64,000 nucleotides of DNA from Azolla caroliniana. Taxonomy: Eukaryota; Plantae; Polypodiophyta. Where the stretch lies: the NCBI GenBank assembly GCA_043228905.1, contig JBHGNT010000014.1, positions 3,348,001-3,412,000 on the forward strand, read 5' to 3'. The notes under the pieces are model-generated. The model searched no databases. It was not told the DNA's origin and saw nothing but the letters and a program-made list of their open reading frames with translations. Of the stretch, positions 1 to 64,000 are shown one piece after another. Within the stretch, counting starts at the first letter, position 1, and the number at the start of each line of letters is the position of its first letter. The position numbers were made by a program, and so were the translations under genes.

Positions 1-1650
1 CCGTCAAACCATACATTTTCTAAGTTGGAAGTGCTTGTTGGGCATGATGTTATCATCGAATTCGCTCTATGCCACATCATGACCATTCTGCCACAATTGT
101 CGTAGTCAGAATTTGAGGTGTAGTTACTACGTTGTCGGCTTGTGAAGGCCAATTCACTCTTCTTTTTCTGACACTCCACCTTGTAGTAGCCAAATTTGCC
201 ACAATATCTATAGTAGACGGAACTGTTTTGTTGGCTGGGTCCGGCATGATTGCTCCCCCTTCTACCAGACGCTCCGCCTCGTGCATTTGAAGCATCTTGC
301 CAGTAGTAGAAGTTGTGTTGTCAGGGTTTTTCTTGGTTGTGTCAGCCTCGGCCGAATCAGCCTCTTCTTCCACGCCTTTGTCCCCTTCCTCCATCCGAGT
401 TTGAATAGAGCATGTGTCCTTGCACATTGCTCCTCATTCGGACGTAATTCTTCAACTAGAATCATCGACTGAAGATCGAAGAATGAGAGAGGACTCTCCC
501 TTGCGGGGACTACCGGCCGCATGGCTCCGAACTGAGGTGTTAGGCCTCCGAAGCATATCTGCACCATTTCATTTTTGTCAATGTTAACGTCGATCGACTC
601 GAGGGAGTCGCACAACTCCATTGATTACATTCAGGGTCATGATTGCTACCTTTGCTAAATAGATCTTTGGCATGTCCTTCTTTTGTAGCATGGCACAAGC
701 CATCTCAAGAATTCTGTGATTTTTCTACTCAGCAGCACCATTTTATTATGGTGTATACCGACAAGAGAATTCATGGTGAATCCCCTTCTTTTCTAAATAG
801 TTTGTGAACTCGGCTAAGAAGTATTCTCGGCCGCCATTCGATAATAAGCATCAAATCTTGCAATTTGTCTCATTTTCCATGCAACTCTTTAACTTGAGAG
901 AGTGAGATGTTTCCCTTCTTGAGTTCATCGAGCATATCTAGGTAAGCCACAAACAATCGTTGATGAAGGTGACGAAGTATCTACACCCTGTCTCACTCTG
1001 AACTAGACCCCATATATCCGAGTGAATGACGTCCAACATGCATTTACTCACATTCCACTCACTCAAGAATGGATGGCTATGTTGTTTGCCTAGCTGGCAC
1101 ACCTCACATACATGATTGGAAAGTAAATTGAGCCAAGCCATGCACACTCCTTTCGTTTGCAACTCTCTTGTGCCACAACTCTCTGATTTATGCAGGTTGA
1201 TGGAAGTTCCCCCTTTTTGTAAGAGTGGAGTTTACCAAGCTTTAAATGGCCAACTCTCTTGTGCCACAACTCTCTTGTTGATGCAAGTTGGTGGAAGCTC
1301 CCCCTTCTATCGGAATTCCCTCAATTGATTCCATCTTCTTGCTATCGGGAATAACATTGTTGTGGACCTCATCCACGTCTTCCTCGGCCATTCCTTCCCT
1401 AATTTCCACGACCATGACCTCAACTAAGGTATTGTTGTGTATATGGCATCTACCCATCAAATGTTGCACTTTTTGACCACATGGGGTCTCCTTGACCATC
1501 AACATGTATTGCAAGTTGAAAAAGCTCGAGGGGTTCTCACTCATTATGGCAGTCCAAAATATGCCATACTTATGTCCAACGCCATCGAGGCAAATATGTA
1601 CCATCTTGTTGTTGACTTCAACATTCATGGAGTAGAGTGTCACCCAAGTC
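1..1650 (-). pseudogene. Degenerate Ty1/copia gag-pol fragments (two gag pieces with an integrase fragment between them)
   Basis: ORFs 262-621 (MVQICFGGL..SFFDLQSMILVEE) and 1242-1643 (MVHICLDGV..SFFNLQYMLMVKE) are homologous copia gag segments. ORF 938-1162 has integrase motifs CEVCQLGKQ, HSDIWG, YFVTFIND. Many stops and frameshifts; no LTR visible. Confidence 0.8.
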
Positions 1651-2077
1651 TTTTCTCTTGAGGGTGTAATTTGCTACTAACATATCCCTCTACCCAATAT
1701 TGTTTTAACTCTTGCCAGAAATAATTTGTCTTCTTATTCAAGATTGCCACAATTACTTTTATACTTGTTTCGACATAAAGAAGGTAATAATATTAACAAA
1801 CATTTTGGGTTCCTCTAATGGACAATGCTATCATTGAAATGATTCTTTTCCAATTCCAAGCATTTCCATTATTTTAGTTCTTTTTATTGAAGAAGACATA
1901 TATAAGTTTGCATATCTTTAGATGAGAAAGTTCACGTATTCGAAACATGTACTGCTTTGTTAGATCAATGCAACTGCATGTGCAAATGCACATAATTTTG
2001 TTTCCACGTGTTTATGTACAGATCTCTGCATAAAAAATCAGCTTACACTTTTTGAATTAATACACCTACAAATGAAA

Positions 2078-5000
2078 TTAGGCAGTTCTACTTCGTTTAA
2101 CATTAGTGGAAACTGCGGGTTGTTGACACATACATTCATGGCACCTTGGATGCCTATACACACTTCTAGCTACAGGACGTACGTCGACTCGTTTGGTCTC
2201 TTTTATAGATTTTCGTATTCTCGTCTGAAATTCATCCCAGTCCATGCTCTTGCTTCTCAACAAAATGCTTGCCAGACGGCGCTTATTGGGACGAATAGTT
2301 GGATGATTCCCTTCACCATAGTACATTCGATAGCCTGATACAAGAGCTGAAAATTGACTACCAGGGTCTGTCATTGCAAATGCATCCGCAGTGGCTGAGA
2401 CAATGAAGTCTAGAGCTGCTAGCTATGAGAATGAAGAAGCTTGTGTATTTCAGGCATTTTCTAAATTTATTTGTAAACGGAACACAAAAAAACGGACAAA
2501 TTTTAATACCTGGGAGGAACTTTTGATAAAAGGTTCTATTTCTTTTGGGGATAAAAGGTCTTCTTTAGTTACTAAATTTGGGTAAAGTGAGAGAAGAGTA
2601 GCGGTTCGAGATTGGCCACCAAAAAATTGGGCCCCGGCAAGGTATATTCTAGTCTCTCTCTTAAACCCAAGGGCGGCAAGCATCAATGCAGCCTCTTCAG
2701 GTGTCATTGGACACTTCCCATCCTCCCTTAATGCTGTGGCTGAAAGAATTCTGCAATGAAAGGTGCATTAAAATTAAGATATATAAGCCCATCCTATATG
2801 TCTATTGAAGAGTTATTTTGTATTGTCAGAATTCAATAGATTCACGTTAAACTTTTTTAATCAATTTAGCTTGTTTGTTCTCCCTAAGGTTATCAAAATT
2901 ATTAAAACAAATATTTCCAGTAAGGTTTCTAAGAGCAACATTAATCTCAAATTCAACAACACTACATACTTCTCGTTTATAATGCTCTTAAATCTTAGAT
3001 TAGAGTGGTTTGAAGCTCAAGGGTTCTAATTTTGCATAGGAATAAACAAGAAGACCGAGATCATGCATCATATATTAGAGGATTGTATCCAATCTTTGAC
3101 GATCAAATATGCAAAGATCCTTACTTGCCCCCATTTTTGTATTTCGTAAGCATTGGAAAATGGATCTCCCTATATGCTTCAAGCTCCATTTTCTCGCTTT
3201 CTCCGCCACCAAATTCACACATGGAATAGGCAGCCATATCGATTTCAAACCTCAAGTGGAGTCCAAGGTACTTATAAACTCCACTTGATTCTGAAAAGGT
3301 ATGGGCAGATTTTGCATTCTCGATGTATATTAACTGTGATGCCAAATTGCTACTAATAACACCTTTCACCTCTGCCTTATTTTCAACAGGCGTCCATCTT
3401 TTGTTCTGTTCTCTCATCCTCATTATCAGAAGCGCTGCAGTTCTCTGAATCTTTGGGGAGAACTTCAATGCATGAAAATTGCATTTGCACCGAAGCCGCT
3501 GCAAGAAGTAAACCCAGACAACGATTGCAGAAACACATTAGGATCTACTAATATTCAAATCCCCACTTGTGGCTAAAACACTCATGATCAATACACATGA
3601 AGTAAAGTAAAATAATAAAAGAGCGACTGAGCGCTCATGCACGTTAAAAATATGATTATCAAGTTTTATAGGACCCTCTTCTCAGAAGGCTGGCATGCTA
3701 TGCATTTGCGTAGTATCTAAAGATTTGAGATGGTGACATGCTCTCATACACTTAATATCTCACGATATCAGATGGAGACATGTTGGTCGTCTTAGGCAAA
3801 GAGAAGAAAACTTTTCTTGTGGCAACAAGTAAAAACCCTAGGCAGTAACTAATACAAAATTCGAATCTGGAGTTACATCTAGATATAAATCAGCAAAACA
3901 TAGTACACACCTGTATATGGAAAGGCACTGGATCAAATGACAATCTATGCCCAAATCCATAAAAATGTACAATACGATTACGTAAAAGAATGGGTAGAAT
4001 ATGTTTCACATAAAAGCTTGGTTTTGCTTCTTTTGTAACATCCATATCAGTGACCTGAAACAGGGAGTGCACATAGACAGTTAAAAATGACAAGGTTGAT
4101 ACAACTATACACGTGTTGAAATATATGTGTTGATTTCACACTTACTAAGCTTCCAACAGCTTCCAAATCGAGGGACTGTAAATGCTCTGGGAGCTTCTGC
4201 ACAATTGTAATGTCATCCTTTAGATGCTCCACAAAAATATCCAGTTGATATATATCTTCAAACTGGCTGGGAGAACAAACCAAGGTCCCTTATTGCCTAT
4301 ACATTTCTATGCACCATCATTCCTTATCATATTAAACATAAAGTGTCAACATTGCATGCACTAGTCAAGAAGTGAAAAGATTTTGTATTAACCTGTTATC
4401 ATTCCAAACATTGCTGTAAAGGAATTTTGGAATCACTAAAGTTGCATTCAGGAGATAAGCTACTGCAACAGCATTACAAATCTGGAAATTTATTAAGAGC
4501 ATTATACATCTATCTACCTTTTCATATTTTCAGGAACTTCTCAAAATGTTTGAATCTGATTATTAACTATTTCTTGAAATGTGAACGCAAAGACTTACAG
4601 CAATTCTTTGTTGGTTGAGCCCACCATTTGCACTGACCATGATATATCCTGTACTGACTGGCCTTTGAAAAGCGACTGGACAAAGAGCATCTGTGGTTTG
4701 AATATTCCTTATGAGTACAAGTCATACAAAATTTATGTTTTCCACTTACATTCTGTATTATTTGCACAAGGTTTCCATGTGGAAGAATTAGCAGAAGGTT
4801 CCTTCCAGAGGTCATCTGGTTCAACCTTGTTTTGTCCCTAAAACATGAGAGTGTATATATATAGCTATGAGTTTTTAACTCTAAGGGTTAAGAATCAGAT
4901 AGTACTAATCAGTATATACCTCAGCTAGGGCATGTGCAGCAAGCCCTACAAGATTTTCATACTGAACAACAAAAGCACCACCAGCTTTCATATTGTATTC

Positions 5001-8000
5001 CATTGCCTATTAAACAAATTTCAGATTTAACAAAATATATATCATGTAAACATGAAACATTATGTATATGAAGGTGTCACATGATGTCACTCTCAAGACA
5101 TTAAAAGCATTGGAGACAGCAGGCTTAATAAAATTAGAGAAAAGCTAATGATGAATGGTGGGCATCCAAGCTTCTCAACAATGTAGAACAGCTTGGAGTG
5201 TTAGTATATTGTTTCCCAAGAGAAGAATAACCTTCACAAAGTAGACCCAACTACTCTTTCATACACACTTGGAGTGTACAGATATCTTAAATAGTCAGTG
5301 GAGCAGGCAATAAGTGAAAGGATAGGATCACAGATCTATGAGAAACAGTAGGCAGAGACTTTGCACAATGCGGAAAAAACAGAAATATAACAGAGCACAG
5401 AGTACACAGTATTTTACGTGGAAACCCTAAAACAGTGGAAAACCACGGGCAACAGAGATATACAAGGGAAGAACAGATTACAACACTCACGATACAGAGT
5501 GTATCAGGCACACAGGGCTCTTAGCGTCTAGTATCACAACTATGGCATCGCTCACGCTCTCGCATCTCTCTTCCTCTCACTCTGTTACTCTCGGTACAGA
5601 AGCGCTTCGTTATGTTCTGCACATACCACATTTTTCCCTCGGTGTATTTATACTTGTACACAGTATGGGCTATTTACAAATATAGCAGCTATGATTATTA
5701 TTATTATTATTAGTTGATCAGCCGACTAATCGACTCCTATGTCGATTTTCCAATCGGCCCAACTATTCGGTCTTGTCTTCGACTTGGATCCTCTATCCAA
5801 TACTATCAACTCTCCACATCGACTCGCTGGTCGATCTGATCGACAATCCTATGTTCGGCTTGTCAATCCGACTGTTGACTTCTTCCTCGACTTCGACTGT
5901 TGACTTCTCCCATTGGTGGGACATTTTCCTAACCAACTCCCCCTTCACTCTCATTGGCAAAGTTGGACATTCTAGTCTTCTGTCGACAGACTCTAAGTCT
6001 GTCTGTCGATTGTCGATTGGTAGGTTCTTGCTGAGCATGTCGGATCCATTGTCATCAGTATGGATCTTCACAAGGGTAAACTCTCCTTCATCCACTTTCT
6101 CTCACAACCAGTGATACCTTCTTTGTATGTGTTTGGTCCGAGAGTGGTAAGCAGCATTCTTAGCTAGACGTATAGCACTCTAACTATCACAAGGAAGTAA
6201 GAATTCTCTTTGCTTCATTACCAACTCACTGAGAAAATTTCTCATCCATATCAGCTCCTTGTCGGCCTCTACCTGGCCATATACTCTGCCTCTGTGGTCG
6301 ACAAGGCCACAGACTTCTACAGTCTTGACTGCCACGGATCATCACATAACCAGATGTGGATCGGCTTCAGTCTACATCCCCTGACATGTCTAAGTTGGTA
6401 AACCCTTCGAGCATAGGTTTTTCGACACCATACCTGAGGCACACCCCCAAGGTGCCTTTCAAGTACTTGAGTATCCATTTCACTGCTGCCCAATGTTCTC
6501 TTCTTGTATTACTCATATATCGGCTTACTACTCCCACAACAAATGTTATGTCTAGCCTCGTACAGACCATAGCATACATTAAACTGTCGACGGCTAGGCA
6601 TATGGTACTTTCCTCATCTCGGCCTTTTCCTTCTCCCCTTTGGGGCATTGCTTGGCATTCAGCTTGCCAGTTTGTCAACAACACAGAACCGACTAGCTTT
6701 GACTCTGACATGTTAAATCTTTCTACGATCTTTGTCACATATTTCTCTTGTGACAGCCATAGCACCTTCTTAGTTTTATCTTGAACTATGTGCATCCCCA
6801 AGATTTGTTTAGCCAATCCAAGGTCTTTCATGGCAAACGATTTGCCTAATGCTTTCTTCAAGCTCACAATCCTCTTTGTGTCCTGTCCAACTATTAACAT
6901 GGCATCTACATATAACATGAGAATCAAGAAGTCGCCTTCATGATACCTTTTTACAAACACACAATGATCAGCTTGTGTTTTATGGAACCCATGTTCCAGC
7001 ATGAAGGATTTGAACCATTGGCGTGGAGCTTGCTTCAGCCCATACAAGCTTTCTTCAATCGACACACCAAGTTCTCTTTTCCTTTCTCTACAAGGCCTTC
7101 ATGTTGCTGCATATAGATCTCTTCATCTAGCTCCCCATGCAAGAATGTTGTCTTTACATCCAACTGTTCAATCTCTAAATCCATACTGACAGCTATGCTC
7201 AGAACGGTTCGAATGGATGTCATCTTCACGACTGGTGCGAATATCTCGTCAAAGTCGATACCCTTTTTCTGTTGAAATCCCTTCACCACAATGCGGGCTT
7301 TATATCTGGGTGTGTTGTCGACTTCTCCAGTCTTCACCCTGTAAACCCATTGGTTTCTAAGTACTCTCTTACTTTTTGGTAGCTCCACCAAGTCATAAGT
7401 ATAATTTTCGTGCAAGGAGTCCATTTCGTCTTGCATTGCACTCGGCCATTTCTCTTTATGCTCATCATCTATGGCCTCATCATAGCACTCTGGCTCACCT
7501 TCATCAGTCAAAAGGACATATTGACTGGCATATCTAATCAGTGCTTTCCTTTCTTTGAGTGGATATCTCCTGTCTGCCATGGTCGACTCAGGTTCGGATG
7601 TCTCTGCCGACTCTTCATTCAGCGCGGGTTCATGCATGTCGGTTGATTGTTGGAGTTCAACTGACTCTGACTCATATGCCTCAACCGACTCTTGTAGCTC
7701 TGTCGGCTCTGACTCATATGTATTAGTCGGTTGCGCCGAGTCGACCGTCTCGGATTCGGCTCTTCCGACTAGCTACATTCTCCCAGTTGGTTGTGTCAGG
7801 TCAGCTAATCCTGTGTTCGGAGTCGGCCGAGAAGACGACCCCGAGTGTTGTTTCTAGTCTTCAATTGTCTTGTCTTCCATAAACGCTAAGTTTCGACTCC
7901 TCACAACCTTCTTATCAGAGGCACTGAGGGAGACTTGTTGATCAAATAAATAGCTATGTACATCGCCTTAGCCCAATATGATTTCGGGAACCTTGCATGT

Positions 8001-11000
8001 GACAACATGCTCCTCACTCTTTCCATTATCGTCCAATTCATCCTCTCTGCAAGTCCATTCAGTTTAGGGTTCTTAAGTACTGTGTATTCAACTCGAATAC
8101 CTTGGGCCTTCCCGTATTCTCGAATTGTCCTCTGTACTCGCCACCGTTGTCGGTTCAAATAGCCTTCAATTTCTGACCTGACTCTCTTTCGGCTTTGGCC
8201 TGGAACTCCTTGAAGAACGACAGACAGTGCTTGATCCTTCGATTTAGTAAAAAAAGCCCACATCTTTCAACTATAGTCGTCAATGAATGTAACAAAGTAT
8301 TGTCCACCACGATGCGATGGAGCATCCACGTAGCACACGGCTGTGTGTACTAGTTCCAGTGCACATTCTCTGCTCTTTGGTGGTCTTGAGTGGAATGCTA
8401 CTCTGTTCTGCTTTCCGACCACGCAGTCGACACATCTCTCTAGGTGCACTCCTTTTACTTTTGGAAGAAGTTTCTGGTCGGCTGGGATATGCATACCCTT
8501 TTCGCTCATATGGCCAAGCCTCTTATGCCATATCTCTCCACTCGAGTCGGCAACCACATTCGCTTCATCCTTGCACAGCTTGGCTTGCATCATATACAAT
8601 GTGCCTTGTTTTTGTGCTCGGGCCACTATGAGGTTCCCCCCATAGCACTTCCATTTGCCATTTCAAAAACTACCACTGTAGCCTTCATCGTCCAATTTTC
8701 CGGTTGAAAAGCATGTAAGCTTACCCTTGGACTTGGATCTGGCATGGGACTTGTCCCTTCTTTATAGACTTCTTTGTTTGCTCCTTCCTCTGCCCGAATG
8801 TTGCAACACATTTGCATCTGACTAGGACAAGCCCCCCTTGTCCTTCCTTCTCGTCTCCTCGTTCAAGATGCTTGTCTTTACAACTGGTAGAGACAAGTTC
8901 TCTTCTTGAAACAAGGTGTTGAGAGTCACCACCAGGTTCTCCCAGCTGTCTGGCAGGGTACACAGCAATAGAAGGGCCGGCATAGGATCATCAAGAGGAA
9001 ACTTGGCTGCAGCAAGTTGATTTACTAGCCCCATGAATGTATTGATGTGTACTACTATGCTTTCTCCATCTTTGTACTTCAATCTCATGATCTTTCTCAT
9101 CAAAGATGTTTTGTTGAGAGCATTTTTCCTCTTGTACAGCCCTAACAACTTCTGCCACATCTTGTAGGCATTAGTGTCATTAGCCACATGTTGAAGGACA
9201 CTCACATCTACACATTGTTCGATGGTGGCCACCGCCTTCATGTTCTGGAGTTTCCATTCAGACTCTAATACCCCTATGGGTATTTCTTCTCTGTCAATGG
9301 GCTCGTACAGATCTTTGACTATGAGAAGATCTTCCATCTTGATCTTCCAGTCTGCATAGTTGTGTGAGTTCAAGACCATCATTCCTGGAAAACCACTCAC
9401 ACCTCCTTCCATCTTTGCACTTGTCACTCTGATACCAGTTTGAAAGGATAAGATCACAAATCTATGAGAAACAGTAGGCAGAGACTTTACACAACACGGA
9501 AAAAACAGAAATATAACAGAGCACAGAGTACACAGTATTTTATGTGGAAACCCTAAAACAAGGGAAAACCACGGGCAACAAAGGATCACTATAACAGAGA
9601 TATACAAGGGAAGAGCAGATTACAACACTCACGCTCTCGCGTCTCTCTTCCTCTCACTTTGTTACCCTCAATACAAAAGCGCTTCGTTACATTTTGCCCT
9701 AGGTGTATTTATACTTATACACAATATGGGCTATTTACAAATATAGCAACTATTATTATTATTATTAGTTGATCAGCCAACTAGTCGATTCCTATGTCGA
9801 TTTTCCAGTCGGCCCGAGTAGCCAACTCCCATGTCGGCTATCCAGTCGGCCCGACTATTCGGTCTTGTGATCGACTTAGATCCTCCATCTAATACTGTCA
9901 ACTCTCCTAGTCGACTCATTGGTCGATCCGATCGGCAATCCTATGTTCGGCTTGTCAATCCGACTGTCAACTTCTTCCTCGACTTTGACTGTCGACTTCT
10001 CCCGTAGGAGGGACATTTTCCTAACAATAAGAACCTAAGCTCCTTGGACACAATGCAACAACAATGTTGTTGCTTCTCCTCTGAACTAAACTTACATTCT
10101 GCACTCTAGTCAGCTCATTCTCCTGACCCCAAGCCATAAGACATGTGTAATGAAGGCTCCTCTTGCTTGAAAGATCTCTCCATTCTGGATCAACCTTGCT
10201 AGAGATCTTTCAAATACAAAAATTACAATCTAATTGCCTTGAGAATCCTACATATATCGATAATGGGATTCTTTAGTCACTTTTATTTTTACTTGGTTTT
10301 TCTACTTAGTTACATTTATTTTGTTTTGTTATTTGTTCTCAAAGACGTGACAATGCTTTAAGATGTAATCTCGTTTGGTCTTATTGGCCATTTTGGCCTC
10401 TTAAAAGAGGTTGATATTTCTTTCTTTCTTTCTCAATAGACAAATTGAAAAGAAGTATATGCAATGGCCTACTGACCACCATCATGTATTTCCAATTGTT
10501 TAGAGAAATAACCACCAGTTTTAACAATCCCTATAGGTTTGCTTGTGAGAAGAGAGAAATTCGGAGAATTTTTCTTCAGCTCAAAATATTTCTGAATTGT
10601 TTTAGTTTCTATGAATATTTTGAAGAACTCTCAGGCATTTGAGACCCTGTTGCTGCCAGGTTCCTGCTAAATATATGTAGTACATACCTAGAGGTATCAA
10701 CAACCACTACTTTAGGAGAGATCCTCACTTTATTATCAGGTTCTTCTGCAGTCTTCATCGGTTTTAATTGAACATTTTGCTATTGGCTGATTCACATTCT
10801 TCCCATTGAATCTTGGTAGTCCTTCTAAGAAAGCGTATTGCATGATAACAGGCACAAAACTTTATATCCCTACCAGCCCATCAAGAAACAGATTCCATTA
10901 TTACAGCAACCCAACTATTAGACAGCATCCAAATTAACATTTTTTCTCACTCTATATTTTTTCGGTATTGTTCGATTATCCCAAAGCTTGCAATGATCTT

Positions 11001-12380
11001 GCAAATTGTATTCAACTTCCTTTGACAAATGGCAAACACATGTTATGACATTAGCTTAACAAAACCAACAGTAACATTTTCATCAGCAAAGTTCCCAAGA
11101 AGGATGGACAATCAATCCTTGTAAACATATGAAATAAATTTTCTTTTGGGCATCCATAAATTAGTCTATTTTTGAGCTTCAAGTAAAGTTCACTGAAGTT
11201 CGATTCTAGTATTGTACTATTTCTTTAAAGAAAATTCCTGAAAGATCAAGTTACCACTATTTACTGATGAACTGTATGATTTCCTGCAAGATTAAGAGAT
11301 TTTAATTGTGAGTTAGCTTGGACATTCATAGAGAGTTGGCAAATTTTTATTGATTTTGTATAGGAAAATGTGCAAAATAGAGCTAAGATATAATTTCCCA
11401 GTTTTTGCAAATTGTGGCAATAGCTAAAAAGCTCCCTACGACATGTTCTCATCATCCAACAATAAACAGTAAATTTGGCTAAACAATGATAATCACAGAT
11501 ATGGTCTCTAGTTTGTCTTATACATTTGTCTCAATAGGATGCAGCGTAGAGAAGTCGTCAGTTCATCTCAAACATTGCTAAGTAAAAGCTCAATAGAGGG
11601 ATCAAATACGTGCCAAGGCACAGCTATCTAAGATTGTCTATCTAGAGATTTAGAAGCTGGAAATATTGGCACCTCCAAGATGGTTATTTTTTGAAAGGAC
11701 TAGAGTGCTAATTCAACATCCATACTCAAAAGGCCAGAATAACACAGAATATTTTCCATGGATCCCTGATTCAAGGTTGAGTATTTCACTAAAGTTTACC
11801 CCATACGATTCTGAGAAAACGAACAGCGAAGTATACAATAATGTAGTACTTGTTTGGTTTTGACATTGTGGATGGCAGAATCACACCTATCATTCATTCT
11901 CTGTGTATTGTCTAAACATCCACAGGAAGACAATTTGACTTTTGTTCATCCCACAGCAATGATATAGATCATCACTCTTCAGGCATCATCAAAGGGCTAT
12001 TCATCCAGTCTTTTTCGAGGTTCTAATTATTAGTCCCCTCACAGAATCAAGTTCTTCCAAACTTAAAAAATTTTCACATGTTGAAAACAGACTTGTACCT
12101 GGGATGTTCGATGGTAATTAGATCCAGCTTCATGAAAGCGAGGGAAGATACACCAATGCAGGAACAAGAAGAGGCCAAAGACTAGAGGTATGCCAAGGAC
12201 GACAACAGAAACGCTCCTGCTACTGCTGTTGCTGCTGCTACGGCGGCGGGGGCGGGGGCGACGGAGGAGCAGAGGAGCTTGGAATAGCGGCAATAGTTGT
12301 AATAGCAGCAGTGGTAATAGTAGTAGACCATGGTTTTGGGGGTGCTTCCTTGAGGCATGAGCAGGCAGGGGGATCGCCAT
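2078..12380 (-). CDS. O-fucosyltransferase family protein (DUF246/GT106 plant Golgi glycosyltransferase), spliced
   Basis: GT-AG exons with consistent phase: 12380-12099, [candidate 10206-10096], 5006-4920, 4837-4750, 4675-4599, 4481-4393, 4266-4146, 4054-3911, 3498-3125, 2750-2510, 2422-2078 (TAA). Family motifs: WKPC, VSANGGLNQQR, ICNAVAVAYLLNATLVIP, RLRCKCNFHALKF, LHLRFEIDMAAYSMC, GKCPMTPEE, LAALDFI, SVYRHPRCHECMC. Exon 1 encodes a basic cluster plus a TM segment (VVVLGIPLVFGLFLFLHWCIF). The start codon is the least certain part. Confidence 0.9.
5315..5934 (-). repeat. 3' LTR of copia 5315-10026
   Basis: Direct repeat of 9441-10026, adjacent to the PPT. The terminal dinucleotide is mutated (CC instead of CA on the + strand). 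Confidence 0.9.
5950..9412 (-). pseudogene. Copia gag-pol, disrupted by stops, frameshifts and deletions
   Basis: Gag MEGGVSGFPG..NYADWK from 9412; GAG-pre-integrase WHKRLGHMSEKG; INT; RT YKARIVVKGF, LYVD(A); RNase H IHTDDNGSDMLSK. Confidence 0.9.
9441..10026 (-). repeat. 5' LTR of copia 5315-10026
   Basis: TG...CA termini, adjacent to the iMet PBS. Confidence 0.9.
10096..10206 (-). CDS. Candidate small phase-0 exon of the O-fucosyltransferase gene (stem region)
   Basis: T-rich tract then AAG acceptor, 111 nt open (ISSKVDPEWRD...ELTRVQN), GTAAGT donor. The phase matches both neighbouring exons. Confidence 0.5.
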
Positions 12381-12760
12381 GGGAGCAGAGTGAAGCAGAA
12401 GGAGAAGAGGAGAGCATGATAAGAGAAGAAGGGGGGAGGGGCGGGATCAACTTCTTTGGAGGCACGATCTTCTTCTCTGCAGATCCAAGCTCCTCATCGC
12501 CCGAGAGCATGCCAACACCAAAACCGGTTCCGGTTCGGTTCTGCTTTTCTGGCGCCTTCTCTTCTTCGCTTCTCTGTGTTCGGCTTTTCCAAGCCGGCCA
12601 AGCCAGAAAACACAAAGAAGAAGGAACCGGCCATCTCTCCGGTTCAGCCTGCATTGGATCTATATCCCTCAAAGACACCTATGGACGAGAGGTTGAAAAG
12701 ATGAGTGGATTGGATGGATGGCCTGATGGACGCACGCACGGACTGATGGATGGATGAACG

Positions 12761-13345
12761 TGTTAAGAAAGTAATTGTCAATCCACTAGAACAAGGAATA
12801 TGCTGAAATACACAACTCTCTAATGCATAGAAAACAGTGTACACTGATTTAACGTGGAAACCCTAAAGCGGGTGAAAACCACGAAGAACGGAGCTTCACT
12901 ATACAGTGGATATGCAACAACAAGATCACAGTACAAGACTCTCTACATAGAGTGTAAACAGCCTCGAAGGACTCTTGGCGTATGTTGTTACTAAACACAA
13001 CTATGGCGCCGCTCACTCACTCACGCTCCCTCTCCCTCTTTTCTCTTCTCTCACACACAACACACAGAGGCTCACTCACACACACACACCTATATATGTT
13101 TGGTTTGCCCTAGGTGTATTTATACTAATACACAGAATGGGCTATTTACAATCATGGCCATTGTTATTATCCAATAATAGTGGTAGTAGTCTTACTAATC
13201 AGCCGACTCATTCGTTGACTATCGAGTCGGTTTGACTAGTCGGTCGTGTCTTCGGCCTCGATCAACTCTCTCTGAGTCGACTCCTCAACCGTCAGCTCTC
13301 ATCTAATCAGTCGGCTCCTCCCACTGGAGGGACATATTCCCAACA
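12761..13345 (-). repeat. 3' LTR of copia 12761-18914
   Basis: TG...CA termini; direct repeat of 18317-18914. Confidence 0.92.
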
Positions 13346-13774
13346 AACTCCCCCTTCACTCTTGTGGGGATGGATGGAGTCTGTTATTCCTATCCTTTGT
13401 CGACAGACTCTAAGTTGGTCCATCGGTAGGTTCTTCGTCAGCATGTTAGATCCATTGTCATCAGTATGGATCTTCATGAGGGTAAACTCTCCTTCTTCGA
13501 CTTTCTCCCGTATCCAATGATGTCTTCTCTATATGTGCTTGGTCCGGGAGTGGTATGCAACATTCTTGGCTAGATGTATGACACTTTGGCTGTCACAATG
13601 AAACAAGAAATCCTTTTGCTTCATCCCCAACTCATTGAGAAAGTTTCTCATCCAAATCAGCTCCTTGTCGGCCTCTACCATTGCCACCTCTGTGGTCGAC
13701 AAGGCCACAGACTTCTGCAGTCGTGACTACCACGACACTGCTCCCCCTCCATAGGTCATCACGTACCCTGACGT

Positions 13775-14600
13775 TGTCGTAGTGTAATTTGCACACTACG
13801 TGAAAATTGCATTTTTGTTCCTCCGGATGGGACAAGGAGGACCCAGTAAGGAGAACCGGTGAGAATTGACAAGGAGGACCTGGTAAGGAGACCCGGTAAG
13901 AACCGGATCAAGCAAAACCAGCAAGAACCAGATAAAGAAGGCTGGTGAGAGTCTCTCACCGGATGAAGAGACAAATTTATAAATAGAAGAAAAGATTGTT
14001 ACATGCATATGGCGAGATTCAAACCCTGTACCTCCACGTAAACAAACCCCAACCTTACCATTGTACTAACTTAATACATATAAGACCTTTATTTACGCCT
14101 ACCTTTATTAAAAGGTAAGTCATGCATTTTTAGAATGCGTGAATACTTTATTTATAAGAAAAATGTACACCAATAAAAAATTACTCGTGCACATCTAGCG
14201 AGCATGAGCACTATATTTAGGAAATAAAAACATAGTGTAAGAAGCAACACATGCACATTTAGTGCGCATGAACACTTTAGGAAAAGCATGAAGTTATGCT
14301 TAGCCTTTTCCATCCTTATATAAGGAGGAGAGAAAGATGTATGGTGTTGTTGATTATTTTACAAGGATTGATCAATCTAATATATTCGTGGGATTCACGA
14401 GTTTATCATCAAAATTCTCTTTCTTACAATCTAAATATTGATTAAATACACTAAAAACATGGGATTCACAAGTTTTATTTCTTACTTCTCTTTCTACCTA
14501 TTCATAACTAGCCTTATATTGTATTCTTCTTTCTCCTAGTCCAAAACCTTAGTGGTTCCCACCCGACTCACTGAACGATCTGGAGCCGAAAGGCATGACA
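13775..14600 (+). mobile_element. Solo LTR (826 bp) nested in the copia RNase H region
   Basis: Termini TGTCGT...ATGACA flanked by a 4-bp duplication ACGT. Removing it restores the RNase H reading (DSSR-P/S-TSGYVMTYGGGAV). TATA-like TATATAAGG at about 14317; orientation is inferred from that motif. Confidence 0.8.
14007..14068 (-). promoter_or_regulatory. tRNA-like Pol III A/B box module inside the solo LTR
   Basis: Minus strand: A-box TAGTACAATGG (14068-14058) and B-box GGTTTGAATCT (14025-14015), starts 43 nt apart. Confidence 0.55.
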
Positions 14601-17600
14601 ACGTGGGTCGGCTTGAGTCTCCACCCCCTGACATGTCTGAGTTGGTAAACCCTTCGAGCATGGGTTTTCTGACACCATACTTAAGACACACCCCCGAGGT
14701 GCATTTTAAGTACCTAAGTATCCATTTCATCGTTGCCCTGTGTTCTCGTCCTGGATTACTCATGTATCGGCTTACTATTCCCACAGCAAAAGCTATGTTT
14801 GGTCTCGTGCAGACCATAGCATACATTAGACTGCCGACGACTGAGGCATATGTTACTTTCCTCATCTCAGCCTTTTCTTTCTCCCCTCTCGAGCATTGCT
14901 TTGCATTTAACTTGCAGTTAGTCGGTAACACAGAGCCGACCGACTTTGCTTTCGACATGTTGAATATTTCTAGGATCTTAGTCACCTATTTCTCTTGTGA
15001 CAACCACAACACTTTCTTAGTTCTATCTCGAACTATATGCATCCCTAAGATTTGTTTAGTCGGTCCAAGATCTTTCATTGCAAACGATTTTCCTAGAGCT
15101 TTCTTCAAGTTTCCGATCTTCCTTGTATCTTGACCGACTGTCAACATGTCATCTACATATAACAAGAGAATCAAGAAGTCAACTTCGTCGTACCTTTTGA
15201 CGAACAAAAAGTGATCAACCTGTGTTTTCTGGAACCTATGTTCCACCATAAAGGACTTGAACTTCTTGTACCATTGGCGTGGAGCTTGTTTCAACCCAAA
15301 CAAGTTTTTCTTCAGTCGACACACCAAGTTCTCTTTCCCTTTCTCCTCAAAACCTTCAGGCTGCTGCATGTAAATCTCTTCATCTAGCTCCCCGTGCAAG
15401 AATGTTTTCTAGACATCCAACTATTCGATCTCCATATCCATACTAGCAAATATGCTCAGAACAATTCTAATGGATGTCATCTTCATGATTGGAGCGAATA
15501 TTTCGTCAAAGTTGACACCCTTTTTCTGTCGAAACCCCTTCACCACAATGCGGGCTTTATACCTTGGCACATTGTCGACTTCTCCGATCTTCACCTTGTA
15601 GACCCATTTGTTCCTAAGTGATCTCTTACCTTTCGGTAGCTCTACTAGGTCGTCGGTATAATTCTTGTGCAAAGAATCCATCTCATCTTGCATCGCGCTC
15701 AACCATTTCTCTTTGTGCTTGTTAGCAATGGCTTCATCATAGCACTCTAGCTCACCTTCAGTAGTCAAGAGGATGTATTCACTAGCATATGTTGTCAATG
15801 CTCTCCTTTCTCTGAGTGGGTATCTCCTTCCACTCATTATCGGCTTCAGTTCAGATGTCTCTGCCGACTCTACTCTTGGCTCAAGTTCATGTATGTCGAT
15901 TTGCTTCTAAAGGTTGGATGACTCCAATTCGTATTCCTTGATCGATCGTAACATCTCTACCGACTCAAACTCATAGTCAGTCGGTCTCTCCGAGTCAACC
16001 AACTCGGATTCGACTATGCCGACTGGCTGTCTCGGAACAACTGACTGCGTCGATTCAATTGGCCTTAAGTCGATAGTAGTGGAGGTTGACTGATTAGTCA
16101 ATTCCGACTTTTGTTGCTTCCAGTTCTCTATGGTCTTGTCTTCCAAGAAGACTGCGTCCCAACTCCTCACTACCTTCTTGTCGACTAGGTCCCATAACCT
16201 ATAGCCAAACTCATCTTCTGAGTATCCCATGGATATGCATGGTTTCAACTTACTGTCGAGCTTTGACCTCTGATCCTTAGCTACATGCATGTACCCTAGG
16301 CATCCGAACACCCTCAGGTGTCAGTAGGAGACATCCTTTCCTGTCCACACTCTTTGTGGGACATCACCTTTCAATGGTATTGAGAGGGACCTGTTGATCA
16401 AATAAACAGTCGTGTACATTGCCTCATCCTATCATGAATACATAAACATCATCACTTTATCTTCTCTCTTGGTTGTGACACATCCCAGTATATTTTCGGC
16501 AGTTTAGCATGCGACAACATGCTCCTTACTCTCTCCATGATTGTCTAGTTCATCCTCTCTACAAGCCCATTCAACTCAGGGGTTTTCGATACTATGTATT
16601 CGATTTGAATACCTTGGGCCTTGTAGTATTCCTTGAACTGCCCTTTATATTCGTCACCATTGTCATTTCGGATAGCCTTCAACTTCCAACTTGAATCTCG
16701 TTCAACTCTTGCCTAGAACTCCTTGAAAAATGAAAGCCCACAACTTCCGACTGTAGTCGTCGATGAAAGTCACAAAGTATTGTCCGCCCCAATGCGACGG
16801 AGAATCTACATAACACACATCTGTGTGTACCAGTTCCAGTGCAGCTTCTCTTCTTCTTGGTGGCCATGTGTGGAATGGTGCTCTGTTATGCTTTCTAACT
16901 AAGCAGTCGACGCTCTCCAGGTGCACTCCATTTACTTCTGGTAGAAGTTTCTGGTCGGCCAATAGAGCAGTCCCTTCTCACTCATGTGGCCTAGCCTTTT
17001 ATGCCATATCTATCCTGCCGATTCAGCTGTCACATTCACTTCCGACTTGCTCAGTCAGGCTTGCATCATATACAATGTGCCTTCCTTCTGTGCTCGGACC
17101 ACTATAAGATTTCTTTGGCATAACTTCCACTTGTCATTCCGAAAACTACCATTGTAGCCTTTGTCATCCAATCTTCCAGTCAATATCATATTCAATATGA
17201 TATCGGGGACGTGTCGAACATCTTTCAGAGTCAGTTGACACCCTATCGTCGTCGTTAGGCAGACACTTCTGATTCTTACTACCTTGCACTCCCCATAGTC
17301 ACCCATCTTTACATAACCATGATCACCGGCTATGTAGGTCGAGAAATACTCTCTCAACGGAGTTATGTGGAAGGATGCACCGGAGTCGATCACCCAAGTG
17401 CATTCTTCGCTTGCAAGATTGGCATTTTTCTGTTAAAAAATGAACAAAAGTTCTTCATTGCTCGTAGCAATGCTGAAGTGTACTTTTCTTCAGGAATCTT
17501 CCTGGGTTCGACATTATTACCGACACTCTTTTCCCTTTTAAGGTGTCAACATTCCTTCTGAAAATGTTTAGGCTTTCTACAATAAAAGCACACGAGCTTT

Positions 17601-18316
17601 CCTCTGGACTTCGACCTGGCTTGAGACTTTCTCTCCTTGGTGAACTCCTTTGCTGATTCCTTCCTCAGTCGATGTGTTGAGTCAAATTTGACTCCGACTG
17701 GACTAGGACACCCTTGTCCTTCCTTCTCGCTTCCTCATTCAGGATGCTTGTCTTCACCGCTTGTAAAGACAAGTTCTCTTCTTGAAAAGAGGTACTACGA
17801 GTAACCACCAGGTTCTCCTAGTTATCCAGTAGTGTGCACATCAACAGGATGACCTGCATAGTGTCATCAAGGGGAAACTTGGTTGCAACAAGTTGATTTA
17901 CATACCCCATGAATGTGTTGATGTGTTCGACTATGCTCTCACTATCTCTGTATTTCAGCCATACGATCTTTCTCATCAATGAGGTTTTATTGAGGGCATT
18001 CTTCCTCTCATATAGACCTGACAACTTCTGCCACATCTCGTGGGCATTTGTGTCATTCGCCACATGCTGAAAGACATTTACATCGACGCACTATCAGATG
18101 GTGGCCACTGCCTTTTTGTTAAAAAGTTTTCATTCCAACTCTAATACCCCTGTGGGTATTTCTGCTCTGTCGATCGGTTCATATAGGTCTTTGACTATGA
18201 GAAGGTTCTCCGTCTTTATCTTCCAGTCTGCATAGTTCTGAGAGTTTAGAACCATCATTCCTGGGAAGCCACTCACACCTCCGTCCATGCTTGCACCTCA
18301 AGCTCTGGTACAACTT

Positions 18317-18914
18317 TGTTAAGAAAGTAATTGTCAATCCACTAGAACAAGGAATATGCTAATACACAACTCTCTAATGCACAGAAAACAGTGTACGCTG
18401 ATTTAACGTGGAAACCCTAAAGCGGGTGAAAACCACGGAGAACAGAGCTTCACTATACAGTGGATATGCAACAACAAGATCACAGTACAAGACTCTCTAC
18501 ATAGAGTGTAAACAGCCTCGAAGGACTCTTGGCGTATGCTGTTACTAAACACAGCTACGGCGCCGCTCACTCACTCACGCTCCCTCTCCCTCTTTTCTCT
18601 TCTCTCACACGCAACACACAGAGGCTCACTCACACACACACACACCTATATATGTTTGGTTTGCCCTAGGTGTATTTATACTAATACACAGAATGGGCTA
18701 TTTACAATCATGGCCATTGTTATTATCCAATAATAATAGTAGTAGTCTTACTAATCAGCCGACTCATTCGTTGACTATCGGGTCGGTCTGACTAGTCAGC
18801 CTGACTAGCTGGTCGTGTCTTCAACCTTGATCAACTCTCTCTGAGTCGACTCCTCAACCGTCGGCTCTCATCCGATCAATCGGCTCCTCCCACTGGAGGG
18901 ACATATTCCTAACA
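18317..18914 (-). repeat. 5' LTR of copia 12761-18914
   Basis: TG...CA termini; adjacent to the degenerate PBS. Confidence 0.92.
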
Positions 18915-20279
18915 GAACACATACATAGATCTATGGATGGACGCACGTATAGATTGAAGTTGGGTAGAGTGGGACTTTTAGCCAAACAATGCTATTAATT
19001 GATAGATGGACGCACGCACAGACTGATGGATGGACTGACAAAGAGTAGGCTTGGTTTAGATGACATGATGAGACAAATGTTTGGACGATGAGTGGATTAG
19101 ATGGGTTAGGAAGAGGATCTGTATGAGGTGGAGCCTAGAGGATGAGGATGAGGGTGTAGATGTGCACCCGAACAATGTAGTGAGTGGATGAACTGACGAG
19201 AGGTTGAGCATATGAGTAGATGGATAGTACTCTTAAATTAGATGAGAGGGCGGGACAAACATTGGATGATCAATGGATTAGAGGGTGAGGAAGAGGATAC
19301 AGATGACTACACGAATGAGGATGAGAGGGGAACTAGGTGTACATCGAATGATGGAATGAGGTGATGACTGGTGAAGACATGAGGCAATGATCAGATCAAG
19401 GAGATAAGCAAATGGTTCTTCTGGCCATTTCAAATGTAATCATGACTGAAAGATCGTCCATGGAGGAACTATCCTTCTTGCTTGTGGACTTTTTGGTGTA
19501 GCCATGGACTCGATAGGTTTTGTTGCCTTTTTGCAATTAGATTGCATCTTTCCAAATCCCATGAATGATCGACTAATTTGAAGGAAGAGTCGCCCTAACA
19601 AATAATCAGAAGAAGTTAGATAGAAGCCTATAAAAGGGACAAGAGAGTTCATTGGGGGAGGAGGGGAATTTTGGGTACAACGCGAAAGCACTGCTGAAAC
19701 ATTACTCGAGCTCAGGGTTGCAAATCAAGAGGGTATTTCTGATTGACAATGACAAATGCTGACGAAGTACAAAGTCGTTGCCCATGGGTCTGTTGAACCA
19801 AAACTCAAGGATCACCTCTCAAAGCCTCTTTCTATTCATATATAATCATCTATTTTTTCTACTTGTTGCCAAATAAGCAACTCCATGTACTAGAGTCAAG
19901 GTTTCATCTCATTGTATCTAATTCAAGTTGTGAACTTTAGATGGAGTACATTATTTTAGTATACATAAAAAATTATTTTTGGAAATCCAACTATTTGATG
20001 TTAATCCTCATTAAACAAGGATCACAACAAAAAATTTGGTTTGAAAATCTAAGAACAGGGAGCTAAAATACACGAATTCGGAGCAAATTCAACAAAAAAA
20101 TAATTATGGGAAACCACAACGGGATTGCAACACAAACATGAAGAGGTTGACATGAGGATTGCAATGAAATTTCTAGAATGCAAATCCGACTTCTAGGTAA
20201 AAAGTTACAAACAATCGTAGAATTAAACCCTTCACTTTACCCCATATTAAAATTAGTAAGCAAAGACTTTTGCAAACAT

Positions 20280-20638
20280 ACACACACACATGTACCTCAA
20301 AAAACAAACATTCACACTTAACACAATAAACATACAAACACACTTACACTTACATATGTATACACATCCTCATATACATACTAGTACACATATTTATACC
20401 TATATACAAGTACACATATACATCATAAATATAATAATACACATTTATATACTTATATACAAGTGCGCACATGCACACACACATTATATTCTCATATACT
20501 AATACACATTTTTATACCTATTCACATGTATACATCATAACTACACACATGTATACCCACTTACAGCTATTCATACATATTATAAATATACACACATATA
20601 TACAACACATTCATACATTTACATTGGTACCTACATAT
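20280..20638. repeat. CA/TA-rich low-complexity tract
   Basis: Degenerate ACAC/ATAC/ATAT repeats; the overlapping ORFs are H/T/Y/I-rich artefacts. Confidence 0.75.
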
Positions 20639-21643
20639 TGTTGGGCTAAAAGTCGGGCACTCTACCCAAATATGTACTCTTAATGTGAGCATGTCCTCAC
20701 AGTTAGGTCTTAGTTACCCTAACTATAAAAAGTGAGAGATTGAGCCTTGTAAAGCAATTCGGCGGGATTTGGAATACGATTGTCTCTTGAACTCTAACCA
20801 TGTAATTATCATCTTCTTTCTCTTTCTCTGCATACTCTTAATCACAGATTGAACAATGCACCAACATATTCTCACTTGTCATCTGTTTGCTTGATCCATA
20901 CACAAAGGATCCTATTTGCTATTCTGCAACTAGTCAGTTGATCATCTCACACTAACCGACTAAAGTACACCCATAGTGCTCACAAAGTGATAGTAGAGCA
21001 ATCTTGGAATCCAACAACAGCAACCATACAAGGAGAAGATCAAATTGGATGAAGAAAAGGACCAAGTCAAGATCTCACTTCCACAAAATGATGGCCTTGA
21101 CATTCGACACCAACAACAAGATCAGAAAATTTGACGGCAAGAACTTTGCCCTTTGGAAGGAGGTGATGCAGGATGTACTGATCATTCGGCATCAAGTTGA
21201 GGCGATACGACACAATGCCAATGCGACCTCAATGATATCAGAAGAATGACGCACTTGGCTAAAAACTTCTATTTTAGCATGGCCAAAGAGACGTCGGCAT
21301 ACACCATGTGGGAGAAGCTCCAGGCCATGTACGAGAAGAAATCGTCTTCGTTGAAACTCATTTTGATCTGATAAGTGTTCAAAATGAAGATGAAGGAGTC
21401 GGAACTGACAACCTATCACATCAACACCTTTAGCTGGGTGTTAGCCGAACTCTCCTCTCAAGGGCTAAACTTCGAAGAAGAAATCAAAGCCCTTGCATTT
21501 CTCTCGAGCCTGTGAGCGAGTTGGGAAGTATTCTACACACAATTCATGAATAACTCCCTGAAGTTGACGTTAGATGAGGCTATCAGAACGATACTATTGG
21601 AAGACATCCGACGAAGGTCAATGGGGCTCTCCATTGACGATAG
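20639..21643 (+). mobile_element. 5' part of a copia element (LTR about 20639-20984, degenerate PBS, gag), interrupted by the gypsy at 21644
   Basis: TG..CA block with TATAAAA at about 20724. PBS-like TGATAGTAGAGC at about 20988. Gag IRKFDGKNFALWKEVMQD is homologous to the gag at 37383-37958 and resumes briefly after 31013. Confidence 0.75.
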
Positions 21644-22099
21644 TGTTACCCGGACTCGGACAGTCAGTTTTACCGAACAAATGGGAAAGCGTCGAAAACG
21701 GAGTCGGTTCGGATCGACTGTTCGGATCAATGACTCAGCAGTGAACAAAGAGAACTAAGTTAGTTAGATAATTTTGTAATTCTTGATAGTAAGTAGGAAT
21801 AGTTCTTGATGAGAAAAGACCTTCGGTATACCTATAAAAGGGAACCGAAGGCATTGTAAGAAAGGTCGTTTATTTAGTAATATAAGTTAAAGTTAGGAAT
21901 ATCATGTACGGATTCTGTGTTCTTTCTATTGTCTATGTTGTTAAGTGCAAGCTTCCTAATTTATAACTAAGTAACGATCACAGTAATTACCGATTAATAT
22001 AGTATAATTCCGTTCGTAAAACACAATTCCTTGTTAGAACGTTGAGTAGCAACGTTCACTCTTCTGTATCGGTAGTAGTTAGTAATTAGCCGATTAACA
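21644..22099 (+). repeat. 5' LTR of gypsy 21644-31008
   Basis: TGTTA...TAACA termini; TATAAAAG at about 21833. Confidence 0.95.
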
Positions 22100-22110
22100 C
22101 AGAAGAAATT

Positions 22111-22123
22111 TGGCACGCCCGGT
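22111..22123 (+). promoter_or_regulatory. Primer binding site (probably tRNA-Arg)
   Basis: TGGCACGCCCGGT, the Arg-type PBS known from Tat/Ogre-related gypsies. It lies 11 nt downstream of the LTR end. Confidence 0.75.
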
Positions 22124-22158
22124 TACATCTGCAATTAAGCAGAGAACAAATCGAATGG

Positions 22159-25100
22159 ATGTCGTATGAAGAGGAGACACCGGTCAGTTGTAAGCGCCCT
22201 CGTACAAGGTCAGTTACGAAGGTAGTGCAGCAAGCGTTCATTGCGCAAGAACAGCCGGAATCAAGCACAAAGTGGTCGAAACTTCCTGACTTATCCGATC
22301 AATTACCTTCAGACGAAAAACAGACGGAAGAGGTATCGTTTTACGACATTTGGGACGATATGCCTTATACTTATTCTAAGTTCCGGGAAGGAACAGATGC
22401 GGAAGCACATGTTAGGGATTTCTTAACGACATGGGAGATTAACCATGGAGCTCAGCGATTGTCGGCAGATGCCGAAGATAAGTCAAAAATCGCTGAGTTC
22501 GTCTTATCATTAGAAGGATATTCCGCCAATTGGTTTGCGCAGAACGGTCTTCAAGGATTTCCATCCTTTGAAGTGTTAACTAGTAAATTTTTACAATTAT
22601 TTCATCAACAAATTCCGCAGAAGGATTTGATTGCGCAATTTTATGCGTTATATCAAGAAAAAAATGAAACAGTATCTCAGTTTGTGATACGATTTCAGAA
22701 CTTACAGCTTCAGATTTCAAGGCCGATTCCGGATAAGGAATTAAAAGAAGTCTTTCTAGAAGCTGTAAAAGAACCATTAAGGACGACATTGAAAGTGTTC
22801 GATTTTCGAAATCAGACTATCGAATAAGTAATTGATAAAGCAATAGAAATGGGTCGACCACCGGTCAATGTTCAGAGTATGGACATGTCGGCATTACACC
22901 GTACATTACCAACAATAGAGGAGTTACAATTTCGACAAGCAGTTCAATGCACCACTTGTTTAAATACGGGGCATTCGGCAATTGAATGTACGTTAAGAAC
23001 ACATTGTACAATATGTCATTCAAAATTACATTCAGTAGAACAATGTGAATATAATCTGCTTAATAAAACTACGACGTCAGTACGACAAATTTTTACTGAC
23101 AATGGTTACCAAAATAACACTAATCTGTTCAATGGTTATCAAAATAATAATTTTTCACAAAATCAGCAAAATGTACAACAAAATCCGGTTCTACAGCCAA
23201 ATCAGATCTTTTCACAACAAAATATGCAACCCACTCAAGTGACTCAAGCATTTCAACCAGGTTTTGCTCAATCCAACCCACCATTCGTACAGAATCCGAA
23301 TCAATATTTTCAACAAAATAATCAAAGTTTCCAACAAGGTAACCCACCATTTCAAGGGTTTCAACAGAACGGTCCGAATGTGCAACCGAATTCTACATAT
23401 CAACCAAATCCGGCATTTCAACCGGGTAATATGACCTTTCAACATAATACTCAAACCGTTCCACAAAATAATCAAATGTTTCAACAGAATAATTTTCCGC
23501 CAAATCAGGAGTTCGAGATAACACAAAATGTAGCACAACCAAATGATAATACCGAACAATTTAGGCAGAATCGGTATAAAAATAAGAGATTTTACAAACC
23601 AAAAGCTACGCGTCAATACCAACAAAACCCGAGTGGTAATGAAGAGCAGCAATTTAATAACGGCCAATTTGCACATGGAGAGACCGGTGGAACATTTGTA
23701 CCCACTTGTTATATTTGTCGACAACTAGGCCATTATGCTAATCAATGTCCGGTTAAAGGAAAGGGTTCAGCAGTTAATATGGTAATACCGGAAGTTCAGC
23801 AAGTAACGACACGCAGCAAAAGCAAACAATCAGAGTGGGAAATTCAGGAAGAAGTTCGGAAGGCGGCAAAAGAATGGGTTGACGAAGCAAATCAAAGTAA
23901 TGTGAATCGAATGTTACAAGACAATAACATTGACCAGAACATCGTTGTACAACAGTCATTGGGGAATAAGGAACAGGAAGAAACTTGGAAACTGTTGGCT
24001 GATTGCCAAGTGTCATTGCCACTTACGGGCTTACTTAAGTTAGTACCAAGGTTTACAGAAAAAGTGGCAGAATTAATTGCATATAAAGGTTCCGAACAAA
24101 TAGCAGTACACTACAATAAGCCAAGTAATAACCCTTCGATCATGGATGAACAGAATCCGTCGATTAAGGTAATACTTTACGGGCAAGAAGTCGGAAATGT
24201 GATTATAGATGGAGGCTCGAGAGTTAATGTGATTAACAAAGCTACATGTGAAAAACTAGGAATCACGGAATGGGAAGCATGTCCGTTTTGGTTACGAATG
24301 GCAGATACAAGTACGGTACGACCGATTGGTTTGCTTCGACAACTGGATGTAATAATCGGGGGACACAGTTTTCAGATTTCGGCAGTAATTTTGCAGTTAG
24401 AAACACAGGGAGCATACCCCTTGTTATTGGGGAGACCATGGTTAAAGACAGCTAATATCAAACAAAATTGGAAACAAAATGTGCTAACATTTAGGAAAGG
24501 AAAAACTAAGGTCAGGATTCCGACGCACAACAAAGTGACAACAAGCAAACAGAGTTTACCCGTACATGCAGAAGCAGTTAATATGATGGAAGGATTGGAC
24601 GAGGAAGAAGAAAGTCAGTATTTCAATGATAATAAAAAAATCATCCCTCTATTTGAGGTAGATATTTTGCAAGCATTAACACCATATGTAGACTCACACG
24701 AAGAAGTGCCAATAGATGAACAAACAATGAAAGAAATACGAATGCAACAAGAAGCTACAGATAAGGAAATGAAGGTATCGCAGAGAGTGCAAGCCTCAGC
24801 ATTGGAGGAGATCGATTTGGCAGGAGTAGAGGATGGTGAAAGAAAAACAGTCTTGATTGCTAGAGATTTGGCAGAAAATGACAAACGGACATTAACAACA
24901 TTACTATTACAATATAAAGATGTTTTTGCATGGTCGTTTGACGATATGAAAGGTCTGGATCCCGCTTTTTGTCAACATCAAATCAATTTGCATAAAGATG
25001 CAAAGCCAGTACAACAACGCAGGTACAGGTTGAATCCGAATTATGCTATCAAAGTTAAAGAAGAAATCGATAAACTCTTAAAAGTAGGATTTATTCGACC

Positions 25101-27650
25101 CGTCAAAAAATCAACATGGCTGAGTCCGATAGTAGTAGTCCCAAAAAAGAATGGGAAAATTCGCGTATGTGTGGATTACAGAAAATTGAATGCAGCGACA
25201 ATTACGGATACGTTTCCGTTGCCATTCACAGATGGGATATTAGATGCAGTAGCTGGACATGAAATTTATAGTTTCTTGGATGGGTTCAGTGGGTACAACC
25301 AAGTACGGATGAATCCGGAAGATCAGGAAAAGACAGCTTTTGTCACAAAATGGGGTGTCTTTGTGGCAGTAGTAATGATGTTCGGTTTAAAAACAGCTCC
25401 AGCTACATTTCAGCGAGTAATACAGGAAATATTCGGGGAATATATTCCAGCTTTCATGCAGGTGTTTTTAGATGATTTTGCGGTATATAGTCGGAAAGCT
25501 AATCATTTTGAGCATTTATGGCTATGTTTAGAAAAATGTCGAAAAGGGCGTCTTAGCTTAAATCCAGCCAAATGCGCATTCGGAGTTATGAGTGGTACGT
25601 TACTTGGGCATATTGTCAGTCAAGAAGGGATTGCAGTGGACCCAGACAAAGTTAAAGCAATTATGGAGGCAACACCACCAACAAATGCTAAAGCTCTGAG
25701 TAGATTTTTGGGTCAAATTCGGTGGCACAGTAGAATGATGAGATATCTAGCAGACATTGCTATTCCGTTACACACAGCAGTACACAAAGTTCCTTTTATA
25801 TGGACAAGTATAGAACAGGATGCATACGAATGTCTCAAGAGGATGCTGACAAAGGTTCCGGTAGTTCAACCACCGGACTGGAACAAACCATTTCATGTTT
25901 TCGTCGATGCGTCGGACATTGCCATAGGCAGTGCTTTAATGCAATTATCCGAACCAAACTGGTATAGGCCGGTATACTATGCCAGTAGGAAACTTTCGTC
26001 GGCCGAAAGAAACTATTCAACAACCGAAAGAGAAGCTTTGGGAATGATATATAGTGTGAACAAATTTCGACATTACCTTTTGGGTAAGAAATTTACATTT
26101 CATGTGGATCATTCGGCTCTACTGTATCTAGTTTCCAAACAAGAACTGACAGGCAAGTTAGCCAGATGGACGTTATTGCTTCAAGAGTTTGAATTCGACA
26201 TTATACATCGACCAGGAGCACAGCACGCGATTGCTGACTATCTCAGTCGGCTTGAATATGGAGAAGAAGCGGTTGGTGTTAAAGATGATTTTCCAGATAC
26301 TCAATTATTTCGGGTTGAGGCAGTAAAAGCACAAGAAATGAATGAGGAAAAAGAGGATGAATGGATTTCCGAAATGACGATATTTCTATCAACAGGAATT
26401 CCGGCCGAACACATGTCGACAGATGAAAGAAAAAGAATTGCAGTATAAAGTCAAAATTTTTGTTTATTTAATGACATGTTGTATCATAAAGGAGCGGATG
26501 GAATATGGCGAAGGGCAGTACGGAAATTTGAAAAATTAGCCATATTAACAGAGTCACATTGTGGAATTGCTGGCGGTCATTAGCAGGAGAAGCAACAACC
26601 AGAAAAATATGGAATAGCGGGTTATGGTGGCCAACGGTGATGAAAGATGCTAACGAATACTGTAAGAAATGCGATTTGTGTCAAAGAATGGGGCAACCAA
26701 CCGAAAAGGATCGAATGCCTTTTCAACCGGTTTGACCTCTTGAGCCATTTCAGAAATGGGGCTTAGATTTTGTTGGCCCATTCAAACCAGCAGCTGCAAG
26801 AACCAATAATCGATATATCATAATTGCGACTGACTATTGCACAAAATGGGTTGAAGCAAAAGCTCTCAGAGACAATACAACAGCATCCACAGCAAAATTC
26901 CTGTATGAAAATATATGGTGTCGATTCGGTTGCCCAATAGAATTGGTAAGCGATCAAGGCACTCATTTTATTAACAAGTTAATATACGAATTAACTAATT
27001 ATTATGTCGTAGTTCATATGAAAAGTACGCCTTACTATCCCCAAGCTAATGGATTGGCAGAATCGACAAATAAAACAATTCAAACAATTTTAAAGAAGAT
27101 AGTGAATGAAAATCGTACTGATTGGGATCAAAAGTTAAATAGTGCATTATGGGCATATCGTACTTCGTACAAAACATCCATTAAATCAACACCTTTCCGA
27201 ATGGCATTCGGACTTGAAGCCGTTATGCCGATCGAATTTCAAATTCCGACACTTCGTATCCAAGCGACGAATAAGTTAAATGAAATAGAATCGGAGCAGA
27301 TACGCAAAGAGGCTTTATTAGTATTCGAAGAAGAACGGATTCAATCAATGTCAGCACTAGAACACAAGCAGAGACAAATTAAGGCATTCGTAAATCGACA
27401 TCGAAGGAAATCGGAAGAGCAATTCGAAATTGGGAAACCGGTATTGGTATTCCAGACGAAAATGGGACTTATGCCTGGGAAACTCCGGTATAGATGGACA
27501 GGTCCAGTATGGATAATTAATAGTAAAAATGGTACGTATCAGCTGGGATCATTAACCGGAGAGGCTTTACCGAAATGGGTAAATGGATTCCGGCTTAAAC
27601 CGTATTTGGGAGATATGTCGGTAAACCCGTTTATTCAAACGGAAGAGTAA
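22159..27650 (+). pseudogene. Gypsy gag-pol polyprotein (single frame, disrupted)
   Basis: ORFs 22159-22827 and 22849-26448 are in the same frame with an internal TAA. Three CCHC knuckles, PR IIDGGS, RT CVDYR/FLDD, RNase H VDAS..DHSAL, INT (GLDFVGP, SDQGTHF, YYPQANGLAE). Further stop at 26446, frameshift at about 26581, stop at about 26733. Confidence 0.93.
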
Positions 27651-27850
27651 AAAAAAAAATTAAAAAAAAAAAAAAAAACTAACTCAATAGTTCTTGTCAA
27701 ATGTAGAAATACAATCTTGCCATAACAGTCTTAATCGACTATAAATAGAAAGAGGAATTGCATGATTATTAGTAAATAGTACAACCACTACACGTAGAGT
27801 TAATACTAATTAATTCCTACATTAATAGCAATTACTATTCTTTAGTCATA

Positions 27851-30508
27851 ATGCATAAGTTAATATCGTTAAAGCATATTTCCGTATCTTCTGTGTCGCC
27901 AAAGCAACAGAAACGAGTGCAGATATCAAAATATTCTGAGCCTTCGTGCCCTAGCTCGCCCAAACTCTGTTTTTCTGATTTTCATCGCTACAGAAGCTGT
28001 GAAGATCTCCAACCGTCATCGACAAGTGATTCAGAACAAGCAAACACAGAAGTCATGCCGATTCCTGTGTCTGAAGAACTGCGACTGTGGCTTCATGAGA
28101 GAAACTTACAAGGTTTCATCAAAGTAGCAGAAGCGGAACCTCATCCGCAGGCGGAAGAATTGGTACAACAACTAGACATCACCAAGGTTACCACAAAGAA
28201 AATACGAAATGCATTACAGATGCCAAGAGGAGGCTTTGAGGCAGTTAAAAAACCTTCATCAGAAGCACTCCAATCGTATTTCGGGGAATACTCACCCTCG
28301 GCAAAAGCATATCAGACTTATGGAGGTCGGGATGAGTTTTTCCATGAAGTGGCTAGATTTTTATTAGAGGTGGGATTTGTCAGTCCTCGTTTTTATTGTA
28401 TGCCGAAAAAAAGGGTTGGGTTTATCATAGCCGCATACGAAAAAGAGGATTTCAACTGGCCACTATTGTCGGGGGAAGCTCTGAGAGAGCAGCTACAAGG
28501 GGTAAAAACAGGAAAACCAATGAAGCAAATTTTTGGTCGTTGGCTATCGGTATTGTTTCCGATTCAAGAATCGGAAACTCCTGTTCAGTCAAGAAGACCA
28601 CCGATAGTACAAGCACCGCGAAGACACCGACAGGTAGTACATGAAGAATGGATAGAGGAAGAATCGGCACATGCCGATAATATACAAACGGATATGCCTC
28701 AGTCGGAACCACCAAGACCAGAGAATCCCGAAAACAGGCAACCAGCAGCCGAACAAGAAACAGTTGACCATTTGATAAACAAGCAGCAGCCGACAGAAAA
28801 TCGACAACAAGCGGAGAAGATGCGACAAAGGACAAGGGTTAAACAAAAGGCTAATCGGCAATTCCAACCAGAAAACAGGGATGGGTCAGCACTGAAAAGG
28901 CAACGCACAAAGGAAAATTTGAATACGCCTGTAGTAGCAGAGAATGAGAGCGTTTCGACACAACCTCAACAAGGACAATCTTCAAAAGTAGCAATTCGGG
29001 AAGCACATGGGTACTTGGATATTCCACCAGCAGCACATGAATTAGCGGCCATTTTACAGTTCGGAACTTCATACGAACTGGTTGAATGGTTGGCTAAAAG
29101 ATTGACAGAAGTATCAGAACGGCTAGCTCAAGAACATAATGACCGAATAATGATACAGAAAGCCTTACAAGGAGTGTTGGAACCTCAAGAAAAAGCAGAG
29201 ATAGAGAAAATCGGCCGGAAAAGAAATGCACAGAATAGAGGAGAGGCTATTGAAATGCCACCATTACATGAAGCACTGGTCGAAATTCATAAAGAATATG
29301 AAACGGCACGCAAAGCAGCCAGTGATATGGCTGAAAGATACAAAAGTGTATCAGCATCGGCGGAGGTGCTGAAACATCAGTTTTGTAACATACAGGCAGA
29401 AAATAAAGAACTAAAAGAAAGTCTAAACAAATGGGAAACGCAGGCACGGCCTATGGCGTCGGAGTCAGAATGGCAGCAGAAATTGGAGGACGCTGAAAAA
29501 GCACGTCAAGCAGAAACAACAAGGGCCAACAATGCTGTACTTCGAACTACAGAATTAGAAAAACAAATAGAAACTATTCAAAATGGCCAATACAAAGTTC
29601 TCGAAGAAAAAAATCAATTAATAAACGAATTACAGAAAAATCTCGAAGAAGCTAAGACGGCCAATCATACATATACCGAACAAATTGAGGAATTCGAAAG
29701 GTATATAGTGTCACAGGAAAGTCAATTGACAGAAAAAGAGCGGAGTCTTGAAGAAGTCAACAGAAGAATTACGGAACAGCAGGAGGAATGGAGCAAAGAG
29801 AAATCGGCATTCGAACAACAACTGAACGAAATTCGGAAGATATCGGAACAAAGGTGGCTGGACATATATGTAGTCGAATCCAAACTAATGCGAGCTGAAA
29901 GTGAAAACCGAGCTACTATTACGGATTTACGGAAAGAGTTGCAAACCGCTCAATACGTCGCAAGCATCACTAAGGACAAAGTGCAGCACATCATAGGGAA
30001 ACATCGAATCCTAGCAAAGAAAATGATCGATGAATCCCTTGCGCAAGGATGGAAGTTATGGACGGCACAAGCGGCAGAATTACAGTTATTGCGCGCCGAC
30101 AAAAATAACCGTCAGGTCCAAGGTGCAGGTTTTTTTAAAATGGCACAAAAGGATATTGACAATATCCAAGAGGATATCATGAAAGATATGGACGAAATTG
30201 CGGCATTTTACAGAGAAGAAATTCAACGTATTATGCAAGAATTCGACAAAAATGATATAGGCACTTCCGTCCAGTTGGATAAAATCGAAGCCGAAAGAAC
30301 CAGCAAGACTCCTGGTCTTCAAGCTCCCGGAAGATGTGAACTAGAGCAGCCAACCGAATCACAACATTCAAAACCTGCTCCGAATGACGACTGTGACACA
30401 GATGAAGATGAAGATGAAGAGGAAGATATAGATGGAATACATCCAAGGCCAGAAGAGCCTTCGATTTTTGATATTCTGAACGATTCGGATGAAGAGCTAC
30501 AGGAATAG
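27851..30508 (+). CDS. Extra retrotransposon ORF (885 aa): N-terminal globular region, Q/E/P-rich linker, long coiled coil, acidic tail
   Basis: Uninterrupted 2.66-kb ORF between INT and the 3' LTR. Heptad-like E/K/Q/L-rich region in the C-terminal half; DEDEDEEED tail. No obvious signal peptide or TM segment. Confidence 0.85.
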   Translation: MHKLISLKHISVSSVSPKQQKRVQISKYSEPSCPSSPKLCFSDFHRYRSCEDLQPSSTSDSEQANTEVMPIPVSEELRLWLHERNLQGFIKVAEAEPHPQAEELVQQLDITKVTTKKIRNALQMPRGGFEAVKKPSSEALQSYFGEYSPSAKAYQTYGGRDEFFHEVARFLLEVGFVSPRFYCMPKKRVGFIIAAYEKEDFNWPLLSGEALREQLQGVKTGKPMKQIFGRWLSVLFPIQESETPVQSRRPPIVQAPRRHRQVVHEEWIEEESAHADNIQTDMPQSEPPRPENPENRQPAAEQETVDHLINKQQPTENRQQAEKMRQRTRVKQKANRQFQPENRDGSALKRQRTKENLNTPVVAENESVSTQPQQGQSSKVAIREAHGYLDIPPAAHELAAILQFGTSYELVEWLAKRLTEVSERLAQEHNDRIMIQKALQGVLEPQEKAEIEKIGRKRNAQNRGEAIEMPPLHEALVEIHKEYETARKAASDMAERYKSVSASAEVLKHQFCNIQAENKELKESLNKWETQARPMASESEWQQKLEDAEKARQAETTRANNAVLRTTELEKQIETIQNGQYKVLEEKNQLINELQKNLEEAKTANHTYTEQIEEFERYIVSQESQLTEKERSLEEVNRRITEQQEEWSKEKSAFEQQLNEIRKISEQRWLDIYVVESKLMRAESENRATITDLRKELQTAQYVASITKDKVQHIIGKHRILAKKMIDESLAQGWKLWTAQAAELQLLRADKNNRQVQGAGFFKMAQKDIDNIQEDIMKDMDEIAAFYREEIQRIMQEFDKNDIGTSVQLDKIEAERTSKTPGLQAPGRCELEQPTESQHSKPAPNDDCDTDEDEDEEEDIDGIHPRPEEPSIFDILNDSDEELQE

Positions 30509-30552
30509 GCGTGGGTTCGCTGGACAAGGTCCTGGTCCACGAACGTGCCAAG

Positions 30553-31008
30553 TGTTACCCGGACTCGGACAGTCAGTTTTACCGAACAAGTGGGAAAGCG
30601 TCGAAAACGGAGTCGGTTCGGATTGACTGTTCGGATCAATGACTCAACAGTGAACAAAGAGAACTAAGTTAGTTAGATAATTTTGTAATTCTTGATAGTA
30701 AGTAGGAATAGTTCTTGATGAGAAAAGACCTTCGGTATACCTATAAAAGGGAACCGAAGGCATTGTAAGAAAGGTCGTTTATTTAGTAATATAAGTTTAA
30801 GTTAGGAATATCATGTACGGATTCTGTGTTCTTTCTATTGTCTATGTTGTTAAGTGCAAGCTTCCTAATTTATAACTAAGTAACGATCACGGTAATTACC
30901 GATTAATATAGTATAATTCCGTTCGTAAAACACAATTCCTTGTTAGAACGTTGAGTAGTGACGTTCACTCTTCTGTATCGGTAGTAGTTAGTAATTAGCC
31001 AATTAACA
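30553..31008 (+). repeat. 3' LTR of gypsy 21644-31008
   Basis: Direct repeat of 21644-22099, followed by TSD GATAG. Confidence 0.95.
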
Positions 31009-31030
31009 GATAGTGCAGAAGCCCATTTCT

Positions 31031-31707
31031 GAACAGAAATGGCTCAGGAAACTGGCCGAAGCCAAAGACGGCCAAGGATGAGGAATAATGACCGACAACG
31101 GTCAAATGTTGGCCAGGCAAGACAGGCGAAGGTGTGAAAGGAGATAGGAAGCCAAGCACTGGAAAAACCAAATAGGGCGTTTTACTATAACACCAATTAT
31201 TCAATGAGGGAAAACGATTGTAACTGACCATGTTTCCCAGAAATAGGAAGGAGAGAGTCTTATATAAGTGCTGTGTGAATGAGAGAGAGAGAGGGATGGA
31301 GATTTAGACGAGTAATTGTACAAGAGGGTGGAGCAGTTTTCTGAGAGAATAGAGAACTATACCAACAATCGATCAATACTTGTAATGGAGTTGTAACCAT
31401 AATATATCATTCGTTCTTGTGGGGAAACCTTGTGTGGCCTATCTGCATTGGGAAGGTGTTGATCTCTCTCATAGTATTGTTGAAAGATTGTTCATATTGT
31501 ATATTGTGCTGTTGTAACTTTGAGAATAATACAGTTACATCGTCTTGTGCCTAACTCTGTTTTTCTTCTCCTTGTCTTCTATTTGATCCTATCTCTAATG
31601 AAGTTGCGTTTACTCATAAAATTTTCTATCTATTTGAGTTCTTCATAGAAAGAGTGGTGATTATTGTTCCGCACAAGATGGATGCTTACAACATATGGTA
31701 TCAAAGC
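31031..31707 (+). mobile_element. LTR plus iMet PBS of another truncated retroelement
   Basis: TATATAAG at about 31261, GA tract, end ...ACAACA at 31693, then TGGTATCAAAGC at 31696-31707. The left boundary is approximate. Confidence 0.6.
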
Positions 31708-32569
31708 TTGGATTTTTTCGATTTTGCTACTGGTCGTCATCTTGTCTTCATCAACATCTTCTTTTGTCCCTTCTAAAGATCGTTTCTGGTATAACAGATT
31801 CAAATATTTTACTACAGCTGAAATCCCTTGTTTGACAACTCCCTACAAGATCCTTTTTAGCAAGGAGAAACACCTGGAAAACTGGCAGTTCGCTGAGATA
31901 AATCTATCTTGAAGTAGGCCAGTCGGTTGTACTTCGCCTTCGTGATTGTAGCCACTCGAAGTGAGGTATTTTCTGTCAAGATTCAAACTCTTGACATAAC
32001 CATGTTGTAATCGAGTGTTATGTGTTAACCACACATCTAGCATATAATCATGTATATACGTCCTCATTGTAGGTTTTAACTAGCATCATGTGCATAATTC
32101 CCCCCTTGTATTATTTACACTTGGCACATGTATGCGTACCTACTGCCTACATGCTCTATTGTATCACATGTGTGCAACATGTATGCATGCCACTTAGTAT
32201 AAATAGTTGAGTTCACCTTGAAGGAATTCAAGGTGAACAACGCCAGTCATGGACATATCAATCTAGTATTCTCATTTCGCCCAATCTTATCTCCTTAATC
32301 TTCATCTCTATCTTCATCAAGTTAGACGATAATCGGCCAGGCCACCTGGCGTTGCCCACTCGCTCATCGTAAGTACTTGAAGTGCGGTCCCAGGAACAAC
32401 CCCCATCCATGCCTCATTTGGCTAAACAACATTCGGGAAGACCAGTCGGATTTGTCCTTCTCGTTGTTGTAGTCACCTGAAGCAGGATCAACTTGGACAA
32501 TCGGCACAAATGGCAAATAGTCTGTGATTGGCTCCTGAAATCGCCAATCGGCAGTTAATTGTGCTCAAC

Positions 32570-33202
32570 TCAGAACGGAGTAGCCGAATGAAAGAATCGG
32601 CACATCCTCGAAGTAGCATGGGCCATGATGAACAAAAAGCACCTGCCAAAGTCATATTGGGCCGAAGCAGCGAATACTGACATCTACCTCATGAATCGGT
32701 GCACGACATCCGGAGTGCATGAGGTTACTCCGCACAAGAAGTTTTTCAAGCACAGAGGACGAATACAAGGGCGCAGTCATGGCTGCATGTGAAATCGTAT
32801 GGCTCAAGAGGATTTTGAAGGATCTGGGTGTTCCATGAAGGATCTGACTCCCTTTTACTGCGACAACATGAGCAGTATCTATCTAGCTCGAAAACCAGTG
32901 TTCCACGCACGCACAAAGCATATCGAAGTGCACTATCACTTCATTCAAGAGTGCGTTCAGGCTGGAGATGTCTTCCTTCAACACATCAACACGAATCTTC
33001 AGACAGTCGACAATCTTCACCAAGTCCCTAGCAGCAGAGTCCGGACAAACTTCGACAATTCATGTCAGACCTTGGATTGAAGATCCCTGACTTGCCAAGC
33101 TTGAGGGGGAGTAAAAGAGAGAACCAGATACCATCCAAACTAGGTACAAGCCGAAGCGAACATCGGAGATTGTCCAAACCGGATACCAGCCGAAGCAGAC
33201 AT
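32570..33202 (+). pseudogene. Copia INT and RNase H remnants with PPT and start of a 3' LTR
   Basis: LPKSYWAEAANT, YCDNMSSIYLA, FHARTKHIEVHYHF; PPT TTGAGGGGGAG at 33101-33111. Confidence 0.75.
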
Positions 33203-36200
33203 TGTTAGTGAATGAATCGACAGTCATGCGGAAGTGTGTGTTCGAATCATTTGGCTATGAACAGCAAACAACGTAAACAGAAAGTAGAAAGGGTAGATTG
33301 AGACTTACACAGATACGAGCTTTAATAGAAAGCTTCTTATTTCTGCACAACGCGTTTTCTCTCTCTCTCTCAAATATTACAATCATCTTTCTTCGTCATC
33401 CATTACAATGTTAGGTATTCGCTTATATACTAAGCCCTAACTTATTGTCGAGTTCACACTCGGACGGATACAAGGTAGAAGGAGTCGGCCTTTTATGCCA
33501 ACAAACTCCCCCATAAAAGGACTACCCCGTAAACCTAGATTACAAATTTAACTAGATTTTATATTACAAGTTTGTCGGCAAGTAGCCGAGTCGGCAGAGG
33601 TATGGTATGATTATCGATCAGCTCTTACCTTCTGCTTCTCGTTTGGCTTTCTTCTGCTCGATCACTTGTCGTAATCCCATCTTCGTCCTTAGTGTTCCGA
33701 AGCGTTGATCTGGGAGTGGCTTCGTCAAGCAATCAGCGATGTTCACCTCGGTGTCGATCTTCCGCACTTCGAGCTTCTTCTTGGTTACGAGCTCCCGGAT
33801 ATGATGATACCGCACCTCAATATGCTTCGTCTTCGCATGATAGACGCGGTTGTTGATGAGGTGTATTGCGCTTTGTGAGTCGCAATGGATGGTCGGCGTT
33901 GATCGGTCGGTTCGGCTTGTAGTTCCGAAATCGGCAGTCAATAGGTGCAACCAGATCGCTTCTTTCGCTACTTCCAATGCTGCTATGTACTCGGCTTCTG
34001 TAGTAGACAAAGTCGTGCACTCTTGAAATTTCGACCTCCATGATATCGCACCGCCACCATAGGTGAATATGCCTGATGTCAATTTCCGATTGTCCGTGTT
34101 TCCGGCATAGTCGGAATCGGTGTAGCCTTCGACTTCGGTTGATGTTGTTGAACCGAATGTCAGTTGTGCATCCGTGGTTCCTTTTAGATACCTAAGGATG
34201 TGCTTGACGGCCTCCCAATGCTTCTTACCTGGATTTGACATGTACCGGCTGACCACCCCTACGGCATAGCCTAGGTCGGGTCGGGTCGCCACCATTGCGT
34301 ACATGATACTTCCTACTGCCGATGCGTAGGGTATCTTTCCATTAAGCTCTCTCTCCTTGTCCATTGTAGGAGAATCTCTATCCAATTGTCTGATCGACGT
34401 CGGAAGCGATGTCAATGCTGACTTCGCATTCTCCATGTTGAAGTGCTTCAACACTTTGCGGATGTAATCGGAGAGGGAGAGTCGGAGAGTCCTAGTCGTC
34501 CAATTTCGCTCTATCCTCATGCCCAGTATGTGTCGGGCTTGTCCTAGTTCCTTCATCGCGAACTTTGCGTGAAGGCTCCACTTCAGCTTACCGATCTCTG
34601 ATTGATTGCTCCCTGCAATCAACATGTCGTCGACGTATAGGATTAGATAGATCCTTGATTCGTCGGCCAGTTGCCGAACATACATGCATGGGTCGGAGTT
34701 TGATCTGTTGTATCCAAGCTGTCGTATGTAGGAGTCAAACTTCTGGTACCACATTCTCGACGCTTGTTTGAGGCCATATAAACTTTTCTTTAGTCTGCAT
34801 ACGAGGTGACTGTCCTCCCCCGTCGACGTGAAGCCTGCCGGTTGAGACATGCATATGTCTTCTTCCAAATCTCCATGTAGGAACGTCGTCTTTACATCCA
34901 TCTGCTCTAGCTTTAGGTCCTTTGTCGCTACAACTCTTAGTAGGAGTTGGAGGGTAGTCATCTTGACTACTAGCGAGAATATCTCATCATAGTCGACCCC
35001 ATATTCTTGTTTGAATCCTTTCGCGACAAGTCGAGCTTTGTACTTGGGTTTCTCTGAGTTGGATACGTACTTGTATCGGAACACCCATTTGCAAGGTAGC
35101 GGCTTTCTTCCTGCTTGTAGTTCGACCAACTCCCATGTCTGATTCTGATGAATCAAGTCCATTTCGGATTTCATGGCTTGTAGCCATGTTTCGACATCCG
35201 GTGCGGCCATAGCTTCGTCATACGTGCGTGGTTCGCCTGCATCCGTGTAGTTGACGTAGTCAGGGCCCGGTTGATAAAACTTTGTTTGCCTTCGAGCTCG
35301 TCCATATCTCCTGGGTGCCGTATTATTCGGTTCAGATTCTTCAATCAGTTCCTTTTGACGATCGGCATTTGTTGAACCATTTGAGTCAGGAGTCTTGTTC
35401 GGTATTCCGCCCCCGGTTTGGGATTTCGGCGGTGTTTGGTTATTCTCCCCTACAGTTGTTGTCAACTCTTTTCTGACTTGTCCCTTGTTGACCCTGCCTT
35501 GATCGACCTTCGTCGATTTGGCTCTGTCTTTGATGACTTTTTCTTCGAGTTCGACGTTGGGACTTATGGCCGATTCGGTGTCGGCTAGGACGTTGTCTGC
35601 TGGTTGGAGTTCAATTGTCTGTTGACTCTCTAATTCGGCCCAGTGGGTCGATCTTTCTACGATGACGTTGTCATCTTCGAAGGATACCTTCTTGCCCACT
35701 GTTTTCTGTTGGTTCCTCTGAGAGAAGATAGAGTCTTCATTGAAGACCACGTCGCTGCTCCAGATCAATTTCCGGTTCTCAGGGTCCCATAGCCGGTAGC
35801 CGAAGTCCCCATTGGTTCCATAACCGAGAAATATGCACTTTGTTGCATGGGGTGCCAACTTCGTCCTTTTGTCCCTGGGGATGAACGCGTAGGCCTCGCA
35901 TCCGAATATACGAAGCCTATCGTAGGTCAGTTGTTTGCTAGACCATAGTGCATGTGGCACTTCGAGCCTGATTGCTCTTGACGAAGCCAGATTTATTAGG
36001 TACACTGCCGTCTGCAATGCCTCGGCCCAGAATTCTAGCTTCAGTCCAGCTTGCTGGAGCATTGTCGTCAACCTCTCCTAGATCATTCGGTTGATCCGTT
36101 CAACCACCCCATTCTGCATGGGTGTGTAAGGAACGGTCTTTTGATGCCGGATTCCTTTTTCGAACAGGTGTTGTTTGAAGGCTCTAGAGGTGTACTCACC

Positions 36201-38100
36201 TCTGGATCGAAGGGTCTTCACTCTATGTCCCGACCGGTTCTCCACTTCAGATATCCATAGAGTGAAGACCTTGAGTGCTTCATCTTTGGACTTGACGGAG
36301 TATGCCCAAACTTTCCATGTACAGTCATCTACGAATGTGATGAAGTACCAGGAGCCTCCTAGTGATCGCTCTGTCTTGGGCCCACATATGTCTGTGTGCA
36401 CGAGCTCTAGGGGTTGTCATATCGTATCGTAGTGGAGAGAATGCGGACTTCGGGTCTGTTTCCCATATCGACAATGCTCGCAGAAGTCCGTCTTTGCCTG
36501 GAGTTTCGAGAGGTAGCCAACCGACATCAACCGATCAAGTCTAGCTTGAGACATATGGCCGAGTCGGCCATGCCATAAGTTTGGGTCGGTCTTTTTGGCT
36601 ACGTTCACGACCCCTTCAGGGTTGATCGCCATCAATGGGTACAAATTGTTGTACTTGTACCCACTCCCGATTTTTAGGTTTCCCCGGCTGATCACCCATG
36701 TCGACTCGTGTAGAGTCGTTCTGTACCCGTCTTCGGCTAACATGTCAATGGAGACCAGACTCCTCTTTAGATCGAGTATGTGCCGAACTCGGTGCAGGGT
36801 TATTGTGTTGCCATTTGGCAATCTGATGGGAACTTCTCCAGTTCCTGCAATCTTGCACTCCTGCCCGTTTCCCAGCCGGACTGTGCCGCTGGCATCGGTT
36901 GAATAGTTCGAAAACCATTCGACGTTGGGGGTCACGTGAAATGTGGCACCGGAGTCTAGCAGCCACGTGTGTGCAACTTGTGCACTGTAGAGGACTTCTC
37001 CGATCATCGAGTCCTCTAGAGAGAGGATTTCTCCGGATCGGGTGTTGGCAACATTGATCTGGTTGCCGACTGGAGAGTGGTCCAATTTGGAACGTCCCCG
37101 ATTCCGCTCGGATTGCCGACCACTCTCTTTTCTTTTTATTGACCAGTAGTCGGAAACATTGTGGCCAGCTTTCCTGCAGTGTGTGCAGTACTGACTTGTT
37201 CGGCCCGTTCTCGACTTCGATCATTGTCGGTCACCCCTTGTTTTCGATCGGCTATAGCGTCGACCAATTCTGTCGACTTGTTCTTTCGTTCGACCCTATC
37301 GGTTGAACGACTCGGTCGAGTGATGGGCTTCTGCCAACTCATCGATTTTTGCCTGATGTCCTCTGTGAGGACTTGGCGGTGGTTAGTTCCATCGATTTTC
37401 ACCTGATGTCCTCTGTGAGGACTTGGCGGTTGTTTCGTCCAAATTCAGGATCGGTCGGCTATTGTCGTATGTCGTACAAAATATTTCCCAACTCGTCGGC
37501 AAGCTCGGTAGGAGGGCAAGGGCTTTCACTTCTTCTTCGAAGTTGATCCCTTGGGACGAGAGCTCTGACAGCACCCGATTGAAGGTGTTGATGTGGGAGG
37601 TTGCCGGATCAGTCTCTTTCATCTTCATGTTGAACAATTGTTTGATCAATATCAGTTTTGAAGATGAGGACTTCTTCTCATATATGGCCTGTAATTTCTC
37701 CCACAATGAGAACGTTGTCGTCTCTTTTGCCATGCTTAAATAGACGTTTTCAACCAGATGCATTCGGATGGTAGAGCGTGTTATTTCGTCCATTGATCTC
37801 CACTCTTCTGTTGTCATCGAAGCAAGCTTTTCGTTATGCCGAATGGCTTCGACCTGTCTTCGGATAATCAGCGCATCTTGCATCATCTCTTTCCACAGGG
37901 CAAAGTTTTTGTCGTCGAACTTTCTAATTTCAACTCCTCTTCTGGATGTTGAAGCCATATTCTTTCTGTGGATTTGATGTTTCTGACCTGGTCTTTTCTT
38001 TCAGCTTCTTCTGTTATCTGTTGTCGCCGCACATTAGAACACAACTCTGGTACCCTTGTTAGTGAATGAGTCGATAGTTATGCGGAAGTGTGTGTTCGGA
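33203..38100 (-). mobile_element. Ty1/copia element with a complete 3' LTR (33203-33503) and a truncated 5' LTR (38057-~38100)
   Basis: TGTTAGTGAATGA..GCGGAAGTGTGTGTTCG is shared at 33203 and 38057. PPT from 33504. Degenerate PBS at about 38045-38055. Gag 37383-37958, PR LDSGATFH, INT, RT, RNase H. Confidence 0.88.
33618..36071 (-). CDS. pol: Copia pol C-terminal part (INT C-terminus, RT, RNase H), 817 aa open frame
   Basis: FWAEALQTAVYLIN, KARLVAKGFKQEYGVDY, LYVDDMLI, YTDSDYAG, CDSQSAI, HAKTKHIEVRYH. Upstream gag/PR/INT are broken by stops. Confidence 0.85.
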   Translation of the reverse strand: MTTMLQQAGLKLEFWAEALQTAVYLINLASSRAIRLEVPHALWSSKQLTYDRLRIFGCEAYAFIPRDKRTKLAPHATKCIFLGYGTNGDFGYRLWDPENRKLIWSSDVVFNEDSIFSQRNQQKTVGKKVSFEDDNVIVERSTHWAELESQQTIELQPADNVLADTESAISPNVELEEKVIKDRAKSTKVDQGRVNKGQVRKELTTTVGENNQTPPKSQTGGGIPNKTPDSNGSTNADRQKELIEESEPNNTAPRRYGRARRQTKFYQPGPDYVNYTDAGEPRTYDEAMAAPDVETWLQAMKSEMDLIHQNQTWELVELQAGRKPLPCKWVFRYKYVSNSEKPKYKARLVAKGFKQEYGVDYDEIFSLVVKMTTLQLLLRVVATKDLKLEQMDVKTTFLHGDLEEDICMSQPAGFTSTGEDSHLVCRLKKSLYGLKQASRMWYQKFDSYIRQLGYNRSNSDPCMYVRQLADESRIYLILYVDDMLIAGSNQSEIGKLKWSLHAKFAMKELGQARHILGMRIERNWTTRTLRLSLSDYIRKVLKHFNMENAKSALTSLPTSIRQLDRDSPTMDKERELNGKIPYASAVGSIMYAMVATRPDLGYAVGVVSRYMSNPGKKHWEAVKHILRYLKGTTDAQLTFGSTTSTEVEGYTDSDYAGNTDNRKLTSGIFTYGGGAISWRSKFQECTTLSTTEAEYIAALEVAKEAIWLHLLTADFGTTSRTDRSTPTIHCDSQSAIHLINNRVYHAKTKHIEVRYHHIRELVTKKKLEVRKIDTEVNIADCLTKPLPDQRFGTLRTKMGLRQVIEQKKAKREAEGKS

Positions 38101-38291
38101 TAGGTTCTAGTGTGTGCTACATCGTTAGCTTCTTTGACATAGCTCCAGTACCCGTGTTTGCATAGGTACTAGTGTGTCTTGTACAATGAAGATGCGTAGT
38201 TGCTCTATCCATGTTCTTGTCTGTTCGGAAGAAAGAAGTTTATCTCTATGTTGGTTCGCTTGTCAAATGCAAAGGATCTTCAACCCTCGCA

Positions 38292-38715
38292 CTTTGATAC
38301 CATGTGAAGAGTCACGTATGCGGAAGCTTGTGCACAGAGAACACACACACAGTCGGCTTGGCCGAATACCTACAAACATTTAGGTATACACAGAGAATGT
38401 AGGGAGAGAGAGAGACAGGATTGAGCAGAGAACATAAACTTTCTATTACAATATCACTCTATCCTATGTACATCAAAATGTGCTTAGTGAGCACTTTTAT
38501 ACAAGTTGTTGGCATAGGCTGACTCAAGTACTAATAAGTACTTTAATGCTCCTGATGGCCCATCAGCTCCCAATTGATCCGACCTAGCTGATTAGTCTAT
38601 GTCTGATTCGGCTTCCAGCTTCTGTAGCCGATCTAAGCCTAGCCAATTAGTCTATGTCTGATCTGGCTTCCGGCTTCTCCAACTAGTTGACCCATGTTGA
38701 GCTTGTCACTCAACA
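38292..38715 (-). mobile_element. LTR with iMet PBS of a further truncated retroelement
   Basis: CTTTGATACCA at 38292-38302 (minus strand TGGTATCAAAG), then a TG..CA block to about 38715. Internal duplication of about 54 bp at 38576-38677. Confidence 0.6.
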
Positions 38716-39292
38716 TTCACTTATGGAGAAAGTTGCCCTTCTTTGTAGTGTCAGATCAAGGGCCTCAATGGAACTATCAACTTCTTCTTCTTTTCATAAA
38801 GATTTCCTTCATTAGTATTAAGAAAAGCGTTAGAGGGCTACAAAAATGTAAAGTCGGAGAGTATTATATACAAAAGAAATAGTCAGGGCAAGGACTAGGG
38901 GTGATTATATTTCCATAACGGTCCTTGAGAGGAGATTGTGAACAGAGGCAACTTCCTCCATAATTGTAGTAATTTTTTCCTTTTCTTCAAAACAACCTCC
39001 GAAGAGCCTGGTAGAGGAAGTGAGAAGAGGAGAGAGAGATAGCGAGGATGAGAGAGAGAGAAAGATGATGACAACAGCTAATATATTATGTGAAAAGATA
39101 AGTACAAAGTGGCTAAGAGGCTTAAGACTGGCGTTGAACCAATTTGGTTCAACATAATGTCTAGTGCCTTCTTTTATAGTGTTGTCAGGAGTAATCCTGA
39201 AACTTCTAGAATGTTCCAGAGAAATCTGGAATATACATTACTTTCTTATAATAAAACATAAATGAAAATAATATCCTATGAATTACAATAGA

Positions 39293-39355
39293 TGGTGTGA
39301 TGGTTAAGAGCTCGACCCATATACCATAAGGTCATGGGTTCGAGTCTTGCCATAT
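39293..39355 (+). promoter_or_regulatory. tRNA-like Pol III A/B box module in the LTR (second copy at about 43850-43912)
   Basis: A-box TGGTGTGATGG at 39293-39303, AAGGTC variable-loop-like segment, B-box GGTTCGAGTCT at 39337-39347. Starts are 44 nt apart, as in tRNA genes. Confidence 0.6.
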
Positions 39356-42280
39356 CATGACACTATCTCCCCCTTAACGACGACGAGTGGAACGAGTCGG
39401 TGCTGATTGCGGACCGGGTTTGTTCGGATACTTTTGCTGATCAACTCATACTCCGGGCCGGCGTCCAACTCGAGCAGGGGCGGCAGTGGTGTAACACGAT
39501 TGGGAATGGTGTTGGCTTTATAAGGTTCAAGAAGAGAACAATGGAAAACTGGATGTATCTGAAGCTGCGAAGGGAGATCAAGGCGGAATGTGACATCATT
39601 AACCTTACCCGTAATACGGAAAGGACCGAGTCGTCGATAATCCAACTTGTTGCACGGTCGAGTAGTCTTGATGTGACGACATAAGAGCCATACTCGATCT
39701 CCGATGGCAAAAGAGGAGGGAAGCCGATGACGATCCGCGTAAGTCTTCTGTGTCTGTTGAGCATGACGAAGATGAGTTGAGAGATCTGTTTGGATCTTGC
39801 GTAGTCTCTCCAAATGATCCCCGGCACGAGGATTGGTAGGTAGTTCCGGGGTGTCAATCACCGACCAACGAGGATGAGAACCGGTATAAGCGTAGAATGG
39901 GGAGACTCGAGTCGAGGAGTGAACAACATTATTATACGCAAACTCCGCAAAGTGGAGAATCTCGGCCCAATCGTCCTGCTGATAACTCAAGAAACACCGG
40001 AGATATTGCTCCAGCGTTTGGTTTGTTCGTTCCGCCTGCCCATCGGTCTGAGGATGGTAGCCGGAGGAGAGGTTGCAAGAGACCTTGAGCATCTTGAAGA
40101 GATGCTGCCAAAATTTGGAGACAAATTGCGGTCCTTAGTCACTGATGATACTATCTGGGAGGCCATGATGCCGAAATACCTCACGCATGACTAGGGCGGC
40201 GGTTTCCTCGCTAGTGATGGCCTTAGTACACGGAAAGAAATGTGCCATCTTCATATATCGATCGACAACGGTTAAGATAGCATCGAACCCCTGCGAGACC
40301 GGCAGATCTGTGATAAAATCAAGACAAATAGACTGCCACGGCTTACTTGGAATCGGTAAGGGTTCCAATAAGCCATATGGATGGTGTCGTGGCATCTTTG
40401 CTCGGCAGCAAGCATCACAGGTCCGAACGTAATCGTCAACAAAATGGCGCATGTGGGGCCACCAAAAAGATCGTTGCACTAGCTCCAACGTCTTAGTACT
40501 ACCGAAATGTCCCGTTGTATGGGTGTCGTGACAATGCTGGACAATTTGAAGGCGACATGAGCAATCAGGGACATATACGCGCTTTTTAAAGAATAACAAA
40601 CCATTATGATATTCGAATTGTCGGTAGTCAATACCTGGTTGTTGAGACTGAGAACAAGATGCCCGAGAAGTATCAATGTGTGCCAGGATGTCTTGACCAA
40701 AGCTATCTGTCTTCAAGTTTGCACGTATGTCATCGGTAATCCGTGAATCCATCGGGGTGTGAAAAATCCGTGTCATGTGCAATCGTGTTGGTCCCAAGAT
40801 TACTTGCTTTTGATTATCAAATGTTGGATCACCAGGACGAGGTGCAAGATACGAACGTCGTGATAGTGCATCTGCTTTTCCTTGCTGCTTCCCCAGTCAA
40901 TATGTGATTTTGAAGTCGAAATGCGTGAGGAATTGCGCCCACCGAGCTTGCCGTCGATTTAGTACGCGAGCGTTCTGGAAATAAGCAAGATTTTTATGAT
41001 CACTAAAGACAATGACCTAATGTGGAGACCATTCTCGCGGAGTCGTTTTAGTACTAATAGTACATGAGAATCGTGCTCTTGCTGGGTCTTCGAATAAATC
41101 AATAGATCATCCAGATAGATGATCAAACAGATATCCAAGAGGTCTCTGAATATATCATTTGTCATGTGTTGGAAGACTGCGGGTGCATTGGTTAAGCCGA
41201 ACAGCATAACAGTATACTCGAAATGCCCATATCGCGTGCGAAAGGCGGTCTTCCATTCATCTCCCGGTCGGATCCGCACGAGGTTATACGCTCCTCGTAG
41301 ATCGATTTTGGTAAAAAACTTGGCACCATTAACTCGCTCCAAAAGACTTGATATAAGAGGAAGTGCATACCTATTCCGGATGGTGACCTTATTCAATCCG
41401 CAGTAATCAACGACGAGACGAAGTGAGCCATCTTTCTTCTTGACAAAGAAGATGGGTGCACCGGCCGGAGATTTCGAATGACGGATGAACCCGCTTGCCA
41501 AGTTCTCCTCTATGTAGGCTCGAAGGACTTCTAACTCGGTGGGTGACAAGTTGTAAATTGGTCCCCATGGTGGCTCGATTCCTGGTTGTAAATCGATGGG
41601 ACAGTCATAGGGACGGTGATGAGGAAGGGTACTGGCTTTTACCTTGTCAAATACATCGGTATAAGGATGATATTTTGCCGGAAGTTGTACTGAGGAGTCC
41701 TTCTTAATAGTGCTGGAAGGATGCACTGATATTGCAAATAGGAACATTGCCTCCTTGTGTCCTTCTTCACGTAATTGATGGAGTGAAATGGTCGAAACTC
41801 GGTGAGTAGATTCTTGGGGTGGTCGATATCGGACTTCTCTTGTTCTCCAATCTATGGCTGGATTATGTAATTCAAACCAAGGTAATCCTAGGACAATGGG
41901 ATGCTCTGGACTACTAATTATATTAAATGATATTACACACACAAAACTACCTAGGACAACTTGAATGGATTCTGATTCTTCTACAATATTCCCAGAAGCA
42001 ATGGGACGACCATCAATGACTACTACAGATGCGGGACAAGGAAGTTTTCTTAAGGATATCTGAGAAGCTTGGGCAAAATTTCGATCCATGAAACAGGAAT
42101 TAGCTCCGGAATCTAAAAGTGCTAGGACGGGTACTGGAGGAGTACTTTTAGTACTAACAATGACTTGGGCTAGGAACACATTGCTAACTTGCTTAGAAGG
42201 AATGGAACCACTAATAGGCTGTACAGATCTAGGGTTGCTGTCCAACCAAACGGCTCCTATTTTGGCTGGACTCAATCGTT
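39355..42280 (-). pseudogene. pol: Tcn1-like pol (PR-RT-partial RNase H-INT) with deletion and frameshifts
   Basis: ORFs 40959-42275, 40135-40797, 39355-40092. RT jumps directly into the late RNase H motif (FSDHKNL) near 41025. Confidence 0.85.
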
Positions 42281-43429
42281 TAACTCTTCATCTAATTGAC
42301 TAAGGACTTCAAATTTATTTGAGATACTTGGGCTATTAGTATTATGAATACTATCTGACACCCTATTAGTACTATTAATACTATCAGACACTCCGAAGGG
42401 AATAATTGACTCGGGTTTAGTACAGGCGACGATTTGATTTACCTGTCTTCTTGGCCTATGGGGACAATTGATGGCGATATGCCCTGGTCCACCGCAATAA
42501 AGACATAATCGATTGGCACGCCGTCGTTGCTTTTCTTCTTCCGATAATGGGCCGCGTCGACGCATGGTGTCGATCTCCATCGGTGTCGGAATATTGGCTT
42601 GAGGTACATCGCGTGCAAATGGTTTAGCCGTGACTGGGGCGTATGTGGGTTCCGGCCGAGAGCGTGGCATTTGTAACTGACGTTCCGAACGCCGTTCGAA
42701 AAGGTGATTGTCGCATCGGACCGCTCGACTGATTGCCTTCGTAAGAGACTTTGGTTACTCGAGGAAGGTTAAAAGCAAGTCTTTGACATCGTTGCGCAAG
42801 CCATAGCGAAACTGCTCCATGAGGGCCTGATCATCCCAGGGGATATCTGAGGCGAGTAGGCGGAAATCTACCGCGTAGGCCAAGGCTGGACGATCGCCTT
42901 GACGCAATCTTCGGATCTTGTTGATCACCGTCCTGATGTTGTCGGTATCTCCAAAGCAAGCTTTAAACTCACCAATAAAATCTTCAAAGTTATTAAGCAA
43001 GGGTGATTGTTTTTCTAGAAGTGGAGCGAACCATGCCAAGGCTGAGCCGCTAAGTAACGTGCCTATTAGGCCGACTCGAGATGCATCAATGGGATATCGG
43101 GAAGGATGCATCTGGATGACTAAGCATACCTGATTAAGGAATCCCCGGAATTGCGATCGTGTTCCATCAAATTTCACAGGAAGTCCAATCTTGGGCTCTT
43201 TATGAAATCCTTGGGGACTTGATCCTTGTTGTTGCAACGCTACTTCGAGTTGTTGTACCCGTAACGCTAACTCCCCATGTTGTTGTTGTGTTTGTTGTTT
43301 TTCGAGAGCGATTTGTTGCAGATCCCCTATCAACCATTGGTTTTCTTGTTCCAGGGCAACAAACTTTTCTTTTAGACACTGTAACTCGGAGAAAACGGAT
43401 TGATATACTTGGGCACTAACAGTAGCCAT
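42272..43429 (-). pseudogene. gag: Tcn1-like gag (frameshifted near 42755)
   Basis: MATVSAQ.. coiled-coil N-terminus, retrotransposon gag capsid region, CCHC knuckle, ends LDEELND*. Confidence 0.85.
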
Positions 43430-44339
43430 AGTATAGGGAAAAGGGTAGGAGGAAAGGAAGAGAAATTGGTTCAAACTGTCAGGAATAGTACTAAAGCAGA
43501 GATGGAATTAGTACTAATAAGAGAAGTACTATTAATACTAAGAAGATGGGACTGCGTGAGATTCCCGGGAGAGGAAGTGAGAAGAGGAGAGAGAGATAGC
43601 GAGGATGAGAGAGAGAGAAAGATGATGACAACAGCTAATATATTATGTGAAAAGATAAGTACAAAGCGGCTAAGAGGCTTAAGACTGGCGTTGAACCAAT
43701 TTGGTTCAACATAATGTCTAGTGCCTTCTTTTATAGTGTTGTCAGGAGTAATCCTAAAACTTCTAGAATGTTCCAGAGAAATCTGGAATATACATTACTT
43801 TCTTATAATAAAATATAAATGAAAATAATATCCTATGAATTACAATAGATGGTGTGATGGTTAAGAGCTCGACCCATATACCATAAGGTCATGAGTTCGA
43901 GTCTTGCCATATCATGACAACAAGAGATTGGAATAGAACTATCGACTTCCATGGACCCTTTCTTGAATATTAGTAGACCATGCCAGTGTACCTCATCAAG
44001 TTTCAACACCCCTTTATAAGTTCCTATATTTGGCCTTACGATAACTGTACATAAAATGTTGTAAGCCTCTGGACAGCTAACTTCAAGTTGTAGCTTTCAG
44101 GTGTTTTTTCTTAATACTAAAGAAAATCTCTCAAGGAAAAAAAAAACACACAGTTTTCCATCAATTCATTTTCCATTACTTCAACTTCTTTAAGCACACT
44201 TTGATGCAAGATTGTCTCTAGTTACATGATATTTTCAAATTTTCTTTCAACACTTTTGAGCACAACTTATTTTCAGATTTTTTTCTTCAGATTTCCCACC
44301 AATAATATAATCATTACTAAAAGAAGACTATTTTCTTAC

Positions 44340-44499
44340 ATAAGAAGAGTTGGAGTTTATAAGTTTGCAATGTATCATGTTTGCCAATTATACTACCCGA
44401 CATCTCACATGATGTTATAGGTTTACTACAATGTCTCTAGTTATAGGCGGTTAAGACTTTCTACTCCTATCAAATATAGCTCTAGATTTTGTAATTAAT

Positions 44500-44535
<36 letters not shown>

Positions 44536-45345
44536 AGAGAGAAAGAGAGAGTACATTGAAACATGTCTTACTTGGTAAGGTCTCCTACCAAGGACCAAAA
44601 AGAGGCATGCTCAACTTGCAACGTTCAATAAAATGTCACATAAAGTAGTGAAGAGGCCTAAATTTGAAAGTAGTACTTGTATTTATATCAAAGAAATATT
44701 ATACAAAATATCTAACATTATTTAAATATGTTTATAATACCTACTATGAGAAGTTTGCATTGTACAACACATACTATGGGAAGATTCCCATTATCCACAT
44801 ATAGCAAAGGCATGTAAGTAATAATTTATTGACATGTTTATGAAAACATAGATCTATGAGTTAGATTAATATTTAGTGCTTGCATGAGCACAAACACAAT
44901 GTTGTTCATGATGTTATGAGGTCATGAAGTGATGACCATGAGAGGGATGATTGAACGACAAACTCATAAAGACCATTATTGAGATGAAAAGGGATTGTGT
45001 GTGGGAGATAACAGTGAGGAGACTATAACTATCCCAAATTGGTGAATGTCACATTCATGCAAGTGCAATAAGTGATGGTGGATGTGCGGAGGAAAGTGGA
45101 AGTTAGGTAGAGAGAAAACATCAATGATGGATGTGTCGTGTACAAAGATGATGGGAGGAGTACTGCGAAAGAGGTTCAACACAATTAGTGATCATGTTTG
45201 GAAATTTGACTGTGGGTGAATGATGGTGCCACTTGAATCACATAGTTAACCTTTTGTAGATGATAAGTAGAGCAAACATCAATAAAAGACAATGATGACA
45301 CTTGAATGAATGATGGACCAATAAAATAACTTTGGTTGTACTATA
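44340..45345 (+). repeat. Copy 1 of an unclassified ~1-kb dispersed repeat, with a (GT)n microsatellite
   Basis: Collinear similarity to 46955-47995 (AAGAAGAGTTGG..TTTGCCAATT; GAGAGTACATT..AAGGAC; CTTGAATGAATGA..CCAATA). Confidence 0.7.
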
Positions 45346-46099
45346 ATAATCCCCGTTTTGTGTATAAGCTTCCTTGTATAGTCTCCTTGTAATAATCCTT
45401 CCTAACTAATGGGAAAGTAGCTTTATTTTGTAAAAAAAAAAAACTTTGGTTGTACTATAATAAAGGCAATTTGATTCCATTAGAATAGTTAATTACGAAT
45501 TCTTGACAAACTTTGGTAGTAACCAATATTTGTTGACTCATAAACTTTGTCTTGACTCTTAATAGGTGAACGGTGAACCCATGATTCAATTTGATTGATT
45601 GAGAGTCATCAAAATATAATTTAAACCCTCATGCATGAACCCAAATAACAAAAAAAGGTCAAGAATATTTTGACAAAAATTCAAAAAATGTACGAGTCTA
45701 TGGACATGCAAGTACTTTGCGCAAACCAACCCCTTTCTCAGTTTATTGAAAGGACCCTTTTTTTTAATCAGATACCATGAGACAGAAACAAATTCTCCTC
45801 TTTCTTCTCAAAATGTGAAACCTTCTTTGGTTTAATTGATATGAAGATGAGAATGCTATTGATGGTGGAGGTTTTAGTGTCAATATTAATGGTTTTAATG
45901 GCAGCCAAGTGGCACATGCATATAAATTGCATGCTAGGTACAATGTGGCAAGCCTAAAAGTGAATGGATAGATGCATGCAGAGCCATAATTCATTATTGT
46001 AAAGTGAGAGGAATATTTTATGAAATTATTTGCTTTTCCTATTAGTATAGATAATGATGTTTTTTGGCAAGAGCAATAGGCCATGTGCGTGAAGAGATG

Positions 46100-46920
46100 T
46101 CACAAATCCTTGAGATAGACTTCGTAGAGGATTAAGTGGAAAGAGTGATGCTACATTTTTCAAATGATAAAAGGCCTAACTAGGGTAAACTTATAAATAA
46201 GTTCTTTCAAAAGTATGTACAATCACAAAAGGAACCACTCACAATTATGTTTCAAGAAGTCAAGAATTCAAGACATATGCCTCAATCATGGAAGGTTGGA
46301 TGTAATAAAACTCTTGTGTAAGACCTCTCTTCATCATAATTTATAAACCTATTTCCATAATGACGGAGTATACAAACTATTTGTGAAGGCCCACATTAGT
46401 AGGTTGCAATAGTTTTTATCAACAATAGTGCCCACATCTAGATTTGATTGAGGCTATATTGGATATACATTAGACACTTGTCGTTCTCAAAAGCCATCCA
46501 AAGTAAAAACAACTTATGCATGTGACAAACTAATTTGTAAGAATTATGGAGGGTGATCACAAGGTCCAATAGTTGGTAGATCATGTGCAATTGGGGTTGC
46601 TATCTTGTTTCTTTTACAAGCTAAGGTGTTTATTTTGACGATTATGATAGGTGGATAAACTTTAGGAATTACATTCCATAGAAAGAGTATTACCTTTCGG
46701 AATGTAGCCAATATGGAGTTACCCTTTTTTTATAGGTGTTTGCTCAAGGTGTGGAGTTAGGAGCACATTCTCCAAATTTTCAATCTTTGTTTTTTGTTTT
46801 GAGTTGTCACAATACTGAGGATTATGTCATAATTTACATACGTGAAATGCATGTATTGCTTCATTGTTGAATATGGGGTTCAAAGACATATCCAGTGATT
46901 CAAAAGCATTTTTGTATTGC
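46100..46920 (+). pseudogene. Highly degenerate LINE ORF2 (RT) remnant
   Basis: Only residual similarity: PQSWKVG, a KAYD-like segment and a GxxQGC-like segment. No open frame. Confidence 0.35.
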
Positions 46921-46954
46921 AAAACTCATAATGTGAAACATCAAGAGGTTGACA

Positions 46955-47146
46955 CAAGAAGAGTTGGGGTTTGTAGGTTTGCAAGGGTCATGTTTGCCAA
47001 TTGCATTGGCCATTATCCTATATGATGCTACAGGTTCACTACAATGTATCAAGAAAGATGTAATGAGATTCTTGAGGGTTTTTCGAGTGGGTCAATAAGA
47101 TATTTTATTCCTATGAATTATAGCCCTACACTTTATATTTGATCAA

Positions 47147-47220
<74 letters not shown>

Positions 47221-47995
47221 TTAAATATGACTTACTTCATAAGGTTGTCCACAAAGGACAGAAAGCAATGTGTTACTTGGAATATTTGATAAATGTAGTG
47301 AAGAGACCTAAACTTGAAATCATGTACATGTATTTACATAAAAGAAAATGCAAGTAAAATATCAAGTACTATTCAAATATGTGTGTTTATATTGAAAGTT
47401 TACAACACTTACTATAAGCCTCGATTCCCCATATAGCAAAGGCATCTAAATAATTCATTCATTTACACACTCAGGATCTATCACGTAGGATCAACATGAT
47501 GCCCTACCATGGGCTAGTGTGAGCATATAACACTCGTCTTGGTCATCAACAAGTTGTTCAAAATGTGTTTTATTTTGCATTGTTACTAGGTCATGAAGTA
47601 ATTACCATCACAGAGGTAGTTGATCAACACGTGCATAAAGAACGATATTGAAGTGAAAAGCAATTGTATGTGGGAAACAAGTACTTGAGAGATTGCCTAC
47701 AACGAATCCAAATGAATGGATGTCACATTCTTGTAAAATCAATAAGTGAAGGTGGATGGATAGGCCAAGGAAAATGAAGAATTTGAGGTAGATATATACA
47801 ACACCAATGATGGACAAAGGTGATGGACGGTGTACTGTGAAAAGAAGCTTCAACACAAGTGTTTGATTTAGTCACAATGTTTGCACTTGGAATCACGTTT
47901 TCAACATTTTGCAAAAAGCATCGGTAAAAAAGTGAGGATAGGATGCAATCTTGAATGAATGACGAACCAATAGAAAGGAGCTTTGATTGGCATAC
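46955..47995 (+). repeat. Copy 2 of the ~1-kb dispersed repeat, with a (GA)n microsatellite at 47151-47215
   Basis: Collinear with 44340-45345. Confidence 0.7.
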
Positions 47996-48483
47996 CTTTC
48001 TAATGCTACCCTTCTCCCCTCATCCCCCCCCCCTCTCTAGTTTGTGTTCTACAGAGTGAAAAGGTCAATCGTGGGGTCCGGACAAAAGAGGTTGGTGCAC
48101 CAAGAATCGGAGGTCCATTAAAAGCACGTCTCGACATCGGAAACATCGGAGGAGCCGCTACTAAAAAACACAATTGAATCGGTCGACACTCGATCGAAAA
48201 AGATGTGTGCTCGACAAAGCCTCGGGTGCCGCCGACCCAAGTAAAGAAAGTGTCGAGAAGTAACAAACGGATCGGATCGGATTGTCCGAGAAGCAACAAA
48301 CAGATCGGATTGGATCGGAGTGTCTGAGAATCGGAGAGTGATATTGAGGAATCAAGAGTGAAGGGCCTAGGATTGTTTCTGGCTCTCCTCTTCTTCCTCC
48401 CATTCCTCAAGCCTTGGAAGGAAGGCTGCCTTTAGGCTTCTTTGGTTGGATTGATATACAGTCATACATACATACATATACAT

Positions 48484-48733
48484 ATGGGGATGGGCTCTGC
48501 TCCCCTGATGGTGCTGGTTTTAGCTGCGGCATTGGCTGTTTTGGCGGTTTCTGGGGCCCCCCAGTCGCACTTGGTGGAGGAGCTGCCAGGCCAGGAAGGT
48601 AGCGTGGATTTCCGACAGTATGCAGGCTACATCACCGTTGATTCCAGCGCTGGGCGTGCCCTCTTCTACTACTTTGTCACCACCCCTGATGATGCTCATA
48701 ACAATGACAAGATTACAGATACTGCGAATCATC

Positions 48734-48767
<34 letters not shown>

Positions 48768-51700
48768 TAGTGGCTCTGATCTTCATACTCCCCTCGCACT
48801 CTGGCTCAATGGAGGTTAGTAGCCCTAATGCATTTGGCTACATCAAAGATCATGCTCTTTTTAAATAGATTTCACTGCATTATGTATTGTTTGAACACAA
48901 GAACACCCTTTTTTATTATGGCCTCTTCTTGTTCGATAGGGTTTCATCGTTTGCATTCGTTGCAAGTCACATTGCGTGCGCATTGTGTTCCGTTGTCTTC
49001 TGCCCATGTTTTGGATTGTGATTTTAACATCCTCATTGCAAAACATTTGCCCCTTGTTTCGGTCACAATGCAATGATGAAAATCTGCCTTCTTCAAAGAT
49101 TAGAATAATATAAGCATAAAAGAATCATGAACAAAAGTGAAAGGCAAGACAAAACTAATCACCAAAGAGAACCATGGACTCTCCAGAGTAAGTTAGAAGA
49201 AAAGCCCTGCTAGCAGTGCTTATCTGACCAGGTTTCATTGCATCATTATGATACAAACATTCCATACTGGAGTCATGCCAAGCATTCCTTGTGACACGAT
49301 GAGAAACATTTGCCTCTGTGTTCACTTGGGTGTGTCAATCTTGTAGCCTCACATCAAATCTTGTGTGACAAACTGAATTGGTAACAACGATTGATCATTT
49401 ATGTAACACAGAACCATTTGAAAGACACATTGAATCTTGTCTGTGAAGGCCTGAAACGTTTTCCCCATGTGGAGAAACAAATATGACAAACTCATCAAAT
49501 CGCTCGATATTTTCTGCTAGAATTCGTTTCCATTTCAGTCATGAAAAATATATTCGATGGCCCGGAACACTGGGCCCAACCAAGGGTTTCAAGCTTCCAT
49601 GATACCCACCTTTATGAACTCTATTCCACCCAAGTTGTGTACTCTTGTTTATGTGATGCTCTTTTCCAATCGGTGTGGTATGACAGGCCCAGGATGCTCT
49701 TCAATTGGAGGTGGCGCGTTTACAGAGTTAGGGCCATTCTACCCACGGAGTGATGGAAGGGGATTGATTGTCAACAAGTATGCATGGAATAAAGGTAAGA
49801 AGAAAAAATCTAAGAAAAAAGAGCCAAACAACAATCATCCTTCTTCTTCCATTCATTCATTAGAGATTTTTGGGTAATTTAACATATGTACATAGACACA
49901 CGTGTTTTTCTTAGTTTCCAACATCATATTCTTGGAATCCCCTGCTGGAGTTGGTTGGTCATACTCAAATTCCACTCATGATTATGTTTCTGCTGGGGAT
50001 GGCCCAACTGGTATCGTAGAAATGATATCATTCTCCTTTCTTCACGTAATTTGAGAAGCTGGTATGCTTTTCTCCACTAAAACTAATTAAGAAGCAGGTT
50101 CTTGCAGCTAAAGACACACTATCTTTCCTTGTCGAGTGGTTCAAACTATATCCTGAGTACCGACACCATCCGTTTTACCTCATCGGTGAGAGCTATGCAG
50201 GTGCGGTTCAACATGATATGTTTTAGAATACCATTTGTGAGATTTTTCAGTTGAGAAACAAAAGAGAAAACAGAAAGAAAATCAAGTCTTGTATTTCTCT
50301 ATGGCAGGACATTATATTCCACAGTTGGCATCTCTTTTGGTTTCCTACAAAGGCAAAGATGGGTTCGAGTTCAACCTTAAAGGAATTGCTGTAAGACCAT
50401 CACATGTGTTTTTTTTAACACTAGACTCTTCATCTAACTGATATTTTATGGTAACGTTGCAGATTGGGAACCCTCTTTTACGGCTGTCTGTTGACTTGTT
50501 GTCAACCTACACATATCTTTGGTCACACGGCATCATCCCTGATGTTGTCTACAATGACATTCAAAAGTTGTGTGGCTTTGAAAACTTTGTGCTGAATATT
50601 GGACACAACAATGTGAGTGAGAACTGCTATAATTTGCTCAATCTTGCGGATAATGAAATCGGCAACTATATCAACAATTATGATGTGATTTTGGATGTAT
50701 GCTACCCGGCACTCATAGAACAGGAGTTACGACTCCGGAAGAAGGTTTGCAATCATATGTATGTAATATATAATATGATCTAAGATTTGTATAATGTTGG
50801 ATGAAGACAATGGTGAATCATATACTATTTCAGATTGAAATTATCACTTGGCCACAATGATGAAGGTTTGTTTATTTTGGGTTGAAATCCATCATTCGGC
50901 AGTTGTCTGAACAACTGATCTAGCATTAGATTGGAATATTTAGAAATTTATCCTACTGTGATTCCTTGGACATATGGATTCATATGAACTTCTGTAGGTT
51001 GAGCCAGGGCATACCTAACTAGGTTTGCAAAGCGTTAATCATAGGACCCCCTAATGTTCAATATAAACTTCTTGTGTGCCTTCCTTATGTAAAAGAACAG
51101 CATTGCTTTAATTGTTTGTGTTGAAAATTGCTGGAAAATATGCGTGAAAGTTGGTTCTTTCCTTGTTGAAGGAAAAGTACTTAATTTCTGGCATTTACTG
51201 TAAAAGAACTTGTTTTCCCTTTGGAGTTATTGTGTCTGTGTGAAGATTTGATGTAGAACTTCTATGTGTCAATTTTTCTCTTTGAATGTATTTTGGTTCT
51301 TGTGTGTATTTGATAAAAAACTTCTATGTGTTTCCATGCAACAATTTGATGCAGATAGCGCAAATAAGTGAAGGTGTAGATGTTTGTATTACCAGTGAGA
51401 GAAACTTCTACTTAAATTTGCCTGAAGTCCAAAAGGCGCTTCATGCAAATGTGACAGCATTACCATATCCGTGGTCTGTATGCAGCAGGTAGCCTTAATA
51501 TTTAGTGCTTTCTTGTTTTCTCTATATTTTTCCAACTATTTATTTGAAGTAAAGTCACATCTCTCATGTGAAGTAGTTTGTTTCTGTGATTTAAAATATA
51601 ATCGGAAATATGGCTTTTATTTGCATGCCGCAAGCCAGTAATAGAGGAGCCATAGATTTTCAACGTTGTTGTATATTCTGGTTTTCCGTACCACACTAGG

Positions 51701-52583
51701 TCACCTCTCGGTCGGTGTACCTGTCATAGTCATCTGCTCCTAGATCGTTAAGGTTTAAGACAACCTACAAAAAAGAAATCTAACATTTTAATTGCATTTC
51801 AGGTTACTAAATTACAGTTCTGAAGATCCTAAGATTGATATGCTGCCAATTTTGAAGTTTCTGCATGAACAAGGTCTTCGGATTTTGATATTCAGGTTGA
51901 TATTTTACATTGATTATTCTCTTATTCTTGTGTGGGTGTCTCATACATACATATACATGTACATACGCATGGATACATTTATGGATATGGACGTGGGCAT
52001 CCATTCATCATATCCATAAATGTGTCCATGTCCATTACCATTTCCATGCCCATGTCCATTACCATTTCCATGCCCATGTCCATATTCATAACTGCATCCA
52101 TATCTACACACATATTATGCAATGCATGTTCAACTATTCTTTTAGTTCTGACACTTGGCGACAATGTGTAACTTCTGAGAAAAAACAACACTCCAATGTA
52201 GTTAATGTCAATTAATATGACATCACAGCGGTGATCAGGATGCCGTGGTTCCTTTGATTGGAACAAGGACCATAATTGGTGAACTTGCAAGGGATCTCCA
52301 TCTACAAACTTCGATCCCTTATAGTGCGTGGTATGAGAATCATCAGGTATATATGAACTGTTGATAAATGGTCAATGGACACCGGTGACAAAAGAAAAAC
52401 ATGTCATCAGATGTTGTTTCTCATGAACAGGTTGCAGGTTGGGCAATTTCTTATGGAGAGAACTTAACATTTGCAACGGTGCGAGGGGCAGCACACATGG
52501 TTCCTTATGCTCAACCGGCACGAGCATTGGTAATGTTCAAAAGCTTTATCAATGACCAAAGACTTCCATCACATGAACATTAA
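48484..52583 (+). CDS. SCPL42: Serine carboxypeptidase-like protein, clade II (SCPL42-like), 10 exons
   Basis: Exons 48484-48814, 49687-49794, 49915-50010, 50108-50200, 50308-50390, 50463-50744, 51355-51488, 51803-51895, 52229-52346, 52431-52583, all GT-AG. Signal peptide, [31 protein letters not shown], catalytic GESYAG / GDQD / AAHMVP, and the SCPL42-type [17 protein letters not shown]. Confidence 0.93.
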
Positions 52584-53120
52584 TACATGTAACATACTTT
52601 GGAAAATGCTACATTTGGTGGAAAGCATTCATAGTCCACATGACCTTGTTCTTGTATGATATGGATACTCCTATCAACTTCAATGACATCTTGGAATGTG
52701 TTTAATAACAGTGATGCTCTTGAAATATTTGCCCACATTCCTATTTTATGCTGGTATCATTTCATAGATCTGGCCAATGTTTGCTTGATAGGTGGGAGTG
52801 TATTATAGTTGTAGAATTTACTGAAGATACAGGATGGGATATGATTAATTTTGTTCATGTCAATGAAGATGGGGCATGGCATTCTCATTAAAATGGTCTT
52901 GATTTTGCTAGAAGATGATATTGAGGTTCTAGGGCTGTAGGAATCAATAATCATTTTGTCACATATGAATCTATGATTGATGATGTGGGGACTATCGGTG
53001 TCAGTCTATGAAATATTCTTGAATCTTAAGTGGTCTCGTGCTTGAAAACCTAGCAAACATTTTCCTTAGATGGAGAATTATTGAAAGAGGAAGTTCCCCA
53101 TGCAGTCTCTATCCCCCACT

Positions 53121-53591
53121 TGTTAAGAGTCTATTACTAATCAATAGACCAAATCAAGTAAAAAGGAAGAAAATAGATTGGATAGAAGAACCCGTTCCAC
53201 CCGACCACCCCCGAGCTATGATCTAGACATAGCCAACCTACCACCGACGTCCCATACCGCCGGATATTAGGATGACTAATACCTTGGAAGAGATAAACAC
53301 GATCGTCGAGACGAAAGCCTAGCCCGCACCACCGGTGTCTACGACAGCAGCCTTCCGACGTGATCCTTATGAGGGTAGCTAAGCCTCATATTTATACCTT
53401 TTCCTAGGCCCCTTGAATAGATGTGCCTTTCTAAAAGGCTCTCTATTCATTGGTTGTCTAAATCATGATAGTGCATGCACATATCATTCATTCTATCCAA
53501 TCATTAGTCCCCTTTTTAATAATAGTGAACATACCCTTCACTAATGTAAATATTAGTGACCTACCCTCACCAACGTTATGTGTACATAACA
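53121..53591 (-). repeat. 3' LTR of gypsy 53121-60230
   Basis: TG...CA termini; matches 59760-60230. Confidence 0.95.
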
Positions 53592-53598
53592 TACTCCC

Positions 53599-56500
53599 CT
53601 ACTTCAAAAGATTGCACTCTTGCAATATAAAGTGAGGAAATTGTGCCTTAAGCGAATGCTCGCGTTCCCATGTGGCATCATCAATAGGTTTATCCATCCA
53701 TTTGATCTTGAATAGCCGAATCTCTTTAGAACGTAAACGTTTAGTACGAGAATCAATAATTCGTTCAGGAACATGAGGTTTGTAAGAAAAATCCTCTAAT
53801 GTTACAAGATCTTGGATTGTGATGGTGTTATCACCAGAGCCTAAAAATGGTTTTAGACGACTGACGTGAAAAACAGGATGAATACCAACGTTACGAGGTA
53901 AGGCAAGGTGATAAGCAGATGACCCAACTCGCTTAAGGATTTCAAATGGGCCACAATATCGTGGGGCTAACTTAGCGCACTTGCCCGTAGATAATGACGT
54001 AGAATCAGTCGGGACACGCAAAAAAACTTTTTGACCAATAGTAAATGCACGAGGACGTCTATCCTGAACAGCATAAAATCGAGCACGATCTTGAGCTGTC
54101 TTGACATTTTCTTTGGCAATATGCAACATTTGGTTCATGTCTTGCAAAAAATTGCGTGTACTGTCTAATGTATCACGATGAATCGTGACATCAACTGGGG
54201 CACGTGGCTGAAAACCATACATCAACATAAAAGGACTATATCCAGTGGATGTATGTTTAGAGCTATTATAGGCAAATTCTAAGATAGGAAGGTATTGCTC
54301 CCACTTAGAAGGGGTTTTTGCTACATAAGCTCGAAGCATGTCCTCAATAATTTGATTAACTCGTTCAGTTTGTCCATCAGACTGAGGATGATCTGCGGAA
54401 CTCATGCTCAACGTAGTTTCTAGTTTCTTAAAGACCTGAGTCCAAAAGTCACTAGTAAACTTGGAATCTCGATCACTAACAATATCCATTGGTAATCCAT
54501 AAAAACGAAATAACTCATCAACAAATTGATAAGCCAACTGTTGAGCGGTTACCGTGGTTTTTGTAGGAATAAATCTAGCTAATTTTGTTAGCCTGTCAAC
54601 GACAACCCATATGGCATCATGACTCCTCTGTGTACGAGGTAAACTAACAATAAAATCCATCGAGATACTTTCCCATTTATTGTTGGGAATATCTAAGGGA
54701 TGTAAAAGACCAGCAGCTTTAAGTCGTTCCGACTTATTAATCTGACATTGTAAGCATTGAGTTACGTATTTATGCACGTCAGAGCTCATCTTAGGCCAGA
54801 AAAAAGTACACGAGATGAGAACGAGTGTGCGTTGTATTCCAGGATGACCAGCAGATGGTGCATCATGACATTCATGAAAAATTTTCTGTTTAACATTTGG
54901 TAAATCTGGAACACAGACCTTTCCACTACGGTAGAGCAAACCGTTTGTAATGTGAAAGGTCGCCTTCGAGGGTAGGGTGCTAGTATCGGCATCTAAACCA
55001 GATTCGGCTTTCGTCCAGTATTTTGAGAAATAACTGTCATCAAGGTATTTCCCTCGAAGGTGATCTAAAAGATCAGATTTTATTTCCGTGAAGCTAAGCA
55101 TGTTAACTTCTTTAATGCGACTAAGAGCATCAGCAACGGTGTTCATAGAACCCTTGCGATATCGTATGGAAAAATCAAAAACTTGCATAAGGTCAGCCCA
55201 ACGGCCTTTACGACCAACAAGATCGGGCTGGTCACAAAAATACTTTAATGATTGATGGTCTGTTGTAACCACAAATTTATTTCCATAGAGATAGTGCCTC
55301 CATGTTTTAAGTGTGTGTATTACCGCAAACAACTCTTTCTCTTGAACCGAATACCGAGATTGAGCAGCATCAAGCTTCTTACTTTCAAAAGCAATAGGGT
55401 GACCACCTTGATAAAGAACGGCACCAATAGCATAATCACTAGCATCGGTTTCAATTGAGAAAGGCTTAGAAGGGTCTGGTAATAGAAGAGTGGGAGCCTG
55501 ACACACATGCTCCTTGAGTGTCTCAAATGATTTGTCAAGTTGTTCATTCCATGAAATTGGTTTGACAGACTTACGTGGATGACCTTTTAAAAGGTCAGTT
55601 AATGGCGTAGTCAATTTGGAATAGTTACGAATTGATTTTCGTAAAAATCCAACAAACCCTAAGAATGATCTAAGTTCACGAATATTACGAGGAATGGGCC
55701 AAAGTTTAACCTTTTCAATACGAGAAGGTTCAATTTCAACGCCATTTTCTGTAATTAAATGACCTAGGTACACAATAGATTTTTGGAAGAAGTCACATTT
55801 TGAATGTTTTGCATAGAAAGAGTTGCCACGCAACTTTCGCAAAACAAATCGAACATGTTGAACATGATCTTGCAAGGTACGGCTATATATCAAAATATCA
55901 TCCAAGAAGACGACAACAAAATCACCGAGTTGATCTCGGAAAACATCATTCATCGCTTGTTGGAATGTGGCTGGAGCATTAGCCAACCCAAATGGCATGA
56001 CTAAAAACTCATAATGGCCATAGCGCGTACGAAAAGCGGTTTTAGGAATATCATCCTCGGCGATGCGAATCTGATGATAACCAGTTCGTAAGTCAATTTT
56101 CGTAAAATATCGAGCCCCGTGCAAACGATCAATCAAATCATCGGCACGAGGTAATGGATATGCATTCTTAATTGTCATTTTATTCAAACGGCGATAATTG
56201 ATACACATTCGCCACGAACCTTCCTTCTTCTTGACTAATAGAACTGGCGCACCCCAAGGTGATTTACTATACCTAATGTGGCCCATACTCAAGTATTCCT
56301 TAAGTTGTTTAGCGATCTCATCCTCTTCTAATCGACTAAGTCGGTAAGGTGGAATGCTCACAGGAGCAGCCCCAGGGATGAGTTCAATTTGATGGTCCAC
56401 ATTACGTTTAGGTGGTAAAGTAAGCGGTAATTCAGTAGGAAACACATCTTGAAAATCCTCTAAAATAGAGTCGAGTAATCGTTGCTCAAAATGTGGTAAT

Positions 56501-58002
56501 TGTGTGGCGTCAATATTAAAATAATAAAATTGAACCGCAGGATCAATTACACACGAATAAATTAATGAACTAGAATACTCACTTAAAGATTTAGAAGACA
56601 CAAGTGAATGAGAAGGAAGTTTGGAACATTGAATAAAATGTTTACAATTATTAAGTTCAAATGTGATTGAGTGATTAACCCAATCAATGGACAAAGAAGG
56701 GTTTTTATTAAAAAATCAAGGATATCCTAAAATGACATATGCGGATTGTAATTTCATAACATGAAAGTCAAGCTTCTCCAAATAAGTATCTATTTGAATT
56801 GGCAGTTGACAAACAATGCCACTGATGTATTGAACGTTTCCATTTGCCATGTGAACTTGATAGATATGATCACTTGCGTTTATGTGGAGCTCCATTTGCT
56901 GCACAAAGTGATCATTAAGAAAATTGTGAGAACTACCGGAATCAAACAAGAAATGTGCTTGTGTTCCATTGATATATCCGACTGCTCGGAGTAAATCATT
57001 AGGTCCAAGTAAATGTGAAGGAAAAGTGCATTCACATAAACTTAAGTGATTGGTATGAACTTCAACAATATCAAAAGACTCACCTGTGTGACTCGTAGAT
57101 TTGTCTTGAGGAGGGGTGTTCATTGACTTCCTCTCAAGACGACGACAGGTATCCTTTGTGTGGCCCCGCTTCTTGCAATATGCACAGAAGAGGTTCGGTT
57201 TCTTTGAGTCGCGGTCAAGAGTGTCACTGGATTGCTTACGTTTCCCAATGAACTTGACATTCGGAGTTTTGGCGAACTCAGGTTTATTGTGGTCTTTCTT
57301 GGAAGTCCTATGGTATCGCAGCACAATGTTGACGGCTTCCTCGAAAGTTGTGGGGTCCTTGTCATGGACAATCCAATGATAATCCCCATTGGGAATACCA
57401 TTCAAAAAACAAGCGACAAACCATTTCTCACCCGTAAGTCCCGATTTTTGGATCTGGGTCCGAGCGTGATGCACATAATCCTCGAGAGAGGTAAATGGCT
57501 TACTAGACAATGTGAGCAAGTGTTGCGCTTGTTCGGTTTGAGAAGGTGGCTGCAAGAATTGTTTCTTAAAAACATCAACGAAACCTTCCCAAGTTGTGGG
57601 TAAGTTTTTTGCAGTCCTTAGGCCACGCCACCAAGCAGCAGCTCGGCCACCTAACTCACGACCGACATAACCAATTTTTACTGCATCGGGCTTGGGATGA
57701 AGCTCAAAGTGAGACTCCCAACGACCAAGCCAAGTGCTAATGGCCTCCTCGGTTCTTTCTTTCTTATCTCCCTTGAAAGGCGTGACTACGAAGGAAGGTT
57801 CACCTTCTTTCTTGGACTCAATAGTTAATTCTTGGAATTTCTTTTCCAATGCCATATTGGCCTGTCTCATTTCGGCCAATTGATTCAAGGTAGTAGTGAG
57901 CAATTGCTCAATAGTGATCTCAGCTTGTGTGCGAGATGCGGATTGGGGTTGAGAGGTCTCATTTGGAGAGATCGTTCCAACTGCGTTCAAAACTTGTTCC
58001 AT
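53599..58002 (-). CDS. Gypsy gag-pol polyprotein with chromodomain; one in-frame TGA at 56716-56718
   Basis: ORFs 56716-58002 and 53599-56694 share a frame. CAYCKKRGHTKDTC, LFDSGSSHNF, VFLDDILIYS, ETDASDYAIG, HPQSDGQTER, and a C-terminal chromodomain PERIIDSR..KIKW..DATWE. Confidence 0.92.
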
Positions 58003-59000
58003 GATGCACGCTGTGGGTATGCAATAAAATAAGGAGGTTCAGAAAATACACAAGCAAAATGAATGCTTGAAATTTTGATTGAAAGAACTTTATCCAAGAA
58101 AGTATCTCATGTCTTTACCCCTCTAGACATATGAGATGTGATTCGAGATCCGATAACGATGGTAACACTATGGTGTTTTAAAAACCATGGGGGAAAACAT
58201 AGCTAAGATGTATTTCTCGGATCTCTATCTTGAGTAATCATGGCGGCTCCCCGAGGCTCAACCATGGTTCTTACATCAATGAAATTTCCTAGATAGCCTT
58301 ATATTAATGCCAACCCATCATGTATTATATGGTCGAGAAAGTGTATTACGTGAAAAAACAAGTGCACTCACAAGTAATATTCTAGTCTTGCGAGCAATAA
58401 GCAAACGTGATGATAAAATGATAAAATAAGGCACTACTCATAAGAGTTAAGTAGTGACGAAAACAAGGGTAAAAAAAAAAAGAACCCATGTGTTACCTAC
58501 GAAAAAAACAATGTCACAAATAAATGGGAAGTGCAAGGTATGCACATATACATCCCAATATGATTGTTATAACTTCCACAATTGTGACATAAGCCACAAA
58601 TTGATACAAGTGATGACGGTGTTGTGCGCAAAGATGTAATACTCAAATCCATGAGTAAAACATTAATAAGGGAACTCATATGGTTTTACTCGTTTTCTAA
58701 GGCTTGATGATAAGAGTTAAACCTAGATGACCCGTTGAAAAAAAAAATCGTTCAACAAGCCACTCCATACGAAAAAAATAGTCTACACGTAAAGGTTACA
58801 TTAAAAATAAACGATGTAAATACTTTATACATGAAAAGGAAGTGGAAAAAGGAGAGTTAATTGTGGGCGGGTAAATAATAATTACTAGAAAATCATATAA
58901 GTGAAACAATACTTATGAAATTAAAATTTAATTAGAATAATCAACAATTAGGTGTATGGAATCAAACATGCCCTAAGATACGAAACCCTAGGGTAGTTGA

Positions 59001-59330
59001 CATGCACCTCCTCAAGACCACCACATATCCCTAGAATCGGCCAAGTAATGGCTAATTAAAGAGGAAAGTGGCATAGGTAAGTGACATATACCTCGTCAAG
59101 GCCACATCATCCCTTAGAATCGGCCAATTGATGGCTAATTAAAAAGGAAAGTGGCATATGTAAGCTACATATACCTTGTCAAGGCCACAACATCCCATAG
59201 AATCGGCCAATTGATGGCTTAATAGAGAGTAGAGTGGCATAGGTAGGCAACATACACCTCGTCAAGGCCACATCATCCCTTAGAATCGGCCAAGTGATGG
59301 CTCAATAGAGGGGAAGAGTGGTATACTCAA
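59001..59330. repeat. Tandem array, 4 x ~83 bp, in the retrotransposon 5' leader
   Basis: Units start at about 59001, 59085, 59168, 59251 (CATAyACCTCGTCAAGGCCACATCATCCCTTAGAATCGGCCAA..GTGGCATA). Confidence 0.9.
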
Positions 59331-59759
59331 CATCATATGCAAAACGGCCATGAGATAAGCGTGTGCGATTAGAGCAAACACGCTCGACCCAATGCACAAG
59401 AATAATTATTATCGTAAGAGTTCAAGAGAGGAGAGAGTGGGATATATATCGCAATATGCAAAAGGCCATGAGTTGAGCGTGTGCGATTAGTGCAAACACG
59501 CTCGGCCCAATGCATAATAATAAGTAAAATCGTAGCGTAGTAGGAGGTAGAAAGAAAGAGAATAAAACGTAATACCAATTTGATTCGACCATAAAGAACG
59601 CATAATAGAAAAAGAGAAGAGATCAAAAAAGAAGAATACCGGGTTTAGAGTGTTGTTTTGATCCTGAGAAGAGCATGACGAGCCTTGTTAGATCCCCCTC
59701 GCTCACACGCAAAAACATCAAAACAACAAAAAAATTGTTAGTAAAAGCTCTGATACCAC

Positions 59760-60230
59760 TGTTAAGAGTCTATTACTAATCAATAGACCAAATCAAGTAA
59801 AAAGGAAGAAAATAGATTGGATAGAAGAACCCGTTCCACCCGACCACCCCCGAGCTATGATCTAGACATAGCCAACCTACCACCGACGTCCCATACCGCC
59901 GGATATTAGGATGACTAATACCTTGGAAGAGATAAACACGATCGTCGAGACGAAAGCCTAGCCCGCACCACCGGTGTCTACGACAGCAGCCTTCCGACGT
60001 GATCCTTATGAGGGTAGCTAAGCCTCATATTTATACCTTTTCCTAGGCCCCTTGAATAGATGTGCCTTTCTAAAAGGCTCTCTATTCATTGGTTGTCTAA
60101 ATCATGATAGTGCATGCACATATCATTCATTCTATCCAATCATTAGTCCCCTTTTTAATAATAGTGAACATACCCTTCACTAATGTAAATATTAGTGACC
60201 TACCCTCACCAACGTTATGTGTACATAACA
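59760..60230 (-). repeat. 5' LTR of gypsy 53121-60230
   Basis: TG...CA termini; adjacent to the iMet PBS. Confidence 0.95.
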
Positions 60231-61632
60231 CCACTAGTGCATGGTCACTATGGTTTTGGGGATATTATTATTGAAGGGATCAATAGAATGTTTTGTACAC
60301 AGTCCTAGAGCTGGCAATATGGGGAAGTGTTTTCACTTGACCTTGATGAGGTCAGTGAGATAGCAAAGCTTATATGGAATTGGTGGAAAAGGTATTGTGT
60401 GAGATCCAAAATCTTCTTATGAACAAAGAAACATGCAAAAGTTTGGGTGTCAATGAATGTCTCGATATCCAAATGACAATGATAAGGAAGTCCAAAGCAG
60501 GAACTTGCTTGCAAAAGAATCTAGTTTGGAGGAGAAATTGAGGGAAAGTCCTTCAAAGTAAAGCAATAATTTGAGGAATGGGTCAAGTGCATATTAGATT
60601 GAACAATATCCAAGATGAACCAAGCACGCCAACCACTAATGTAAGTCAACAAACATGCAAAATAAGAGAACCCAATTCATTAGGCACGTTTCAATTGTTA
60701 AGGAACAAACAACAATTGTGAAGGTCACATAATTTTAATTTTGAAACTGAAAAAAAACAGCTAAAAAATTAGTAATCTATAGAGCTCCACCAAAACGCAC
60801 TTCAATTGACCAATGTACAAAGAAAAAAACTATGGTGAAAGTGTTACAAAACATCATCAACTACACAATGACATTGCAAATAAACCTCATATGATGGAGG
60901 CTCAAGCAAATACAAGTAGGGTGGATGTACTAGAAATACCAATGATATGAATTTGGTAAACACCATTCAAAAACCATACCATGAAATGATGTTTTAATGT
61001 CACAATTTTGTCTTGATTCCAACATAATTTTTCTAGTGCATGTTATCATGCTATTTGCAAAACTAGAAAACAATGTTGATCAACGGGATCATAACACTTC
61101 AGAGGAGAGTTAATTCAACTCAAGAAGGATTTACACAAGTTGAATCAAGCCATCAACAAAATCTAGAGAAGAACAAGAGCCAAGTATTGTTGAACAAAGG
61201 TTTGTTGGAGTTTGTAAAAGCAGATTTGGTAGATTATTTGATCTCAAGAAAGTAGTGGAGTTTGAAATTGAAATGTAGACAAGGAATCAATATAAAACAT
61301 GGAGGAGGGAATCGTTAAATGTAATAAAGGCAATGAGGCTAGGTTATTAGAACTTGAAATGTATTTTAATGATCATTATGAAGATTTACCAAGTTGGCAT
61401 TTTAAATTTATCATAATGGGAAGCTTAGGATGAGAGTATTGTCATGGCCAAAAGTATATTAGAACCATTCCAAGATGATGTTGGGTGTGGGTGGGGACAC
61501 ATGATTGTAATGTTGTGGGCAAGGGGTTGGACATGCATAATAGCCATTATGCATGGGGGCTACTATATAAGAGCATGTCCTATGGTTAGGAGGATGGGCC
61601 TTAGCACACGCCAACACCACACCTTTCTTAAC

Positions 61633-61680
61633 CATCATCATCATCATCATCATCTTCTTCTTCTTCTTCTTCTTCTTCTT
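61633..61680. repeat. Compound (CAT)n(CTT)n microsatellite
   Basis: Directly visible. Confidence 0.9.
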
Positions 61681-62069
61681 TGTAACACCCCCATTTTTAT
61701 TTTGAGAGAGAGAAATGAGGTTGTGACATCGGTACCAAAGTTCTTCTTATCGATCCTTTCCCATAAACCAATCATTGTTGCCATTATACCTTTTGCATCC
61801 CTTGTTGCTACCCATTGATGTTGCTTGGTCACGTCTATTTCATCAAGTTTTCCATAGGTATTTTGCGGTCTAGCGTGGAAGCAACATTACGTTGTCGTGA
61901 TGACGCGCGTGTGTGTGCTACTCAAGTGGGACCACGATGGTCTTGGACTAGGAAGTAGAAAGGATGGAAGGCTCGATGAAGATTCGGCGCGTCAACTTCG
62001 TCTCCCCAAAAAGTCAACATGTTGACTAGACATACCATCAAGCAAAAGTCAACGTATCTAAAAGGTCAA

Positions 62070-62280
62070 CTCATCGAGTTTGACCAGGCTTGTTGAGTTT
62101 GACCTCATTCGTCGGGTTTGACTAGTGACTCGTTGAGTCTGACTGGGCTCATTGAGTCTGACCTCACTCGTGGAGTATGACTGCTCACTCATGGAGTTTG
62201 ATTGGTCACTCGTGGAGTCTATTCGCTCTCGTCGAGTTTGACTAGTTATTCATTGAGTTTGACCAAACACTCGTCGAACT
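62070..62280. repeat. Minisatellite, about 10.5 units of 19-21 bp
   Basis: Core CTCRTBGAGTYTGAC followed by a variable 4-6 nt linker. Confidence 0.85.
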
Positions 62281-63272
62281 TCCTTAACGGACAAAGCTTG
62301 TTGTTTTTCCTTGCCAGACAACTTATCGATCGCTCTCGACCCATAAGACGATTAACATGCGATCAAGTTCGAAATATACATGTAAGGGTAAATACATGGG
62401 ATTAAGACAAAAATATGGGCAAACATACAAGAGATATGTTATAAAATAGGGTGTTACACAAATACCACGATTTTGGTGGTTTTTACAAGAATTGAACGTA
62501 TGATAAAGCACAAACGGTGATGAAACAAACACAAAAGGGGAGCTAAATAGAATCCGTTGAAGGTGAGTCTAGTGGTTACGTTTCCTCGAATTGGAGTAGC
62601 TCTCATGCCACTACAACCTTCCTTCAATGACCAGCGCACGAGTTAGTCCACCTTTACCCGAAGAAGAAGAAGGAGAAAGAGAGGTTCTCAAACCCTAACC
62701 CAAGAAGAAGAAGAAAAAGAAAGAAAGAGATGAAACCCTAAATGGTACAAACTCCTTAGGGCAAAATGGACGACCGTAACTAAGCTCTCTCCCCTGCTTT
62801 TTATAGAGAAAGGAGGAGCCTATTTTGGCATTTAATATAATTTTATTTCATTGCTTCAAAATTTCAAAGAGAATAAAATAACCCTTAACCCACATTGACA
62901 AAGATTCAAACTATGCACCCCTCTATACACATTGAATGGCTCTAACAACTAGGCCTTCACCCACATTTATTATTTATTTCTTTTCGTATCTACATATCGT
63001 TTTGTAATGTGCGTGGAACCTCACTTTTTCTCGTTTTCCTCCTTTGGCCACACTACATCACGACATCCACCCCCACCAAACTGCACATCCTCTGGCATGT
63101 GCCATGAAAAAAGGGTGATTGATAGGGCCAATGGTAGCCAACCTTTGGGTCCTTCATTCCCTGCGCCGCGCCTACGCCATCTTTATCGCTCCACTTCGAG
63201 CAAATCCATTCTTTCCACCCAAACCACCGTCGCCATCCAATCCATCATCTCCTTCGCCTGCTCTTTGCATTG

Positions 63273-64000
63273 TGTTGTGCGAGCTAAGTCAACCACATCC
63301 GGATCGACTAAACAAGCTAGAGCCGGATCGGTGTCCGGGTGGTATCCGGAACCATGAGCCGGATCAGAGAAACGAATCGGAGAGCCGGATTCAAATGTGA
63401 ACTAGAAGGCTAGTAGTTGCCTATACTCCTAGACTACTTGGTAGTGAGAGTCCTCGTAGTTAGTGACAGCCGCTCATATGAGCATTGAAGTACATAGTAC
63501 TTCTATCAGTCCTTTTGAGGACTTGTATAAATAGTGTTGTTTAGCACGTTGTATATGACAAGAAAAGACATAATGTTATTTTTTTAATAGAGTTTACGTT
63601 CCGCTCTCTCTGTCTCTCCCGTGTATGCAAAATATGTTCAAGCTTCCATTGAACCTGTGTTTTATTCTCTGTTGCTGCCCCGCTAAACTGGTTTTGTCAA
63701 GCTTTTGCACACTAACTTTTACATGGTATCAGAGCACGAGGGTTGAGACTCCTCTGCAACCGACAGACGCTTCCGAAGACAAACCCTAACACCCGGTGAA
63801 GAATAGTAGAGAATCGAGATGGACAGAGGTATGGTAAGTTCGCTTCCCACAGAAAAGCTCAACCGGAGCAACTATGCATCCTGGTCATATAAAATGCACC
63901 AGTACCTGCTGGGGCATGGATATTGGAGCTATGTGGAAGGAACCAACGAGGTAGCACCGGAGCCGACACACAAAGATTTCCCGGCATGGGAGGAAGGAGC
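63273..64000 (+). mobile_element. 5' end of a Ty1/copia element: LTR (~63273-63723), iMet PBS, gag start
   Basis: ...TTTTACA then TGGTATCAGAGC at 63724-63735. TATAAAT at about 63526. The left LTR boundary is approximate. Confidence 0.85.
63819..64000 (+). CDS. gag: Copia gag N-terminus (runs off the window)
   Basis: MDRGMVSSLPTEKLNRSNYASWSYKMHQYLLGHGYWSYVEG: copia gag KL..NY..W motif. Confidence 0.8.
   Translation, partial: MDRGMVSSLPTEKLNRSNYASWSYKMHQYLLGHGYWSYVEGTNEVAPEPTHKDFPAWEEG

What the first reader, a model, noticed from the sequence alone, without database searches (positions are those of the whole stretch)
14007..14070. A second, dissimilar LTR carries the same kind of tRNA-like module with the same GCCATAT tail
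Seen: the solo LTR minus strand reads TAGTACAATGG-TAAGGTTGGGGTTTGTTTACGTGGAGGTACAGGGTTTGAATCTCGCCATAT. The Tcn1-like LTR reads TGGTGTGATGGTTAAGAGCTCGACCCATATACCATAAGGTCATGGGTTCGAGTCTTGCCATAT. Similarity is concentrated in the A-box, TAAG, AGGT, B-box and CTYGCCATAT, while the anticodon-arm region has diverged. Both LTRs end CATGACA on the + strand and, judged from their TATA boxes, both modules are antisense and upstream of TATA. Inference: selective retention of the boxes in two diverged LTRs suggests a functional, lineage-wide feature rather than chance SINE debris.
Basis: partly seen in the sequence, partly recalled or inferred. Interest (0 to 1): 0.7.

Follow-up and report, generated by a model that had tools for sequence, protein, structure and literature searches.

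The report
Backward tRNA promoter in retrotransposon LTRs
Several protein-coding plant jumping-gene families from two distant branches carry, backwards near the start of their end repeats, a worn tRNA-shaped stretch whose two promoter boxes and spacing are kept while the middle has drifted, so it likely serves as a docking site for the host's tRNA-gene transcription factors, a role not yet tested.

Summary
The module at 14007-14068 is real. A generic tRNA-promoter scan finds only it and the Tcn1-type module in 64 kb (shuffles: 0.07 expected). It lies antisense in U3 of an 826-bp solo LTR. The shared GCCATAT tail is mostly a coincidence of this copy: 17 of 18 fetched relatives read GCCCTAT. The parent is not Tcn1. 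It is a chromodomain-less Ty3 with NCGN 4-bp targets (Phygy-like), about 27% RT identity to the Tcn1 family. A third family (sister Tcn1, one contig) has the same antisense module with a different tail. Between families, A-box, variable loop, B-box and spacing are kept, while the spacer is near shuffle level and the rest of the LTRs do not align. 73 of 75 host-type motif hits sit in these LTRs; no clear free SINE was seen. Selaginella SM-Tcn1 lacks it (by eye). Best reading: a captured tRNA-derived Pol III promoter kept as a TFIIIC site beside the LTR's Pol II promoter, not the replication promoter. No expression or binding data. Closest known: Helenus/TRIMp3. The scan noted antisense tRNA relics in other genomes' retrotransposons, not this module.

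The parts
13775..14600 (+). 826-bp solo LTR of a Phygy-like non-chromovirus Ty3 family, inserted in the RNase H region of a copia element
   Evidence: TG..CA ends; paralogous empty site; contigs that skip it (table 5); relatives with PPT and integrase upstream
13771..13774 (+). left 4-bp target-site duplication (ACGT, NCGN type)
14601..14604 (+). right 4-bp target-site duplication
14058..14068 (-). A-box of the tRNA-like module (0 mismatches to the generic box)
14034..14057 (-). spacer (former D-arm 3' side and anticodon arm), diverged, no cloverleaf
14025..14033 (-). variable-loop / T-stem 5' block, conserved within and between families
14016..14024 (-). B-box; invariant C (14021) is T in this copy, likely CpG decay
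14007..14015 (-). tail shared with Tcn1-type family A only; this copy carries the minority allele at 14010
13990..13993 (-). first T4 run, 22 nt after the B-box: candidate Pol III terminator
   Evidence: 22-24 nt in 5 of 5 solo-family copies checked, 19 nt in family B
14317..14323 (+). candidate Pol II TATA box of the solo LTR
   Evidence: sequence; a similar box at the matching place in L100 (by eye)
43477..43919 (-). 5' LTR (443 bp) of the Tcn1-type element, family A
   Evidence: full-length relatives of 427-447 bp
43850..43912 (+). tRNA-like module in the 5' LTR, LTR nt 8-70, antisense to the element
43463..43476 (-). self-priming site just 3' of the 5' LTR, complementary over 12 nt to 43702-43691 (LTR nt 218-229, about 30 nt after TATA at nt 185)
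39007..39362 (-). 3' LTR of the Tcn1-type element, cut short in U5, preceded by a PPT
39293..39355 (+). tRNA-like module in the 3' LTR, antisense to the element

Best explanation
The stretch is a tRNA-derived A-box/B-box module that lies backwards in U3 of at least three protein-coding Ty3 LTR families of this plant, and it likely works as a binding site for TFIIIC/RNA polymerase III that would keep the LTR's own Pol II promoter open or shielded from its flank. Shown: position, orientation, fixed spacing, presence in two distant Ty3 clades, loss of the cloverleaf, and a separate TATA and self-priming start for the genomic RNA of family A. Inferred: one capture in an ancestor of the two Tcn1-type families and a lateral gain (LTR recombination or a second capture of the same tRNA/SINE head) in the Phygy-like family; purifying selection on the boxes; TFIIIC binding; a boundary or anti-silencing effect, with or without a short (about 90 nt) antisense RNA. 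This particular solo copy is probably dead (B-box C lost).
For: Module beyond chance. Between families: spacer identity 0.29-0.44 against shuffled 0.24-0.35, A-box 0.63-0.66 against about 0.29, variable-loop block 0.63-0.95, B-box 0.84-0.93 (A and B partly by construction). Families A and B share only the module core and the self-priming R-start motif by blastn, so the module lasted as long as a site of known use. L100 shares a single blastn match with the window LTR, the module region. T8-G53 distance is 45 in 39 of 42 family-A copies and 44 in 12 of 14 solo-family copies with an A-box. A-box positions T8, G10, A14, G18, G19 are more conserved than other U3 columns (family A p=0.02, solo family p=0.08), while free position 12 shows 4 bases in family A. 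A T4 run follows within 19-24 nt in family B and the solo family. TFIIIC sites have barrier, insulator and nucleosome-phasing effects in yeast and the B-box C is essential for binding (PMC4228148, passages).
Against: No binding, chromatin or RNA data. Copies are related, so the p-values overstate independence, and R/Y swaps are also what transition bias gives. G10 is T in 5 of 14 solo-family copies and in family B. The variable-loop block and (A versus solo) the tail are conserved too, which TFIIIC binding does not require. In family A the spacer is as conserved as the boxes (0.92 against U3 0.88) and can pair with the B-box region. Family A has no T4 inside the LTR. B-box C reads intact in only about 42-54% of depth in the solo family (probably biased towards this copy's letter). 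My motif demanded the B-box C and the tail, so B-box conservation in fetched copies is circular. Family B rests on one contig. The same yeast passage also lists repression of nearby Pol II promoters, so the sign of any effect is open.
Confidence: 0.45

Rival explanations
1. Neutral relic: related SINE heads or tRNA pseudogenes were caught in U3 and carried passively; the box-kept, spacer-drifted pattern arose earlier, in the SINEs.
For: SINE heads show this pattern (established knowledge). Insertion of a SINE into an LTR is the origin proposed for Helenus and Cassandra (PMC10886601). Family A's 5' end departs from its U5 inverted repeat right after nt 5, where the module begins, whereas SM-Tcn1 starts with the matching repeat (by eye): an insertion scar. 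Many solo-family copies have a decayed B-box.
Against: Needs two or three captures, all antisense, all in the first 115 nt or so of U3, all cut to the head. No free copy in 134,583 nt of host loci plus the window, apart from 2 ambiguous fragments (L067, L080). The module outlasted the rest of U3 in A versus B and in L100 versus the window LTR.
Confidence: 0.27
2. RNA-level site: on the genomic RNA the antisense module is complementary to a tRNA's D and T arms, or folds into a hairpin just after the PPT, and would help priming, dimerisation or strand transfer, as U3 of yeast Ty3 does.
For: Antisense orientation in all families is what an annealing site needs. Ty3 has the 3' part of its primer site in U3, pairing with the T and D arms (PMC5371799, passages). 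The variable-loop block, outside the boxes, is 0.95 identical between A and B. Family A's module folds into a long hairpin and the solo family's tail can pair with the T-stem side (single-sequence folds without shuffle control).
Against: Family A primes itself. A-box matches between families are scattered single positions, not a run. The hairpins differ between families. No donor or partner tRNA stood out among 84 tRNA genes in the fetched loci, only one of them from a host-type locus.
Confidence: 0.2
3. Helenus/Cassandra-type replication promoter: Pol III makes the element's genomic RNA from the module.
For: Same kind of sequence in an LTR (PMC10886601).
Against: The module points away from the element. 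Family A has a TATA and a self-priming start downstream. The elements encode Gag-Pol over more than 5 kb.
Confidence: 0.03
4. Chance resemblance in AT-rich LTR DNA.
For: The pairwise match is not significant window-wide (21 of 40 shuffles).
Against: 3 of 3000 LTR shuffles hold a module; the only two window hits are these; a third LTR family has it in the same orientation and region.
Confidence: 0.05

Closest known systems
Helenus / TRIMp3 (Kojima 2024, PMC10886601; main text parts 1-4 of 6 and one supplement passage read)
   Same: tRNA-derived sequence inside the LTR, conserved around boxes A and B, no working cloverleaf, proposed origin by SINE insertion, Pol III activity unproven.
   Different: Helenus are non-coding TRIMs of 311-1263 bp; the module is on the sense strand in the consensus entries I saw (including Helenus-1_SMo) and is proposed as the element's promoter. 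Here it is antisense, in Gag-Pol-coding families of two clades with their own TATA. The paper notes that 'not a few' LTRs hold tRNA-like parts but analysed only TRIMs.
Cassandra and Ajax (5S-derived LTR modules; as described in PMC10886601)
   Same: Small-RNA-gene promoter captured in an LTR and kept across families.
   Different: 5S-derived, non-autonomous; Cassandra RNA starts inside the module.
Tcn1 clade chromoviruses (PMC2864245 passages and supplement S3; PMC6317226 passages)
   Same: Families A and B: self-priming site, chromodomain with aromatic residues in L016 Pol, LTR near 440 bp, RT core close to SM-Tcn1.
   Different: SM-Tcn1's LTR shows no A/B-box module (by eye). The solo LTR of this finding is not from this clade.
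Phygy non-chromovirus Ty3 (PMC6317226, passages)
   Same: NCGN target preference, 4-bp duplication, no chromodomain, pol reaching the 3' LTR.
   Different: No Phygy reference sequence was at hand, so placement is by features only; whether moss Phygy LTRs carry the module is untested.
Yeast tDNA / ETC sites with extra-transcriptional effects (PMC4228148, abstract and passages)
   Same: A- and B-box sequence next to a Pol II promoter: the mode of action proposed here.
   Different: Shown in yeast chromosomes, not inside plant LTRs; no binding shown here.
Ty3 bipartite primer site in U3 (PMC5371799, passages)
   Same: tRNA-complementary sequence in U3 on the genomic RNA strand.
   Different: Family A is self-primed; here the match keeps tRNA spacing and promoter-type degeneracy.

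Membership tests
Helenus / TRIMp3 | tRNA-derived sequence with boxes A and B in the LTR | tested here: met
Helenus / TRIMp3 | short non-coding TRIM (about 1 kb or less) | tested here: not met
   826-bp LTR alone; integrase reading frame upstream of relatives; Gag-Pol in family A
Helenus / TRIMp3 | module placed to drive the element's own RNA (sense strand) | tested here: not met
   antisense in all three families
Helenus / TRIMp3 | Pol III transcription | not testable with these tools
   only contigs were available
Functional tRNA gene | cloverleaf with paired acceptor, D, anticodon and T stems | tested here: not met
   ARAGORN 0 in the window and at the modules in 52 host-type loci scanned with the tool; Rfam none
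tRNA-derived SINE (free) | dispersed copies with own body, tail and target duplication outside LTRs | tested here: inconclusive
Tcn1 clade (window element 39007-43919) | self-priming instead of a tRNA PBS | tested here: met
   12-nt complement after the 5' LTR in the window; same site in L070
Tcn1 clade (window element 39007-43919) | chromodomain with aromatic cage | tested here: met
   present in relative L016 (residues judged by eye); missing from the window copy
Tcn1 clade (window element 39007-43919) | RT groups with reference Tcn1 elements | tested here: inconclusive
   about 9 differences over 96 RT-core residues to SM-Tcn1, counted by eye; no reference in the tree
Tcn1 clade (parent of the solo LTR) | RT and integrase of chromovirus type | tested here: not met
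   integrase end has no chromodomain; nearest full Pol proteins have 26-30% RT identity to family A and form a separate 100/100 group
Phygy (parent of the solo LTR) | NCGN target preference with 4-bp duplication | tested here: met
   10 of 12 flank-side LTR starts, plus L008 3' flank and L100 5' flank
Phygy (parent of the solo LTR) | RT groups with reference Phygy elements | not tested
   no reference at hand; named relatives are liverwort and fern proteins

The most novel reading that the evidence does not exclude
Autonomous plant LTR retrotransposons of unrelated clades have co-opted, and passed between them, a backward tRNA-gene promoter at the outer edge of U3 that recruits TFIIIC/Pol III as a portable chromatin barrier or anti-silencing switch for their own Pol II promoter; every insertion and solo LTR would then plant a tDNA-like boundary in the host genome.
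Probability: 0.3. Interest if true: 0.75.

Novelty: new variant of a known kind. Interest (0 to 1): 0.5.

Why it matters
tRNA-like LTR modules are described for tiny non-coding elements, as their presumed promoter. Here the module is backwards, in coding elements that already have a Pol II promoter, and is shared across a deep split in Ty3. That points to a second use of Pol III signals by retrotransposons (evading silencing or insulating the promoter) and to exchange of U3 parts between clades. It is testable with one base change in the B-box. If neutral, it is still a marker of LTR chimerism and a source of false tRNA/SINE calls.

Tried and rejected
No whole genome is held for this window, so the genome-wide count asked for could not be made; metagenome loci were not searchable as records. 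ARAGORN and Rfam: nothing. The idea that the 826-bp LTR is a Tcn1-type LTR extended upstream (a whole-LTR local match beat 500 shuffles) was rejected: 2 of 143 real window tiles score as high, the score falls to background without the module, and cross-family profiles match only 20-33 nt around the B-box. My first reading of the loose ends at 14071 as a module-less subfamily (note 1) was wrong: they flank a deletion private to this copy. Donor tRNA: host-type tRNA-Arg(TCT) in L042 shares the A-box with some family-A copies, but spacer support is weak (60 to 1107 of 2000 shuffles) and it did not rank among the top 4 of 84 tRNAs for any of 6 modules. Retrozyme/hammerhead considered because of the 4-bp duplication: no Rfam match, and the family has integrase. 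Viral contigs gave one unrelated fungal-type Ty3 (L001) and two blanks. No RNA holder listed: no evidence either way. 45 of 120 motif loci were set aside as not from the host-type assemblies: 25 inside true tRNA genes, 20 others. Dropped before counts: near-identical duplicates (59 to 47 family-A rows, 18 to 16 solo rows after also dropping L067), 5 rearranged family-A copies; L001 and P0135 fell out of the RT tree. Literature searches found no description of an antisense A/B-box module in Tcn1 or Phygy LTRs; the library lacks most subscription papers and Repbase, and five .doc supplements of PMC2864245 could not be read.

Full report
Setting. The window is nested plant LTR-retrotransposon DNA: copia elements, a Tat-like element, a chromovirus and a Tcn1-type element. 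No whole genome is held. Tcn1- and Phygy-type elements point to a non-seed land plant (inference from PMC6317226).

The solo LTR. 13775-14600 interrupts the RNase H region of a copia element. A paralogue shows the empty site and contigs in two runs skip the insert, so the duplication is the 4-mer ACGT. The family is abundant in all four runs laid, labelled as four organisms.

Is the module real? The quoted letters are there. The two modules are 37 of 63 identical; as a pairwise match this is modest (18 of 2000 LTR shuffles) and not significant over the whole window (21 of 40). As a promoter-shaped object it is real: a generic A-box plus B-box scan at tRNA spacing (box patterns recalled, not from a call) gives 2 hits with at most 1 mismatch, these two modules, against 0.067 per shuffled window; 3 of 3000 shuffles of the solo LTR give one. 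At 2 mismatches there are 4 hits (the second Tcn1-type LTR and one in gag) against 1.2 expected; none lies in the copia, Tat-like or chromovirus LTRs. It is not a tRNA gene.

The tail. Across four runs, 14010 reads G in about 92-98% of depth and 14014 reads A in nearly all. So the family tail is one letter off the Tcn1-type tail at one place and closer at another; 17 of 18 fetched relatives have the family letter, against 2 of 57 in the Tcn1-type family. This copy also lacks about 26 nt just upstream of the A-box and has T for the invariant B-box C. About half the depth shares that T, but its CpG partner is changed in only 5-10% there against 6 of 16 among fetched copies, which suggests that laying on this copy favours its own letter; ordinary CpG decay is enough.

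LTR or free SINE? 75 come from assemblies holding this plant's repeats: 57 are Tcn1-type LTR starts (56 with the LTR terminus 7 nt before the motif, at most 1 mismatch) and 18 belong to the solo-LTR family. In 11 of the 18 the LTR start lies 98-114 nt upstream; 5 more continue as LTR sequence or have an eroded or diverged start; L067 and L080 are short fragments of unclear status. Counts include the same genomic site from different assemblies. The motif could not find a SINE with another tail. An unselected scan of the 134,583 nt of these loci plus the window found further LTR copies, one true tRNA-Arg gene (L042), a second fragment in L067 and one new module (L022), but no free SINE.

Whose LTR? 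In L023, L057 and L094 the LTR follows a purine tract and shared internal sequence; in L023 and L057 this encodes an integrase end without chromodomain. This fixes the orientation: the module is antisense. 10 of 12 flank-side starts follow NCGN, the preference reported for Phygy alone (PMC6317226). The nearest full Pol proteins (P0013 and kin; 71% identical to the family's integrase piece P0005) have 26-30% RT identity to the Tcn1-type family and form a separate group at 100/100; named relatives are liverwort and fern proteins. The link from LTR to RT is by homology, not on one contig.

The Tcn1-type element. Its 5' LTR is 43477-43919, with the module at nt 8-70, TATA at 185 and, at 218, a 12-mer complementary to the sequence just after the LTR: self-priming. 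Relative L016 has open Gag and Pol frames and a chromodomain and is close to SM-Tcn1 by eye. SM-Tcn1's LTR shows no module, and starts with the inverse of our U5 end (by eye), so family A's start changed after nt 5, where the module begins.

A third family. L022 2280-2374 is the start of a 3' LTR after a purine tract and a Pol end like L016's, with the same R-start palindrome. It carries the module antisense, at the same spacing as family A, with another spacer and tail. It is one contig. L100 is a diverged member on the Phygy-like side whose only blastn match to the window LTR is the module region.

What is kept. Between families the spacer is near shuffle level (0.29-0.44 against 0.24-0.35), the A-box 0.63-0.66, the variable-loop block 0.63-0.95, the B-box 0.84-0.93, the tail shared only by A and the solo family. 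A and B values are partly circular. Profiles of whole LTRs match across families only around the B-box. Within families, spacing is fixed and the five key A-box columns beat other U3 columns (p=0.02, p=0.08), with four bases at free position 12 in family A. Against this: G10 is T in 5 of 14 solo-family copies and in family B, family A's spacer is as conserved as its boxes, and copies are not independent.

Mechanism. The module cannot be the replication promoter: it points outward, and family A has its own TATA and self-priming start. The conservation pattern of the A-box (scattered consensus positions) fits protein binding better than base pairing. A T4 run follows 19-24 nt after the B-box in family B and the solo family but not within family A's LTR, so a short RNA is possible in two families, not a shared need. 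I therefore favour a TFIIIC/Pol III site acting on local chromatin beside the Pol II promoter (0.45), by analogy with yeast tDNA and ETC sites (PMC4228148). Rivals: neutral relic (0.27) and an RNA-level tRNA-annealing or hairpin role like Ty3's U3 (0.2; PMC5371799), which better explains the orientation and the variable-loop block. No donor tRNA could be named.

Comparison and verdict. It resembles Helenus/TRIMp3 but fails two defining features: it is not a TRIM and the module is antisense. My searches found no description of this arrangement; Repbase and subscription papers were not searchable. Earlier notes of this scan report antisense tRNA relics in retrotransposons of other genomes, mostly outside LTRs and unchecked here; sequence look-ups for both LTRs were blank. 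New variant of a known kind; interest 0.5.

Noticed in passing
PMC2864245 supplement S3, against window 43463-43476: SM-Tcn1, reported there as having no primer site, shows by eye a sequence right after its 5' LTR that is complementary to a stretch in the LTR downstream of TATA, the same self-priming layout as the window element.
   Followed up: partly
L022 2280-2374: Third LTR family (sister Tcn1-type) with the antisense module; its start folds back on an internal copy of the terminal 8 nt.
   Followed up: partly
window 13806-13996: This solo copy's subfamily has about 190 nt with short imperfect tandem repeats where most relatives have 60-70 nt of AT-rich DNA; nearly uncovered in run X13.
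   Followed up: partly
window 14525-14600: The LTR's 3' end draws several times more contig depth than the rest and ends in a small GAAA-loop hairpin: probably shared by many related LTR families. A weak match lies at 61926-61980 on the minus strand.
   Followed up: no
window 39007-43919: The Tcn1-type copy is internally deleted (no RNase H match, no chromodomain) and its 3' LTR lacks about 87 nt of U5.
   Followed up: partly
window 27776-30508: 910-codon extra reading frame without a Pfam match inside the Tat-like element 21642-31008 (5-bp duplication).
   Followed up: no
L004, L005, L012, L040 and 21 other loci: AT-rich contigs, probably organellar, with tRNA-Ser genes of only 74-77 nt in those checked (short variable arm), which match the motif.
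   Followed up: no
L067 940-1135: Two partial modules inside a short tandem duplication near a TATA-rich stretch, from another assembly.
   Followed up: no

Follow-up and report, generated by a model that had tools for sequence, protein, structure and literature searches.

A conserved tRNA-sense motif stands in place of the polypurine tract in a clade of Ty3/Gypsy elements

We analysed a 64,000-nt stretch of the Azolla caroliniana genome (the window) and found in it a Ty3/Gypsy element with no polypurine tract (PPT) at its 3' LTR. Where PPT-bearing relatives place their purine run, this element and its relatives carry a motif of about 40 nt that ends in CCA and has the sense of a tRNA. The motif is real, conserved, clade-defining and apparently undescribed, and the mechanism is one that we infer. 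Judging from sequence and position, the clade has swapped its PPT for a tRNA-sense CCA end, where a second host tRNA-Arg, annealed to minus-strand DNA, would likely prime the plus strand; we give this proposal about even weight.

The element and its 3' LTR junction

The element spans 21644-31008 and is flanked on both sides by the 5-bp target-site duplication (TSD) GATAG; its 456-bp LTRs differ by 8 mismatches. Its parts are as follows.

21639..21643, + strand: left TSD GATAG, the same letters as 31009-31013
21644..22099, + strand: 5' LTR, 456 bp, TG...CA, differing from the 3' LTR at 8 positions
22100..22110, + strand: spacer between LTR and primer-binding site (PBS), 11 nt, measured from the 5' LTR
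22111..22123, + strand: PBS for the minus strand, tRNA-Arg type, about 13 nt, from tRNA comparison
22159..22827, + strand: 5' part of gag (Retrotrans_gag), to an in-frame stop, from ORF and Pfam
22849..26448, + strand: rest of gag-pol, to an in-frame stop, with CCHC knuckle, protease-like motif, RT and RNase H, from ORF and Pfam
26736..27650, + strand: integrase core and C-terminus, no chromodomain, from Pfam; lies past a stop and the frameshift of the window copy
27851..30508, + strand: ORF3, 885 aa, no Pfam match, from the ORF list; homologues in relatives
30511..30520, + strand: tRNA-sense block 1, T stem 5' strand and T-loop-like TTCG; in 7/7 aligned junctions with 0-2 changes
30522..30532, + strand: mini-hairpin insert GGAC-AAG-GTCC; letters vary, pairing kept
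30534..30550, + strand: tRNA-sense block 2, T stem 3' strand, acceptor strand, discriminator and CCA; an inverted PBS on the minus strand
30551..30552, + strand: spacer between CCA and 3' LTR; 2 nt with last letter G in 8/8 junctions
30553..31008, + strand: 3' LTR, 456 bp, beginning TG at 30553
31009..31013, + strand: right TSD GATAG, equal to the left copy

Pfam shows gag, RT, RNase H and integrase in the Gypsy order. The protease was recognised as a motif by eye, with no Pfam match at E 0.001. The RNase H has its acidic catalytic motifs, and no added RNase H was seen in the element, as RT_RNaseH models are the only ones that match. Pfam detected no chromodomain in it, though another element of the window has one. 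The gag-pol of the window copy is interrupted by two in-frame stops and one frameshift; a 99%-identical relative, P0002, has a single open frame of 1830 aa. ORF3 gave nothing in an Atlas look-up and no Pfam match, and has homologues in L005, L006, L013, L015, L016 and L071. The spacer between LTR and PBS is 11 nt here, 4-5 nt in the motif-bearing loci L005, L015, L016 and L051, and about 11 nt in PPT-bearing L078. Since L078 shares the long spacer, and since Athila spacers are 3-6 nt in the available part of a preprint (10.64898/2026.03.20.713144), the 11-nt spacer is not tied to the motif.

A sequence-only reading of this DNA had placed the ORF3 stop, a 44-nt gap and the start of the 3' LTR, and these coordinates all check: the stop codon TAG lies at 30506-30508, and 30509-30552 separate it from the LTR. 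It had also found no PPT in the gap, and none is there. Purine runs do not exceed 3 nt within the 20 bases before the LTR or 5 nt within the 60 bases before it, while the four other LTR elements in the window have runs of 7-10 nt at the PPT place. A canonical PPT-primed element was therefore rejected, as no PPT abuts the 3' LTR.

What does stand by the LTR is CGTGCCA (30544-30550). As had been noticed, it stops 2 nt short of the LTR and, read on the opposite strand, equals the 7 nt with which the PBS begins (22111). The probability of such a match by chance is 2.5e-5 per site, or 1.5e-4 across six offsets. The 2-nt spacing from the LTR holds for the 3' CCA; the element's own PBS lies 11 nt, not 2 nt, from the 5' LTR. 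The end is conserved. CCA, 2 nt and TG follow one another in 8/8 junctions where PPT-bearing relatives have their purine run, with CTA replacing CCA in the decayed locus L051. At all eight junctions the longest purine run is 3 nt within the last 20 bases, and 3-7 nt within 60 nt of the LTR.

Conservation across copies and families

PPT loss is a trait of the family and of the clade. The absence of a PPT, suspected from one copy, is not private to it, as all eight motif junctions lack the tract and the motif rows of the integrase tree form one clade (99/95). We scanned metagenome contigs by integrase alignment and kept the best 80 of 534 confirmed loci, nine of which reach at least 3 kb past the integrase. 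Six of these nine have the motif before the LTR start, namely L005, L013, L015, L016 and L071 (64-73% integrase identity) and L051 (49%). L030 stops ahead of any LTR, and L059 and L078 (44-45% integrase identity) have an ordinary PPT. At L069, the motif precedes an LTR that is not collinear with the integrase match. Two more distant loci have a purine tract before TG, clear in L002 and weak in L048 (boundary unconfirmed). The motif thus occurs at seven metagenome loci; L013/L016 and L015/L071 are near-duplicates, which leaves about six families including that of the window. L051 is an old, decayed copy with 83% identical LTRs and a C-to-T change in the CCA.

An integrase tree of 45 rows (34 of them unlabelled, midpoint root, one search) places seven motif rows on one side of a branch (99/95) and four PPT rows on the other, a distribution of one change. 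The motif clade nests among PPT-bearing rows and named liverwort proteins, and the motif is therefore a derived replacement of the PPT. The element of the window groups with non-seed-plant rows, apart from six angiosperm rows (90/79, not a starred branch). By identity, its closest named RT-RNase H relatives come from Riccia, Adiantum and Marchantia (49-55%), in keeping with a non-seed-plant host.

Next to the tree, a covariance model (R1) was built on seven junctions and run over 369,845 bases. It matched its seven junctions, one bacterial sequence that had been pre-selected by pattern, and five weak sites (E 0.6-2.4). Among the weak sites is the L051 junction (11.8 bits, E 2.2), where block 2 alone is clearly kept; L051 was left out of alignments A4 and A5 as its 5' half aligned poorly. 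Viral contigs gave 0, 1 and 3 protein matches, one unrelated pattern match and 0 motif matches, and prokaryote genomes gave a single match that we read as chance.

Among public DNA runs, 20 contain part of the element and 10 contain at least half of its words; no RNA run was listed with it. In 4/4 runs, position 30536 is C in 98.7-99.9% of depth and position 30542 is G in 92-99%, measured as contig depth, which sums other families too. The T30536 and A30542 of the window are private to this copy or to a small subfamily. Contig depth, which gives no copy number, rises several-fold over 30526-30553, with loose contig ends on both sides; other families therefore share this segment. Mixed loose contig ends (agreement 0.55-0.95) also carry purine runs close upstream of the motif, at about 45 nt, in some other families. 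At 30545, G-to-A makes up 3-10% of depth, and 30544 has no C-to-T entry, which is no more than a hint of an asymmetry between the two changes.

tRNA likeness, folding and the priming signal

The motif falls into a 10-nt block and a 17-nt block that runs to CCA, with about 13 nt inserted between them. Its conserved feature is T-arm, acceptor and CCA sequence in tRNA sense, interrupted behind the TTCGA block by a small hairpin that covaries. In the usual tRNA scheme, whose arm names (T stem, T loop) are used here and whose 3' half is presumed for this tRNA, the insert would lie just after A58. The PBS is presumably 13 nt long, as judged from the L051 tail. Departures from the column majority number 15 in 189 cells of the tRNA-like columns and 22 in 91 cells of the insert. 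Five of the 15 are G-to-A or T-to-C and are tolerated by pairing of tRNA with minus-strand DNA, two fall in an either-letter column, and eight are not tolerated.

The proposed likeness to tRNA-Arg(UCU) is supported for the acceptor stem: the segment is tRNA-sense and fits that of a nuclear tRNA-Arg(UCU) (PMC5389709). In the supplement of that paper, Arabidopsis nuclear tRNA-Arg(TCT) begins GCGCTCG..., and its first 19 nt were compared. The motif's acceptor strand is complementary to this end, with either letter pairing at the variable position, and PBS bases 5-11 equal it save for two wobble positions (PMC5389709). For a tRNA complementary to both blocks, the comparison covers these 5' 19 nt of the Arabidopsis tRNA (PMC5389709). 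The tRNA likeness runs past the 13-nt PBS, and the insert sits just 5' of the 17-nt tail, near the 18-nt length of a retroviral PBS (PMC13332604, as available). A tRNA gene was rejected: ARAGORN found 0 genes and no full cloverleaf in the window, Rfam gave no tRNA match there at E up to 10, and neither found a tRNA in 14 loci.

The tail does not simply mirror the PBS. In the five elements with both ends seen, the PBS matches the complement of the tail over unbroken runs of 7, 11, 8, 8 and 1 bases; three of the five lose the pairing at base 8 or 9, and L051 has none. The complement of block 1 was not found elsewhere in the element except as one match with 1 mismatch in pol. Given this short agreement and the missing complement, most of the motif has nothing to pair with in the RNA of the element itself. 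In L051, 9 of 18 positions differ between the PBS and the complement of the tail, with three transversions in the first 15, and the tail keeps its Arg-type end. Its PBS seems to suit a different tRNA, and its tail has remained like Arg(UCU), a weak indication from an old copy.

The sequence-only reading had drawn the 44 nt as one hairpin. The stems are present, and 47 nt fold at -18.4 kcal/mol, but z is only -1.95 (7/200 shuffles as good). Over seven junctions the 13 pairs form in 71% of cells, against a shuffled mean of 69.5% (46/500 as high), and as this is not above shuffles we rejected the single hairpin as the functional fold. Its TGGAC/GTCCA stem is broken in most relatives, and its perfect inner stems lean on the private T30536 and A30542; GTTCG/CGAAC can also pair in relatives via wobble. 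Covariation, looked for in the stems, is found in the small 3-4-bp hairpin in the middle of the motif, whose pairs vary jointly (G-C/C-G/U-A and G-C/A-U), and not in the long fold. RNAalifold gives a bulged hairpin of 11 pairs, in which 91% of cells pair and three pairs have changed on both sides. It has seven doubly changed cells, a result reached by 0/500 shuffles and inflated by relatedness. The T stem, or outer stem, has no compensatory double change among the aligned junctions. In the consensus fold the 10-nt acceptor strand beside the LTR has no pairing partner, although it is the most conserved part. In the window family, the letters at 30520 and 30535 would mispair with the tRNA but lengthen the element's own hairpin by a compensatory pair, which argues that intramolecular structure matters.

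Two candidates from the sequence-only reading, a tRNA annealed in two parts to minus-strand DNA and a primer encoded by the element, are still the best candidates. For the first, minus-strand DNA is the only strand with which a tRNA can pair, as the genomic RNA carries the motif in tRNA sense. Host tRNA-Arg is the likely partner, because the tRNA match exceeds the PBS and the tail-PBS pairing is not conserved, and the fixed 2-nt distance would mark the 3' end of a primer. The lack of compensatory change in the T stem is expected if the stem is kept for its sequence and not for folding. RNase H would clear the genomic RNA and expose the minus-strand DNA. There the tRNA 3' end could pair over about 17 nt and the T arm over about 10 nt, and the mini-hairpin would loop out between these two tRNA-pairing segments. 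Nucleocapsid would open the tRNA and RT would extend its CCA end; RNase H would then remove the tRNA, and integrase would trim the 2-nt spacer. A tRNA paired to DNA is a substrate for RNase H, so some protection of the tRNA must be assumed. The bulge and hairpin would interrupt the RNA:DNA hybrid and may shield the tRNA from early cutting, and they may also help to displace leftover genomic RNA. The own-hairpin letters at 30520/30535, the upstream purine runs in some families and the L051 junction, which is mostly block 2, count against tRNA priming. In its general form, at roughly balanced confidence, the proposal is that a widespread, successful Gypsy clade of non-seed plants uses host tRNAs to prime both strands, that the second tRNA binds DNA at a split site from which a hairpin loops out and differs from the first in some families, and that the PPT is dispensable.

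Possible, though clearly less favoured, is that the element's own RNA is the primer. The tRNA-like segment would survive RNase H, be cut after CCA and be extended in place, as a structured stand-in for the PPT that RT accepts as resembling its cognate tRNA. This would account equally for the position and the 2-nt spacing and needs no second tRNA, and it gains from the 11-pair bulged hairpin and from the compensatory pair of the window family, which falls at T-loop-like positions. However, single-sequence RNA folds of six relatives are no better than shuffles (z -0.9 to +0.7), the outer stem never covaries, and the strand by the LTR is unpaired where conservation is highest. We also know of no RT that requires a 27-nt match to tRNA sequence.

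We consider it rather improbable that the tail instead bridges to the PBS near the 5' end of the genomic RNA, in circularisation, strand transfer or control of minus-strand priming, with the plus strand starting elsewhere, for example at an upstream purine run, and integrase trimming a longer end. Bridging of the 5' and 3' ends is known in Ty3 and Drosophila Gypsy (PMC5371799 and PMC1635307, as available), predicted duplexes reach -14 to -26 kcal/mol in four elements, the lineage tolerates LTR-PBS spacers of 4-11 nt, and purine runs about 45 nt upstream on loose contig ends could supply a start in some families. This model is weakened by the broken tail-PBS pairing and by block 1, which has no partner in the element; it would not fix the 2-nt distance to the LTR, and at the eight junctions the 60 nt before the LTR hold purine runs of at most 3-7 nt.

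Still less probable is a hairpin of the minus-strand DNA as the signal, acting in RT pausing, RNase H positioning or recruitment of host primase, with the tRNA likeness a relic of template switching onto packaged tRNA. A stem of 3-4 bp with a loop of 3-4 nt is a stable shape in DNA, and the minus strand is predicted to form the mini-hairpin in 5/6 relatives; but DNA folds of the relatives are not above shuffles (z -1.4 to +0.7), and conservation is three times better in the tRNA-like letters than in those of the hairpin. Lastly, a private rearrangement, deletion or chance match in one decayed copy, which the stops and frameshift in pol and the two private letters might suggest, is highly improbable and was refuted by the public runs, by the motif in the same place at seven other loci (integrase identity 49-73%) that form one clade in the tree, and by model R1, which has no other strong site in 369,845 bases bar the pattern-selected bacterial match.

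Relation to known systems and meaning

Retroviruses and LTR retrotransposons are taught to share PPT priming, and the exceptions to standard priming of which we know concern the minus strand only. In Ty3 and HIV, plus-strand synthesis starts from a PPT (PMC5371799, PMC13332604). The window element resembles Ty3 and HIV-1 in its LTRs, tRNA PBS, RT/RNase H, integrase and 2-nt end spacer at the plus-strand start (PMC5371799, PMC13332604); in place of their RNase H-resistant purine tract, however, its clade has a tRNA-sense CCA end. HIV mutants without the 3' PPT are unfit, with no detectable integration (PMC13332604), whereas the motif clade is abundant and integrates with clean TSDs. The bipartite PBS of Ty3 and Drosophila Gypsy likewise has tRNA-related sequence close to the genome's 3' end and split pairing with acceptor stem and T arm; those 3' sites, however, are complementary to the tRNA on genomic RNA, serve minus-strand initiation and coexist with a PPT (PMC5371799, PMC1635307). 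We rejected a Ty3-type bipartite PBS, as the 3' site of the window element is tRNA-sense and replaces the PPT.

Among plant lineages, Athila, Tat, Phygy and Selgy share with the window element the lack of a chromodomain, a non-Met PBS, an extra 3' ORF and an LTR-PBS spacer of several nt (PMC6317226, ATHILAfinder preprint), and differ from it in that it has no PPT (PMC6317226). Athila also has a 5-bp TSD (PMC6317226), but its PBS fits tRNA-Asp, -Asn or -Ala, unlike the tRNA-Arg fit found here (PMC6317226, preprint 10.64898/2026.03.20.713144). Tat/Ogre/Retand was rejected as the element lacks the additional archaeal-type RNase H, and a chromovirus as there is no chromodomain at the integrase C-terminus. 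Phygy/Selgy was rejected on their 4-bp TSD, tRNA-Trp or -Ala PBS and absence of an extra ORF (PMC6317226).

Self-priming Tf1 and Tcn1 and the half-tRNA-primed Copia elements also depart from the standard primer; unlike in the motif clade, the departure affects the minus strand alone and the plus strand still starts at a PPT (PMC6317226, PMC10085805). The plant survey distinguishes three kinds of primer, each of which serves the minus strand (PMC6317226). The available parts of PMC10085805 and PMC11963269 add nothing on PPT loss, and we found no description of a PPT-less or tRNA-primed plus strand in the openly accessible papers searched.

Annotation tools for which a PPT is obligatory will overlook such elements or rank them lower. 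With a clade that lacks a PPT, the demands of RT and RNase H on a plus-strand primer can be tested directly, and a self-primer, if that is what the motif encodes, would still be a new priming signal. If tRNA priming is true, this abundant natural clade, which integrates normally without a PPT, would have a second way to define the left end of its cDNA, and the PPT, regarded as universal among LTR elements and retroviruses, would be dispensable.

Insertion site and ORF3 of the focal element

The focal Ty3/Gypsy element adjoins a decayed Copia-type gag remnant (window 21121-21532), which shares 59% identity with an ORF at 37383-38000, and it was probably inserted within this remnant. Its extra 3' ORF, ORF3 (window 27851-30508, 885 aa), is intact while the gag-pol of the same copy is broken. 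Homologues of ORF3 are present in six inner-clade loci; we did not detect one in the old, decayed relative L051, in L030 (a metagenome locus that ends before any LTR) or in the loci bearing a polypurine tract (PPT). A Pfam search with ORF3 returned no match.

Spacing between the 5' LTR and the primer-binding site

22100-22110, spacer of 11 nt between the focal element's 5' LTR and its primer-binding site (PBS)

Given this gap, 11 nt must be trimmed off the right cDNA end. The spacer is 4-5 nt in relatives and about 11 nt in the PPT-bearing L078, compared with 11 nt in the focal element. In the focal element, the initial 7 nt of the spacer match the complement of a segment close to the LTR 3' end (about 22060).

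Elements with a PPT and other Gypsy elements of the window

A GC-rich stretch 20-45 nt upstream of the PPT, just before the purine run, is common to the PPT-bearing relatives L059 and L078 and the more distant loci L002 and L048; it is a possible precursor of the mini-hairpin. Gypsy elements of the window also include:

39007-43919, minus strand, Gypsy element with a normal PPT
53116-60230, minus strand, chromodomain Gypsy element with a tRNA-Met PBS

The former, whose LTR 3' boundary is uncertain, lacks a PBS of the TGG type downstream of its matched repeat, and we found no self-primer complement of at least 9 nt in the LTR. The chromodomain element is very young; its LTRs are 99.8% identical, and its leader holds 83-bp and 118-bp tandem repeats (window 58992-59534).

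Primer sites of L051

645-662, PBS of L051
10305-10321, 3' tail of L051

Within this single element, the PBS and 3' tail are not mirror images. The PBS looks nearer the Arg(ACG) type, with four transitions relative to the Arabidopsis tRNA 5' end. This would point to two different tRNAs.
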